A DNA stretch of 64,000 bases, taken from assembly GCA_002269645.1 (NCBI GenBank), contig NIVC01001028.1, positions 1 through 64,000 on the forward strand, in the 5' to 3' direction. The translations under genes were made by a program, and so were the position numbers. This DNA is from Macrostomum lignano (taxonomy: Eukaryota). Numbering within the stretch: the first letter of the stretch is position 1; every line of letters begins with the position of its first letter. Under the pieces are notes generated by a model. It was not told the DNA's origin and made no database searches. It saw only the letters and a list, made by a program, of their open reading frames with translations. Shown here one piece after another: positions 1-64,000 of this stretch.

Positions 1-1700
1 GGACTCCGTCTGCCAGGATCTCGATTTCGTCTTCGCCTACATTGACGATTTCCTAGTCGCCAGCCGCAGCCCGCAGCAGCACCTGAACACTGGAGCAAAG
101 CGGGCGCTGGCCTCCGCACCATGCTGGTGCACCTGCAGCCGACGCGCCATCGCCCTCACCGTCGACGCCTCGGACAACGCGGTCGGCGCGGCACTGAGAG
201 CAGTCGTCGGCGGCCTGGCAGCCGCTCGCCTTCTTCAGCCGGCAGCTTCGCGCCCGAGCAGAAGTACAGCGCCTTCGATCACGAGCTGCTCGCCCTGTAC
301 CTGGCGGTCCGACACTTCCGCTACACTCTCGAGGGCCGCGTGTTCACCGCCTTTACGGACCACAAGCCGCTGGTCGCCGCGATGGTCAAGATGTCCGACC
401 CGTGGTCTCCGCCCGGCAGCAGCGCCACCTGGCCTACGTGCCCGAGTTCACCACGGACATTCAGCACGTGGCGGGCAGGGACAACTCGGTCGCAGACGCG
501 CTGTCAAGCTGCACGGTCTCTTCGGTGCAGCCCCGGCTGCTCGCCGGCATGGACTTCGCGGCCATGGCGCAGGCACAGGCGATCGATACGGCCAGCTAGG
601 CCGACGCCGCCTCCAGCTCGAGCCGCTGCAGCTCAGTCCTGGCGTCGCCCTGCTCTGCGACATCTCCACGGGCTGATGGCGCCCTCTGATGCCCCCTGAT
701 TTTCGCCGTGCCGTCTTCGACGCCACACACGGCCTCGCCCACCGTCCGCAGCACGCGGCGCCTCGTGGCCGCCAAGTTTGTGTGGGCCGGCATGAACAAG
801 GATGTCAGCCAGTGGGCCCAGTCCTGCGTCGCCTGCCAGACGGCCAAAGTTCAGCGGCACGTCGCCGCCCCTGTGGTTGGTATCCGCGTCCCGGGTCAGC
901 GCTTCGCCTATGTACACATCGACCTGGTGGGGCCGCTGCCGCCTTCGCAGGGCTTCACGCACCTGCTGACGATTGTTGACCGCTTCACCAGGTGGCCGGA
1001 GGCAATCCGATGGTCGACACCTCCGCAGCAGCCTGTGCCTCTGCCTTCATCGCCAACTGGATCGCCAGGTTCGGCGTGCCCAGCGACATCACCTCGGACC
1101 GCGGTTCCCAGTTTACGTCACAGCTGTGGTCCAACGTCTCCCGGCTCCTCGGCATGCAGCTGCACCGGACAACCGCCTTCCATCCGCAGGCGAACGGGCT
1201 GGTCGAACGATTTCACCGGCAGCTGAAGGCCTCCCTCAAGGCGCGAGTGGCCGGATCAGCCTGGGTCAGCGAGCTGTCCTGGGTGCTGCTCGGTATCCGG
1301 ACGGCCCCTAAGGAGGACCTGCCAGCTTCGTCGGCCGAGCTGGTCTACGAAGCGCCTCTCTGTGTGCCTGGTGAGTGCCTGCAGCCCAGCCCGCCGGCCG
1401 GCCGGCGACCACGACCAATTCCTCGCCCGACTCCGCGGTGCCGTCTAAGCATTCCGGCCGACGCTGACGTCCCGTTACGGCAGCCGCCCCACAGCTTGGC
1501 CGGCCGCCCTCGACACCTGCCAGTTCGTTCGCTGCAGCAACCTTATGACGGCCGTTCAAGGTCCTTGAGCGGGACGCCAAAGCATTCCTTCTGGACCTCG
1601 GCACCCGCCGTGACCGGGTGTCAGTCGACAGGTTGAAGCCGGCAGCTATCGATGCAACTGGCCTGGTCCCGTCGCCAGGGCTTCGACCGAGATGCCGTCC
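1..1700 (+). mobile_element. Degenerate Ty3/Gypsy LTR-retrotransposon pol fragment (RT, RNase H, integrase), frameshifted, 5' end outside window
   Basis: RT motif FVFAYIDDFLVAS near 29-65, apparently followed by a deletion; RNase H motifs LTVDASDNAVGA, YSAFDHELLALYLAVRHF, FTDHKPL, DNSVADALS; integrase motifs CVACQ, VHIDLVGPLP, ITSDRGSQF, HPQANGLVERFHR, VSVDRLKP, spread over several frames. Confidence 0.95.
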
Positions 1701-1994
1701 ACCTCGACGGCTCAACAAGACGCCTCCAGCGGTCCCTGCTGCCGCCCAGGCCGCCCCATCCGGCGACTCTCAGTCCGCCACTCGACGTGCCGTCGCCCTC
1801 CCCAGCCGTCGGCTGCCGCCTCGCCGGTGTCATCCGACTTTTTCTGCATCTGCATGAAGGCAGACCAAAGGACTAGCTCTTTCCGCGATGCATTTAGCTT
1901 GGGGTTTGGGGTTTACTTCGGGTATGTCGTAAGTAATGTAGCACACACACAAAACAACTTACTAACGAAAATAATTGCTAAAAATAAAAACCAA

Positions 1995-2935
1995 TTACGC
2001 GCTCATAAAAACATTAGCTTGCTTGCTTTGCATTTCAGAAGCTTCGTCTCCAGGCGGCGCATTGACACCTACAGGGTCAGCGCTAGATGCGCCAGCCACA
2101 GAGCTGCTCCTCTCAGATCTTCGCTTGAGTAGATTCGACACACCAATGTAAGTGAGCTCGAGCAGCTCGCATAGGGTGAGCACACTGCAGCCAATGTACA
2201 AACCCAGAAAGCTGCCAGTGTCTGCTAAAAAGTCAGTGAACGTGTAGGACCAGGTGTGCATAATCTGGGGTGACTTGGTCGACGCAACGGATACTTTGAC
2301 ACTGAGCATGGACTCGGACACGTAGGACCGAAATATGCCCTCCAGGTGGGCTGAGTGGCTTCCGCTGTCAATTTGCTTAGCAATGTCAATCAGCTGGAAA
2401 AGCGCCGGCGCGGACTTCTTGATGACTTCTCTGAATTTACAAAGAATTTTTCAGTTAAACTGCCAACGCTTGGCCACTTGCTGAATGAGAAGCTTACGCC
2501 GTTACGCGCTACTCTGGATACGAGCAAGGTATTTTATCTTTGCAGTAATTAAAGATAAAATAGTAAGTGCTGGATTTTCATCCCGCCGGCATCCCGTAAT
2601 GCATATTGATCGTTTCAGACGCATTCTCGCAGCAAGGCGAGTCGCGATATTTCCATGGCAGCGGATGTCGCTGATTTAGGTGACAGCCAATTTTGCTAAT
2701 TAAATCGCTGTTTAATTTTTCGTATAAGCAGGCGGCGCCACTGTAGTTAAATACTTGTAGCTGTCTCGTCAGCGAGTTAGCGAATTTCACGGGCGAGTGA
2801 TTGTTATATAGCAGTAAACGTTAGACAGATCTTTGCTAAAGGCATTCTCCGTCATGCTCAGCTTCACCGAGTACTCAAAACCCGTAGCCATGTGGAATTT
2901 ATTTTCGTAGCTTGGCGACGAATAAGCTCCTATCT
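1995..2935 (-). pseudogene. Divergent DEG/ENaC paralog, 3' half only, disrupted
   Basis: Manual translation gives colinear pieces FHMATGFEYSVKLS, FNYSGAACLYEK..C..PWKYR..C, SFSKWPS and TM2 FLADTGSFLGLYIGCSVLTLCELLEL; frameshifts near 2795, 2510 and 2440 plus in-frame TGA at 2578-2580; no homology found upstream of ~2940. Confidence 0.8.
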
Positions 2936-4188
2936 TACTCTCCTGATTGCTTGAGCAATTGTTCTCTCGTGTCCTTGTTCTTCTCCTGTGCTCTTACTGT
3001 CTTGTAGTATTGTTCCGTCACTTTCTGTTCGTTTGTTTCATAACTTGTTACTTCGTTTAAATAAAAACGAATCTGTTCATTTGAAGTGTCTGTAATAGAT
3101 TTGAAATGTTATTAGAAGTTTAATGTCTAGTTTAGTGTCTGTAATTAGATGATTAGCACTAATACTAAAGCAATGGAAAATAGCGGAAGTCTATTTAGCT
3201 CGTAGCTACTTTTATCTCAAAAGTGCATTTGTCTCACAGTCATTTGTAACGTGTTCTGCAGCTGCTGCTAATGTATAAAGTGCTCTGAGAAGACCTGTAG
3301 GGACTGCTTAGTTTAATGCGTAAACCTGCACGTCTAACGGGTAAATATGCGTTTGTAAAATATGTCTTTCTAAATATGCCTACTATTTTTTGTCTTCTGA
3401 TATTGGGAATTGTATGTGAAATAGGGGTTGTCAATGCTTAAGGGTGTAGTGTTTTATGTTCTTTTGGTATACTCGTACACATATTATAGGTTTCCCAAAT
3501 TAGAAGGGTCTAAATTGCTAGTTTAATTACTGAAGCCGCGAGTTTTTTGTTCCCTTTGCGAGCGTTCCTATGATAATGCAAGTAAATCCCACATGTCCCT
3601 GGTTCTACTGAAAAAATAGGCAGACACAATTCTCCTGCTCAATATTGCTCACGATGACCATGAAAAATATTGATAACAAGACGGAAGAAAGTCACAGGGC
3701 CAGGGTTCGGATAGGAAAGTATAAAAATGACATTAGAGAAACTGATGACTGATGACAGTAGAGAAAGGGCGCCTGTGAAATGTGGGATTTAATAGCTCGT
3801 AGAATGAGCGGTCGGATTGCGTGGCAACATTTGCACCGAGTATATAATCGTCCATGTTTGTTTTACACTGTATACATACAGTCTGCTTGAAGTACGCTAG
3901 TACGACCCACAAAATGTGTAAAAACTACATGTAGTAAAACGTGTATCTGTCGCAAAAGGTTACGCCACGTACTCGTAGTTTTTGCAGACAATTGCCTAGG
4001 ACTTCTCTCTGCAACACAGAAAACAAACTCTTGGACAGAAGTACTTAGGACGGATTCGGACACTTTGCAGTTTCTAATAAAACATTTCTAAGTGTGGCGT
4101 GTGCTTCAAAAACAAAAAATGTAGTACGACATAAGCGGGTTACATGTCTTTATAAATTATTGCTCCTCTAGTAATATCCATCGGCACA

Positions 4189-5892
4189 TCAGTTTAGTTG
4201 TTTAGCGCGCCTCATGCAACTCGCACGCAGAATCACGTCGTGCAGCAGCTCAAACAGCTCCAGCACAGTCAGCAGAGAGCAGCCCAAATACAATCCGAGA
4301 GCGCTGCCGATGTCAGCGATAAACTGGGACAGATTGTAGTCAAGACTGAATGTTGTCAGAGAGCTCATTGTCGCATCCGCTCGAAGCGTGACGCTCACTG
4401 CGGCTCGCGAAAAATAACGCGACACTCCCTCCTCGAAACCAAGCCTGTCAGAAGCATCCATAAATTTCATAATCTTGACACCAGTTTCCAAAGACCTATA
4501 ATCCGTTGGATCCACAGTCGCTATCATAGATCCTAACAGGTTTTTCACTAGGCGAATCAGGCTGCCCTGGTTCGGCCACAATCCGTACGATGACGTCACA
4601 TCGTACAGCCGCTGATTGCACAGTCGCTTCTCTGAGCACGCTTTGTCCCACGAGCTGTTTGCGCTGTCAGCGTCTTCTCGAGCTCTCAGAAACGCATTCA
4701 TATTTCGGTGGATGGTGTCCATCGATGCCGCTGCAGTGAGGTTGAGACACAAGGCCAAGTGTCTGAACTCCCATGGTGTCGGGTCCGGTGAAGGACTGCA
4801 GTTGTACATCTGCTGTCTGCTCCTGGCGATCTCCGAGTAGTAGCAGTGGGCCTCGCTGTAGCTAAACGCGTCGGCAGAACCGGTGCGCGGGTTGAGGAAC
4901 AACACTGGCTCGTCGTGCTGTGAGACACACTTGCCAGGGAAGTCCGACGGCTTCATGAGAACATCTCGCATCGCGATCGAGATATCATAGGCTCTTCCAG
5001 GACCAAGGCTGACCACAGTCGACGTGAGTCGTGAAGGATACTGACCTCTGGGAGTAAGGTAGAGGTACATTCCGCTGCCTTTATCGAATCCGATTGGGTT
5101 CTCGAGGTCCCAGTCATACGGATATACATTTACTGACTTTCCTGAAACAATTGTAGTCATGTTCGGGAGGCGCTGATCAGGTGGTGAGAACAAACTTTTT
5201 TCGTCAAAGTCGCGAAAGTATGAATCCAAGTGTAAATTAAGCTTGAGTCTGCTGTTTGTGTTTTGCATTTTGAGCAACTCAGCGTCGGTCAAGGCCAGCT
5301 TAAAGCACTTCAGGTGGTTCGGGTGGTACAAGGTCTCGACCGCAATCGGCTTGTCGAGTGTTGGCTCAGAGCCTGCACTGAATATGCCGAAGTTCATGTA
5401 GAAAGTCTGCAGCTTCCGCTGACCGACGATGTCAGCGAGAACTTTGTACGGGAGCGACTGGATCAAGCTTGTTGGCCGAAGCTCGTCCAGTGCGACGGTA
5501 ATGTGGGCCGATGAGTTCAGGGAGTTGAGCGCATCTTGGAATGAGGCATTTGCAGCGTAGAATGGAGTTTTCACCTGGTCAGCTTCGGACTTGTTCAAGC
5601 GACACGTGAAGGATCCAGCTGTTTGCAGACTGTTGCAAAAGTACACGTCGGGAAACTCGAACGGAACCTTTTCGGCTTCGAACTCGGACTTGACGCCCGG
5701 ACTGTTGAGCTTCCCAATGTAGACGATGCAGGTGTTGAGTAGCAGGCCAAGAAAGGATAAAAAAGTGAGCAGCCAGAAAACCCGAAGAGCGACGGGTCGA
5801 CTCGCAGGAGCCACTCGGCCGATAGCGTGAGCGGTGGTGTTGGCCACGGAGTCCCGGACAATCTCTGACAGAGGCAGGCGCTGAGAAACCAT
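4189..5892 (-). CDS. DEG/ENaC (amiloride-sensitive/ASIC superfamily) channel subunit, intronless, copy A, 567 aa
   Basis: Pre-TM1 TTAHA, TM1 VFWLLTFLSFLGLLL, FPDVYFCN, Cys-rich thumb region, WP motif, TM2 IADIGSALGLYLGCSLLTVLELFE containing GxS filter. Confidence 0.93.
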   Translation of the reverse strand: MVSQRLPLSEIVRDSVANTTAHAIGRVAPASRPVALRVFWLLTFLSFLGLLLNTCIVYIGKLNSPGVKSEFEAEKVPFEFPDVYFCNSLQTAGSFTCRLNKSEADQVKTPFYAANASFQDALNSLNSSAHITVALDELRPTSLIQSLPYKVLADIVGQRKLQTFYMNFGIFSAGSEPTLDKPIAVETLYHPNHLKCFKLALTDAELLKMQNTNSRLKLNLHLDSYFRDFDEKSLFSPPDQRLPNMTTIVSGKSVNVYPYDWDLENPIGFDKGSGMYLYLTPRGQYPSRLTSTVVSLGPGRAYDISIAMRDVLMKPSDFPGKCVSQHDEPVLFLNPRTGSADAFSYSEAHCYYSEIARSRQQMYNCSPSPDPTPWEFRHLALCLNLTAAASMDTIHRNMNAFLRAREDADSANSSWDKACSEKRLCNQRLYDVTSSYGLWPNQGSLIRLVKNLLGSMIATVDPTDYRSLETGVKIMKFMDASDRLGFEEGVSRYFSRAAVSVTLRADATMSSLTTFSLDYNLSQFIADIGSALGLYLGCSLLTVLELFELLHDVILRASCMRRAKQLN

Positions 5893-6999
5893 GAGGACTC
5901 TACAGTAAGAATGTAACTTTAAAAGAAAGCTTTGTAACTAACCGCGTGCAATGTCTCTGTATTTGGACATAGAACAGATTATAATCCAAGTCGACAAATG
6001 ACAGATTTGTGGGGATCAATAAACTACCAGCGTCATGTTGCTCTCGATGCAATTAGCTAGCGATTCTCGGTTGAATGCTTTCTGAGAGAAACTTTTTCGA
6101 CAAAGAATCTTGTTTTAATGTGTTCCCGTGTGTTTGCATCCCATAGTGGTCGTTATTTGCATACAGTTATTTGCGTATCTGAGTGCTGCCAGTTTAATGA
6201 CTAGTTTGCTTGATTGTAGCAAACTGCAGCTCAATGTGTGTTAGCTATTAGAAACTATTTTTAATCTATACAGTTACACTATATCCCCCTCTACGTTGTA
6301 TCCTCTGAAAGTATGAAACTGCAACTTGTCGCTTCCTCAGTCATAATTGCCTGCCTTATGGGGATGTAATTTGTAAGCGTAAATAATGAAATCTCATTGG
6401 AGCAAAGCACAGGTGTATTGTGTGCAATACAAGGACCACTGGAATGTTCTAGTCTAGTAGTTCTTGGTGCAATAGAGTAGCATTTTTTCAACAGGGATGC
6501 AAAGCAACTCAAATGGTGCGCGTTAGCATTACTGCAGCACCTGAGGCTACTTGAAGAAGCAAAACTTTAGGCAAGCATGCAGATGTTCAGCTTGCCTCCA
6601 GTCACTGCGCCACACATGGCGTCTGGATCTTCAGCCTAGCGACTAGCGAGCAGCGCCCCCGTTGGGGGGGGGTGGCAACAAAATATGGAATAAAAATTTT
6701 TGAATGAACTAAATATATAGCTTCCAACTCCGACCAATACGACCAATTGTGCTCAGGTTCGCTCCCGAGTTTGTCTGCGCGAACTGTGACTTGGGCTGCT
6801 CACATTTCTCTACTGATGTCAGAATGTAGTAGCCGGAAAAGGTGACTGGATTGGCAATTGGTGACAATGGGTCTGAGTTACCAGTACGCGGACATATGCT
6901 TCACTGTTTTTAGTCCTTGGTTGATTAAGTGTTCGCGTGAAATCGCACAGATCTGGCACTTACATCAAGGAATTTGTGGCGTTTTGTGGTGCAAGAAAA

Positions 7000-7665
7000 T
7001 ATACTCAGCAACAGCTAAAACCTGATAGGGTTTAGGTCCCAACTCACGCTGTCACACGGGCACAAAAGTTAAGCAATGTCTTTAATTCTAGTCTCAGTAT
7101 CGTGTGTAGGAACCACGAGCATGCAAAAGTGCCGTGACTCGTCGTGGCATCCTGATCACCAGCCGGTTGATGAACTCTTGGGGCAGCTGCTGCCAGGCAT
7201 TCAGCACCGCCAGTCGCAACTGTTCAGCATTCTGTGGGGCATCCTGCTGAACTCTTCGCTTTACAAAGTCCCAGACATGCTCGATGGGGTTCATGTCTGG
7301 AGACTTTGACGGCCAGTTCAATGTGCGAATGCCGAGCTGCTCCTTCAGCAGCTGCACGTGTGCTGCTCGATGTGGCGCAGCGTTGTCGTCTTGAAGAATG
7401 CAGTTCTGCGGGCCGCCAAAGGTTGTCGTAGCAAATGGCAGAAACTGCTGCTGTAGCTGTAGCTTTGATGGTTTACCATTGCGCAATGCAGCCACCAGTG
7501 GGTTGAGTTGCGCCATCCCCTCCCCAAATCCCCCATGCCGCACTTTGCGCTCGCGTCTGGCGACGGCAGCCTTCACACATTTCTGAGTCACCGATGGCAC
7601 ACAAAACTTTTGGGCCGTGTGACAGCGTGAGTTGGGGGGGGGGGGTTTAGCTGTTGCTGAGTATA
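7000..7665 (-). mobile_element. Internally deleted Tc1-like DNA transposon
   Basis: Transposase C-terminus LQDDNAAPHRA...WPSKSPDMNPIEHVW; inverted repeats TATACTCAGCAACAGCTAAA and CCAACTCACGCTGTCACACGG at both ends; TA flanks. Confidence 0.9.
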
Positions 7666-8769
7666 GACTTTACGTTTAAGGCTGGTAGTGTTGTGTCGGG
7701 GTGCATCTGCCCTTTTTAGCCAATAGCCCTATCAGGCTTGCAGTCAGTGCACCCGCCACAGCACTTTTCCCCCTTCAGTTGTTTACGCAGTTGTGTACGC
7801 GCCACCAACCCCACTGCCTGTCTGGGCCAGTCGGCTTTGGCTGGCTGCGCCCCCCCCCAGCGCGCCCCCCCTAGCTTGCCCCGCGATTGGCTGGCGGCCT
7901 TTTCTCCTATCGACCTATCACGACCCCGTCGCGTTCTGTAAGCTGTGAGTTTTGTAGGTTTGGCTAGCTGCGCCTGAGTTAGCAATAATACCCCGGGGCT
8001 TAATCAGCTAGTGCTAATATATGTTGGCGTGTGCGGCGGTATGGGAGGCCACCCTCCGCACCGATCTAGGCTCAGCAGACAATCACAAAAATAACCGAGC
8101 TAAAAATCAGTCTATACTTGAAGGCATTCGTTGCCAGAATTGCAGAAAGCCCACTCCTGCCGCCGCCACTGTCACTGCTGTGTCGAGTCAAAGAGTGAGT
8201 CGCGTCACTTGCTTATTTTCAGGTCTAGCTCGCAGCTACAATCCGGCTTATCACAACAATACTCCAAAAAATGCAGCCCCCCCCCCAACTGCTACACCAA
8301 CAACATCGTTACTCTCAAACAACAACCTCCCCAACAACAGATGGCGCCCTACAAACAACAGCAATGCTACATGCACCCTAGCATTATTGCTACCCCAAAA
8401 CAATAAACTATTTCCCAATAACAGCGATAACCCACAATACCCTGGTAACAATGCTATATACCCCACAGCAATAGATTCTCTTAGCATGGTATAGTTTTTC
8501 TGTTTAGTTAGCAATTTAATGGTAATTTGTATTTAAATGAGTTAATAGCTTGAGAAAGGAATGAACTCACTACAGTTTGACGATAAACATGGCAATAAAT
8601 AAACAAACAAATATAGGCCTTCCCAGCCGAGGGGTGTACGATAACCCGCTAGCATGACTGACTTGGAATTACTTGAGCGTCAGAGAGAGCGCGTCGCGAG
8701 AGACCTGCTAGTCTGTCCAACAATGTCCCGCCGTGCTGTACAACTGTAGTCACAGGTCTAGACAGTACA

Positions 8770-9110
8770 GGGCAGGGCTTGACTTACTTGACTTAGCTGT
8801 AGTAGGCATCGTCCGCGGGTGCAGCGAGGAGGCGGAGAAGACCGCCCATTCTGCTAGCTCCTGGCGACCAATGATTTCCGTCGAAGTGATGTCGCTCAGG
8901 GGAACCCGTCGGTCTCGCCTTTAGCGTGGTCCTCACCGGCAGTGGGGAAGAAATCAGCTCGTCTCGTGTCCCGGAGGTAACGGGCGACGGGTAGAACCAG
9001 ATTTGACTCGAGCTGAGTGAGCCTGGCCCTGGTGAAGACCGCGCAGTGGCAGATAAAGTGCTCAGTGTTTTTAGTGCCTGAGCGACAGAATAGGCACCGC
9101 TCTTCAGGTA
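8770..9110 (-). mobile_element. 3' end fragment of a non-LTR retrotransposon
   Basis: C-terminal CCHC knuckle CLFCRSGTKNTEHFICHC and ARYLRDTRR, resembling the end of the 34-36 kb LINE; short-repeat tail near 8770-8800. Confidence 0.55.
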
Positions 9111-9600
9111 CCTGGTAGTTTCCCGCCGAGATTTTCCCGCAGTGCAATTTGCCCGCGAGCGATTTGCTCGCCGAGTTTTCTCCCACCGAGGCTTGCCCGA
9201 AAATGTTTTTCCTAACGGCGTATTTTAGATTCTGTCTGCATTTCCCCCCCCCCCCTCCCAATGCTATAGTACCGCGTAGGTCTTATTTATTTAAGAGATT
9301 TCGAAGACAAAGTGAGACGGCATATGCTTGAATTAGTAGCTCACTGCATGTATATAGAACTGAATACCTACAAGAAAAATATTAATTTGATATGCAGTTA
9401 CTATCAAAACGTTTGATGGGGTAAATACCTTTTATTAAGACTTTCTAACCATTGGAGGGCAATTCAGACAAAATCTGCCGCGTGGCTAAATGTGCTGCTG
9501 CAGGAAAAAAACATGTACTTGGCAAACCTCGGCGGGAAAAAAACGGGCAATTCGTTCGCGCGTCTACCTACTGCCATCTGCTTAAATGGCAGTAGGTAGC
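9110..9600. mobile_element. Foldback-type non-autonomous element (family also at 45620-46810 and, degenerate, at ~57600-57960)
   Basis: Internal inverted arms ATTCTGTCTGCATT..GTCTT..AAGAGATTT / ..CTTTATTAAGACT..CAGACAAAATC; outer ~15-bp GC-rich units of the GGCAAA..CGGCG type. Confidence 0.6.
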
Positions 9601-9770
9601 TGTTTGCAGACTGGAGAGGAGAGAGCGGAGACTTATGGATAGAATTGCATCGAAGCTGCAACTCTCAGTTCTCAGTCCTCATGAACTGGTTTCAGCGTGG
9701 AAACTTTAACATGTAATTGCAGTGTGTCGTATGCAGTTGCTTAAAATGTTTTATTGTATCGTGCCAGAAA

Positions 9771-10051
9771 TAAACTCAGCAACTTTGAAAAGTCGCCATC
9801 ACGTAAGATTTCGTCTGCGGTCGCCACTTTTGAGAGTGCAGGTAAAGTCTCTCGATCTTGCGAGTGACGCAACTTAGCCATGCGCCACGCGAAAGACTTG
9901 AGTTGAGGAATGAAGTGGGGGAGCTGTGTGCGAGGGTTGGACAGATTAAAGCTACCCTGATGAGTTTTCTCGCATCTTTTATTTTAGAATGGTCCAAGAG
10001 AAATTGCTCACTTGCGCATAGAGTGGCGACTTTTCAATGTTGCTAAGTATA
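9771..10051. mobile_element. MITE, ~280 bp, Tc1/mariner-type ends
   Basis: TIR consensus TATACTCAGCAACATTGAAAAGTCGCCAC; ends and interior shared with 38366-38658. Confidence 0.75.
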
Positions 10052-10353
10052 AATGAAATACATCGTGAAAATATCGTCTTAAAGGGAGCCATATTGCTTC
10101 GTTCCTGCGCAACATGGGCTCATAAAATACGCCCAACTGAAATACAAGCTCACAGCATGTATATGTATAATGCATGTATGATGCTTGACGTCGTGTTCTG
10201 ACAAAGCATTTAAAACCTTTAACTGGAGTTCGCATTTCAAAGCTAGAACGAGTTTCAAGAGGTTTAAATTATAAAAAGAGAGATTTCATAACACAAGAAG
10301 AAAATCAGTTCAGAAAGTAAGGCAAAAAATAAACACAAAAAAGAATATGGCAA

Positions 10354-12060
10354 TCATTTTAGCGTATTGTCCGCGCGCCTCAAGCAACTCGCACGCAGAA
10401 TCACGTCGTGCAGCAGCTCAAACAGCTCCAGCACAGTCAGCAGAGAGCAGCCCAAATACAATCCGAGAGCGCTGCCGATGTCAGCGATAAACTGGGACAG
10501 ATTGTAGTCAAGACTGAATGTTGTCAGAGAGCTCATTGTCGCATCCGCTCGAAGCGTGACGCTCACTGCGGCTCGCGAAAAATAACGCGATACTCCCTCC
10601 TCGAAACCAAGCCTGTCAGAAGCATCCATAAATTTCATAATCTTGACACCAGTTTCCAAAGACCTATAATCCGTTGGATCCACAGTCGCTATCAGAGATC
10701 CTAACAGGTTTTCCACTAGACGAATCAGGCTGCCCTGGTTCGGCCACAATCCGTACGATGACGTCACATCGTACAGCCGCTGATTGCACAGTCGCTTCTC
10801 TGAGCACGCTTTGTCCCATGAGCTGTTTGCGCTGTCAGCGTCTTCTCGAGCTCTCAGAAACGCATTCATATTTCGGTGGATGGTGTCCATCGATGCCGCT
10901 GCAGTGAGGTTGAGACACAAGGCCAAGTGTCTGAACTCCCATGGTGTCGGGTCCGGTGAAGGACTGCAGTTGTACATCTGCTGTCTGCTCCTGGCGATCT
11001 CCGAGTAGTAGCAGTGGGCCTCGCTGTAGCTAAACGCGTCGGCAGAACCGGTGCGCGGGTTGAGGAACAACACTGGCTCGTCGTGCTGTGAGACACACTT
11101 GCCAGGGAAGTCCGACGGCTTCATGAGAACATCTCGCATCGCGATCGAGATATCATAGGCTCTTCCAGGACCAAGGCTGACCACAGTCGACGTGAGTCGC
11201 GAAGGATACTGACCTCTGGGAGTAAGGTAGAGGTACATTCCGCTGCCTTTATCGAATCCGATTGGGTTCTCCAGGTCCCAGTCATACGGATATACATTTA
11301 CTGACTTTCCTGAAACAATTGTAGTCATGTTCGGGAGTCGCTGATCAGGTGGTGAGAACAAACTATTTTCGTCAAAGTCGCGAAAGTATGGATCCAAGTG
11401 TAAATTAAGCTTGAGTCTGCTGTTTGTGTTTTGCATTTTGAGCAACTCAGCGTCGGTCAAGGCCAGCTTAAAGCACTTCAGGTGATTCGGGTGGTACAAG
11501 GTCTCGACCGCAATCGGCTTGTCGAGTGTTGGCTCAGAGCCTGCACTGAATATGCCGAAGTTCATGTAGAAAGTCTGCAGCTTCCGCTGACCGACGATGT
11601 CAGCGAGAACTTTGTACGGGAGCGACTGGATCAAGCTTGTTGGCCGAAGCTCGTCCAGTGCGACGGTAATGTTGGCCGATGAGTTCAGGGAGTTGAGCGC
11701 ATCTTGGAATGAGGCATTTGCAGCGTAGAATGGAGTTTTCACCTGGTCAGCTTCGGACTTGTTCAAGCGACACGTGAAGGATCCAGCTGTTTGCAGACTG
11801 TTGCAAAAGTACACGTCGGGAAACTCGAACGGAACCTTTTCGGCTTCGAACTCGGACTTGACGCCCGGACTGTTGAGCTTCCCAATGTAGACGATGCAGG
11901 TGTTGAGTAGCAGGCCAAGAAAGGATAAAAAAGTGAGCAGCCAGAAAACCCGAAGAGCGACGGGTCGACTCGCAGGAGCCACTCGGCCGATAGCGTGAGC
12001 GGTGGTGTTAGCCACGGAGTCCCGGACAATCTCTGACAGAGGCTGTAGTTTTGAAACCAT
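10354..12060 (-). CDS. DEG/ENaC channel subunit, intronless, copy B, 568 aa
   Basis: Same motifs as copy A; 6 internal amino-acid differences plus divergent extreme termini. Confidence 0.93.
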   Translation of the reverse strand: MVSKLQPLSEIVRDSVANTTAHAIGRVAPASRPVALRVFWLLTFLSFLGLLLNTCIVYIGKLNSPGVKSEFEAEKVPFEFPDVYFCNSLQTAGSFTCRLNKSEADQVKTPFYAANASFQDALNSLNSSANITVALDELRPTSLIQSLPYKVLADIVGQRKLQTFYMNFGIFSAGSEPTLDKPIAVETLYHPNHLKCFKLALTDAELLKMQNTNSRLKLNLHLDPYFRDFDENSLFSPPDQRLPNMTTIVSGKSVNVYPYDWDLENPIGFDKGSGMYLYLTPRGQYPSRLTSTVVSLGPGRAYDISIAMRDVLMKPSDFPGKCVSQHDEPVLFLNPRTGSADAFSYSEAHCYYSEIARSRQQMYNCSPSPDPTPWEFRHLALCLNLTAAASMDTIHRNMNAFLRAREDADSANSSWDKACSEKRLCNQRLYDVTSSYGLWPNQGSLIRLVENLLGSLIATVDPTDYRSLETGVKIMKFMDASDRLGFEEGVSRYFSRAAVSVTLRADATMSSLTTFSLDYNLSQFIADIGSALGLYLGCSLLTVLELFELLHDVILRASCLRRADNTLK

Positions 12061-12820
12061 AATTCTTTAGTTTTACCTAAAGCTCAGACTGTATTTGTAG
12101 TTTTTGTGGGTTACAATTTTAACGCATTATATTTAACTGCAGCTATATCTTCCCACTGGGCTTTGGACTTTAACTGGAGTTCTTTTTCGCTGCATTTATA
12201 CTTGCATTGTTTCCATAGCAACGAGCTCTGCGCCGTAGCAGTTCCGTCCACGGTCAGTTTGTTTACCTAATTGTGCAGGTGCTCGTTCAATCGCGAGTTG
12301 GTTCCAGTCAGTGAGTTAGACTTCTCTTTTTTGGAAAATATTAATTAATTAGAGGCAGGTTATGCGTGAACTCACCCTCGCAGGCACTTCATGATCTCGG
12401 AGAATAACTTTTGTCACAGTGTTTGCTCAGCTAAATTAATTACTGTGGTTGCTAGCATGCAAGCAAAATCTGGTTAGCGGTGCAATTGGACTTCCGGTGT
12501 TTTACAGTAAAACTAGGGAATTTGGCTATGGCATCGTTCTCAGATTAGTGCTACATTATTGTACATGTGTGTTAACTACGATGGAGTTTGTACTATGTGT
12601 CCTCTATTTTTAAAGTAAAGTTTACTTTAATCCTTTATTAATCCTTGTATGATATTCCAGCTTAAGTTTTTGGAACTTACATACTTCTTTGAATTTAAAT
12701 GCATGAACAGTGAGTTACACGTATGCTGTGTATAAGGGCCTGCTTTATTTACATAGCCCTAAACAGTTTCTATTCCTATGAAACTCTAGATAATGAACAT
12801 CTAGGGGATTGCAGCCATAA

Positions 12821-13110
12821 GGGGTTGTAGCCTAGCGGTTAGAGCGTGGGACTCACGACTTGGAGGTCGGGGGTTCGATACCCGATCCCACTGGAAAAAT
12901 CTGTGTCCTTGAGCAAGACACTTAACTCTGCATTGCTTCAGTTCACCCAGCTGTAAAATGGGTGCCAGCATTAGCTGGGGGAATTGAGGATGTGTGTGGC
13001 GACCCCCCAGTCCTTGGACTGAACAGCCGTACGCAGCCTTCAGATGCGCCACGCAAAACCTGCGGCTGAGCTGTCGGTTGCACATCTGCCCATTGGCTGA
13101 TACAATTATT
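12821..13110 (+). mobile_element. tRNA-derived SINE with CORE-like central domain
   Basis: Pol III A box TAGCCTAGCGGTTAG and B box GGTTCGATACC; central TGTGTCCTTGAGCAAGACACTTAAC...CTGTAAAATGGG resembles the MIR/CORE-SINE core; 3' part shared with 28304-28500. Confidence 0.8.
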
Positions 13111-13249
13111 ATTGAGCACCGAAGTTTTATCATTGAGAACCTAAGCGCGGGATGGACCCTATACTACGTATGACAGAGCCCATTTTATAGTTTGAGCGCT
13201 GATTGGACACTGACATTATAACTTCCCTGTCCTCCTGGCTACTTGGGGT

Positions 13250-13890
13250 CAACGTCCGATTTTACGGCTTGAAAAGATACCTGTTGATAAGGCTCAAGTC
13301 TTCTTCGAGCAGCTCTCAGTGCAGGTGAAGGCAACGGTGCAGCATGACACATTGGTAGTCCTGCGCGCGGCCGGAACGGAACACGGAGGCAGGCACTCTG
13401 CTCTCTGCACACAGATCCCGTCGACCGCCGCACCATCACACCGCTAGCTTTTCGGTTCGATCATCGGCTCCTTGTCTGAGAAACCTCCGCTGTCAATCTG
13501 GCGTTTCCTCTGAAAATGCCATTGTTGGAGGAGAAGTTCAGCAAAGCACCAGTCAGCACTGCCGATGTTGTGAGGCTCGCCTAACAGTTTGCCGGGCAGG
13601 AAAGCGCGTAGGGTCCGGATTGAGGTCCCCATCGAGGCATTGCGAATCCACTGTGTGGCCAGTGAGATCGCCAGAGTGATGGATTGCGTGCTCCTCGGTG
13701 AGGAGACACCCAACGAATGGACCATGGCCCAAATCGTCGCTATTCCTAAGAAGGCAGGCACCACAAGGTTTGAGTAGCATCGAGAGGCATCTCCCTCCAG
13801 TTCTGCCCTGTGCCGTGAAGCTCTTCAACCGGATGTTGTTGCCCCGGTTTCAGCCCTTGCTGCATCCGCACTTGCGTCCTGAGCCGCTGC
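13250..13890 (+). mobile_element. Degenerate RTE-like LINE fragment (endonuclease remnant and RT N-terminus)
   Basis: QHDTLVVL; EWTMAQIVAIPKKAG, *HRGISL, KLFNRMLLPRFQPLLHPHLRPE. Confidence 0.7.
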
Positions 13891-16147
13891 GTCCTCGTAG
13901 TCGACTTGTTCGTAAGGGCCGTCACGAGCTCCCAATGGTTGCCCTGTACGTAATACGTACCAGAACAGCTGGTTTCCTTCATCATGGCAATGTACCGAGA
14001 CACGAACACTTCTAGTATAGGTCAACACCGGACGGTCTGCTGCAGTCAACGAGTGAGTCGACGCCAGCCGGAGGGGCTGCTAAATCAGTCTGCTTGGCTT
14101 TGGTGACGATCTCTTCCTGCTGTCCTTAACCGTTGAGGGTGCCCAGCGACAGCCGGACAAGATTCACAGAAGACAGTCGTGCTCTGCCTGCCATGGTCTT
14201 TACAACACTAATCAGCCGTATAGACACTGACTGACAGACTCTTAAACAGTAAGTTGACGTAGTGCAAGTTTTTCTGCTATGTACTGTCCTTCAGATCGAC
14301 GACAAGAGCACTGTGCACTGGGGAGTTTCTCTCGGTGGGCAGGTCTTGAGTGGACGAATGTGTCCGAGAAAACTTCGGCTACGGCAGGATTCTGCAACTT
14401 GATCTGAGAAGGTCCCACAATTCTTTCTTGGTAATATACATGTACATGTAGGATTTGGAAGTTTGTGACTGATGATTTGCGTCTGAGATGCCAAGACAAA
14501 TCCTAGTACTGGTACTGATCGTTGTATTAGCTCCGGATTACCTCGTTTTTTTACATCAGCAGCGTTCTCTCTCAGCTGCAGCTTTGTGCCATCCAGTGGA
14601 AAGCTTCTAGTTCGATACGCTGGTAGAGAATCTCTAGCTGCATGGATATCCAAATTGAATAAGGGATTGATCAACTCTACCTTTGCAAACTCTACCATTT
14701 CTGTACTGCAGAGTACCGCTGCTTGTTAGTTTGCACAATGGTCTTTATCGATGCCGCTGATGTACGTCGCAATCCATATCACTAAAGGTATAGCTGTGCT
14801 GTTACCATAGAAAACGTGAAATTTTATAGCGCAAAATTTTTTCTGCCAACACAGGCGACCTGTTGCGGCGTCGAAAATTTCAGCTAGCCGTAGGCCATCA
14901 TGTCATCCAAGCCGAATGGTATACCCCATTGCAGTATTCTGATTACACATGATGCAACCATGCAGGACATAAAACGAAAGATTGTGTAATTTTTAGGAGG
15001 CCAATTTCCCGTAAAAATTACACTGTGGAGATAGGCAAAAATTTTTTATCACAAAATCAATGAATGCATTTGATCTGGGGCAGTGAAGATTACTATTTAT
15101 TTAGCATGTTACTGCTCGTCCATTTTATTAAATTGTTAGTGAAAGTTTAGATCATTTTCATCTTAATTGTTTCCTTTTCGTTTAATTAGCCTTAGTTGCA
15201 AGTACCCATGGAACTTGTTTGTTACTTCTGAAATCAAGTATATTTCTAATCGTAATGAACGTGCAACCGAGAGAAACGTGTATTATTCAAGAGTGTCAAA
15301 AAGCATATTATAGAGGGGGCGAGGTGGACTGAGCAATCGATAGCAACGTACATGATTGGGGGACGAGGCGGCTGGGGCGCAGATGAGCGTACAATAAATT
15401 ATAGTCACAAGTGCATCACTGACACTAATACCCGATATCCGATTTTAACATCGATGTTTCGACGATTTATGAACAAGGACTTCTAGAAGTCCTTGTTTAT
15501 GAAGTGTCAGATCAAAGTACATCTTCTAGATATACATTGTAAGCTTTAAAAAGCATATTTATTTTTAGATTATTAGAATTAATCTTTGGTATCCTCAAAT
15601 CGCTTTTATTGCTAGTAAAATTTACTTTGTTCAGTAAGAATTGTTTTATGGCGACTACGTTTTCAAAATAAATTTTGTCGACCATGTTCCTGGAAATGCA
15701 TAAGACTTAATAAGACCTAGACTAGACTAGACTAGATATCAATATTGAATCAGGCTTGTAAAGTGAAGCTGGAAGGTTATAATTAGGCCTACTCGAATAA
15801 ATTGCAGTCATTACCGTTGCTATTAGGGAAATTCATTCACATATATTTATGATTTTATAGCTTATAAATAGACATTACCACGCAGTTTAAAATCCAGTTT
15901 CTTCTTTTTTTATTGAGAGTTTGTAGGTGTATATTATAATTCTATGGGTAAATGCAAGACTCATTTAATTTTGTCCTAGTCCTACCAATATTTTGAACAA
16001 AAGTAAAGTAAGGCTTTTAAGGCCTAACATACATGCTTTATTTCTTTGAAGCACTTCAACAAAATCCGAAGGTTGCAACTTTTGTTACAAATTTTCTTGT
16101 AAATTGTAACTTTTTATTTAAAGCTTCTTGACTTAAATTTATTGATA

Positions 16148-16177
16148 ATGGAAGTTGTACAAAACTTTAATAAAGAG
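16148..16177 (+). CDS. SCAF8: SCAF4/SCAF8 exon 1; model join(16148-16177,24216-24572,25126-25545,26095-27244,28623-29281), 871 aa
   Basis: ATG GAA GTT GTA CAA AAC TTT AAT AAA GAG|GTAAGT = MEVVQNFNKE, matching the SCAF8 start MEAVKTFNSE; phase 0 fits the acceptor before 24216. Confidence 0.85.
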
Positions 16178-16984
16178 GTAAGTTTGTAATGTTTTATATG
16201 TTGTCTGAAGTTTTTTTTATAACTTTAACTAAATATGCTAGATTTCTATCTTGAATCTTGCCCAATTGGGACAAATTTTATCAATGATTCTTATTGTTAT
16301 TATTATGGCATTCCTTTGGTTTACGTTCATTTTTCTACCCACATTTTGGTTTACGATCCCTATGTAAATTTCCATTTTAGCCATAATGGCCTAATTGAAA
16401 AAAAACTATGCATATTGATATTTGGTTTACTAAAGAAACTGAATGATAGAAGATCTAATGTCTTATGTCTAGTGTCCTATATCCATAGTCAAGAAGATGG
16501 CCTTTTTCACAAAAAATTCTATTACAAAAAGGGGTTAGACATGTGCCCTATTGATGCATTCCAGCACAATAGCAAGCAAAGGAGAAAAATCTAGCATAGT
16601 ATAGTGCAAGACAAAAAAATTGGTAAAATTTGGTATAAGACAAAAGCTTTTAATAAGACAATATTTCCTTAGACCAAAAATTAGCTTGTAGTTTCTTTTT
16701 ATTAGCACTTTTTGCTGGTGTATTGATTGCTTATTTATTTCATATACATAAACATTGCATTTTCTTTCTATAAAACAGATTCAAATATATGTTTTAATAG
16801 TATTTTTCAAAAAGTAAATTATATGGATTTTGCATTTTTATAAACAAAATTTCTGACATAGTGTAAGCAAAATTTTTTTGATAGGAATAATTCTGGCGCA
16901 TGGTGCAATCGAATTTTTTTTATAGGATTGGTCTGGTATAAGTATGCCATGATTCTGACTATGTGGTCGGAGGTATTTCTATGT

Positions 16985-18465
16985 ATCTACTTTGGTTTAC
17001 AATCATATAAATGGAAACAATACATGTAAATGATTTTGAACCAAAGCTAGTGTGTGTATAACAAGGTTTTAGTGTTTTATAAGCATTATCTAAATTCAAT
17101 CACTATCTCAATACATGCTTTGGTTCACAATCATCTATATGCAAAGCTATTGGAAATCAAGATTTAGACCAAGATGAAATTTGAGATGAGAAAAGTCTGA
17201 AGTCAAGAACTTTTGAGATAAGACAAAATAAGATTTAAAATAATTGAAAAAAATATATTTCATTACAACAAATATGCCATAGGATCAGCAGATCCTTTGA
17301 GTCTGCTGCCAAATCTCTTTGTTGCAAGATTGAAATAATAACAAAAAATGTATTAGTACAAGTTTATATGTCAGCATTTATAAAAATGTTTGCATTTATT
17401 ACAATGATATAAAACTGCTCAACTAACCTAACCTATCATAGAATTTATCCATTTCAAAATTGTCTTGCTGAAATATTCAAACAAAAAGCTTAAGTTCAAC
17501 AATAGAAAATACTTGCCTTTTAACATATTTTCTTAATCAAAAATGTCATTTTTAATGGTCTAAAAATGTCTTGATTTCTCAAAACTCATCTCAAAATTTT
17601 CTACAAAAGTCGAGATTTCTCAAGACAAGAAAAATTTAAAGATCTTTTCTCGAATCTCGTCTCATCAAGATCTTGCAACACCTTTGTTTATATGTATTGC
17701 TTCCATTTAAATGATTGTGTACCAAAGCTGAGAGGATGTGAAAGACATAGTCACATACATACATGCACAACAGTCAGGCAAGTCAGTTAGCCAACCAATT
17801 TGGTAGCCAACTGAGATAAGTCACAAAAATTCCCACCCGAATAAATACCCAAATAGTACTAAGTAGATAATGAGGCATTTTGCCTTAATAAGACAGTCAT
17901 ATTTATTCTTGCCATTTACCCAAAGTTGCAATAATTTTGCTCTAGGGTTTCTTTTATAAGAAAGTCACATTTTGGCCTAAAACTACATTCACATTTTTTG
18001 TTAAAACTAAGTCACATGGCTGACAGAATTTTGGAGGTTGCGCATATATTGTCACATATACTTATTTGTTCAACTTGGACTTGTTAGCAATTGAAATGTA
18101 TTGAATTAATGTGCACTCCAAATTAAATTAACACTTTATTCCCTGCATGCTATCCCCCCTCAGCTTTGGTTTATAATCATTTAAATAGAAGCAATACATG
18201 TAAATGATTGTGAACCAAAGCTAGCATGTATTAAGATAGTGATTGATTTCAGATGATGCTTGTTATATACACACTTGCTAGTTGGTTCACAATCATTTCT
18301 TCCATTCAAATGATCATCAACCAACGTGGATATATATGATCCTCTTCATGGATTTGTTTTTGGAAATCGAATTCATGCAATATAACCCCCTTATACACAT
18401 GCTAGCTTTGGTTCATAATCATTTACATGTATTTCTTTCTGTTCAAATGATTATAAACCAAAGTG
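16985..18465. repeat. Dispersed degenerate ~60-bp palindromic units in SCAF8 intron 1
   Basis: CTTTGGTTYAYAATCAT...ATGATTRTGAACCAAAG units or half-units near 16990, 17118, 17700, 18162, 18282 and 18404. Confidence 0.6.
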
Positions 18466-19976
18466 GAAATATACTCATAGGATTGTCTTCATGGATTTGT
18501 TTTTGAATTTTTGGAATTGTGAAATCAATCACTAAAACCCCTTAACCTTTGGTTTTTTATTTGCAACATGAAGTGATAGTGCTATAGTGGATAAATAAAA
18601 AGGATTGGAGTGCTTGTCAATTGTTCATTTGCATTTTGATAAAAAAGCAACACTTTTGTCTCTTCCCTATCTCTCTAATGAGGAGCGTCACTAATTTCAA
18701 TGATTGCAAACCAAAGGAATTCCATTATTATTATTATTATTATAAATATTATTATAGTATTATATATTATATTGATTTATATTTATATAATGTGAGAGGA
18801 GAGAAGAACTCTACCATTTTAGCTATATCCTCTTTGATGGGACATTTTAGGCCTTGGCAAAGAGAACTTAATATTGTAATAGATCAAGTGTTGAAACTAT
18901 TGCTAAACTATTGCCAATATTGGGCTCTTGCAAGATTTTTATAATTTTAATTCTAGTCCTAACTGTTTATAAATGATAAAAGAAGTTGTTAATCAATTTT
19001 CTTTCTTTTAAACAAAATATAAATTTTTGCTTTTTGAGCCACTTTAGCTACTTGGATTTTTACACATAGAATGTAACAGTATATTTGATATAATATTAGT
19101 TTAGGGTCCTTTAAAAATCTTTTTTTAAATACTTCTTGCTAGACAAAGTTACGTATAATACAAGAAAAGTTTGTTAAGTCTCAAAAACAGTTTGTAAATA
19201 TATGATTACTTACTAACTAGCACAACTGCCCTTTGTTGGGAGGGGGCAATCCCAATTCTATTTAATATTCTTAATTCTTAATATTCTATTTAATATTTAA
19301 TATTCTTTTTGGTCAAATATGTTTCATTCTATTTTGGTCAAAATTGAATAATATTTTAAGCTTTCACCTTATAATAGCAACAATATTAGATAAAAAAGAA
19401 AAAAATACTCTTTTTGTAAGTTAGCATTGTAGTAAATTTTCTTCTAGAGTAAGAAATCTTATTAATATTATCTACTTTGATAATAATAATTCAATATCAA
19501 AATGGTATCATCTGTAAACAAATCTAAAAAGAACCTAAATTTAGAATATAGATGCTATAAACCCCTATTAGAATAAGTAAAATTTTTATAGATAGTCATT
19601 TGGCACTCTTCAAAAAGTATTTGAGCTAGGCCTATCAGATTTGTTGAAGACTAGACTAAGTTTAAATTCTAAAGATAATATGATAAAAGCCAAAAATCTT
19701 TCATTAGCTATAACATAAACTAATTTTAGATTTTTTAAAAATTAAAGCTAATTTAGTCTACCTTAATATTGTGACAAGTCATAGAAACACCTTATAGTTT
19801 ATAATTAAGAAAATGGCCATTGTTATAACAAATTCTAGTGTATACAAGGGAATTCTAATACATTTGGCATATAATCATGGCACATGCTAAGGTCTTTATT
19901 GTATATAGTGCACAACTTTTTAGCAGCTATTGTAAAACATTTGTTAAATGATTTTGAATTTTTTATTGTTTAATTA

Positions 19977-21730
19977 CGAGGGATGTTCCATAAGTACTTA
20001 TACTTTTGCATGCTGCTCAGGAACTACGCAACCAATCATTGTAAGTTTTATGTCGCTGGAAAGCGGCTTTACTCATCTTTAATCTGTCGCCAAAATCATT
20101 TCGTTCTGTCAACTATGTCAAAAGTTACAACAAAAAACGTAGTCAAAGGTCACCCATAGACTTACAAGAAATTTAAAGAGCAACAACTACAATGGCAAGC
20201 ATGAAAACAGAGGCGCGTTGTTGATGACAGAAAGTTTGACTTCTTTGTCACTCATCCTCAGTCGGTACCGACACCTTCTCAACGTAGTTTCCACCGGAGT
20301 TGATGCACTTGGTCCACCTGTTAAACATGCTTTTGATGGCTTCTGCGTACAGCTGTCGGGGGATGACATACAGCAGAATTCTGCGGACTTCCTCCTCGAT
20401 CTGGTTCCTGGTCTCGTACACGCGTCCTTTCAGATGGCGCTTCAACTCTGGAAATAAAGCAAAGTCTGCTGGTGCCAGGTCTGGAGAGTAAGGAGGGTGA
20501 GGTAGAAGATGGAGCTTCAGCTTGCTGATTGCCTCGACTGTCTTTTGTGCTGTATGAGGCCTTGCATTGTCATGATGAAGAATGAAAGGTCTGGGATTTT
20601 CACGACGCTTGTTCTGGATGTCATGATGCAGCTTTGTTAGCGTTTCAACGTAGCGCTCAGAGTTTATTGTAGTGTTTGGCTCCAAAAACTCGACAGTTAG
20701 AGGACCATTGCAGTCGAAAAACAGAGACAGCATGATCTTCTTTCCATGTGCGTCCCTTTGAGCTTTTACCGGAGGATCAGAGCCCTTCAGCATCCAGACC
20801 TGGGAATCACGTTTCGTTGGTGGATCAAAATGGGGAATCCAGGTTTCATCTCCAGTGACTATCATTCGATGGAAGAGATCCCAACCACCGTATTCTTCCA
20901 TCATCCGAATATTGGCCTGACAAATCTGCTGCCTCTGCAGTCTCAAGTCCGAGGTGAGTAGGCGTGGCACCCAACGAGCAGTCAGCTTGACAAAGTCCAT
21001 GCGCGACAAGCAGCGATGCACAGTTGTGCTCGGCGTGTCCAGTCTATCTGCAATCTGTCGAATCGTTAGCCGACAATCTTCGTCCAGCAGATCAAGAATT
21101 CGATCGGTGAGAGCATCAGAGCCTGATGTGCAGGGGCGGCCCGACCTCGGCAAATCAGCAACATTGGTCCTTCCTGCTTCGAACTGCTCAACCCAGTTGT
21201 AGACGGTCATCCTGCTCACCGCATTAGCTCCATGAATGTTGCATAAATCCGCATAAATCTCTGATCGCTTTTTTCCGAGTTTCCAGAGGGTAAAAATTGC
21301 AGCGCGCTGTCCTTCCCTTGAGTTCACATCCATGGTGATGCAGCAGCAGCCAAGGTGGTGAAACTTTACAAGATTAAGATGCTGTGATCTTAAGATTAAG
21401 ATGCTGTGAAAGCTTAGGCCAGTATTTTCCATAGACGAAAAGGGTGTGGCATTCGCTTATGAAGCAAAAAAGAATGCATTATGTAGAATCCGAAATAACT
21501 CTGCGTGCTGAACTTTGAAGTTTTGATTTTGAAAATTTCTTGTAAGTCTATGGGTGACCTTTGACTACGTTTTTTGTTGTAACTTTTGACATAGTTGACA
21601 GAACGAAATGATTTTGGCGACAGATTAAAGATGAGTAAAGCCGCTTTCCAGCGACATAAAACTTACAATGATTGGTTGCGTAGTTCCTGAGCAGCATGCA
21701 AAAGTATAAGTACTTATGGAACATCCCTCG
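19977..21730 (-). mobile_element. Full-length mariner transposon, 1754 bp, 198-bp TIRs, TA target duplication
   Basis: TIRs 19977-20174 and 21533-21730 start CGAGGGATGTTCC and show no mismatch that I could find; TA on both sides; lies in SCAF8 intron 1. Confidence 0.97.
20248..21333 (-). CDS. Mariner DD34D transposase, 361 aa from MDVNSREGQR
   Basis: HTH N-terminus, WVPRLL, IVTGDETW, HHDNARPH, YSPDLAPADF with 34 residues between second and third Asp; no stop or frameshift. Confidence 0.95.
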   Translation of the reverse strand: MDVNSREGQRAAIFTLWKLGKKRSEIYADLCNIHGANAVSRMTVYNWVEQFEAGRTNVADLPRSGRPCTSGSDALTDRILDLLDEDCRLTIRQIADRLDTPSTTVHRCLSRMDFVKLTARWVPRLLTSDLRLQRQQICQANIRMMEEYGGWDLFHRMIVTGDETWIPHFDPPTKRDSQVWMLKGSDPPVKAQRDAHGKKIMLSLFFDCNGPLTVEFLEPNTTINSERYVETLTKLHHDIQNKRRENPRPFILHHDNARPHTAQKTVEAISKLKLHLLPHPPYSPDLAPADFALFPELKRHLKGRVYETRNQIEEEVRRILLYVIPRQLYAEAIKSMFNRWTKCINSGGNYVEKVSVPTEDE

Positions 21731-24215
21731 TAATTAATTTTTGTGTATATTTTACATAGTTGTTTATAAAGGGATAGAGAAGTAGAACTCCTATTGTGCC
21801 AGAATTCCATTCATTGAAATGCATCTTCTTCATCAGCATTGCAAGATCTTTTTAGCAATATAAGTCTCTCCTTTCAAAGTTTAAAACTCAAGGAACAATT
21901 ATTAGCATTTGAAACTTCTCAATTTAAAGCATTGAAGTATTGAGTAAGTTCATTGCCTGCTATGTTAATTTCACTATCTAGCTAATACATAGGGCTGCTA
22001 TTGATAATAAAACCAATTGAATCTTGATATAGTAGCACCCAGTTAAATAATCACATGGTTTGTCAGCCCTTCTATTGCCAAGAAATCAATGTAGCTGATC
22101 TTCCTACCACCCCACAAAATGTACACAGTTCAATTTAATAGTGCAAATGGGCACTCAACTTCTCTCTAGCAAACAAGCATTAAAGTTTATTTGTACCTTT
22201 TATAGGGAGGGGGGTATTTGCATTGAATATACCCACCCCCTCCAATACATAGTGACAGTTATAAATTAATTGCCATCTTCCTTCTACCCTTTTTAAAAAC
22301 ATGCCACCACCCCTCCATTGGAGAGACAAAGTGGCCAAAGAAGGTTGAAAATTTTTTTTTGCTTTTTTTAAAAAGACTAATGCTTGTAGTTTTTAAATTT
22401 CCAACATTAAAATAGCTTTTTAGTTCTGTAGGAAAATTCTATTGATAATATATAGTCATAAATTTTTGTTGGTAGCTATTTAAGAAGAGATATATATATA
22501 AACCTAGCTAGCTAGTCTGCTTTGCTTTAGATATAAGATAACATACATATTAATATATAAATAGTAAATATAATAAATTGTCTTCCAAAAATTTATTTTG
22601 ACATACTATATTACCTTGACTATGGCTTTTATCTCTAGTTTCACTTTTAAAATGCTTACAAAATCATCTAGGCTCTAAATATAATGGCAAATATAGTCAA
22701 CCTCCTATTATTTTTTGTAGTTTTTATGCTAGTTATTTTAACTATTGCTAATGGAATGATGATATTAGAAAATAATAGCATGATAGTTATTACTAAGTAG
22801 ATTTGTCATACCAATGCTCATAGCTCATGGGATCTTCTGTTGTCAAATACTTGGAGACCTTTGACTTGACAAAACACAGTAGCCATTGACAGTTAACACT
22901 ACCTTATTGTGCTTGCTACTTTCCATAATTATTTCAAAAAGGGAGCATTAGCCTCTTATCTATACACAGTATTGATTGTGGCTCATTTAGCAAAATTAGG
23001 ATATTGTTATTGGCACTACTACTAGTATGGGGATTCACTTCTATTGGCTGATATATTTGTTATTCTGTGATTGGCTAGCAGAGGAGATAGAATAAAGGCA
23101 ACAAGAGGCTTGGATGTTATTGTCATCATAGTAAGCAAAATGGCAAAGACAGCATTGCCTTTTGTGCAAATCATAGAATGGTAGAATATAAGTGTAAATA
23201 TGTCATAACTGTGTCTTCATATCACTGGTATACCATAACCATTTTGAATTTTAGATGATAATATATGTAATCAATTTTCTCATTTTAAAAAATTAATAAA
23301 TGACTTACAAACTTTTATAGGAATTGAAACAAATTTAGAAGAACACCAATTTCTCAATATAAAAAGTTATAATATTTAATTACAATTTTTTGAAGAATCT
23401 ATGCCAAACAAGTATCAAAGTTTCTTAGTTGTTTAACTAAATAAGAAAAAGCAAAGAAAGAAAAGAAGAAAAAAGATAAAAAGGCAAAACAAAGTAAGAA
23501 AGCAAAAGAATAACAAACAAATGAAGTTGCATAATAAGCAAACTTAGTTGCATTTGCAGTCAAAAGTACAAAATTATTATGAATTATGGCTAGATATGCT
23601 GGACAGCATCTACTAAACCCCCATCAGTTGCAATAATGGCATCTGTGTCTTTTATAAGCATCTGAATTGCAATGAAATTGAAAACCAAGGATGCCAGCTG
23701 ACATCAGTCGATGAATTCAAAATCAAATAGATTGCCAACATCTCTACCCGAGGTTTTTTGTGGTATACAGGCGCCATGGTATCCTGGATTTGGACCCCCA
23801 ATGCCAAATTGACACCCTGTTTTTTTCTGAGATTGTTGCCAACTTATCTAAACTTGTTATAAGCAAATTCAATTATCCGATGGTTGATCTAAAATGGGAT
23901 AGAATTCAGTAGAATAATACAATTTAGTGCATTGGGAATTTGGGACTTGGGTCAGAGGCTCAGTCAGAGCAGTGTGGGGGCGCAGGTTAAAGATATTATA
24001 ATTTTCTTAATTTTTGAACTTTTTTTATTGATGTCACCTGGCATCTTGGTATTTAGTTTGGCATCGGGGTCGCGATATAAAATGACATGAAATTGAGTAG
24101 ATGCCAATGCCAGCCATTGCCAATGTGAAAGCTGACAGCTACAGGCACATATTTCACATATTATTCACATTTATTCACTTACACTGAAAGCCTGTTCCTG
24201 CAAATATAATCCTAG

Positions 24216-24572
24216 ATGAAAAGCCTACTGGATCACCGGCCACCAGTGTCGCGGCAAAAAATGTCCATGATCACTAAATCGGCTATACGGGGCATCAAAT
24301 TCTACAAGCACATTGTGCAAAGCGTTGAAAAGTTCATTCAAAAGTGCTCGCCAGACTACAAAGTGCCCGGCCTGTACGTCATGGACGCCATCATACGGCA
24401 GAGCCGGCATCAGTACGGCGCAGAGAGAGACGTGTTTGCGCCAAGATTTCTAAAGAATCTGCTGCCCACATTTCAACAGCTGTTTCGTTGCGACGAAAAA
24501 GACCGACCGCTGGTTGTTCGGGTATTGAATTTGTGGCTGAAAAATGAGACATTTCCGCCGGAAGTTATTCAG
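24216..24572 (+). CDS. SCAF8: SCAF4/SCAF8 exon 2 (CID domain)
   Basis: IKFYKHIVQSVEKFIQKC..YKVPGLYVMDAIIRQSRHQ..DVFAPRF..VVRVLNLW; AG and GT boundaries. Confidence 0.95.
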
Positions 24573-24588
24573 GTAATTAATTGGGACA

Positions 24589-25050
24589 ATGGCTGTTCCA
24601 TGGGCCTCTGAAACTGAGGGATTTTCTGAAACTGAATGCTATTCCATGGGCCTCTGAAACTGATGGCTGTTCCATGGGCCTTTAAAACTGAGGGCTGTTC
24701 CATGGGCCTCTGAAACTGAGGGCTGTTCCATGGTCCTCTGAAACTGAGGGCTGTTCCATGGTCCTCTGAAACTGAGGGCTGTTCCATGGGCCTCTGAAAC
24801 TGAGGGCTGTTCCATGGTCCTCTGAAACTGAGGGCTGTTCCATGGGCCTTTGAAACTGAGGGCTGTTCCATGGTCCTCTGAAACTGAGGACTGTTCCATG
24901 GGCCTCTGAAACTGAGGGCTGTTCCATGGTCCTCTGAAACTGAGGGCTGTTCCATGGTCCTCTGAAACTGAGGGCTGTTCCATGGTCCTCTGAAACTGAG
25001 GGCTGTTCCATGGTCCTCTGAAATTCCGAGGGCTGTTCCATGGTCCTCTA
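24589..25050. repeat. 28-bp minisatellite in SCAF8 intron 2
   Basis: Unit GGGCTGTTCCATGGTCCTCTGAAACTGA, ~16 copies. Confidence 0.95.
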
Positions 25051-25125
25051 TATGACCCATTCCAATTTCTATGCGCAGTACAGATGCTAATCTAGCCGCT
25101 CAAATTGTTTAAACTTGCCGTTTAG

Positions 25126-25545
25126 TCGCTACTCAGTCTGGCTGACAATCCCGAGGACGCCAACCTGCTGGCTCTGGCTCAGGCCCAGGTGTCTGTGGCC
25201 ATCAACAACCAGGCCACTGCCAGCTCAAGCGGCGGCAACTCAGCTCGTCGATTGAAGCGACCGCATCATCACCACGGTCATCATCACGGGCACAGGCAGC
25301 GTCAGCATAGTAGCCAAGATTTCGTTGACAACAACGACAATCCGATTGGCGCTGGCGTTGCTATGGAAACCATGCCTGTCGGCGACGGCGAATTCGACTA
25401 CGTTGGCGACAATAGCAACGAGCCCTCTGCTGCTGAACAGGCCTCGATCGCAATGCCGCAGGGTGGCATTATCAGCTCTGTAGCCGAACTGTTACAGAAA
25501 TTTCAAGACAGCGATGATGTTCGCGACCAGATCAATCAGCTGCAG
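25126..25545 (+). CDS. SCAF8: SCAF4/SCAF8 exon 3
   Basis: TTTAG|TCG CTA CTC (SLLSLADNP continues the last CID helix); donor CAG|GTGAAT; phase 0/0. Confidence 0.8.
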
Positions 25546-25632
25546 GTGAATGTCCTGATCCAAAGTCTTCATCCAGTCTTTGTAGCTAGCTATTTGCAGT
25601 TTGTTTTATCTCTATTACTTACCTTTCAAAAT

Positions 25633-26055
25633 ACTGCATCTAGAGCTCCATAACTATAGAGCTGCATCTAGAGCTACATATCTATAGATAGCCACATCTA
25701 GAGCTGCATCTAGAGCTACATATCTATAGATAGCCACATCTAGAGCTGCATCTAGAGCTACATATCTATAGATAGCCGCATCTAGAGCTCCATATCTATA
25801 CAGCTGCATCTAGAGCTCCATATCTATAGAGCTGCATCTAGAGTTCCATATCTATAGAGCTGCATCTAGAGTTCCATATCTATTGAGCTGCATCTAGAGC
25901 TCCATATCTATAGAGCCGCATCTAGAGCTCCATATCTATAGAGCTGCATCTAGAGTTCCATATCTATTGAGCTGCATCTAGAGCTCCATATCTATAGATA
26001 GCCGCATCTAGAGCTCAAAATCTATAGAGCTGCATTAGAGCTCCATATCCATAGA
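25633..26055. repeat. 28-bp minisatellite in SCAF8 intron 3
   Basis: Unit GAGCTGCATCTAGAGCTCCATATCTATA, ~14 degenerate copies. Confidence 0.93.
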
Positions 26056-26094
26056 GTAAGGCTAAACGTCTATTTTTAAAAATTCCTATCGCAG

Positions 26095-27244
26095 AGTCTG
26101 CAGGAAAAGATTCTTCAGCAGAGCAGCATGCTCAGCCAGCAGCAGATGATCGACCCGGAGATCCTGGCCCAGCTGCAGGTCTTGCTGAAGGAGCTAACCA
26201 AGACCGCTCGGGCTGCATTTGAACGCGACCAGGAGGCCCAACGAGCCAAGGATGTGGTAGCTTACGACTACGGAGACGAGTCGGACTCAGATGACAACAC
26301 GGGCAGCAACGGACTGCAGAGGCAGCAGAGGTCCAAATTGAATGCCGCTTATCCAGCAACCAGCGGCGGTGTTGATCAGAACTTTCTCGACCAGCTGCAA
26401 CAGATGACGGATATGCTGGAGCAGACTCGAGTGCTGCAAGAGCAGCTGCAGTCGGCTATGATGCAGCAGCAGCTGGAAGAAGCTGAGCAGCAGCAGCAGC
26501 AGCAACACGAGGAGCAGTTCTACCAGCAGCAGCAGACAGCTCGGCAGCGGCTGTCCTACGAAGAAGGCGAAATTGACGAAGAGGCGTTAGCCAAAGCAGC
26601 TGTGCCTGCTGCTTCCTCTATTAATAAGCTTAGCAACTATAATGACTTCGGTATTGATAACAGTGCGCCCGAGGGCAGCGCGGCAGTAGAAGAGACCGGA
26701 GCCGATCGCAGTCGTCACGGGCACAGTCACGGACACAGTCATCACAGCACCCGCCATCCAGCGAGATCTCCAGCAACAGCAACAACATCGTCTAGACGAC
26801 GTCGCCGAAGTCACAGCGGCGGCGGTCGCGGCGAGAGCTCTGAGCGTCGCAGAAAAGAGCGCAAGCGTAAATCGTTGCCCCGGTTACGCAATGGTCGCCT
26901 ATCGATTGTTAGCGCCACCATTTTTATTGGCAAATTGCAAAAATCCACCACGGAGGCTCGGCTCCGCTCTTTGCTAGAGGAATACGGACAAGTGCAAGCG
27001 CTTGTGCTCATCTCTTCCCGCGGCTGCGGATTTGTAGTCTATTCCAAGCGAAAGCACGCGGCCAAGGCTATTGATAAGCTGCGAAGCACTCGTCTGGACG
27101 GCGCCAGCCTGCGAGTCGCTTGGGCGCCAAATAAAGGCATTAAAGACTCCGAATTGAAAGAGTACTGGGACGAAGAGGAGGGCTGCACTTATATACCGTA
27201 CGAAACGTTTCCTAGGGACCAGTCTTGGCGCGAACTGCTGCAAG
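26095..27244 (+). CDS. SCAF8: SCAF4/SCAF8 exon 4 (Gln-rich, Arg/Ser-rich, RRM)
   Basis: RRM SATIFIGKL...RGCGFV...LRVAWAPNKGIK...YWDEEEGCTYIPYE; donor CAAG|GTGAGT. Confidence 0.93.
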
Positions 27245-27364
27245 GTGAGTACAATTGATATTTTAGTTCGTAATAAAGTGATGTCATTAAGATCAGGACC
27301 CGTCAAGACCGCCGAACATGAAAAAATTTTGAATCCTAATTTTTAGCTCAACACTTTAACAGTG

Positions 27365-28022
27365 TTGTCTTGTCTTGTCTATGGCAATAAATTATCGCTT
27401 AAGTCTTGTCTATGGCAATAAATTAGCGCTACAGTCTTGTCTATGGCACTAAATTAACGCTAAAGTCTTGTCTATGGCACTAAATTAACGCTAAAGCCTT
27501 GTCTATGGCACTAAATTAGCGCTTAAGTCTTGTCTATGGCACTAAATTAGCGCTTAAGTCTTGTCTATGGCACTAAATTAGCGCTACAGTCTTGTCTATG
27601 GCACTAAATTAGCGCTACAGTCTTGTCTATGGCACTAAATTAGCGCTACAGTCTGGTCTATGGCACTAAATTAGCGCTACAGTCTTGTCTATGGCACTAA
27701 ATTAGCGCTACAGTCTTGTCTATGGCACTAAATTAGCGCTACAGTCTTGTCTATGGCACTAAATTAGCGCTACAGTCTTGTCTATGGCACTAAATTAGCG
27801 TTAAAGTCTTGTCTATGGCACTAAATTAGCGCTACAGTCTTGTCTATGGCACTAAATTAGCGCTAAAGTCTTGTCTATGGCACTAAATTAGCGCTACAGT
27901 CTTGTCTATAGCACTAAATTAACGCTACAGTCTTGTCTATGGCACTAAATTAGCGCTACAGTCTTGTCTATGGCACTAAATTAGCGCTAAAGTCTTGTCT
28001 ATGGTACTGAATTAGTGCTAAA
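27365..28022. repeat. 31-bp minisatellite in SCAF8 intron 4
   Basis: Unit AGTCTTGTCTATGGCACTAAATTAGCGCTAC, ~20 copies. Confidence 0.95.
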
Positions 28023-28303
28023 ATCCTTGCTAAGTCGCTGGTTTGGAACTAAACGCAAGCTAGCGAGGAGGCAGCCTACTTATGTCAGTATCAACTTCAG
28101 TGTGCATCATTTTTGATGATCCGTTAAGCATGAACACAAGATGTACAGCGGAGCCTTGACTTTCTCATCAACGTGAAGCAGTGCACACACCCTTTGCCTT
28201 GGGGGTTGGTCCTCGTAGTCGTGAATTTTGCGAAAAGCCTCACAGCAAAGTTTCATGCACAAACACTCGTATCGAAGTTTTACTGATTCGCAAGATATGA
28301 AAA

Positions 28304-28500
28304 GGCGGGTTGTAGCCTTGTGGTTAGAGCGTCGGACTCTCATATCGGATTCTCAAACTACTCGGAATAATTTGGGGGTGTGGCGACCCCCTTCCCTCAG
28401 TCCTTGGACTGAACGGCCGTATGCAGCCTTCAGATGCGTTGTGCAATAGCTGCGGCTGAGCTGTCGGTTGCACATCTGGCCCAATTAGGGCAGGTGTAAC
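28304..28500 (+). mobile_element. Second SINE copy lacking the CORE-like segment
   Basis: Shares A-box head and 3' GTGTGGCGACCCC..CAGTCCTTGGACTGAAC..CTGTCGGTTGCACATCTG with 12821-13110. Confidence 0.75.
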
Positions 28501-28622
28501 CAGTTATATTTTTATTATTATTTAAATAATATAATGCTAAATGAAAAGTCGCGGGCTGGACAGCCTACTTGTGTCAGTAGTAATTTAGGATTGCAATTTA
28601 TAGCACAATCTATCTATTCCAG

Positions 28623-29281
28623 GCGGCGCGTTCATCGATCAGGACAGCGTGCCGATTGAACTCGTCGATCTGCTCCGCGATCCGGATCCGCCCGATGCCG
28701 CCGATCAGCCGCTGGCTCCGCCACCGCCACCGCCCCCGCTGCCGCCAACCGTGAGCGGCATTGCAGCGCCAGCTTTGAACCTGCCGCCGCCGCCGCCACT
28801 TCCACCGCAGCCGCCGCAACGTCCGCCGCTTCCAATGATGCCGCCAAATTTTCATGCGTTCATCCCGCCGCCGCCGATGCCGCCAACTGTGTCTTCGACG
28901 TTGACGTCCTCGACGTCATCGGCTGCTGATCCGGCACCGCCGCCGGCTATGGTTAGTCCCACTGCTGCTGTTGCTGCGTCGAAACAGCCGCCGCAGCGAA
29001 CGACGCTTCTGCCGATGCCGCCGCCGCCGCCGTCGACACAGCCGCCGCAACAGCCGCCGCAACAGCCGCCGCAGCAGCCGCATCAACACGTTCGAACCCC
29101 GATTCCTCCGCCTCGTCCTAGGCCGCCTCAGGGATTCTTTCGAGGTGGCATCGGCGGTGGCGGCGGCGGCATTGGTAGCGGCATTCTACGACCGCCGTTG
29201 ATGCCGCCGCAGGCGCTGTTTCCTCCTCGCGGCGGCGGTATCGGCGCCTGGCGCGGCGGGATTCGACGTGGCGGATTGTGA
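28623..29281 (+). CDS. SCAF8: SCAF4/SCAF8 exon 5 (Pro-rich, RGG tail)
   Basis: TTCCAG|GC restores LQGGAFIDQDSV (compare EGGMIDQET in SCAF8); total CDS 2616 nt divisible by 3. Confidence 0.88.
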
Positions 29282-30477
29282 ATTAAATTTGTGTGTTTTT
29301 TCGGATGGCTGTTGGGCCTGGTCGGGTAAGAACAAATCAAGGTCAAACCCGATCGGCTGAAGAAAGCGGGAAAAGTTACTATTTTTTTAAATTCGTGTCT
29401 GTGTGAAAATAGCTAGATTGAGCGTATACAATATGATGCGGTTTATGACTTAATTAGTTATTGTGTTTTTGTGTCCCATTTTTCTTATCGCTATCACAAT
29501 TAGTGCCGCATGGACTCGCCTGTACATGTGCATTGTTTATCTATTCTGTTGTCTGTTTAACTATTAAATATTTTATTTGGTCTGCGCCACTAATACTAGA
29601 AAAACTAAGATGTGCCAGTCAGCACATTTGCGTGTAAGCTACTTTCAGTTCAGTAGTATTTTAGTAGTAGTATTTTAATGTATTTTTAAAGCCAAGGCTC
29701 ATTTATTGTCTCTTACCCCCCCCCCCGCCTAAACCCTCCAACCGCGCCTTCCACAATACTTCCCGCCCTGCCCCAAATTTTATTGCCTTTCTCGGAATTC
29801 CAGCCTAAAGCGGCCATGTACATTCAGTGGACTGGCTAATGAACATTATTGCTGAACCAATTAGCAAGCTGTTTACGCCTGCAAGCTTGGGCTTGTAAAC
29901 TTATCAAAGTCATTTCAGCTGCCCTTATTTTTATAAAATAGCTTATATATTCTTCTTTGCTACTGAACTGAAAGTAGAAAGCAGTTTTACTAAGTATATA
30001 TGCCTGAGCTCATCTAGTTAATTTTAGTATCTGTGGGCTGCGCTAGCATTTGTTCCCAACTCATGTAGTGTAGCTCTACCAATAGTACCCTGTAATTTCC
30101 TCCTTGTAATTGCTGTACAGTAAGTCCCTTTCGCAGTTGGTAAAAACCAGCTAAACATCAGCAAATCGGCTCGGTTGGTTTGTTAGGTTTACCATCTCTG
30201 TGGCTTCTATAATACTAAAATACTTGAAATTTTATTTTCAAATACAACCGGAAAGACAGTTTGTAACCCTGGCAGCCAAAATTTACCTAACTAATTAATG
30301 CTGTACTGGTAATTCCTATTGAATAATAAAATTTCAAAATGGCTAAATTATTGAATTTTATTATTTTTTGCGATTCGGTTAGCAACTAGATACTCTGGAT
30401 TTAACTCATTAGTCAGATTGAAGGCTTTCAAATGAATTGGTTACATGCACTCTGCTCGTTTGCGGGTGCTAGGGGTA

Positions 30478-31797
30478 GGCCCTCTGTAGCTGGTGCCCCC
30501 TTCTGTAACTGGCGCCCCTCTGTAGCTGGCGCCCCCTTCTGTAACTGGCGCCCCTCTGTAGCTGGCGCCCCCTTCTGTAACTGGCGCCCCTCTGTAGCTG
30601 GTGCCCCCTTCTGTAACTGGCGCCCCTCTGTAGCTGGTGCCCCCTTCTGTAACTGGCGCCCCTCTGTAGCTGGTGCCCCCTTCTGTAACTGGCGCCCTCT
30701 GTAGCTGGTGCCCCCTTCTGTAACTGGCGCCCCTCTGTAGCTGGTGCCCCCTTCTGTAGCTGGTGCCCCCTTCTGTAGCTGGTGCCCCCTTCTGTAGCTG
30801 GTGCCCCCTTCTGTAGCTGGTGCCCCCTTCTGTAGCTGGTGCCCCCTTCTGTAGCTGGTGCCCCCTGTAGCTGGTGCCCCCTTCTGTAGCTGGTGCCCCC
30901 TGTAGCTGGTGCCCCCTTCTGTAACTGGCGCCCTCTGTAGCTGGTGCCCCCTTCTGTAACTGGCGCCCCTCTGTAGCTGGTGCCCCCTTCTGTAACTGGC
31001 GCCCTCTGTAGCTGGTGCCCCCTTCTGTAACTGGCGCCCCTCTGTAGCTGGTGCCCCCTTCTGTAGCTGGTGCCCCCTTCTGTAGCTGGTGCCCCCTTCT
31101 GTAGCTGGTGCCCCCTTCTGTAGCTGGTGCCCCCTTCTGTAGCTGGTGCCCCCTTCTGTAGCTGGTGCCCCCTTCTGTAGCTGGTGCCCCCTTCTGTAGC
31201 TGGTGCCCCCTTCTGTAGCTGGTGCCCCCTGTAGCTGGTGCCCCCTTCTGTAGCTGGCGCCCCCTTCTGTAACTGGCGCCCTCTGTAGCTGGCGCCCCCT
31301 TCTGTAACTGGCGCCCCTCTGTAGCTGGCGCCCCTCTGTAGCTGGTGCCCCCTTCTGTAACTGGCGCCCCTCTGTAGCTGGTGCCCCCTTCTGTAACTGG
31401 CGCCCCTCTGTGGCTGGTGCCCCTTCTGTAACTGGCGCCCCTCTGTAGCTGGTGCCCCCTTCTGTAACTGGCGCCCCTCTGTAGCTGGCGCCCTCCAGTG
31501 TAGCTGGCGCCCCCCTCTGTAGCTGGCGCCCTCCAGTGTAGCTGGCGCCCTCTGTAGCTGGTGCCCTCTGTAGCTGGTGCCCTCTGTAGCTGGTGCCCCC
31601 TTCTGTAGCTGGTGCCCCCTTCTGTAACTGGCGCCATCTGTAGCTGGCGCTCTCCAGTGTAGCTGGCGCCACCCTCTGTAGCTGGCGCCCTCCAGTGTAG
31701 CTGGCGCCCTCCAGTGTAGCTGGCGCCCTCCTCTGTAGCTGGTGCCCCCTTCTGTAACTGGTGCCCCTCTCTGTCGCTGGCGCTCCTCTGTAGCTGG
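30478..31797. repeat. C-rich minisatellite of 17/19-bp units with a 36-bp higher-order repeat
   Basis: TGTAGCTGGTGCCCCCTTC and TGTAACTGGCGCCCCTC alternate, then occur in runs. Confidence 0.95.
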
Positions 31798-32776
31798 CAA
31801 TGTATGACACTGCAAGTGAGCCTAAATTTCTCACTTCCGTGTCCTTATGGTGTTAGGAGTTTTAAGAGCAAGATCCCCGGATAAAACTCAACCATATTGC
31901 AGAGCGGATCGATCTTCCTACTGGCTGCTTGTTTGCTGGTGTTGGAAACTACTGGTTGGACTTGGCATTTTCTTACTTATAGAAACCTTATATAATTCTA
32001 TTGTTTGGGTTTTGTTAGTAGCCATATAGTTTTTAAATATATGTCCAGAACACCCATGTGCTATCTCAGGAATTAGAATAGTATAGTGCTTAAGTCAGCT
32101 ATAAATTCACTTCGTTGGTTACGAGTCAATAACAGCTATGAATTCAGAAAGGTCAGCTAAACGTACGAGCGTATTCTGCACTGAAAATATATAATATGTT
32201 TATTATACGAGTGAGTTGGAGCTGTTTTATGGTTTGCCAAATCGATCATCAGTGGGCGTGTATACAATTGCTAGAAAAATATATACACAATATATAGTAT
32301 ATGCTATGATTTGAATTCATTTATTCCATTGTGTACCAATGACTTACATCTATAGTAAATTGCATCACCCACAGTTGAACTGCGGTGTCACTTTGGGGCC
32401 GAGATCAATTGAGAAGAGTTGACCAGTGGATTCGAAGTGGAAACTAACGTTGTCTGAGTATTGCATCCTATTGCAGGCCCTGCAACGAGTGCAGAGAAAT
32501 TCGAAAGTCGAACCGAGACAATGATTTGCACTTAATTATCCGTGGATTTTATGTGGCAGAAAAATAGATTTTATAAACCATTGTTCCCTTTTGTCTATGG
32601 TTTCCGGCATTCATACTTGCGGTAACAATTTAATTGTTTATCGGCTTTTTTCGATTGTTGCCGGATTTCAGACGAATGTATTTGGCTATCAAAACAAGGA
32701 ACAACAATAGCAACACGGCGAAAGTGTTTCATAGTCACAAAAAGTTCTTAAGAACAAACCGATCGAATCAATTGTT

Positions 32777-33300
32777 TTACTTTCCGTAAAAGTTGAATGT
32801 GCAGTTGTGGAACTGACCACCACAGAGGCTTCTCGGCAGGTCTTGGCCGTCCTCGGGTGCTTTCATCAGCTCGCCTCTATCAGACCCAGTTGTCACACTT
32901 TCGATGGTGGATTCCGCATCGTCGTCAATCTTGGTGACTTTGGACCCATAGGCAGCCAGACAAGCGCTCATTCAGGCCACACAGTCCATGTCTCGCCGCT
33001 TGTATACATCCACTGAGCTCGAATTCTTGTGTCCCGTCATTAGTGTAATCGCTTGATTATCGAAACCGGCCTTGGCCAAACAGTTCACTTAAGTCACTCT
33101 CAAGTCGGTCCAACATTTCCAGATCTTCGCTACCTAGCTCAGGCAACCCGTTGGAACTGGACGACGCATCCAGGTTGTCCATCTCCAGAACGTAGCGCGT
33201 GCTCGACTCTCGGGTGACAAAAGCCAACTCGTCCGTGGAGAGTCCACATATTTCTCCGCCAGGAATGTTTGCGTAGCGAATCATAGCTAGTTTTCCTATT
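32777..33300 (-). mobile_element. Internally deleted Crypton-like (tyrosine recombinase/DUF3504-type) element
   Basis: Frame not in the ORF track reads AGFDNQAITLMTGHKNSSSVDVYKR (YR box II His and catalytic Tyr), in-frame stop, then GGQFHNCTFNF; acidic N-terminal segment joined directly upstream. Confidence 0.7.
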
Positions 33301-33542
33301 TGCACTCCGAATAGGAGAATTAATTCAAGCTCAAAATCAACTTGAGAATTAACTCATGGCAGCCAGGCTAGCTGTCTTCACTGTCCTTTAAATTTGCCAT
33401 AAACGATTGATTATCTCTACAACCCTTTCAAAGCGCATTCCGGCAACAATCGCATTTCATACTCAGCATCCGCACTATACATGTCTGGGCCATAGACAGG
33501 GGAAGTCAAAAGGGTACTGTCAAAAGGTCAAAAGGGGACATG

Positions 33543-33631
33543 TACCGATTTTTTTCGGCAGCAATTGCTCTACTAAGCTTCAGCCGCTACGCGGCTTCAG
33601 CTTACGCAATTGCTGCCGAAAAAAATCGGTA
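33543..33631. repeat. Perfect 26-bp inverted repeat with structured spacer
   Basis: TACCGATTTTTTTCGGCAGCAATTGC / GCAATTGCTGCCGAAAAAAATCGGTA; spacer contains AGCCGC-TAC-GCGGCT. Confidence 0.85.
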
Positions 33632-33959
33632 TATATCGTTACACTGTTAAAATCATTTTCTTTTTATCCGCAGTTACAATCTGTTGTTACACAAGTTTTG
33701 CCATAGACTATTTATTTCGCTTCTCACTGCATGCATACCGAAGTATGTCCACAGCTAAAAAAATAAGTTAAAAAGATAAACTGGTGTCTCCATCGTCTTG
33801 ATCTTTCACCTCACATCGAACATGGTCTCACAAGAGGCGAGAAAGATCTTCCTGTTGGAGATTTTAAAGAAAAAAGACATGATTATGGGCAAGTTTGATG
33901 ACTACGTACGAGCTAAATCGAAAGCAAAAGAAGGCGACAGATTGTAGTGAGGTGATGGA

Positions 33960-35975
<2,016 letters not shown>

Positions 35976-36084
35976 CTCTACATGTATTGATACTCATAGA
36001 GCTTTTCGTTATACGAGTATTAGGATATAACGAAATTTACTCCTTCACTCCAAATTTACTCCAAGGACTACTCCTTCTACTTCA

Positions 36085-36748
36085 GTAGTCCTTGACTAAT
36101 AGTTGAGCGCGTTTATTATTAGCTAACTTGCATAAACAACTAAAAACTGATTGACTGATTGATTGAAACCTGCGAATCGTTTCCCCCTTAAGTCAAATAG
36201 ATTCCTTTCTTCCGGCAATACGACCAGAGGGCAGCACTTGAATTTGACCGATGCCACCGCGGCCACCACGTTGGTGCTCTGCTAGCCACATGCAAAGCTT
36301 GCAGCTGTTTCATTTTTTGTCGATAAAACTTGGACCCCTGCTGCGATCGGTCAATTGCTCCTGGGCGATTTGGATCAGCACTATCGACGAGAGATATCGA
36401 TGAGTAGACGCTTCCCGTCCTACTTGAGTAGTCCTTGGCCAAGAGTTAGGCGCGTTTATTATTAGCTAACTTGCATAAACAACTTTGCCATTAAAATTGA
36501 CTGACTGATTGATTCAAACCTGCGAATCGCCCCCCCCCCTAAGTCAAATAGATTCCTTTCCTCCGGCAATACGACCAGAGGGCAGCACTTGAATTTGACC
36601 GATGCCACCGCGGCCACCACGTTGGTGCTCTGCTAGCCACATGCAAAGCTTGCAGCTGTTTCATTTTTTGTCTATAAAACTCGGACCCCTGCTGCGATCG
36701 GTCAATTGCTCCTGGGCGATTTGGATCAGCACTATCGACGAGAGATAT
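36085..36748. repeat. Tandem duplication of a ~340-bp non-coding unit
   Basis: GCGCGTTTATTATTAGCTAAC...GACGAGAGATAT occurs from ~36107 and ~36450 at high identity. Confidence 0.9.
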
Positions 36749-37124
36749 TTTCTTTCCGAAAACTAAACGATCTAACCGGTACTCGTAAGTAAAGACACTC
36801 GGTTATTCTTTTTGATAATTTTTATACTTAGGAATTTGGAATTTACAAGCATAATTTTATTTAATTTATTCACCTGGCATAAAAAATAGTTCGATACGCG
36901 GGTTATTCTAGAAGTTTTCGAGCTCAGCCCGATCACCGAGTGCTTGCAAGACTCGCTTCGACACTCATCACCCTAGATTAGTTCTCAGCTATTCAGCCTC
37001 TATATCAGACCTGCTAATTCTGATAGCTAGTTCTTCATTAGCAATGCCTGCAGTTTTTAACTTTGGATTTCTATCGGAGAAGAAAAACTTTTAACGTTGA
37101 CAATCAAAAGTCATGACAAGTATT

Positions 37125-38246
37125 GCTTTTGTCCTGCTATGTGGAGCAGTGGGCATGCAAAACGGAACGGTCCATAAGAATTCATGGCCAAGCGGTTGAA
37201 TTAACTTACAAAAGCAAACCATATATAGATAACCAGATTTTTCATGCAATATGGAACGGTACACGATCTACAGCGCATCGTCGCCGCCTTGCACGTGGAC
37301 TGTCGACGAAGGGTTGTGACAGTGTTGTTAGGAGTTAGGTTGTTAGGTGTTAGGAGTTGTTGGCATTTGGTCAACATTCTAAAAAACAAGACGGCACAGG
37401 TTGGAAGCTGCCACTTAGCACTAGCAGACACCACTTAGCAGACGGCTGCCAACAACTGGACCCTAAGCGAAACTGGGTAGTTTTTAATTTTATGTATGGC
37501 CCGAATTTCTATCGTAGCGTAGGGAGATCCCTAAGAACCATCGGAACAGAACTTCAACACGAATCCTGAAGCAGTGCATGGCACTTAAGCAGTGGAGATT
37601 CATGATAAAAATCGAGAGAGAGGCGGCTGAAGCCGTTGGGCCACGCAATCACTGCTGGAAAGTGCGCTGGGTTGGAGCTGCCCTGCAACAGATTGTTTGA
37701 ATTGTCTCTGCAGCGACATCGGTTTTGAGAGTTAATTTTTGTAAATTTTGATGCTTTCAATCTGTGACAAAATATGCTTTTTTAGCGGCTTGCGAAAACG
37801 AAGTAAGTTGCAAGCGAGAAAAGTGAAAGTTTATTTGCTTTACGCGGTAAGTATAAATAAGCACGCGATCACATGGGGAGGTGCGCCAAAAAGGTGGCAC
37901 GATTGAAGGCCAACCCCCCCCCCCCGACTTAGCATACTGACTGTCTGTCCGAGTACACCCACCCCCCAGCCTGGCGGGCAGGGGGTTTCAGTGCAGATGT
38001 ACTCGCAATCGCTGGCTGCGTGCTGATTGGGCCGCCACACTTTATTGATTCAGTTTTTATTCTTTTTTAAATAGAACTCAAATCATTTATTCTATTCTGG
38101 CTCACCGTTCCATATTGCAGGACAAATCGGCTTATCTTATGACTTGCTTTTGTAACTTTTGTAAGTTAATTCAACCGCTTGGCCATAGAGTTCTAATGGA
38201 CCGTTCCGTTTTGCATGCCCGCTGTTCCGTATAGCACGACAGAAGC
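37125..38246. mobile_element. Candidate non-autonomous DNA element with ~90-bp inverted arms
   Basis: 37125-37215 is the reverse complement of ~38155-38246; no coding capacity seen between them. Confidence 0.65.
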
Positions 38247-38365
38247 TATATTATACTGAGATGTACGTTTCCATTTATTGACTTTACAAGTTCTGTATTA
38301 GTATGCTAGTAAGAATCGCAAATGCCACGTACTTGGTTGAATTTACCAAGTAAGCATAGTCGACC

Positions 38366-38658
38366 TATACTCAACAACATTAAAAAGTCGCCACCTTTGA
38401 GAGAGCGCAGTAAATTCTGGCTCAGTATTGACTTTTGAGTGACGCAACTTGCGCCACGCGACGCAGAGTTGGGCTGGGTGAGGAGGGATTGGGAAGAGCG
38501 GAGGGCGAAGATTGGATGGATTATAAAGCTTCCGCCCGGTTTTCATTGTTTTTTAAGCATTTTTTAATATTAAAATGATTGGCCAGGTGATAGACACTGG
38601 TCGAAAGACACTGCCCACTGGGGCAAAGGGTAGTGACTTTTCAATGTTGCTGAGTATA
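38366..38658. mobile_element. MITE, same family as 9771-10051
   Basis: TATACTCAACAACATTAAAAAGTCGCCAC ... GTGACTTTTCAATGTTGCTGAGTATA. Confidence 0.75.
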
Positions 38659-39014
38659 TCTTTTATTAGAGACAGGGGCTGTGTGCACCCTGGCGCACTT
38701 TAAGTGACATTGTCACACAAATTTTTTCAAGTCATGCGACAAAATTGAAATTACATTTATTTCTATGAAATTGAATTTTTGCTGCATCTCTAGCTTTTCT
38801 ATCTAGCGTCGATGACGAATCTGAAATTACCAACTAGAGGCCCTGAATGAAATAATAGTTAAATGGTTTAAAAAAATAACTTAGTATTCGATAATATGGT
38901 TTTCCGTGTACATGTAATTATAATATTGGTAGCAGCTAATTATTGCATTGTATTTGACTCAATCGACAGCGCCAGTGGTTGATATCGATAACACAAGTCG
39001 CGTTCGTTCAAAGG

Positions 39015-42000
39015 ATGCAAGGCGCCCAGCTTCTCGTTTTCGCGCTGGCACTCAGCGCCTGCCCGATGGCAAATGCCGAAGGCTTGGGCACCAAAGTGGC
39101 CAAAAAAGCGTGGGACATTGTTCAAAACAAGCTGAACCCAAAGAGCAAGGCCGAGATGTACCAGAAAGCTGTGGACATTGTGTCGGACCACATCACCAAG
39201 TCTGCCAACAAAGCTGAGAAGCTAGCTAGTAGCTACATGTCGGCTGTGGACAAAGACCCCGGTGCTCTCATCACCAGGGAGAGCATGAAGAAGATCATAA
39301 GTGGCAGCTCATTCCTGCCGCAGAAGGCCGGCACAAGAACGGTGTCTCTGCAGTCGGATCAAGGATTCAACGGTTTCACCAACTACCAGCCATCGGGTTG
39401 GAAGATCACCGAAACAATGAGTGGTCCTACAGATAAGAAAGAGGAGCCTTCAGAGACCAAGGAGCCCGTTTACACTTACCCGATGGGCCTCGGCCCCGTT
39501 CTGCTCAACCAGTGCACGGAGAAGAACTACGACAAGACCAGCCCGTGCTACAACAGCAAGTTGTTCGACCTGCAAATCACGATCTGCTTGAATCAGATCG
39601 ACGCAGCCAACTATATCGGGGTGGGCTTCAACGGCAGAGGCTACTACAATGCGCAGAGTAGAAGAGCCAGCCTGGTTCAAAGAAGCTGCTCAAACCGAGC
39701 AACCTTCATGGGATCCGACATTCCCGACACTATGAACATATTCGGCATTTTTGAAACATTCGCCGAGACTAAGTCGTTCCAGTCAGCCGATGAGTATATG
39801 CAATACATCAGACATAAGGCTGGATTGTCCAACCAAAAGAACTTGTTCGCGAGCGAGGCCAGCAAATACGGCAAGGCCAGCGGAATCGGCTTTGATCTTG
39901 GAGGCGTTGGCGCTGCAGCGGGAGCTTTGATCGGCGCCAAGGCCGGCGGTCCAGCGGGAGCCGAAATGGGCGCGGGTCTGGGCGGGGCTATTGGTGGCAC
40001 CATCAATGGAGGCAGCGGATCTGGGTCAGGAAACGCAAAGCAGAGCGAACGGAGCAACAGTTCGTCTGCAACCAGTCACTTCGAAGCTTCAGACAAATTT
40101 CAAAAGGCCTCGAATAATTTCTTCGCGATTATGTATGTCAACGTTATTCTGTACGAGATCAGCTTGGATGAGGTGAAGCCAACAGATCTCAGTCTAGCCC
40201 TGCTTAAGGATTACATGAGCCTGCCAGTGTCCTATTTCTCCATCGGTGCTGACGTCAAGTACCAGAACTTCCTGCTGCGTTGGGGCACGCACTTCATCCG
40301 TTCAGGAAAGTTCGGAGGCCAACTGAAGATTACGAAGAGAGCGAGATCGGATAAGGTTCAGTCAGCTCAGCAGTTTGCCAGCATTGCAGAGACCGAGTTT
40401 CAATCCATGTTTGCCACTCTGCAGTCAAAATACTCGCAGAAGGAGAGCGGAATTGCTATATTCTTCATCAACACGAAGAGCAAGGAGGTTACGCAGAACA
40501 GCCAAGCCAAGGCAGGGTCTGAATACTCGAGCTCTATGAGGCAGACACAGAGCCAATCGCGTCAATTTCAGCAATCTGAGTTTACCCAGACAACCGTGGA
40601 GGCTCAAGGTGGAACTCCCGAGATTGCAGAAGCTCTCGTTGACTTTTACACCCCTGCGTTCAAGCAGATTTACCACGATTGGCTGGCGTCCATTAAGGAC
40701 TACGCTAAGCCGTTCGAGTTCCAGTTGAAAGCCATTGACGTGCTGTTTAACATGAACATGAACGACCTGTTTCCGGCTGGCAACATTGACTTCGGCTGCG
40801 TCAAGGATGGAGGCGGCAAAGCAAATATTCTCATCGAGCCCAAGACGAAACTTCGCTACTATATAGATGTTCAAACTCAGTTTTCCAACTCTACTAAGAT
40901 TGAGGTAAAGAAAAAGGTCTATTGCAAGTACTCTAAGCTGGACGACTTCAAGACAGATCTCGACAGGCGCAGAATCTCTTTGGAGAGGGCCATCGGGGTG
41001 TACATGGCAGAGGGGCCGTTTCCAACATCGACTTTCGAACTCAAAGGCGGTGAGCCAGGGTGCGAAGAGGCCACGCTTGGAGCACTGAGAGCGGCCAATA
41101 AGGGCAAGTCGGCTGTGCTCAAGTTCTCGGAGATGAAAAAGTACCCATTTCTTGTTACATTCGATTTACCAGAGGCAATCCCGGGCCTCATTCCGAAGCA
41201 GTCAAAGTTCAGACTCATCTACAGATCAGGCATGTGGTTTGCGACTGAGCCCACACAAACGACCATGCATCTGTACGATGGCTGCGAGATTCCAGAGTCC
41301 AAAGAGGCAAAGATCTGCTTCAGGAATATTATCATGACTTACAATGAAGCGTCTGGATTTCTGCGCGTTGATGCGAAAGATTTCCGTGCGACGAAAGCCA
41401 GGATACCAGCTTTGCCAATCTGGCTGGCAAATTCCGTTGTTGCCAGGGTGCAAAAGCTTGAAATTTCTGCAACCGCTAAGAACGATATGTATGGCGGCCG
41501 GGGTGCGGTTCCCTGCAACATCAAGTGGGTGAACTCGCATCGTCTTGACCCGCAGAAGGAAGAAAACTGCATTCACTTCACTGCCGCCACCTCAGGTGAC
41601 ATATTCGTCATACTTTCAGCCATTCCAAGGGACCATTCTACCTGGTACTACCTGCAGATCAATCCCGAAGGTGTTTCGTTTTACCAGGCGATGGAATTAA
41701 AACGAAGGGACACTCAGAAAGGAATGGGAATCCTTGGCGATAGCAACCTCTTTCAATCATTCTTCGTCTGTGTCGTGCAGAAGAAGGACAGAGTAACGAT
41801 GCAGTACGGAAAGGCAGATCCCGTGAGCGAGGTCGGCACCGTGTATTCGGGTTATACATTTGCACCCGACAGCCAATTCAGCCGTTTGTCATTTTATACA
41901 TTCGGGTCCGGTCGCAAGCCTGTGTCATTAATGGACATCCGTCTAACCCGAATGTTGCCCCAGGTGAAATGTTTGAGCAAAAACTACATCAATGTAGACG

Positions 42001-43533
42001 GGCACTGCGTTCTCGCGTGCCATTCGGAGTGCGATCAGTGCGATGTAGCCAGAGACAACAAGTCGTGCCGCCGGTGCAAGCACGTGCGAGTGGAGACTGG
42101 CAGCGGAAAGTTGAAAGTGACGGAGTGTTTCGCAAAATGTCCGCCTGGAACCACCTTGAAATCGTCTAAGACTGCGACTAAGAAGACTAAGGCTAAGCCG
42201 ACTGGTCTGTGCGAGAAGTGTCCGGCAGGAACCTTCAAGAGTGGCGACGGAAACCAAAAATGCAGTCCGTGTCCCAAAGGAAAAATAAGCGACGCTGGAG
42301 CCAAAAGCTGCGTAGCCTGTGAAGCCGGAACCTTCAACGACAAGCTTGGCCAGTCGAAATGCCAGCGCTGCGCACTCGGAACCTATTCAAGCGACGGTGC
42401 GGTGAGCTGCACAAAATGCCCTGTCGGGCACTATTCCGATAGTTTAGGCCAATCATCCTGCTTGCCATGCTCTTTTGGCAGCTTTGGGAAAGTCACTGGC
42501 CTGGCAAAGTGCACCCCCTGTTCGAAAGGATATTTCGCAGACAAAAAAGGTCAAACAATTTGCTCAAAGTGTCCGGCCGGGACGTCCAGTGCCAAGGGCT
42601 CGATGACTTGCAATAACAGTTGCACGAAAGGCAAATTTAGCCCTCGAAAGGGTGAGCCGTGCAGGCCGTGTCCTCCAGGCACGTACGGCGACAGTGTGGG
42701 CTCTTCCGCTTGTTCGAAGTGCAAAAAAGGCACCTACCAGTCAAATTCGGGTCGAACTTCGTGCATTTCAGCACCGATTGGTCACTTCGTGTCGAAGGAG
42801 GGGGCCACTAAACCGTCTAAATGCGCAGCAGGATCATTTACCGCTAAAACAGGAAGCATAAAATGCCGCCCGTGCTCTCCTGGAAGCTATGCGTCATCCA
42901 CCGGCTCGACCGCTTGTAAAAAATGCTCGCGCGGCTACTTCCAGCCTTCGACAGGCCAATCGAGTTGCAAAAAAGCGAGATACCATCATTATGTTAATCA
43001 GGAAGGAGCGGTGAAGGACACGCCTTGCTCTGCCGGGTACACGGCTGCTTCCGACCGCAGATCTTGCCACAAGTGCCGTCCAGGTACCTATGGCTCGGGA
43101 ACAGGTCTTGGTTGCACAGGTTGCTCATGGGGTTCCTACTCAGGAAAATATGGAAGTTTGAGCTGCACCCCATGCCCAAAAGGCTATTATCAACCTAATC
43201 ATTATGCAACTTCATGCATTCCCGCTCGGCGAGGCTATTACATCAACCGTGTGGAATCAACATCTCCTGGCTCCCAATGCGCCCCTGGCTACTATTCTGA
43301 TAAGCCGGGTCAGGCTTACTGCAAGCCTTGCCCTGCTGGACAAAGGAGTGAGAAAACACGCGGATCGACCTCGTGCCGGTATTGCGGACCTGGTACTTAT
43401 TCATCTAAGTCTGGCAGCACCCAGTGCAAAAAATGTCCATCGTCTGATTATGTCACTAATGCGGCCCGCTCTGCGTGTCACAAGTGTCCAGCCGGTTCTA
43501 TCGCGCTGAGCCAGGACAGGAGAAAGTGTTTTA
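39015..43533 (+). CDS. Secreted MACPF multidomain protein exon 1; model join(39015-43533,43631-43900,44904-45172), 1685 aa
   Basis: Signal peptide MQGAQLLVFALALSACPMANA; MACPF signature WGTHF-IRSGKF-GG at 40281-40319, IGVGFN, VEAQGG, WLASIKDYAKPFEFQL; FAMeT-like domain ~41510-41910; furin-like repeat ~42005-42150; ~26 CxxCxxGxY/F units; donor A|GTGAGC. Confidence 0.9.
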
Positions 43534-43630
43534 GTGAGCTTTTTTACTTCATTCTGATTCGAAGTTAGTCAAGGCCCTATAAAGTTCAATATACTTATTA
43601 TTCTAAATATATAAATACCAAAACTTTCAG

Positions 43631-43900
43631 AGTTCGGCGAGTGCTACTATCCTGGTAAAGACTTTGTTAGCACAAAGGTAAACCGTGCTTATGCTGGGCC
43701 GTGCCAGTCTTGGAGCGTGAAGAGCTGCTCCAAATACACCGAAGGAGTAAGTTGTCATACGCCAAACAAAAGGGTGCGTGAGGCTCAAGCAACGGGCAAC
43801 ACGTGTCGAATTATCGCCAAAGAAGGCGAAAAGAAGCCATGGTGTTACACAAAAACAGCTACGAAATGGTCTCACTGCTCGATTCCTAGATGCGGAAAAA
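43631..43900 (+). CDS. MACPF protein exon 2: kringle 1
   Basis: TTTCAG| phase 1; ECYYPG..GPCQSW..CH..NTCRII..KPWCYT..WSHCSIPRC; donor A|GTGAGT. Confidence 0.88.
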
Positions 43901-44252
43901 GTGAGTTGCTTGAATATTGATTACTCTGCAGGCTAATTATAGAGGAAAAACAACAGCAAGGCGTGTTCCGCAATGTTCTATTATGCGTGACTAATAAAAA
44001 CCCACTGTCTGGATTTTTATGATGTTAAGGTTTGTAGTTTAGAATTGATTCAATTTTAATATTTAGCAATGATGATTGAAATTTATTGCACTAAACGGAA
44101 CCTATGCCGAAATTGTGTGAGAATTAAGTGCTTTGGGAAGCTCGCACCTTGTTTGTTGTTTGAAAAAGTAAAAACTATATGAGCCTAAATGGTAGCACAA
44201 CAATTGCCCGAGACACCATTTTCTGCAATGCGTAGGGAATGAGCGTAAGACT

Positions 44253-44838
44253 CTATGATGAACTCTGTGGTAAACTCTATGGTAAACTCTATGGTAAACT
44301 CTATGGTAAACTCTATGGTAAACTCTATGGTAAACTCTATGATGGTAAACTCTATGGTAAACTCTATGGTAAACTCTATGGTAAACTCTATGGTAAACTC
44401 TATGGTAAACTCTATGGTAAACTCTATGATGGTAAACTCTATGGTAAACTCTATGGTAAACTCTATGGTAAACTCTATGGTAAACTCTATGGTAAACTCT
44501 ATGGTAAACTCTATGGTAAACTCTATGGTAAACTCTATGGTAAACTCTATGGTAAACTGTATGTTAAACTGTATGGTGAACTCTATGGTAAACTCTTTGG
44601 TAAACTGTATGGTGAACTCTATGGTAAACTCTTTGGTAAACTGTATGGTGAACTCTATGGTAAACTCTTTGGTAAACTGTAAGGCGAACTCTATGATGAA
44701 CTCTTATGGTAAACTCTTATGGTAAACAATGGTAAACTCTATGGTAAAATGTATGGTAAACTCTATGGTAAACCTTATGGTAAACTGTATTGTAAACTGT
44801 ACGGTAAACTCTATGGTAAATTATGGAAAACTCTATGC
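44253..44838. repeat. 12-bp minisatellite in MACPF gene intron 2
   Basis: Unit ATGGTAAACTCT, degenerating toward the acceptor. Confidence 0.95.
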
Positions 44839-44903
44839 TAGATTCGTTCTCATAAGTGTTTTTGCAAACTACCACCGTGGATTCATGCGCTATAATATTA
44901 CAG

Positions 44904-45172
44904 AACTGAAGGAGTGCTACAGACTTGGCAGCACAGATTACGTCTCGGGCATCAGCGTGACGGAGAGTGGCAAGACCTGTCAGTCATGGGAGATTCGCAC
45001 CTGCCCATCTGGCACCAGCGGCAAAACCTGCCACGAGCCTAGCAGCGCAGTGAAGCGTGCTAAAAAGATTGGCAACACCTGTCGGATTGTTCCCGGCGAT
45101 TCAGCCAAAAAGCCGTGGTGTTATACTACTACGAGTAAGAAGTGGGAGTATTGCAAAATTCCGCAATGCTGA
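44904..45172 (+). CDS. MACPF protein exon 3: kringle 2 and stop
   Basis: TTACAG| phase 1; ECYRLG..DY..TESGKTCQSW..CH..NTCRI..KPWCYTT..WEYCKIPQC*. Confidence 0.9.
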
Positions 45173-45619
45173 ATGATTAACCTTTACTGGAGACGGTTTA
45201 TAGTTGACGACTCAAAAATCATAAAAACTGGAAATTTTCTCTTTTGGCTTTTTAGTTTCCTCTATTTATTTCGTAATTTTACCGGGTTTATTTACGAGCG
45301 TTGTTTTTTTTCAAAGGTATTTTCATATTTAATGCTTTGCTGCCAATTCCCATAAGTTTTCCCCCTTAATAAACTGCGACGCTTACGCTTGTCTAATATT
45401 CCTTTTGACTCGTCTCTAGACTGCGGTTTGAGGGTAATTTTTCGTTGCAATATATATTAATGCAAAACAATAAAATTGAGCTTTTTAATGCCTTAGATCA
45501 TTTCTTCTATTATAAATACGCGGAGACCTATGATGGGTACATGTACTTAGATGCAATAAAGAATTGGTTTACGCTTCATGTTTCATGCAGTTAGCTAATA
45601 TCCAAGTCTAGCTACGTGA

Positions 45620-46810
45620 CGCTTGAGATTTGCCAGCAAATGCATTTTTCCTGCAGCGCATTTGGCAGCTACATTCTGTCTGCATTGCCTCCCAAATGCT
45701 TAAGTAAGTCCTGATAAAGAGATTTAGCCGATCAAAACGTTTTGATAGTAACTGCATATCCAATTCATATTTTTGTAGGTATTCAGTTCTAATACATGCA
45801 GGAGTACATCGGTGAGCTATTAATTCATGCATATGCCGTGGCGCTTTGTCGCCAAAATCTCTTTATTAAGACTTACGCGGTACTAGCATTAGAGGGGGGT
45901 TGCAATGCAGACAGAATCTGCTGCTGCGTGGCTAAATGCTCTGCAGAAAAAAGCATTGCGGGCAAATCTCGGCGGGCAATTCGTCTGCGGACAATTCTCG
46001 TGCTGGGATAACGACGTTTGCCTGCGCGACGTTTGCCTGCGGGACGTTTGCCTGCGGGACGTTTGCCTGCGGGACGTTTGCCTGCGGGACGTTTGCCTGC
46101 GGGACGTTTGCCTGCGGGACGTTTGCCTGCGGGACGTTTGCCTGCGGGACGTTTGCCTGCGGGACGTTTGCCTGCGGGACGTTTGCCTGCGGGACGTTTG
46201 CCTGCGGGACGTTTGCCTGCGGGACGTTTGCCTGCGGGACGTTTGCCTGCGGGACGTTTGCCTGCGGGACGTTTGCCTGCGGGACGTTTGCCTGCGGGAC
46301 GTTTGCCTGCGGGACGTTTGCCTGCGGGACGTTTGCCTGCGGGACGTTTGCCTGCGGGACGTTTGCCTGCGGGACGTTTGCCTGCGGGACGTTTGCCTGC
46401 GCGACGTTTGCCTGCGGGACGTTTGCCTGCGCGACGTTTGCCTGCGGGACGTTTGCCTGCGGGACGTTTGCCTGCGGGACGTTTGCCTGCGGGACGTTTG
46501 CCTGCGGGACGTTTGCCTGCGGGACGTTTGCCTGCGGGACGTTTGCCTGCGGGACGTTTGCCTGCGGGACGTTTGCCTGCGGGACGTTTGCCTGCGGGAC
46601 GTTTGCCTGCGAGACGTTTGCCAGCCGACGTTTGCCAGCCGACGTTTGCCAGCCGACGTTTGCCAGCCGACGTTTGCCAGCCGACGTTTGCCAGCCGACG
46701 TTTGCCAGCCGACGTTTGCCAGCCGACGTTTGCCAGCCGACGTTTGCCAGCCGACGTTTGCCAGCCGACGTTTGCCAGCCGACGTTTGCCAGCCGACGTT
46801 TGCCAGCCAA
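45620..46810. mobile_element. Foldback element whose outer 15-bp unit is amplified into a satellite
   Basis: Inverted arms 45620-45725 and 45855-45975, homologous to 9110-9600; then ~40 x GACGTTTGCCTGCGG (46013-46612) and ~14 x CGACGTTTGCCAGC. Confidence 0.75.
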
Positions 46811-48736
46811 CATTAAGTCAGTGAGTGAAAAAAATTGATACTGAAATTTTCGCAGTTTGTTTTTTAGCCCAACTTTTTGGCGGTTCTTCGCATGTGTAAA
46901 AGTTCGAAAACGAAATCTATACAAATCATGCAGTTCATCAATCTAATATCTAGTTTAACAAAAAGTTCTTTGGATGTGAAAATATTATAAAGTTTACTTC
47001 TGACAGCTTTGTATCGCTTTTCCCAGTTTTTATTCCCATTTCCCAGTTCATTGGGAGATCCAAAAGTAAGCGAATTAATTCCAATGCAGCTTGTCAAGTG
47101 CACGCTGTCATGGCCAAACTCCATTAAGCAGATTTTGGCTTTTGAGTTAAGTATATAGGCGAGACTAAGCCTATACCATTATGGATGTCTCAGTCTTTTC
47201 CCATTTAGCTTGTAAACACTTAGCTTGTTTGGCCACTTGTGATGGAAAGGGCCATTCCATGGCATACATAGACATCAACTGTGACAATGGAAACTCCTAT
47301 TTTGTATTTTTAGCTTTCTATTTAGGCAGACAAGAGCAATAACTTCAATAAGCCTGGACAGTAGTTTGTTAGTAAACCTGTATATTTAATAGCAGTATAG
47401 TAGGGAGCGAGGTGGAATTAGATTAGTGCTATGTCCACAGCTTTCAAATGCAAGTACATGTAAGCCTAGCGAGGGCATACTTCTTTAACCAATTGCCGCC
47501 TGCAAATGTCCGGTTGGAAAATGTCCCGCTGGCAAACGTCGGCTGGCAAACGTCCGGCAGGCAAACTTCGGAGACCCCTCGTGCTCCATGTGACGCATAT
47601 TGCATCACCCACAGTTGAGACGAAGCCATCGCGTAAATTGTGTCACTTAAGTCTGAGATCTGAGAAAAGTTGACCACTTGTGTTTGGGTGGAAACTTTAA
47701 AATGTTGCTGAGTGTACGTCAATATTTTCGAGCATTGGTACGTGTGCTCTTAAATGCTTAAACGACTTAGCGTCAAAACGAAAAGCGACGTCAAATTCCG
47801 AGTTTTTCAATTCAAAATTCAATGAAATGAACGCGGTTTGTTGTTTCTTAGAATTGTTCGATAAATGAATCATCCACTTTTTGCCTATTCATTCGCAGGG
47901 TGAACATTTTGGGCGTACAAACAAGTGTGTATGTATCACTTGCTGATTATATTACTATACTACATGCGTAGAGATATTGTATAGTTAGAGAAGGCAGGTG
48001 AATCATGCCCTTGCCGTTAATCAGCTACGTGCACACTTGTTGCATTTAATGATATAAAATGACTTTGACCTGCCGTTCTCTGTTATCAGCGGCAAAGTTT
48101 CTCTGAAGCGTTTAAACTCGCAACTGCAGCCTGTTAATCGGGACGCTATACTCGTATGAGTTGATACACAGCTAGGTGTAGGCATATAGCTATACTATAC
48201 GTTTTAAATCACCGTGTGACCCTTCAGATATCGCTTCGCAATTCCAACCAAGGTCGATGGGTGCATAGCTACCAGCTATGTATAACCCAGTAGAGTTCCT
48301 AAGGGTGCTAAAGCTGTCCATCAGAGCTAGCCAAAGCTAAATATTTAGCTATACTTTTGCATGTTAAAATTTTGATTGTTAGGATTGTAAGGATCACTTT
48401 TCAAGGTAAGCTCGGTGATCATATACTTCTTTCTGCGGGATATTATCTAGTCATGTCAAAAACAGATAATTTAAATGTGGTTGGTCCTCTAAACTTCCGT
48501 TTCTTTATAGAATGAAGCTGAACCGGGACAAGAATGAAGACAAAAAGATTTGGATCGGTTTGGATCGACAAAAAGAAGACGCGTCTGCACGTGACGAATT
48601 CATATTGTTGACATAATACTAATGCAATTTTTTTAAAGTATTTAAGCTACAATGATTTTATGAAACTATATTTTTGCACGCAACTTAAAAAAATTGTATT
48701 TTTATCAACGTACCGATGTAAGTATATACGAGCAGC

Positions 48737-49345
48737 TATACTGTCCGTCAAAAGTTCCGGAACCCTTGCTACAATGTCTTCTGGCGGACATGATTTCAGT
48801 CCGTTTCAATTGTAACTTGATTCGGATGAGGGCTGCGGATCTCAGCTCCATGATGTGGTCAAGAAAAAGTTTATTCGAAGGAGCGCGTGTGAACAGGCCA
48901 GTGTTATGTACATAAAGGTTAGAGAAAAAAGTGAGGAAAAGACAAACAAGCAATTGTCTATGGTTGCTGAGTCTATGGAGCAAACACACATGGGAAGGAA
49001 TCGGTTTGCGCGCAGTGTTCAGCCTGGCTAACATTAGTCTATGGCCAAACTTGTGTTGAAATCAACAGGCTCTTATGGATTCTTGTGCAGTCAGCTTTAA
49101 TGGGAGAGTAAAAAAGAGTAAAAATAATTGCTTGTTTGTCTTTTCCTTACTTTTTTTCTCTAACCTTTATGTACATAACACTGGCCTGTTCACACGCGCT
49201 CCTTCGAGTGGGCTTTTTCTTGACCACATCATGGGGCTGGGATCCGCGGCTTTCATTTGAATCAAGTTGCAATTGAAACGGACTGAAATTATGTCCGCTG
49301 GAAGACGTCGTAGCAAGGGTTCCGGAACTTTTGACGGACAGTATA
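48737..49345. mobile_element. Tc1/mariner-type MITE with ~215-bp TIRs
   Basis: TATACTGTCCGTCAAAAGTTCCGGAAC at both ends in inverted orientation; arms 48741-48955 and 49126-49341. Confidence 0.88.
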
Positions 49346-50293
49346 ATTGATTCTGTAATAGTATCCACTACAAATTGATTAAATGTTCTTATGATACTAC
49401 TATTAGTTCGCCGCTTGTATGTTTTGCTCCTACAGAAAGCCTGAATGAATTTATTTTTCTTCAATCTTTTTAGCTGCTTCGATCGAAGTAATGTCGTGTG
49501 ACTGCATAATACTTCTGTACAGAAATTCGCGGATTACGCTACTCACTACTTACTGACTGTATTGTTGTGACAGTAGAGCTCATATTTTACTGCCGCGAGT
49601 CAGTTACGAAATCGAGCAAACTTTTTGTAATTATGTTTTTGTGTTCTACACATAATGTGTCCTACAATACCGTGCGACTTAATGCTGTTTTGTCTTTTCA
49701 CATGCTACACTATAAGCTGCCGCTCTCAATTCTCAGTCCTCTCGGAACTGGTTTCGGGGTTGAATCTTTTACATGTTGCTGAGTAATGTTTTTTTGGGGT
49801 TGCTTGGGCAACTGCTGAAAATCAAAATGGCCTCCCTGTAAGATTTTGTGCGAATCAATATAGTCGAGGCGAGCATGGACTCGAACCCGGATAGAGAAGT
49901 CAACTGAGGTCAAAGCCCCTCTCTTAAGTGTCAAGTTTGAATGTGTCAAGCACTTTTGTCTCCTTAGGATCCAACGTATTTCTCAACTATCATGCATAAA
50001 TTCAAATGAGAAGCAGACGCGAAAAAAGCAAAAAGCAGGAAAGCTTACGAGCTATCAACAAAGAAAGCCTCCCCAATCTAAGTAATTCCTAATTATTTAC
50101 TTAGCATAGTAGCCATTATATCATAAACGTGCATGTAAATAACGTATAGCATAGAGGACGCTTGTGAAGATAAATTACATGCACGCGTATCTTTCGCGTA
50201 GCTATAGCTCGTACAGGTAAATGCCCATGTGTGCAAACCTTACAAAAACAAAGATGCTGATGCTGAATGCAAGCGTCAGAAGATTACAAGCAT

Positions 50294-51151
50294 TTAGAAC
50301 GCAGTCCACCGAATTGATTGCGAAAGCTGCAGTCCGCAGGCGCCGCTGCCGTTGCCGTTGTACGCATCGCATTCTTCGGCTGCGATAAACTGATTAGCAC
50401 CACCGGACGAAGCTCTTGTCAGCTGACCGCAGCTACCCAGCGACGGCGGCGGCGGTGGCGGAGGCGGCGAGCGCTTTTTTCGACAGCAGCCGCTGTCCAG
50501 GCAGCGCTGGAAGGCCGGCTGGCCGTCTGCGTCGCATAGCAGGAATGCGGTTGGAGCGAATCCTTCCACACCGTCGCTAAGGCGGCGGACCCGCAGCCAA
50601 TCTGGCCGACGCTCGCTGCAGTCGATGGCCAGGACTTTCTCTTCGGCTGACAGGGCCAGCTCGTCCGGGCTATTGGGCGACGGCGAATAGGCGAATACGA
50701 CTGTGAAGGCGAGGCCGCGGCACGGACGGCGGTGTGGGTTCTGCAGGAGCGTCTGCTGCTGCATCTGCTGCTCGATCTGTAAATCAATGCCAAGGCCTGA
50801 GTCTTCGCGACTGCAGCAGGTGCCGAGAGACGCTGCGGGACGTAACGGATGCGTCGCAGCCGCCGGCTGGTTGAGCCGCTGCTGCTGGGTGAGGCACTGC
50901 TTGAATTGCTGGAGCTGGTTGGGTTGCTGTTGTTGTCTGGTTTTTTGGTGCTGGTCCTGGTTAGGCCGCTGCAGGTGACGGTGCTGTGGATGAAGCGGCG
51001 GCTGATTTTGCTTGAACAGTCGGATGTCCATGCATTTATAGCCACACTTTATGCATGCATGTAGTACACGTACCGTTTCACTTGAAGCAGGCTGTAGCGA
51101 CTCGCTCGATGCGCCCTTAGTTTTATTTGAATGTTTCACAAACAAATTCAT
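50294..51151 (-). CDS. SH3-domain protein with Gln-rich and Pro-rich flanks (exon structure uncertain)
   Basis: FTVVFAYSP...DELAL...DWLRVRRLSDGVEGFAPTAFL fits the SH3 pattern (ALYDY, ELS, WW, GxxP). Confidence 0.75.
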   Translation of the reverse strand: MNLFVKHSNKTKGASSESLQPASSETVRVLHACIKCGYKCMDIRLFKQNQPPLHPQHRHLQRPNQDQHQKTRQQQQPNQLQQFKQCLTQQQRLNQPAAATHPLRPAASLGTCCSREDSGLGIDLQIEQQMQQQTLLQNPHRRPCRGLAFTVVFAYSPSPNSPDELALSAEEKVLAIDCSERRPDWLRVRRLSDGVEGFAPTAFLLCDADGQPAFQRCLDSGCCRKKRSPPPPPPPPSLGSCGQLTRASSGGANQFIAAEECDAYNGNGSGACGLQLSQSIRWTAF

Positions 51152-53087
51152 TTCAACAAAATAATAACTGTAATCCTCTAATCCTAAATACGAGCTGAAT
51201 TTTGATTTTTAACTTAACAATATGCTGTCAACTCCGGAAATCAAGCTATCCAAGATTCACTGTGGAATGGTGCTTCACATTTCAAACATTCCAAGCCTGT
51301 TGCATTTATAATATATAAGAATGTTTTTCTTCTTTCAGGGAGGCTGCGAAGCAAGAGGTAGAATTTGTTTTGCTTGCTGCTGGAGTTCATTCTACACTGT
51401 AGCGAGTCTGCATGGTTGGCTGGCTTTTTGAAATGCTTCTGTGTCAAGAGCGACAGATAATGCAGAGCCATGCAGTTAAGAGACTTGAGAGAGTCATTCC
51501 ATAGGCGGGGTTTGTCAATTTGTTTGTCAAAGCTGAGCCAACATGAGCAGTAAAAACTGATGGCAACAGAGGCGCTCTTGCTATAGTGGCTGCAGCAAAT
51601 GCTCAATTCAACTGTGTCACTACTCAGAATTATGTGGCTAGCCATTTGCACTGGTTCAGTGTGTGTTGCTTACAGCCAATTTATTAATTTTTACTGACAC
51701 TTCAGTATATCTAAAGCAGATGAGGCTTGAGTCGCTTCACCATTCCAGAACTACAGCACTGTCATAAAGTTTTATGACGAAAAATGCAGAACACCTTTCT
51801 CTTTTTACGACTAACAATGCAGTAGAAAAGAACAAAATTTTAAAGAAGTCTTCGCTATGAAGGCAGAGACCCCCACAGTCTCCCCAGTCGATGCAAATGT
51901 ACAGCCGAGCTCCCCATGAGCTCAAATATTTTTTTCTTAAATAGATTTTTGGTTGATTTTTCTGTGAATTGTCACTAGCAGTAGCAGTGAAGCAGTCAAT
52001 TGTTCTCTCTCCGGATTTTACTTTCCTTTGCTAAGCTCAAAATAGCTAGTAGTGGCTTGCGTAAAATGACATATACACTTGTAAATCGTTAATACGACCT
52101 TAAATGCGCCGACTTGTTCCTGCCAATTTTTTTTCCAAAAGTCAAACTTGAGCAGAATTAGTTTGTGCTTTTGTTGTATCCCACATATACACTTGTAACG
52201 ATTGAAGTACTGGTGCAGTATTTTTAAATCCTGATTCAAAAAAGTAAAATATTATCCGTTTTTTTAGATTAATTTTTTCTCCAGTGGCCACTTATCAAAG
52301 ATTTTGTATCTGAGCGTTTTATTCACTTTACTAACGGTAAACAACTATCTACTCTACGATTTGCATGAAAAGCTTTAATCATTTTCACCAATGGAAAAAT
52401 AATTGCAAGAAAAAAGCATCAGATATCAACTGTTTTAGGGTCGAACACGTGATGGTCATGGTTATTAGATTATATTTAACAAACAACATATCAACGACTG
52501 TTAAATTTGAAACCTTCTAATCAAAAACAAGCAGTAAGTTTTCTGTCAATAAAATGTACTAAAAATACCAAATATATGCTAACACTGCGAAGCTAAATAA
52601 ATATATACTTGCGAGTTGCGGCTTTAAAGAAACGAAACTTTTTAGGTAAAACGTTTTAACACATGTACAGCATGTAAAGTTCTACACAGGACAACAATAA
52701 TCAATGAATAACGTATGGAATTTTAGCTACGAAACGTAGGCGGGAGGCATCCAAAGGGACTATTGTTTGAGTAGAACCAATCGATTGAGTTTTTATTTAT
52801 TATGGATGGGTAATTAGCAGCCGTTAATGTATGGCAAGTGTTCGAATGACTTTTTTCTAGCAAAAATATATTGAATTTTACAAACAAATTGATTCTCTGC
52901 ATGTCCGTGCCTAGCCAGTGTGGGTAAATTGGATAAATGTTTTTGATTTTCAGTTTCTTGGCTTTTGCCATGTTATTGTAAAAATATTTGATATGTGAGA
53001 GCATTGTTGCTTTTAATTGATTTTTTCAAAGATTATCTAAATGACATCCCAAATCCGCTTTTTAGCTGAAAGATTTAACATAACAAT

Positions 53088-53500
53088 TAGTGTTTAACCG
53101 CCCTTACTCTACTGCATTGTAAGGGCGGTTAAACACTATTGATTTTCTTAGTTAAGTTTGGCCTGGGTGAGAATTATCGATTGGCTAGTCAAGCTCCGGT
53201 GGGGCCTGACTTTTAATCGTTTTAAAAAACGTCGGCCGCTCACCGTCCCCCCGCCTAGGCTCTTTTTTATGACATTAACGTTTAAATTAATAGCCTTGCA
53301 GTGGGTTTGGTCTGGTTGAACATTATCGATTTTTTGGTTAGCCCGCAGTTCAGACCGGGCCTGACTTTTAATCGTTTAAAAAAACACTCTACCGTCTCTT
53401 CCAATCCGCTAGACTCTTTTATGACTTAAAGTTCAAATTCACTGACTTGAGTGCGCGTGGGTGAATGAATTTTATTATCTTTTATCGATTTTTACAGCGG
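53088..53500. repeat. 20-bp-stem hairpin followed by ~2.5 degenerate ~150-bp repeats
   Basis: TAGTGTTTAACCGCCCTTAC / GTAAGGGCGGTTAAACACTA at 53088-53138; GGGCCTGACTTTTAATCGTTT recurs near 53205 and 53357. Confidence 0.65.
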
Positions 53501-54245
53501 TCAATTCCTCTGGCCTCATGCCTGATTTCTTGTTTTAACACTGTTGAATTAGTCAGTAAAGTTCATTGTTGTTTCCGCTTAAGCATGTTTTGTAGAACTT
53601 ATTACTTACAAGTTGAATTAATTCAATAAATCGTTATTGGAGCACCTAAACAGAACACATTTCGTTCCGGAGACTCAGCCCGTACTTTAGACGCCAAAAC
53701 CGTTAATCTTTACAAATCTACAATCACACAACGCAAACATATAAACGTGGATTATAAAATAACAAAACAAAACTATTGTAGTGCAGTATAATATAGCAAA
53801 CGATATTTGTGCTGTGCTGTGTAATAATATACATGTACATAATTAATCTATCAAAATATACGAAATATATAATACTAAAGGAAATATTTAACTGCATGCA
53901 TTTTAAAATAAAGAAGGAAATAGCTACAATATACTTCACTTAGGATCACTCTACTCAGGCAGTAGTATGAACCAAACTAGCGGAGTAGCCGCGACAGCAG
54001 TTTTTTGAGTGGCAAATTAAAGCTAATTAAATATATATATTAGCGGGAAAAAGGACAAGAGGGGAATATCTAACATGACTAGTAAAAATATAATTCACGA
54101 TGAAAGAAACGAAAGTATAAGATTGTGTTTTATGTCAACCAGAGAGTAAAAAGTTTTTGCCATTTCTGTTAAGCCTTTCATTGTAGTTTGTCCAGCGGCT
54201 ACCGATTAAAACAAAACTTGCTAATCAATCAACCAACCAATCCAA

Positions 54246-54601
54246 TCAATCGTTGAGCACTTTAAGCCGCTTGGCCACATCAAGATCGCCTTGCACTGCA
54301 ATCCTGCCTGTAGCCACAGCCTGCCACATTGGCAGCCGGCCAGCTCGGAGATCGTCCAAATCCGAGCACAGCAGAGTGATGACAACGTCCGGCGAGGAGT
54401 GCCGGCCACGCTCGGCCAGCTGGGCCGGACAGTCCAAATAGCAGGTAGCAACCTGCTGGCCATTCTCGGACAGCAGACAGAACTGGTAGCTGGCCTCGCC
54501 TAGCTGACTTCGAATATCGTCAACGTGTAGAGCTCGGCGCGCTTTGGCCAAGTATTCGTCTAGCTCAGGCAGGGCTGGCGGCCTCTCCTCAGCTGCAGCG
54601 C
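54246..54601 (-). CDS. STOML1: STOML1/UNC-24 exon 5 (SCP2 sterol-binding domain)
   Basis: PDVVITLLCSDLDDLRAGRLPMWQAVATGRIAVQGDLDVAKRL; acceptor AATCAG, phase 1. Confidence 0.88.
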
Positions 54602-54725
54602 CTGATTGATTGGGATGGAACTCTTAGACTTAGAGGTTGTTCTCAAATTTTTACAAGCTTTTCAACATTTTGACACGTCTGAACTCGAATTTAAAATGGC
54701 ATTTTTAGGGTACATTCTAACCATA

Positions 54726-55050
54726 GTTATCGTGGAATTTTCCAGGAATATTCCAGGCCAAATTATCGTGGAATTTTCCAGGAATATTCCAAGCCAAATT
54801 ACGAGTATCATGGAATTTTCCAGGCCAAATTATCATGGAATTTTCCTGGCCAAATTATCATGGAATATTCCAGGCCAAATTATCATGGAATATTCCAGGC
54901 CAAATTATCATGGAATATTCCAGGCCAAATTATCATGGAATATTCCAGGCCAAATTATCATGGAATATTCAAGGCCAAATTATCATGGAATTTTCCAGGC
55001 CAAATTATCGTGGAATTTTCCAGATCAAATTATTACGGAATTTTCCAGGC
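54726..55050. repeat. 25-bp minisatellite in STOML1 intron 4
   Basis: Unit CCAGGCCAAATTATCATGGAATATT. Confidence 0.93.
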
Positions 55051-55321
55051 TAATTTATCGTATAATTTTATCTTCCAAAAATATTACTGGCCATAATACT
55101 ATGGAATTCCCCAGGGAATATTATACTGCTTTAGGATATTATCTCAGGGTTTATGACGTAATTTATTGGAAATATTCCAGACCTAATTATCGCGAAATGA
55201 ATGATGGAACGTTTCGCCACTATAAGTATTAAAAACACATTATTATGATCGTATTCTCGAACTCCCAGGTATCAATGGTTTCCCAACTAATTTAGAATGA
55301 TTTAGCATTCGTCTCTCTTAC

Positions 55322-55728
55322 CAACATGCAGCTCAACCTGCGAAGTCGAGGCTTCGCCGCGACTGCCACCAGCGACGGCCGCGGCGGCACCAGCGCTAGA
55401 GGAGGAGGCAGCGGCGGCTCCCCGTGCCATAGCGGCGGCCAGAGCGCCGGAGGGGCCAGAGGTGGCCGCCAGCTGGCCAAACAGATGCTGAGTCAGGGTG
55501 CCAAAGTCCACGCCCTCGGGCAGTGGCTTCCGAGGCGGCGGCTGGGACACGATGGTCATAGGGCCGAGGGCTACGCTGTTCACCTCGAGGCCCCACTGGC
55601 AAGCTTCGGCGTTGAGCGTCGCAACGATGTCGGCCTGCATTCTGGTGGCCTTGTCGTCCAGATCGTCGGCGTCTTGACGAGCTACGTAGCGTTGCACTGT
55701 CACCTCGATTAGGTGGGACAGGGCCGTC
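55322..55728 (-). CDS. STOML1: STOML1/UNC-24 exon 4 (end of SPFH domain and linker)
   Basis: IVATLNAEACQWGLEVNSVALG; TTTATAG acceptor, GTAAGA donor. Confidence 0.88.
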
Positions 55729-55740
55729 CTATAAACGGGA

Positions 55741-55985
55741 ATGGGTTAAATTGGGTGTCAGGTGGGTTAAATTGGGTGTCAGGTGGGTTAAATTGGGTGT
55801 CAGGTGGGTTAAATCGAGTGTCAGGTGGGTTAAATTGGGTTTCAGAGGGGGGGGGGCTAGTTTGGCTGTCAGGTGGGTTAAATTTTGATTGTCAGGCGGG
55901 GGGGGGGCTGAATAGGTTGTCAGACGGTGTAAATTGGTTGTCAGATACGTTAAATTGGGTGTCACGCGGGTTAAATTGACTGTCA
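55741..55985. repeat. 21-bp G-rich minisatellite in STOML1 intron 3
   Basis: Unit GGGTGTCAGGTGGGTTAAATT. Confidence 0.9.
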
Positions 55986-56091
55986 AATATTGGGGGCCAA
56001 GGAAGTAAATCAGGTTTTTTTCTGGTTTAACTGCTTTAGCAGTAGTAAAAAAATAGCACTCATAGTAGAAAGGGATTAGTTTTTCAGTTAC

Positions 56092-56342
56092 CTGGGATCA
56101 GTAGTAGAAGTCACGGCCATCTCCGGCTCGCGAACTCGATAGACGGCTTCACCAGCAAAGCACACGATTCCTCTATCGGCAGTGAAAAATTCGCGCTCAG
56201 CAAAAGCAACCGATTTCGGGCGCAGATCGATCCGCTGCCAGCTATCGATGATTGGCAGGACGCAGGCATAGCCCGGGCCGGCCACGGGCTGGCGCATTCG
56301 GCCCAGCCGCATGCTGATTAGGCGCTCGTGGCTTTCCAACTT
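56092..56342 (-). CDS. STOML1: STOML1/UNC-24 exon 3 (SPFH/band 7)
   Basis: HERLISMRLGR..GPG...LPIIDSWQRIDLR...TADR; phase 0 in, phase 2 out. Confidence 0.92.
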
Positions 56343-56479
56343 CTACAAGCAAGTTCTATTTTCAATTTTAGGGGCAAAAAATCTCAACTACTCTACTTGT
56401 AGTAAAAATGTAAAAATGTTGAAAGCAAAACGAGTTTTTTGCCGAAATACATTGTTAAAAGTCAATATTGATTAATTAC

Positions 56480-56592
56480 CTTGACTGAAAACCAGCCCAA
56501 GACTGGGAACAGAAAGAGCACCATTATTAAGAATAGGCCCGTGATAAAAAAGTTGGCAATCTTCTCTGTCTGGCTGTAAGGCATTGGGGGAT
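56480..56592 (-). CDS. STOML1: STOML1/UNC-24 exon 2 (membrane hairpin)
   Basis: TEKIANFFITGLFLIMVLFLFPVLGWFSVK parallels STOML1 FPISGWFALK; absent from ORF track; phases fit both neighbours. Confidence 0.85.
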
Positions 56593-56688
56593 CTGAAATG
56601 AAAATTGTATAACTTTGTAGAATTTGAACATTAGCTGATTCGCAATAAAGGCGTGAAAATATATATTAGAGAAAAAATCAATCCTTAC

Positions 56689-56899
56689 TAAGCTGTTGGG
56701 TTTTCCAATGCTTCCGATCGTCGGTATAAGTGAAGATGGACTTGTACTTATTGCTGCTATCTTGGCCAGCATTGCTGCTGCTAGTTGCATCGGTTCTAAA
56801 CAGCTCACCATTGCCCCCAAATTCAAAGGCAGTACCAAAGTCAAATGCCTCAGGGCGGGGCGGTTCCGGCGGCGGGTTAATGTTGACCTTCTTGTACAT
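56689..56899 (-). CDS. STOML1: STOML1/UNC-24 first coding exon; model join(complement 56689-56899,56480-56592,56092-56342,55322-55728,54246-54601), 445 aa
   Basis: MYKKVNINPP..AFDFGTAF..YKSIFTY; donor A|GTAAGG; total 1338 nt in frame. Confidence 0.75.
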
Positions 56900-57308
56900 G
56901 ACTGCTGGAATTCACTGCAAATTGAATTGATGCTTGGATTTTTTAATAAATATATTGACAATAGTACTATTTTGAAGTTAATAGGGAAGTTTAATTCATA
57001 CCCTAAACAAAATAATATATTAATGTAGAATTAGTGAAGCCTACTATGTTAATTTTTCAATATAGCTAAATATAAAACACCATCAATAAAAGAAAATCAA
57101 CTTGTATCTGACTACTTTTTTGTAATGAGTTTATTGCTTTTAAGTTATAAACTAGAGCATTTAGTATTTTTTATTTGAAAAGGTATCTTGCCTAGACCTA
57201 GATGTGCTATCTTACCCCTTGGAATTTTTCCTATTGCTCTAGAAGATATATGTAATCTGAATGAGAGAACAAACATTAACTTGTTTTTATTTACTTTAAT
57301 TCAATTGC

Positions 57309-57347
57309 CAATGCATTTTGACCCTTATAGGTCATCGTCAGGGCAGT
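57309..57347 (-). ncRNA. Degenerate type I hammerhead ribozyme motif (Penelope-type)
   Basis: TGCC-CTGACGA-T-GACC-tataag-GGTC-AAAA-TGCATT-GGCA: stems I and II intact; core GAAACGCGTT appears changed by three CpG-type transitions. Confidence 0.65.
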
Positions 57348-58042
57348 AATGAAATTGAAAATTCTAATAAACAGTTGAATAAATATACCTGTGATAAGTT
57401 GAATACACAATATAAATTATTATACATAGTTTTCAATCAAAACAAGTTAACACACAGTGCAGTAGCGTATACTCCAAGCTAAAACACATTGATTTGTTTG
57501 TTCTCTCATTTATTTTATTCCTATTTATTAAATGAGCTACTCTACCAGAATATATCTATTCTCTTAGAGATAAAAGGCAATTTGACTATCAAGATTTGTC
57601 CACCAAGCTTTTCCTGCCAAGATTTGCCTAAAATGCTTTTTTTCTTGCAGCATATTTAGGCATGCATGTATGTATATGAATGCATTGCCTAATAATGCTT
57701 AGTAAGTCTTTTTTAAAAAGATTTAGATACTCTTATATGATTATATTATAGAATTAAAAATGAAAACCCACAAAAATATGCATTTTGATTGTATAAATCT
57801 CTTTATTAAGAAATGCTTAGTAATGCTTAGTTAGGACTAGGATAGGACTATAAACATTGTAAGCAAACCTTAATAGGAAAAGCTCAGTGGAAAATTGGCT
57901 TGCAAGTAAAATGCAATAAAGGCAATTATTGCCAGGCAATTTGTTTGCAAGCAATTATTGTAGGTTGAACTCTTAAAATATAGTGCCAACTCTTATTATT
58001 ATATTTAAATATACATAGCATAGGACTGAGGCTAATAATACC

Positions 58043-58471
58043 AATGAATCCGAAAATCAACATAATGCAAGTAACGACGCGTTTCGCACTCCTAGGTGCA
58101 TCTTCAGGTTTATTTTTTCAACAACGAAATTAAACAGGTTTTGCGAATAAATATGTGGAGTTGGTTGTAGGCAAACAAGAAAAATTAGAAAATTGCGCGG
58201 GTCACCTACTCCGTGTATTTTGATAAGAGAGAGTACTGGGTGTATATTCTTTCCGCCCCTGGACTTCACTATGCCATACGGACTAACTCATGTGTTCTCC
58301 AATATCAATTTGTTCAATAATTTTTCTAATTTTTCTTGTTCACCCACAACCAACTCCACATATTTATTCGCAAAACCTGTTTAATTTCGTTGTTGAAAAA
58401 ATAAACCTGAAGATGCACCTAGGAGTGCAAAACGCGTCGTTACTTACATTATATTGATTTTCGGATTCATT
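58043..58471. mobile_element. Inverted pair of Penelope-like pseudo-LTR fragments, ~150-bp arms
   Basis: 58043-58194 vs 58319-58471 differ by 6 substitutions; each arm contains a hammerhead motif. Confidence 0.7.
58073..58110 (-). ncRNA. Minimal type I hammerhead ribozyme with intact core
   Basis: AAC-CTGAAGA-T-GCAC-ctagga-GTGC-GAAA-C-GC-GTC^GTT; the plus-strand copy at 58404-58441 has AAAA instead of GAAA. Confidence 0.72.

Positions 58472-64000: not shown

What the first reader, a model, noticed from the sequence alone, without database searches (positions are those of the whole stretch)
39900..40001. Glycine-zipper helical hairpin inserted at the tip of MACPF TMH1
By my domain mapping TMH1 is ~113 aa and TMH2 ~78 aa. 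Both have a hydrophobic tip ~35 residues in (SGIGFDL vs SGIAIFF). The ~35-aa excess in TMH1 matches GGVGAAAGALIGAKAGG-P-AGAEMGAGLGGAIGGT, a GxxxG hairpin like bacterial Gly-zipper 2TM motifs. A helical membrane motif on a beta-barrel-forming hairpin could change pore architecture, anchor the pore or aid oligomer packing. The long TMHs also suggest a tall barrel.
Basis: partly seen in the sequence, partly recalled or inferred. Interest (0 to 1): 0.7.

Follow-up and report, generated by a model that had tools for sequence, protein, structure and literature searches.

The report
Glycine-zipper insert in a flatworm perforin-like protein
A secreted perforin-like (MACPF) protein of the flatworm Macrostomum lignano carries a conserved 34-residue glycine-zipper segment at the tip of one of its two membrane-inserting hairpins, which suggests an undescribed way for such proteins to engage membranes.

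Summary
Window 39900-40001 (+) encodes GGVGAAAGALIGAKAGGPAGAEMGAGLGGAIGGT. It lies inside a 1529-aa ORF that is 100% identical, over the 748-aa N-terminal query, to a Macrostomum lignano MACPF protein.

An AlphaFold2 model places the segment in the middle of TMH1: a 40-aa arm, the 34-aa zipper, then a 37-aa arm.

Across the protein family, TMH1 and TMH2 lengths match within about 5 residues. Only the zipper-bearing members break this rule (111 vs 77), by exactly the zipper's length.

The segment is not drifting low-complexity sequence:
- It aligns without gaps in 9 homologs of 33-54% identity.
- It has a strict four-residue pattern: Gly, small, variable, large hydrophobic.
- Between two paralogs with saturated synonymous sites, it changes no faster than the folded MACPF core.

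Not shown:
- The helical-hairpin shape. AlphaFold2 gives only a low-confidence single helix.
- Membership of the Pfam Gly-zipper families. All matches are below threshold.
- Any function.

Best reading: a weakly hydrophobic, self-packing helical module that the TMH1 hairpin delivers to the target membrane. It is a new variant of a known kind. No paper in the searched library pairs MACPF with "glycine zipper" or "GxxxG".

The parts
39015..43568 (+). Main coding exon of the MACPF gene. The mechanical ORF starts at TTG 38979; the likely start is ATG 39015. The ORF probably runs into an intron near its 3' end.
   Evidence: ORF list. 100% identity over the 748-aa query to UniRef A0A1I8J970, Macrostomum lignano MACPF domain-containing protein. 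tblastn of that gene model onto the window.
39015..39077 (+). Probable signal peptide, MQGAQLLVFALALSACPMANA.
   Evidence: Read directly from the sequence. It overlaps the most hydrophobic 19-aa window of the protein, mean Kyte-Doolittle (KD) hydropathy 1.56. The cleavage site is inferred, not predicted by a tool.
39492..40757 (+). MACPF domain: central bent beta-sheet plus TMH1 and TMH2. The Pfam match itself covers only aa 361-593, after the zipper.
   Evidence: Pfam PF01823, 58.8 bits. AlphaFold2 model with core pLDDT 80-92. Foldseek against PDB: GNIP1Aa 1.7e-13, Mpf2Ba1, Plu-MACPF, perforin, TgPLP1, MPEG1, C6, C9.
39780..40112 (+). TMH1 region (ORF aa 268-378, 111 aa): 40-aa polar descending arm, 34-aa zipper, 37-aa polar ascending arm.
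   Evidence: It lies between the confident strands E93-108 and E220-237 of the AlphaFold2 model. Arm hydropathy is -0.69 and -1.12, zipper +0.75.
39900..40001 (+). Glycine-zipper segment, GGVGAAAGALIGAKAGG-P-AGAEMGAGLGGAIGGT. Gly sits at segment positions 4, 8, 12, 16 | 20, 24, 28, 32, symmetric about Pro18.
   Evidence: Translation. Gap-free alignment in 9 homologs. Four-class pattern. Shuffle test. Selection test. Sub-threshold Pfam Gly-zipper matches.
39900..39950 (+). Zipper arm 1 (aa 308-324), motif G-[A/G]-x-[I/V/A]. Includes K14 of the segment.
   Evidence: Column table.
39951..39953 (+). Central Pro (aa 325) in the invariant GG-P/A turn. Pro in 6 of the 8 tabulated sequences, Ala in 2.
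39954..40001 (+). Zipper arm 2 (aa 326-341), motif G-A-x-[M/L/I/V]. Includes E22 of the segment.
   Evidence: Column table.
40281..40319 (+). MACPF signature motif, WGTHFIRSGKFGG (aa 435-447).
   Evidence: Read directly from the sequence. G, T, H and the final F-G-G are invariant in alignment A1.
40350..40580 (+). TMH2 region (ORF aa 458-534, 77 aa).
   Evidence: It lies between strands E279-298 and E376-384 of the AlphaFold2 model. Length table.
40446..40469 (+). Short hydrophobic tip of TMH2, SGIAIFFI (aa 490-497).
   Evidence: Homologs carry GF(S)FLGLG-type tips at this place.
42096..43568 (+). Cys-rich Ephrin_rec_like / TNFR-like repeats. The start coordinate is approximate.
   Evidence: Pfam PF07699, 1.7e-49, 13 stretches.
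43630..45169 (+). Downstream kringle-coding exons of the same annotated gene model (43630-43893 and 44912-45169).
   Evidence: tblastn of P0001 onto the window. P0001 carries Pfam PF00051.

Best explanation
The segment is a clade-specific, selected insertion of about 34 residues at the tip of TMH1 in a secreted, multi-domain metazoan MACPF protein.

Shown:
- It sits at the centre of TMH1.
- It is the only long hydrophobic stretch in otherwise polar TMH arms.
- It has a conserved four-residue pattern: Gly, small, variable, large hydrophobic.
- It evolves as slowly as the folded MACPF core.
- It is the exact amount by which TMH1 exceeds TMH2, in a family where the two lengths otherwise match.

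Inferred mechanism:
1. When TMH1 and TMH2 unfurl into the paired beta-hairpins of the oligomeric barrel, the matched arms (about 37-40 residues per strand) form the barrel wall. The zipper cannot fit into that wall.
2. Its two ends join adjacent antiparallel strands, so the zipper must fold back on itself.
3. The period-4 pattern and the symmetry of the glycines about the GG-P turn fit two antiparallel helices of about 16 residues, packed through their Gly/Ala faces.
4. This weakly hydrophobic hairpin is probably too polar to stop in the ER translocon, so the protein is secreted.
5. The barrel then carries the hairpin into the target bilayer. There it anchors the oligomer and packs against neighbouring subunits' zippers.
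For: Position and fold:
- AlphaFold2 topology with confident flanking strands.
- Foldseek matches to solved MACPFs at E down to 1.7e-13.

Length rule:
- Estimated TMH1/TMH2 lengths are 39/41 (six proteins, including the named coral P0005), 78/73 (amphioxus type), 78-79/77 (closest non-zipper relatives), 83/82 (Owenia) and 83/85.
- All four zipper-bearing proteins are 111/77.

Conservation:
- Gap-free alignment in 9 sequences at 33-54% identity over the TMH1 query.
- Gly occupies 50 of 56 in-register positions. Position i+1 is A or G in 44 of 56. Position i+3 is I, L, V or M in 42 of 56, mean KD hydropathy 3.23.
- Positions i+1 and i+3 differ sharply, so the period is 4, not 2.

Selection, window copy vs the L001 paralog:
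- Synonymous differences are saturated (pS 0.76-0.78).
- pN is 0.239 in the zipper and 0.230 in the MACPF core.
- 9 of the 12 conserved Gly codons differ synonymously.

Helix and zipper likeness:
- AlphaFold2 on TMH1 alone puts a helix on ORF 309-342.
- Four Pfam Gly-zipper models align over nearly their full length.

Hydropathy:
- The best 19-aa window in the zipper has mean KD hydropathy 1.38, below the classical 1.6.
- The ORF has no transmembrane candidate other than the signal peptide.

Precedent: continuous GxxxG motifs are required for membrane permeabilisation by bacterial effectors (PMC10240207 abstract).
Against: - No structural evidence for a hairpin. The domain model leaves the zipper unstructured at pLDDT ~25. 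The TMH1-only model gives one straight helix at pLDDT 53-56.
- The Gly register runs in phase through the GGP 'turn', and two homologs have Ala in place of Pro.
- A hydropathy Fourier analysis cannot separate alpha from beta: 0.68 at 90 degrees vs 0.73 at 180 degrees. In the window copy alone, 180 degrees is the strongest.
- Pfam matches are all sub-threshold.
- Three members of the same clade lack the zipper, so it is dispensable in some contexts.
- Pore formation by this family has not been shown.
Confidence: 0.5

Rival explanations
1. Beta extension. The zipper stays part of the TMH1 beta-hairpin. It forms an unusually long, Gly-rich transmembrane hairpin with a three-residue G-P-A loop, glycines and K/E facing the lumen, and A/V/I/L/M facing lipid. 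TMH1 would then project about 16 residues per strand beyond TMH2.
For: - In characterised MACPF/CDC proteins the TMH regions insert as amphipathic beta-hairpins (PMC4742998).
- In the window copy, even positions are G/K/E/P/T and odd positions are A/V/I/L/M, and the 180-degree hydropathy moment (1.21) is the largest.
- K14 and E22 would be direct cross-strand partners.
- Non-zipper relatives have short Gly-rich hydrophobic tips at the same place.
Against: - Across 8 sequences, positions i+1 (small; polar Q/K/D/N in the distal arm) and i+3 (large hydrophobic) differ strongly (mean volume 91 vs 143, mean KD hydropathy 0.42 vs 3.23). A strand model would put both on the same lipid-facing side.
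- The family otherwise keeps TMH1 and TMH2 matched within about 5 residues. A lower barrel section built from only two of the four strands per subunit is hard to close geometrically (inference).
Confidence: 0.2
2. Soluble-state regulator. The zipper acts before membrane insertion. It would be a flexible or self-associating latch that controls release of TMH1 or the timing of oligomerisation, and would not be a membrane element.
For: - TMH1 of complement C9 acts as a brake on self-assembly (PMC6093860 title and abstract).
- AlphaFold2 gives no packed structure for the segment in the monomer.
- Glycine zippers mediate protein-protein packing generally.
Against: - The zipper is the only extended hydrophobic part of otherwise very polar TMH arms, and it sits at the tip that reaches the membrane first.
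- A latch role does not explain the strict period-4 pattern of hydrophobic and small residues in both arms.
Confidence: 0.15
3. This MACPF does not form pores (as proposed for astrotactins, which appear among the fold matches). The zipper would then serve another purpose, such as tethering the protein to a membrane of the producing cell or to a matrix.
For: - The TMH arms are polar throughout and the TMH2 hydrophobic tip is only 7-8 residues, which is atypical for a membrane-spanning hairpin.
- The large C-terminal adhesion-type domains (Ephrin_rec_like, kringle) also fit a non-lytic role.
Against: - The tight matching of TMH1 and TMH2 lengths across the family over a two-fold range is what a paired-hairpin barrel demands and is hard to explain otherwise.
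- The signature motif and fold are intact.
- Zipper hydropathy is below the usual stop-transfer level.
Confidence: 0.1
4. Neutral expansion of a Gly/Ala-rich low-complexity tract with no specific function.
For: - The surrounding TMH1 sequence is Gly/Ser-rich and varies in length across the family.
- Three clade members carry only a 13-residue remnant.
Against: - The alignment is gap-free, with 8 invariant columns (7 Gly and 1 Ala) in 8-9 sequences at 33-54% identity.
- pN equals that of the folded core although synonymous sites are saturated.
- The in-register arrangement is rare in shuffles.
Confidence: 0.05

Closest known systems
MACPF/perforin superfamily (Pfam PF01823). Solved relatives by fold: GNIP1Aa 6fbm, Mpf2Ba1 8b6v, Plu-MACPF 2qp2, perforin 3nsj, TgPLP1, MPEG1, C6/C8/C9.
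   Same: Pfam match above threshold, W-G-T-H-F-x6-G-G signature, and a bent central sheet with two inter-strand regions (TMH1, TMH2) in the expected places.
   Different: - No PDB chain is similar by sequence.
- The TMH arms are polar with only short hydrophobic tips.
- TMH1 carries a 34-residue Gly-zipper insert.
- I found no description of such an insert in any MACPF: no paper in the searched library pairs 'MACPF' with 'glycine zipper' or 'GxxxG'.
The same metazoan MACPF family without the insert (amphioxus LOC144903369 type, Owenia fusiformis, Oculina patagonica, Liolophura sinensis proteins).
   Same: Same N-terminal region, MACPF core and conserved post-MACPF region, at 32-40% identity. 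All have a Gly-rich hydrophobic patch at the TMH1 tip.
   Different: TMH1 is about as long as TMH2 (39/41 to 83/85), against 111/77 here. None has a long in-register GxxxG run.
Pfam glycine-zipper families (PF13488 Gly-zipper_Omp, PF13441 Gly-zipper_YMGG, PF05433 glycine zipper 2TM, PF13436 Gly-zipper_OmpA).
   Same: Same layout: two Gly/Ala-striped hydrophobic stretches joined by a GG turn. Alignments span nearly the whole models, for example positions 3-38 of 46.
   Different: - Scores are 12-23 bits against cut-offs of 24-29.
- The host is eukaryotic.
- The segment is embedded inside a MACPF hairpin instead of being a small stand-alone membrane domain.
- The likeness may be convergent composition and not shared descent.
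Bacterial membrane-permeabilising glycine-zipper effectors (T6SS Tde1, T7SS TelE and EsxX, Caulobacter CdzC/CdzD).
   Same: Continuous GxxxG repeats in a secreted protein that attacks another cell's membrane. For Tde1 the motif is required for membrane permeabilisation (PMC10240207, PMC10434224, PMC12744356, PMC5380434).
   Different: In those proteins the zipper is a terminal region of an alpha-type toxin. No homology was tested or is implied. Here the zipper is grafted onto a beta-barrel-forming hairpin.
MPEG1 / perforin-2 (13 copies reported in M. lignano, PMC10781884).
   Same: Metazoan MACPF, multi-copy in this species, similar fold.
   Different: No sequence match to solved MPEG1 chains. 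No C-terminal membrane anchor in the ORF. Different C-terminal domains.

Membership tests
MACPF (PF01823) | Profile match above Pfam's gathering score. | tested here: met
   58.8 bits vs 21.5, aa 361-593.
MACPF (PF01823) | Signature motif (Y/W)-G-(T/S)-H-(F/Y)-x6-G-G. | tested here: met
   WGTHFIRSGKFGG at ORF aa 435-447. Invariant G-T-H and F-G-G in alignment A1.
MACPF (PF01823) | Fold: bent central beta-sheet with two inter-strand clusters (TMH1, TMH2). | tested here: met
   AlphaFold2 core pLDDT 80-92. Foldseek found 56 PDB matches at E<=0.001; all 50 listed are MACPF-fold proteins.
MACPF (PF01823) | TMH regions refold into amphipathic beta-hairpins that form an oligomeric pore. | not testable with these tools
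   Only indirect evidence: TMH1 and TMH2 lengths co-vary across the family.
Pfam glycine-zipper families (PF13488, PF13441, PF05433, PF13436) | Profile match above the gathering score. | tested here: not met
   Window segment 15.0-15.1 bits vs cut-offs 24.2-28.9. Best homolog 23.0 vs 28.9.
Glycine zipper motif (GxxxGxxxG, in the sense used in PMC10240207) | At least three glycines in one 4-residue register within a hydrophobic stretch. | tested here: met
   8 in-register Gly here and up to 12 in P0060. Conserved in 50 of 56 positions. Rare in shuffles.
Glycine zipper 2TM-type helical hairpin | Two membrane helices joined by a short turn. | tested here: inconclusive
   AlphaFold2 gives no structure in the domain model and a single low-confidence helix with TMH1 alone. 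The period-4 residue classes favour a helix. The hairpin closure is inferred from topology only.
Glycine zipper 2TM-type helical hairpin | Embedded in a membrane. | not testable with these tools
   Mean Kyte-Doolittle (KD) hydropathy is 0.40-1.29 across homologs. The best 19-aa window is 1.38, below 1.6.
MPEG1 / perforin-2 | Sequence similarity to MPEG1, with a C-terminal membrane anchor after the MACPF and P2 domains. | tested here: not met
   No PDB sequence hit, although MPEG1 chains are in the PDB. No transmembrane candidate in the ORF. C-terminal domains are Ephrin_rec_like and kringle.

The most novel reading that the evidence does not exclude
A hybrid pore. The matched TMH1/TMH2 arms would form a tall, polar beta-barrel that stops at the membrane surface, where the short aromatic TMH2 tip anchors it. 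The bilayer itself would be crossed by a ring of glycine-zipper helical hairpins, one per subunit. Two helices at about 10 A spacing take up roughly the same arc as four strands at about 4.8-5 A, so such a ring could continue the barrel wall (a geometric inference, not computed). This would be a MACPF whose membrane-spanning part is alpha-helical.
Probability: 0.15. Interest if true: 0.85.

Novelty: new variant of a known kind. Interest (0 to 1): 0.6.

Why it matters
In all characterised MACPF/CDC pore formers, the membrane is crossed by amphipathic beta-hairpins alone. A conserved, selected glycine-zipper module at the tip of one hairpin would be a new structural solution for membrane engagement in this superfamily, whether as anchor, inter-subunit clamp or helical membrane-spanning ring.

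It also comes with natural controls. The same clade contains zipper-free relatives with matched TMH lengths, which makes the question directly testable.

The length-matching rule found here (TMH1 about equal to TMH2, over a range of 39 to 85 residues) is a useful indirect sign that this uncharacterised, phylum-spanning animal MACPF family does build paired-hairpin barrels.

Tried and rejected
- **Word-indexed protein searches.** These gave few hits: 5 and 14, even after masking the low-complexity TMH regions. The exhaustive HMMER search was needed to find the zipper-bearing relatives.
- **Taxonomy of those relatives.** Not obtained. Cluster look-ups gave no names. Contig look-ups gave only a Logan run (SRR30276812) and marine metagenome assemblies, including a TARA sample.
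- **PDB sequence search.** No hit.
- **AlphaFold2 of the whole domain.** No structure for the zipper.
- **Hydropathy Fourier analysis.** It could not separate helix from strand, because a period-4 comb has power at both 90 and 180 degrees. The four-class residue table replaced it.
- **K14/E22 pairing as evidence for a hairpin.** E22 occurs only together with K14 (window and P0021/P0157). With 8 sequences the association is weak (hand-computed hypergeometric p about 0.11), so I treat it as a hint only.
- **Retained intron or antisense gene.** Rejected. The segment is in frame, conserved at the protein level with synonymous changes. The antisense ORF 39677-40057 is merely the Pro/Ala-rich complement of Gly/Ala codons.
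- **MPEG1 membership.** Rejected.
Full report
**1. What is at the coordinates**

Window 39900-40001 (+) translates to GGVGAAAGALIGAKAGGPAGAEMGAGLGGAIGGT. These are residues 308-341 of a 1529-aa ORF at 38979-43568 (+).

The likely start is the ATG at 39015, which is followed by a signal-peptide-like MQGAQLLVFALALSACPMANA. That reading comes directly from the sequence. It overlaps the most hydrophobic 19-aa window of the protein.

Pfam finds a MACPF domain (58.8 bits against a cut-off of 21.5) and 13 Ephrin_rec_like stretches. Over the 748-aa N-terminal query, the protein is 100% identical to UniRef A0A1I8J970, a 'MACPF domain-containing protein' of the free-living flatworm Macrostomum lignano. 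The window's patchy base composition and its other genes fit an animal genome. The annotated gene model continues into kringle exons at 43630-43893 and 44912-45169.

**2. Is the segment in TMH1?**

An AlphaFold2 model of ORF aa 160-700, built on a 29-sequence alignment, has mean pLDDT 65.7, with the core at 80-92. It matches solved MACPF structures:
- GNIP1Aa 6fbm, E = 1.7e-13
- Mpf2Ba1
- Plu-MACPF
- perforin
- TgPLP1
- MPEG1
- C6 and C9

No PDB chain is similar by sequence alone.

The confident sheet strands bound two regions:
- TMH1 at ORF 268-378 (111 aa)
- TMH2 at ORF 458-534 (77 aa)

The zipper lies in the centre of TMH1, between a 40-aa arm and a 37-aa arm.

Both TMH1 arms and TMH2 are strongly polar, with mean Kyte-Doolittle (KD) hydropathy of -0.69, -1.12 and -0.89. 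The zipper (+0.75) and the 7-8-residue TMH2 tip GIAIFFI are the only hydrophobic parts.

**3. Is it an insert?**

The exhaustive HMMER search found 263 relatives at E <= 0.001. Using sequence anchors calibrated on the AlphaFold2 model, I estimated TMH1 and TMH2 lengths in every protein that has both:

| Group | TMH1 / TMH2 (aa) |
|---|---|
| Short-TMH group (six proteins, including the named coral protein P0005) | 39 / 41 |
| P0032 | 72 / 73 |
| P0019 | 76 / 73 |
| P0031 | 77 / 78 |
| Amphioxus type | 78 / 73 |
| Closest non-zipper relatives (P0015, P0162) | 78-79 / 77 |
| Owenia | 83 / 82 |
| P0040 | 83 / 85 |
| Zipper-bearing proteins (window, P0001, P0006, P0008) | 111 / 77 |

Apart from three proteins with anomalously short TMH1 estimates (P0163, P0013, P0022), which may be defective gene models or anchor failures, and P0017 (67/73), the two lengths track each other within about 5 residues over a two-fold range. 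Only the zipper-bearing proteins have TMH1 longer than TMH2, and by exactly 34 residues. The segment is therefore a true insertion relative to a family rule.

That rule is itself what one expects if the two regions must pair as hairpins in one barrel. This is an inference from the canonical mechanism, in which TMH1 and TMH2 unravel and insert as amphipathic beta-hairpins (PMC4742998).

**4. Is it more than low complexity?**

There are four lines of evidence.

- *Arrangement.* Eight glycines share one 4-residue register. Shuffling the same residues reaches this in 194 of 200,000 trials for the 34-mer, and in 511 of 200,000 trials for the surrounding 62 residues.

- *Conservation.* The zipper aligns without a single gap in 9 sequences. 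These are the window copy, a second M. lignano paralog (L001, upstream of the truncated gene model P0002), P0006, P0008, P0018, P0021, P0157, P0060 and P0080. Their identity to the window's TMH1 query is 33-54%. Eight columns are invariant: seven Gly and one Ala.

- *Pattern.* Over 8 of these sequences (P0157 omitted because it clusters with P0021) the pattern has four classes:

| Position | Residues | Mean volume | Mean KD hydropathy |
|---|---|---|---|
| i | Gly in 50 of 56 | 67 | -0.13 |
| i+1 | Ala or Gly in 44 of 56 | 91 | 0.42 |
| i+2 | variable | 117 | 0.96 |
| i+3 | I, L, V or M in 42 of 56 | 143 | 3.23 |

- *Selection.* Between the window copy and the L001 paralog, synonymous sites are saturated (pS 0.76-0.78). 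The non-synonymous difference in the zipper (pN 0.239) equals that of the folded MACPF core (0.230). Nine of the 12 conserved Gly codons differ synonymously.

Together these refute the 'non-conserved low-complexity' alternative.

**5. Distribution**

A neighbour-joining tree of 177 core columns puts all zipper-bearing sequences in one clade with 98% bootstrap support. That clade also holds three zipper-free proteins (P0015, P0034, P0162), which sit next to zipper-bearing P0008 and P0021 (100% support). At least one of them, P0015, keeps a 13-residue GxxxG remnant.

So the insert was either gained once and shortened in one lineage, or gained twice.

Apart from M. lignano, the zipper-bearing sequences come from unnamed sources: a Logan run and marine metagenome assemblies, including a TARA sample. 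Their taxonomic range is therefore unknown.

Named relatives all lack the insert. They come from amphioxus, an annelid (Owenia), a coral (Oculina) and a chiton (Liolophura).

**6. Helix, hairpin or strand?**

*Evidence for a helix*
- The period is truly 4, not 2. Positions i+1 and i+3 would share one face of a strand, yet one is small, or polar in the distal arm, and the other is large and hydrophobic.
- Four Pfam Gly-zipper models, which describe two-helix membrane hairpins, align over almost their whole length with the window segment and with four of the seven homolog segments scanned.
- AlphaFold2 run on TMH1 alone places a helix exactly on ORF 309-342.

*Cautions*
- All Pfam scores are below threshold: 15 bits here and at best 23.0 against 28.9 in a homolog.
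- The AlphaFold2 helix has pLDDT of only 53-56 and is straight, not a hairpin. The full-domain model leaves the zipper unstructured.
- The Gly register runs in phase through the GGP 'turn', and two homologs have Ala in place of Pro.
- In the window copy, even positions are G/K/E/P/T and odd positions are hydrophobic. The 180-degree hydropathy moment is the largest there, and the family average does not decide (0.68 at 90 degrees, 0.73 at 180 degrees).

*Why I still favour a hairpin (topological inference)*
- An insert at the tip of a beta-hairpin must begin and end at adjacent strands. A straight 34-residue helix is therefore excluded in the pore state.
- The glycines lie symmetrically about Pro18 (16/20, 12/24, 8/28, 4/32). 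This would put Gly opposite Gly at every level of an antiparallel helical pair.
- K14 and E22 are also symmetric, and E22 occurs only together with K14. With 8 sequences this is only a hint.

**7. Most likely mechanism**

*Shown:* a conserved, selected, weakly hydrophobic period-4 Gly/Ala-faced module at the exact tip of TMH1, in excess of the TMH2 length.

*Inferred:*
- The protein is secreted. It has a signal peptide and no stop-transfer-grade segment; the zipper's best 19-aa window has a mean KD hydropathy of 1.38.
- On a target membrane the protein oligomerises and the matched arms form the barrel.
- The barrel presents the zipper to the bilayer, where it folds as a helical hairpin that anchors the complex and packs against neighbouring zippers.

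*Precedent for the last step:* bacterial effectors in which continuous GxxxG motifs are required for membrane permeabilisation (Tde1, PMC10240207). Glycine-zipper toxins TelE, EsxX and CdzC/D are further examples (PMC10434224, PMC12744356, PMC5380434).

*Probabilities:* about 0.5 for this model; 0.2 for a pure beta extension; 0.15 for a soluble-state latch (compare the C9 TMH1 brake, PMC6093860); 0.1 for a non-pore role; 0.05 for neutral expansion.

**8. Comparison with what is known, and novelty**

The protein meets every MACPF criterion that could be tested here.

It is not MPEG1, of which M. lignano is reported to have 13 copies (PMC10781884). It has no sequence match to solved MPEG1 chains, no membrane anchor, and different C-terminal domains.

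The segment meets the motif definition of a glycine zipper but fails the profile cut-offs of the Pfam families. I therefore describe it as zipper-like in working principle and do not file it as a member.

No paper in the searched library combines 'MACPF' with 'glycine zipper' or 'GxxxG'.

I rate it a new variant of a known kind, with interest 0.6. The sequence-level case is solid and comes with natural zipper-free controls. The structural and functional reading is still inference.

Noticed in passing
L001:4909-6003 (M. lignano NIVC01004190.1): The second M. lignano paralog has a single in-frame TAA at L001:5935-5937, in the ascending arm of TMH1. The same frame continues to the ATG at 6001, where the public model P0002 starts. 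It could be a pseudogene, a polymorphism or an assembly error. The two pieces were analysed apart. Intact copies exist (the window gene and P0006).
   Followed up: partly
P0010 (hit to window ORF aa ~440-760): A 405-aa protein, 52-57% identical to this flatworm MACPF, is labelled at NCBI as coming from a 'Kangiellaceae bacterium' MAG. It sits on a 1250-nt contig. This is most likely an animal contig mis-binned into a bacterial genome.
   Followed up: no
window 4189-5892 (-) and 10354-12060 (-): Two intronless ORFs of 567 and 568 aa have near-identical full-length matches to the amiloride-sensitive sodium channel family (ASC/DEG-ENaC; 109.7 and 109.6 bits). They look like a recent tandem duplication spaced about 6.2 kb apart.
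   Followed up: partly
window 20248-21432 (-): A 394-aa ORF with mariner/Tc1-type transposase domains (Transposase_1, DDE_3, HTH_48), in a stretch flanked by AT-rich sequence (GC 0.27-0.29 at 16-20 kb).
   Followed up: no
window 42471-43568 (+): The public gene model P0001 skips most of the in-frame Ephrin_rec_like repeats that the continuous ORF encodes here, and joins on to the kringle exons. Either the model splices out repeat units or it is incomplete.
   Followed up: partly
window ORF aa ~700-1040 (about 41080-42100, +): A roughly 340-aa region after the MACPF domain is conserved from corals to amphioxus (motifs PCN.KWSN and FTAAS.GDIFVVF..IP....TWY). It has no Pfam match at E<=0.1 and appears to be an unnamed domain of this family.
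   Followed up: no
window 39677-40057 (-): A 126-aa Pro/Ala-rich antisense ORF overlaps the zipper. It is the complement of the Gly/Ala codons and is not a gene.
   Followed up: yes
window 1-2000 and 30001-32000: Two compositional outliers. GC is 0.65 with overlapping ORFs at the left end. AT skew is -0.36 with three overlapping long ORFs at 30.4-31.8 kb, which suggests a repeat. Neither was examined.
   Followed up: no
family-wide: TMH1 and TMH2 lengths co-vary from about 39/41 to 83/85 residues among clades of this MACPF family. This implies barrels of very different heights in different animal groups.
   Followed up: partly

Follow-up and report, generated by a model that had tools for sequence, protein, structure and literature searches.

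A complete three-exon gene of Macrostomum lignano predicted to encode a kringle-tailed member of an ancient MACPF family

In the window of Macrostomum lignano DNA that we analysed (64,000 nt), positions 39015–45172 hold a complete, intact three-exon gene, Mlig027585.g1. Judged from its sequence, the product is predicted to be a secreted, soluble and strongly basic protein of ~181 kDa, and it belongs to an ancient multi-phylum metazoan MACPF family without a characterised member, in which one ~950-residue core is combined with swapped binding modules in the tail. The core consists of N-terminal amphipathic helices, a MACPF domain, an alpha/beta middle domain, a lectin-type (Methyltransf_FA-like) sandwich and a furin-like Cys module; within the family, the kringle tail alone is lineage-specific. 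The best explanation, which is drawn by analogy and to which we give a probability of about 50%, is that the protein would be an effector guided to a target by its tail, with the core oligomerising to damage the membrane.

Gene structure and transcript model

The start ATG lies at 39015 and the TGA stop ends at 45172. Exon 1 (39015..43533, +) is a single uninterrupted 4.5-kb ORF, with the donor A|GTGAGC directly after 43533, that codes for aa 1-1506 and the first base of codon 1507, and contains the signal peptide, N-terminal helices, MACPF domain, middle domain, beta-sandwich, furin-like module and Cys-rich stalk. It is followed by intron 1 (43534..43630, +; 97 nt, phase 1, GTGAGC...TTTCAG), exon 2 (43631..43900, +; acceptor TTTCAG, donor GTGAGT), which encodes kringle 1 (Cys1511-Cys1594; Pfam Kringle), intron 2 (43901..44903, +; 1003 nt, phase 1, GTGAGT...ATTACAG), and exon 3 (44904..45172, +; acceptor ATTACAG), which encodes kringle 2 (Cys1601-Cys1685; Pfam Kringle) and the TGA stop. 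An AATAAA read from the sequence ~195 nt 3' of the stop (45368..45373, +) is the likely polyadenylation signal. We note that intron 2 contains a 12-bp minisatellite (GTAAACTCTATG x49, at 44245-44837).

The spliced CDS (5058 nt, with a single terminal stop) translates into 1685 aa, identical letter for letter to GenBank PAA73168.1 / UniProt A0A267FHC7 (BOX15_Mlig027585g1 of Macrostomum lignano, an RNA-seq-derived model annotated as "hypothetical protein"). The 1685-aa product with two junctions that had been reconstructed from the sequence alone is exact in its coordinates, and its joining of the kringle exons to exon 1 is found within the deposited model, with the exon layout kept in a 68%-identical paralogue; the product is not new, as GenBank and UniProt already contain the identical sequence.

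It is very improbable that the gene model is an artefact, such that the kringle exons come from a different transcript or introns break the long exon, and we regard this as already disfavoured. An older, shorter UniProt model of the gene (A0A1I8J970, 1296 aa) does drop aa 1130-1329, 1357-1506 and 1546-1599, and there is a consensus-like GTAAGT inside kringle exon 2, but the older model keeps half a kringle, which would be incapable of kringle folding, and purifying selection acts on the segments that it removes, which are open reading frame. The RNA-seq-guided GenBank model gives the 1685-aa product, and the paralogue shares the three exons, the phase-1 introns and two whole kringles.

Domains of the predicted product

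The signal peptide (aa 1-21, MQGAQLLVFALALSACPMANA|EG; 39015..39077, +) was assigned by hydropathy, with the cleavage site ANA|EG inferred from the AxA motif; this segment alone reaches signal/transmembrane hydropathy (KD19 1.56), and a hydropathy scan of the 1685-aa product found no other hydrophobic segment. The mature protein has a computed mass of 181 kDa and a pI of 9.3. A Lys-rich, putatively helical region follows (aa 22-100; 39078..39314, +; 17% Lys, pI 9.6), read from the sequence and its composition, which opens with the cationic amphipathic helix GLGTKVAKKAWDIVQNKL; the helices in this region are predicted at low confidence only.

The MACPF domain, which at the fold level covers aa ~101-590 (39315..40784, +), is recognised by Pfam PF01823 (aa 349-581; E 1.1e-15; 58.8 bits, cut-off 21.5), by a family profile that matches C8alpha (3e-4), C9 and GNIP in the PDB, and by a predicted structure (pLDDT 77.6, pTM 0.77) for which Foldseek returns perforin (5.9e-13), GNIP1Aa, Mpf2Ba1, MPEG1, C6, C8 and C9 with probability 1.0. 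The signature W-G-T-H-F-x6-G-G, read from the sequence at aa 423-435 (40281..40319, +), aligns with the C8alpha motif; in a 10-sequence core alignment G424, T425, H426, G434 and G435 are invariant and W423 is nearly so. The canonical MACPF domain claimed by the sequence-only reading is borne out by Pfam, signature and model alike, and recovery of the fold, set beforehand as a test, was obtained in the predicted structure. In the model, the candidate TMH1 segment (aa ~256-367, approximate bounds; 39780..40115, +) sits between a pair of long central strands; it includes a ~50-aa Gly/Ala-rich insert (GIGFDLGGVGAAAGALIGAKAGGPAGAEMGAGLGGAIGG) and the low-confidence stretch aa 289-364. The amphioxus equivalent measures 79 aa and that of corals 40 aa, against 112 aa in this protein and two of its paralogues. 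The candidate TMH2 segment (aa ~445-524; 40347..40586, +), also between central strands, has a high content of Ser, Gln and Thr and low model confidence over aa 471-508, and varies between 44 and 85 aa within the family. Alternating hydrophobic periodicity in these two polar segments did not exceed that of shuffled controls, a comparison made without a positive control and hence weak evidence.

The family-specific middle domain (aa 591-830; 40785..41504, +), mixed alpha/beta and mostly of high pLDDT in the model, is conserved across all relatives; neither its own sequence nor a family profile of it matches anything in Pfam or the PDB, which agrees with the ~230-aa unassigned domain described earlier. 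The next domain (aa 831-985; 41505..41969, +) had been called a FAMeT-like beta-sandwich. It is modelled as a lectin-type beta-sandwich: it is all-beta, and Foldseek gives legume-lectin, galectin and ConA-like matches over 144-196 aligned columns, which we placed on these residues by match length and all-beta content, as the output carries no query ranges. The sandwich thus stands on the model, and the link to Methyltransf_FA (PF12248) holds at the family level only: 5/22 family sandwich domains match PF12248 below threshold (best E 1.4e-4), and it is the sole Pfam family matched by more than one member's sandwich, while aa 831-985 of PAA73168.1 itself has no Pfam match even at E<=10. The furin-like repeat of the earlier description (growth-factor-receptor-like Cys-rich module, aa 986-1050; 41970..42164, +) falls below threshold (GF_recep_IV, E 0.0036), and its cysteines are kept throughout the family.

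The Cys-rich stalk (aa 1051-1505; 42165..43529, +) matches Ephrin_rec_like in 13 stretches (E 1.4e-49) and is built of 26 units of ~17 aa, each with CxxCxxGxY, which agrees with the ~26 Cys repeats counted before. Both terminal kringles are real: Pfam Kringle matches two stretches (58.5 bits, cut-off 34.3; 40.9 bits for kringle 2 alone), and both align with plasminogen kringles (E 1.8e-32). Each has 8 Cys, i.e. the six canonical ones and an extra pair. The net charge is +52 over aa 986-1505 and ~+72 for rod and kringles together; the tails of the two kringle paralogues carry +72/+77, as compared to +1/+4 in paralogues with discoidin-like tails.

Relatives and known systems

The core (aa ~100-1045) is colinear, at 32-41% identity, with proteins of Branchiostoma, Glandiceps, Lingula, Owenia, Oculina and Nematostella, so that relatives span amphioxus (with multiple distinct paralogues), a hemichordate, a brachiopod, an annelid, corals and Nematostella. 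These true relatives ("MACPF domain-containing" entries such as XP_035696659.1, C3YB58, XP_013392189.1 and XP_032240239.2) have the same Cys pattern, N-terminal helix, MACPF domain, middle domain, sandwich and furin-like module, and C-type lectin, SUEL lectin, discoidin, chitin-binding, pentraxin, SRCR, CUB, Sushi or HYR tails where the flatworm protein has kringles. Their TMH1 segment is shorter, and most of them (amphioxus, annelid and coral relatives included) have, ahead of the N-terminal helix, an xKR|A dibasic propeptide site that is missing from the flatworm protein. Kringle tails are confined to two Macrostomum paralogues. The design is not unique, since its core is common to several phyla; we found no characterised family with the MACPF/sandwich/stalk/kringle architecture in literature and database searches, in line with the earlier claim on this point.

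The kringle-tailed paralogue is 68% identical and has the same intron positions (at locus L001, intron 1 recurs at its site and in its phase). Compared with the paralogue (synonymous sites saturated), all parts are under purifying selection, including both kringle exons (pN 0.32 and pS 0.83 for kringle 1; pN 0.27 and pS 0.69 for kringle 2); the sandwich is most conserved (pN 0.12), and pN is 0.16 for the MACPF domain and 0.21 for the middle domain. Mlig027585 does not occur in the supplementary material of four M. lignano transcriptome papers, and the literature text yielded no function or expression report for any family member.

Perforin-1, complement C6-C9 and MPEG1/perforin-2 have a MACPF domain of the same fold, with the W/Y-G-T/S-H-F/Y-x6-G-G signature, are likewise secreted, and have accessory domains that position MACPF on a target. 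The flatworm protein resembles them in sequence over the signature region only (best PDB E 3e-4); the middle domain and lectin-type sandwich are its own, and it has no TSP1 or LDLRA modules (C6-C9), C2 domain (perforin) or transmembrane anchor (MPEG1). Apple-snail perivitellin-2 (MACPF and tachylectin) and apextrin (MACPF and ApeC) share a design logic in which an invertebrate MACPF domain is combined with a carbohydrate- or microbe-binding module. They are not known to be related in sequence to the flatworm protein beyond MACPF, and their accessory domains differ; the flatworm protein also differs in being one polypeptide with a long rod separating core and head. Like the kringles of plasminogen, HGF and apolipoprotein(a), those of the flatworm have the PWCYT motif and all six canonical cysteines, whereas NYCRNPD is replaced by NTCRI(I/V), an additional Cys pair is present in each, and in kringle 2 the lysine-binding positions Asp55/Asp57 are Gly/Ser, with Lys-Lys directly before PWCY. 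The likeness to Methyltransf_FA (crustacean farnesoic acid O-methyltransferase) consists of the family matches and an all-beta domain, the nearest solved folds of the sandwich are lectins, and nothing suggests a methyltransferase function.

Proposed function and alternatives

A secreted effector brought to its target by a variable head is the most likely reading. The variable tail would dock the protein onto a target surface, which for the kringle-tailed paralogue is probably polyanionic (microbial envelope, sulfated glycans or mucus); docking would concentrate the conserved core, which could then oligomerise via the MACPF domain and damage or perforate the target membrane, making the protein a recognition-guided defence, immune or feeding effector. 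The earlier idea that a rod carries the recognition modules is reasonable and gains strength from relatives with lectin, SRCR, CUB or pentraxin modules at the same position. An immune or defence role is suggested by heads of the lectin and SRCR type and by the several distinct amphioxus paralogues; oligomerisation and membrane insertion, and with them pore formation, we infer by analogy with perforin, C9, MPEG1 and GNIP. Counted against the pore reading were the polar TMH1 (40-112 aa) and TMH2 (44-85 aa) candidates and kringles without the Asp55/Asp57 lysine-binding centre.

Possible, though rather doubtful, is a poreless protein whose core binds a conserved extracellular partner in a matrix, adhesion, secretory-granule or signalling role, for which astrotactin, BRINP and Torso-like serve as models. 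The TMH candidates, being polar, variable in length and without beta-amphipathic periodicity, fit such a role; the sandwich and middle domain were rated equal to or above the MACPF domain in conservation, which could reflect a conserved partner instead of membrane attack; and extracellular binding proteins typically have rod-like Cys-rich repeats and kringles. The MACPF signature is retained in the non-lytic astrotactin, BRINP, Torso-like and C6. On the other side, the signature residues and the Gly-Gly pair are invariant here, and immunity is better fitted by chitin-binding, lectin, SRCR and pentraxin tails together with multiple amphioxus paralogues. A six-kringle protein that works in flatworm temporary adhesion provides a kringle precedent for the poreless role, but it is membrane-bound and unrelated beyond its kringles (PMC9229212).

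A role as a toxin, offensive or defensive, that gland cells or rhabdites release at prey (diatoms, protists) or predators, and not in antimicrobial immunity, would be unlikely. It is suggested by analogy with the sea-anemone TX-60 toxins and the apple-snail MACPF-lectin toxin PV2, and the product is predicted to be secreted, large and basic. PV2 follows the logic of a MACPF domain with a delivery or binding module, a pairing resembled here. Small cnidarian MACPF proteins are nematocyte toxins and offer a precedent, but TX-60/NveMAC proteins are described only as a signal peptide together with one MACPF domain (PMC11090067). Also against a toxin, TX-60/NveMAC proteins are ~60 kDa by published mass, and the family is present in non-venomous filter feeders (amphioxus and Lingula) with lectin and SRCR heads.

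Gene structure and family membership

The MACPF protein encoded at 39015-45172 (+ strand; Mlig027585.g1) belongs to a conserved invertebrate MACPF family that is itself undescribed; it is already deposited but uncharacterised, its kringle tail is lineage-specific, and the family is more interesting than the kringles. An ORF scan of the window gave a 1529-codon ORF at 38979-43568 and two short kringle-like ORFs downstream. The gene has three exons, all on the + strand: exon 1 (39015-43533, with donor A/GTGAGC after 43533), exon 2 (43631-43900, with acceptor TTTCAG/AG before 43631 and donor A/GTGAGT after 43900) and exon 3 (44904-45172, with acceptor ATTACAG/AA before 44904). Both introns are in phase 1 with canonical splice sites, and the spliced exons form a 5058-nt CDS with a single terminal stop that translates to 1685 aa, matching exactly the length and coordinates proposed by the sequence-only reading. 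Exon 2 contains an internal GTAAGT at ~43748, and an AATAAA was read from the sequence ~195 nt 3' of the stop, on the same (+) strand. GenBank PAA73168.1 / UniProt A0A267FHC7 ("hypothetical protein BOX15_Mlig027585g1", Macrostomum lignano) has exactly this protein sequence. Since this annotation was derived from a genome-guided RNA-seq transcriptome (PMC5730564), the joining of the kringle exons to exon 1 has transcript-level backing.

For this gene or near-identical copies of it, three public models exist, with 1685, 1296 and 1281 aa. The second of these (UniProt A0A1I8J970, P0001), an older model of the same gene that lacks three blocks within the repeats and kringle 1 (aa 1130-1329, 1357-1506 and 1546-1599), was rejected, as it puts introns inside the repeat-coding exon and halves one kringle; it is best read as carrying mis-predicted introns within that exon. 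PAA49111.1 (P0168; 1281 aa) breaks off at aa 1281 and differs from the MACPF protein by 22 substitutions; probably this is a second copy, truncated, the genome being partly duplicated. Another M. lignano entry (P0035, UniProt A0A1I8JDZ1, 1383 aa), labelled 'RNase H domain-containing', shares 57% identity with core residues aa 721-1009 and is probably a chimeric gene model in which a retroelement is fused to a fragment of a MACPF-family paralogue.

A paralogue, P0002 (PAA55510.1, Mlig022132.g2), lies on another contig and is 68% identical; its gene also has three exons, with phase-1 introns at positions equal to those of the MACPF gene, and encodes two complete kringles. Synonymous sites are saturated between the two genes (pS 0.69-0.83), and pN is 0.12 for the sandwich (aa 831-985), 0.16 for the MACPF domain, 0.21 for the middle domain (aa 591-830), 0.40 for the Cys-rich stalk, and 0.32 and 0.27 for the two kringles. 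All parts, including the kringle exons, have thus long been maintained as coding sequence, and purifying selection acts on all of them.

A word-indexed homologue search repeated with the core alignment gave no proteins beyond the 11 of the first. What revealed the family was an exhaustive HMMER search in which aa 1-1010 were compared with 1.84 billion representatives: 371 proteins matched at E≤1e-3, of which 173 reached E≤1e-10 and 63 reached E≤1e-30. Many relatives aligned in one stretch that starts at aa ~55-65 and runs to aa 1009, with 37-41% identity (single-stretch phmmer matches cover, e.g., aa 65-1009 and aa 55-1008), and nine relatives from five phyla share 32-41% identity in alignments of 870-1030 residues. 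All the named relatives have a colinear core, in which the middle domain, the sandwich and the cysteines of the furin-like module take part, and cysteines are common to all. Members were found in Branchiostoma floridae, B. belcheri and B. lanceolatum (with many paralogues there), and in Glandiceps (hemichordate), Lingula (brachiopod), Owenia (annelid), Oculina (coral) and Nematostella; their database labels are uncharacterised or "MACPF domain-containing".

What follows the furin-like module varies: we found tails of CUB plus discoidin, of three pentraxins plus EGF, and of five hevein-type chitin-binding domains, and others with C-type lectin, SRCR, SUEL lectin, HYR, Sushi or FN2 domains. Among 29 further representatives, Ephrin_rec_like is present in 12, SRCR in 6, discoidin in 5 and Kringle in none. 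Macrostomum itself has two paralogue groups with kringle ends and at least three other paralogues (P0003-P0005) with a different C-terminal module, which we read from sequence as discoidin-like. The architecture had been proposed as new; the protein was already deposited and its conserved core is common to the family, and what stands of the claim is the lineage-specific kringle tail. We found no publication on the protein or its family in the literature on Macrostomum, amphioxus, coral MACPF, kringle, Methyltransf_FA and the locus tags, and neither Mlig027585 nor Mlig022132 occurs in the supplementary files of four papers on expression in M. lignano.

Domains of the core and the tail

The MACPF domain was identified by several approaches that agree. 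Pfam MACPF (PF01823) matches aa 349-581 with 58.8 bits (cut-off 21.5; E 1.1e-15), and the signature WGTHFIRSGKFGG at aa 423-435 has the canonical form Y/W-G-T/S-H-F/Y-x6-G-G, with G424, T425, H426, G434 and G435 invariant across the family alignment. The signature aligns to the C8alpha motif, and the family profile searched against PDB sequences retrieved C8alpha (E 3e-4), C9, GNIP1Aa and perforin in alignments over the signature. A first structure prediction from a 10-sequence alignment was discarded (pLDDT 45.8); the model used covers aa 95-1010 with 108 family sequences in the alignment (pLDDT 77.6, pTM 0.77). Its low-confidence stretches are aa 95-146, 289-364, 471-508 and 818-827, of which aa 289-364 and 471-508 fall within the two central-strand loops, i.e. 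the TMH1/TMH2 positions in MACPF proteins. Taking a bent central sheet with two helical clusters on its flanks as the mark of the MACPF/CDC fold, Foldseek recovered this fold in the model, with PDB matches, all at probability 1.0, to perforin (5.9e-13), GNIP1Aa, Mpf2Ba1, MPEG1, C6, C8, C9, TgPLP1 and pleurotolysin B. The canonical MACPF domain predicted from the sequence is thus borne out at both sequence and structure level: the protein is a member of the MACPF superfamily and may work as other members do.

When single segments were scanned with Pfam, neither the N-terminus nor the middle domain nor the sandwich had a match. Most relatives (among P0006-P0017 and P0024) have a signal peptide, a short pro-segment ending in xKR/A and then an amphipathic helix (e.g. 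AVPAFVADAAKDVGAKVVDRLGDRVAEG); in the MACPF protein the signal-peptide cleavage site directly adjoins the equivalent helix, GLGTKVAKKAWDIVQNKL (39078-39140 of the window). As this helix has an equivalent in most relatives, the amphipathic N-terminus noticed earlier is a feature ancestral to the family. The amphioxus relative P0010 reads KR/FLPAIANLAGKLFGSGK at this point, which is frog-antimicrobial-peptide-like. The dibasic site and the conserved helix of these relatives suggest that an N-terminal peptide or helix may be processed and have a function of its own.

The middle domain (aa 591-830, ~240 aa between MACPF and sandwich) was modelled mostly at high confidence and has no Pfam or PDB sequence relative, as a single sequence or as a family profile, so the earlier description of a ~230-aa domain of no assigned family holds. 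The next domain (aa ~831-985) is all-beta in the structure model. The non-MACPF Foldseek matches were to ConA-like sandwiches, legume lectins and galectins among them (1viw_B, 1fx5, 2ymz, 1sla; TM 0.59 on target for 2ymz); because these matches are 144-196 columns long and the domain is all-beta, we assigned them to the sandwich, the output being without query ranges. The sequence-only reading had called this domain 'FAMeT-like'. The beta-sandwich stood. Among 22 family versions of the sandwich scanned, Methyltransf_FA (PF12248) was the only Pfam family matched by more than one member (5 of 22, best E 1.4e-4, all sub-threshold). The MACPF protein's own sandwich has no Pfam match even at E≤10, and the family profile of the sandwich had no match among PDB sequences. 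The FAMeT call is therefore a reasonable remote-homology lead that falls short of established membership, and nothing in the analysis points to an enzyme function of the sandwich. The furin-like repeat was likewise recovered as a weak match, to GF_recep_IV (E 0.0036).

The tail fits the earlier description closely. The ~26 Cys repeats correspond to 26 counted CxxCxxGxY units of ~17 aa each within aa 1066-1505, and Ephrin_rec_like (PF07699) matches in 13 stretches (166 bits, E 1.4e-49). The two terminal kringles are matched by Pfam Kringle (PF00051; two stretches, 58.5 bits, cut-off 34.3), and the pair aligns to plasminogen K2-K3 with matched cysteines (whole-chain E 1.8e-32). Both kringles contain eight cysteines where six are usual, and NTCRI(I/V) in place of NYCRNPD. 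Opposite PDNDPQGPWCY of plasminogen K1, kringle 2 has PGDSAKKPWCY; kringle 1 has AKEGEKKPWCY at the equivalent place. By the alignment to plasminogen, the anionic Asp55/Asp57 centre of K1/K4, the lysine-pocket residues of plasminogen kringles, is missing from both kringles; with these acidic residues replaced, a canonical lysine-binding site is unlikely in either. The Cys-rich region (aa 986-1505) has a net charge of +52 and the kringle pair another +20; the tails of the kringle-tailed paralogues carry +72 and +77, and those of others are near neutral (+1 and +4). The mature chain is ~181 kDa with pI 9.3, and outside the signal peptide the protein contains no hydrophobic 19-mer (maximum KD 1.55-1.56).

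Proposed mode of action and comparison with known systems

These results describe a secreted, soluble protein with a true MACPF fold, a conserved core and interchangeable binding tails. The sequence-only reading of a pore-former with recognition modules on a rod is thus partly supported: its structural observations were confirmed, the FAMeT call standing as a lead, and the pore step is the weak point. We propose that the tail docks the protein on its target, probably a polyanionic surface in the case of the kringle-tailed paralogue, and that the MACPF core would then oligomerise and attack the membrane. A role in immunity or defence is suggested by the lectin, SRCR, pentraxin and chitin-binding heads and by the multiple distinct amphioxus paralogues. 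More broadly, the family may represent an ancient 'recognition-guided perforin' system older than the cnidarian-bilaterian split, in which one killing core (MACPF, middle domain and lectin-type sandwich) is retargeted by exon-shuffled heads (lectins, SRCR, pentraxin, chitin-binding modules and kringles), independent of the complement MAC and perforin, and the flatworm kringle variant is aimed at polyanionic surfaces; in amphioxus it has expanded to many distinct paralogues. We hold this reading tentatively, at a probability of roughly 0.3. If true, the system would parallel the complement membrane attack complex and perforin in function.

A non-lytic extracellular role is a serious alternative. 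Astrotactin, BRINP and Torso-like also keep the MACPF motif, and the candidate membrane-inserting segments (TMH1, aa ~256-367; TMH2, aa ~445-524) are polar and variable in length across the family (40-112 aa for TMH1, 44-85 aa for TMH2). Their beta-hydrophobic moment is not above that of shuffles in a comparison made without a positive control (z ~0 in the MACPF protein; mostly -1.1 to +1.9 in the family, with only two TMH1 segments >2.5). Inside the candidate TMH1 lies a ~50-aa Gly/Ala-rich insert (39882-40031, aa ~290-339) with repeated GxxxG/AxxxG spacing, present in the MACPF protein, P0002 and P0003 and absent in P0004 and all non-flatworm relatives; TMH1 is 40-84 aa where the insert is absent, as compared to 112 aa. 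The insert could be a membrane-active element or a mere low-complexity expansion.

The architecture differs from those of known MACPF proteins. In C6-C9, TSP1 and LDLRA flank the MACPF domain, whereas the MACPF protein has neither (Pfam scan, E≤0.1). In perforin-1 the MACPF domain is followed by an EGF-like and a C-terminal C2 domain; here there is no C2 match, and a 240-aa novel domain and then a lectin-type sandwich follow instead. MPEG1/perforin-2 is a type-I membrane protein with MACPF, P2/MABP and a transmembrane helix, whereas the MACPF protein lacks such a helix and ends in kringles. Apple-snail PV2 and apextrin join MACPF to a binding module, a similar logic, and are not known to share homology with the MACPF protein beyond the MACPF domain. 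The "MAC" toxins of sea-anemone nematocytes differ by description, consisting of a signal peptide plus one MACPF domain (PMC11090067); the NveMAC5-7 of that paper could not be mapped to the Nematostella members of this family. Identity with the flatworm adhesion kringle protein Tmed-krg1 (PMC9229212) was rejected, as the latter is membrane-bound and has six kringles and no MACPF domain.

Animal MACPF biology is built on a small number of families (complement, perforin, MPEG1, astrotactin/BRINP, Torso-like, apextrin and some toxins), and this gene points to a further one, conserved from cnidarians to cephalochordates, with two conserved accessory domains and a tail position open to extracellular binding modules of almost every kind. 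Should the core be lytic, the family would offer a natural case of a programmable, target-directed pore former and a candidate major innate-immune effector in phyla without the terminal complement pathway; if it is not, the family joins a growing MACPF set with non-lytic extracellular functions. RNAi, in situ hybridisation and transgenesis are established in Macrostomum lignano, so the idea is directly testable.

Other features of the window

Two intronless ORFs on the - strand (4189-5892 and 10354-12060; 567 and 568 aa) encode amiloride-sensitive Na+ channels (DEG/ENaC, PF00858); they are 98% identical and ~6.2 kb apart, which indicates a recent tandem duplication. An intact 394-aa mariner/Tc1-type transposase ORF (20248-21432, - strand; Transposase_1, DDE_3, HTH_48) is located in AT-rich surroundings (GC 27-29% at 16-20 kb). 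The first 2 kb (1-2000) have a GC of 65%, as compared to 27-55% elsewhere in the window, and several overlapping ORFs at 121-1636. Long minisatellites (periods 12-36 bp, 10-73 copies) are unusually abundant and yield spurious long ORFs in several frames; they are located at 24625-25049, 25634-26056, 27372-28020, 30483-31797, 44245-44837, 46013-46804 and 54806-55059. One minisatellite (12 bp x 49) is within intron 2 of the MACPF gene and another (15 bp x 54, 98% matches) just 3' of the gene. An RRM domain is encoded by a 376-aa ORF (26128-27258, + strand) that has 28-31-bp minisatellites on both flanks.
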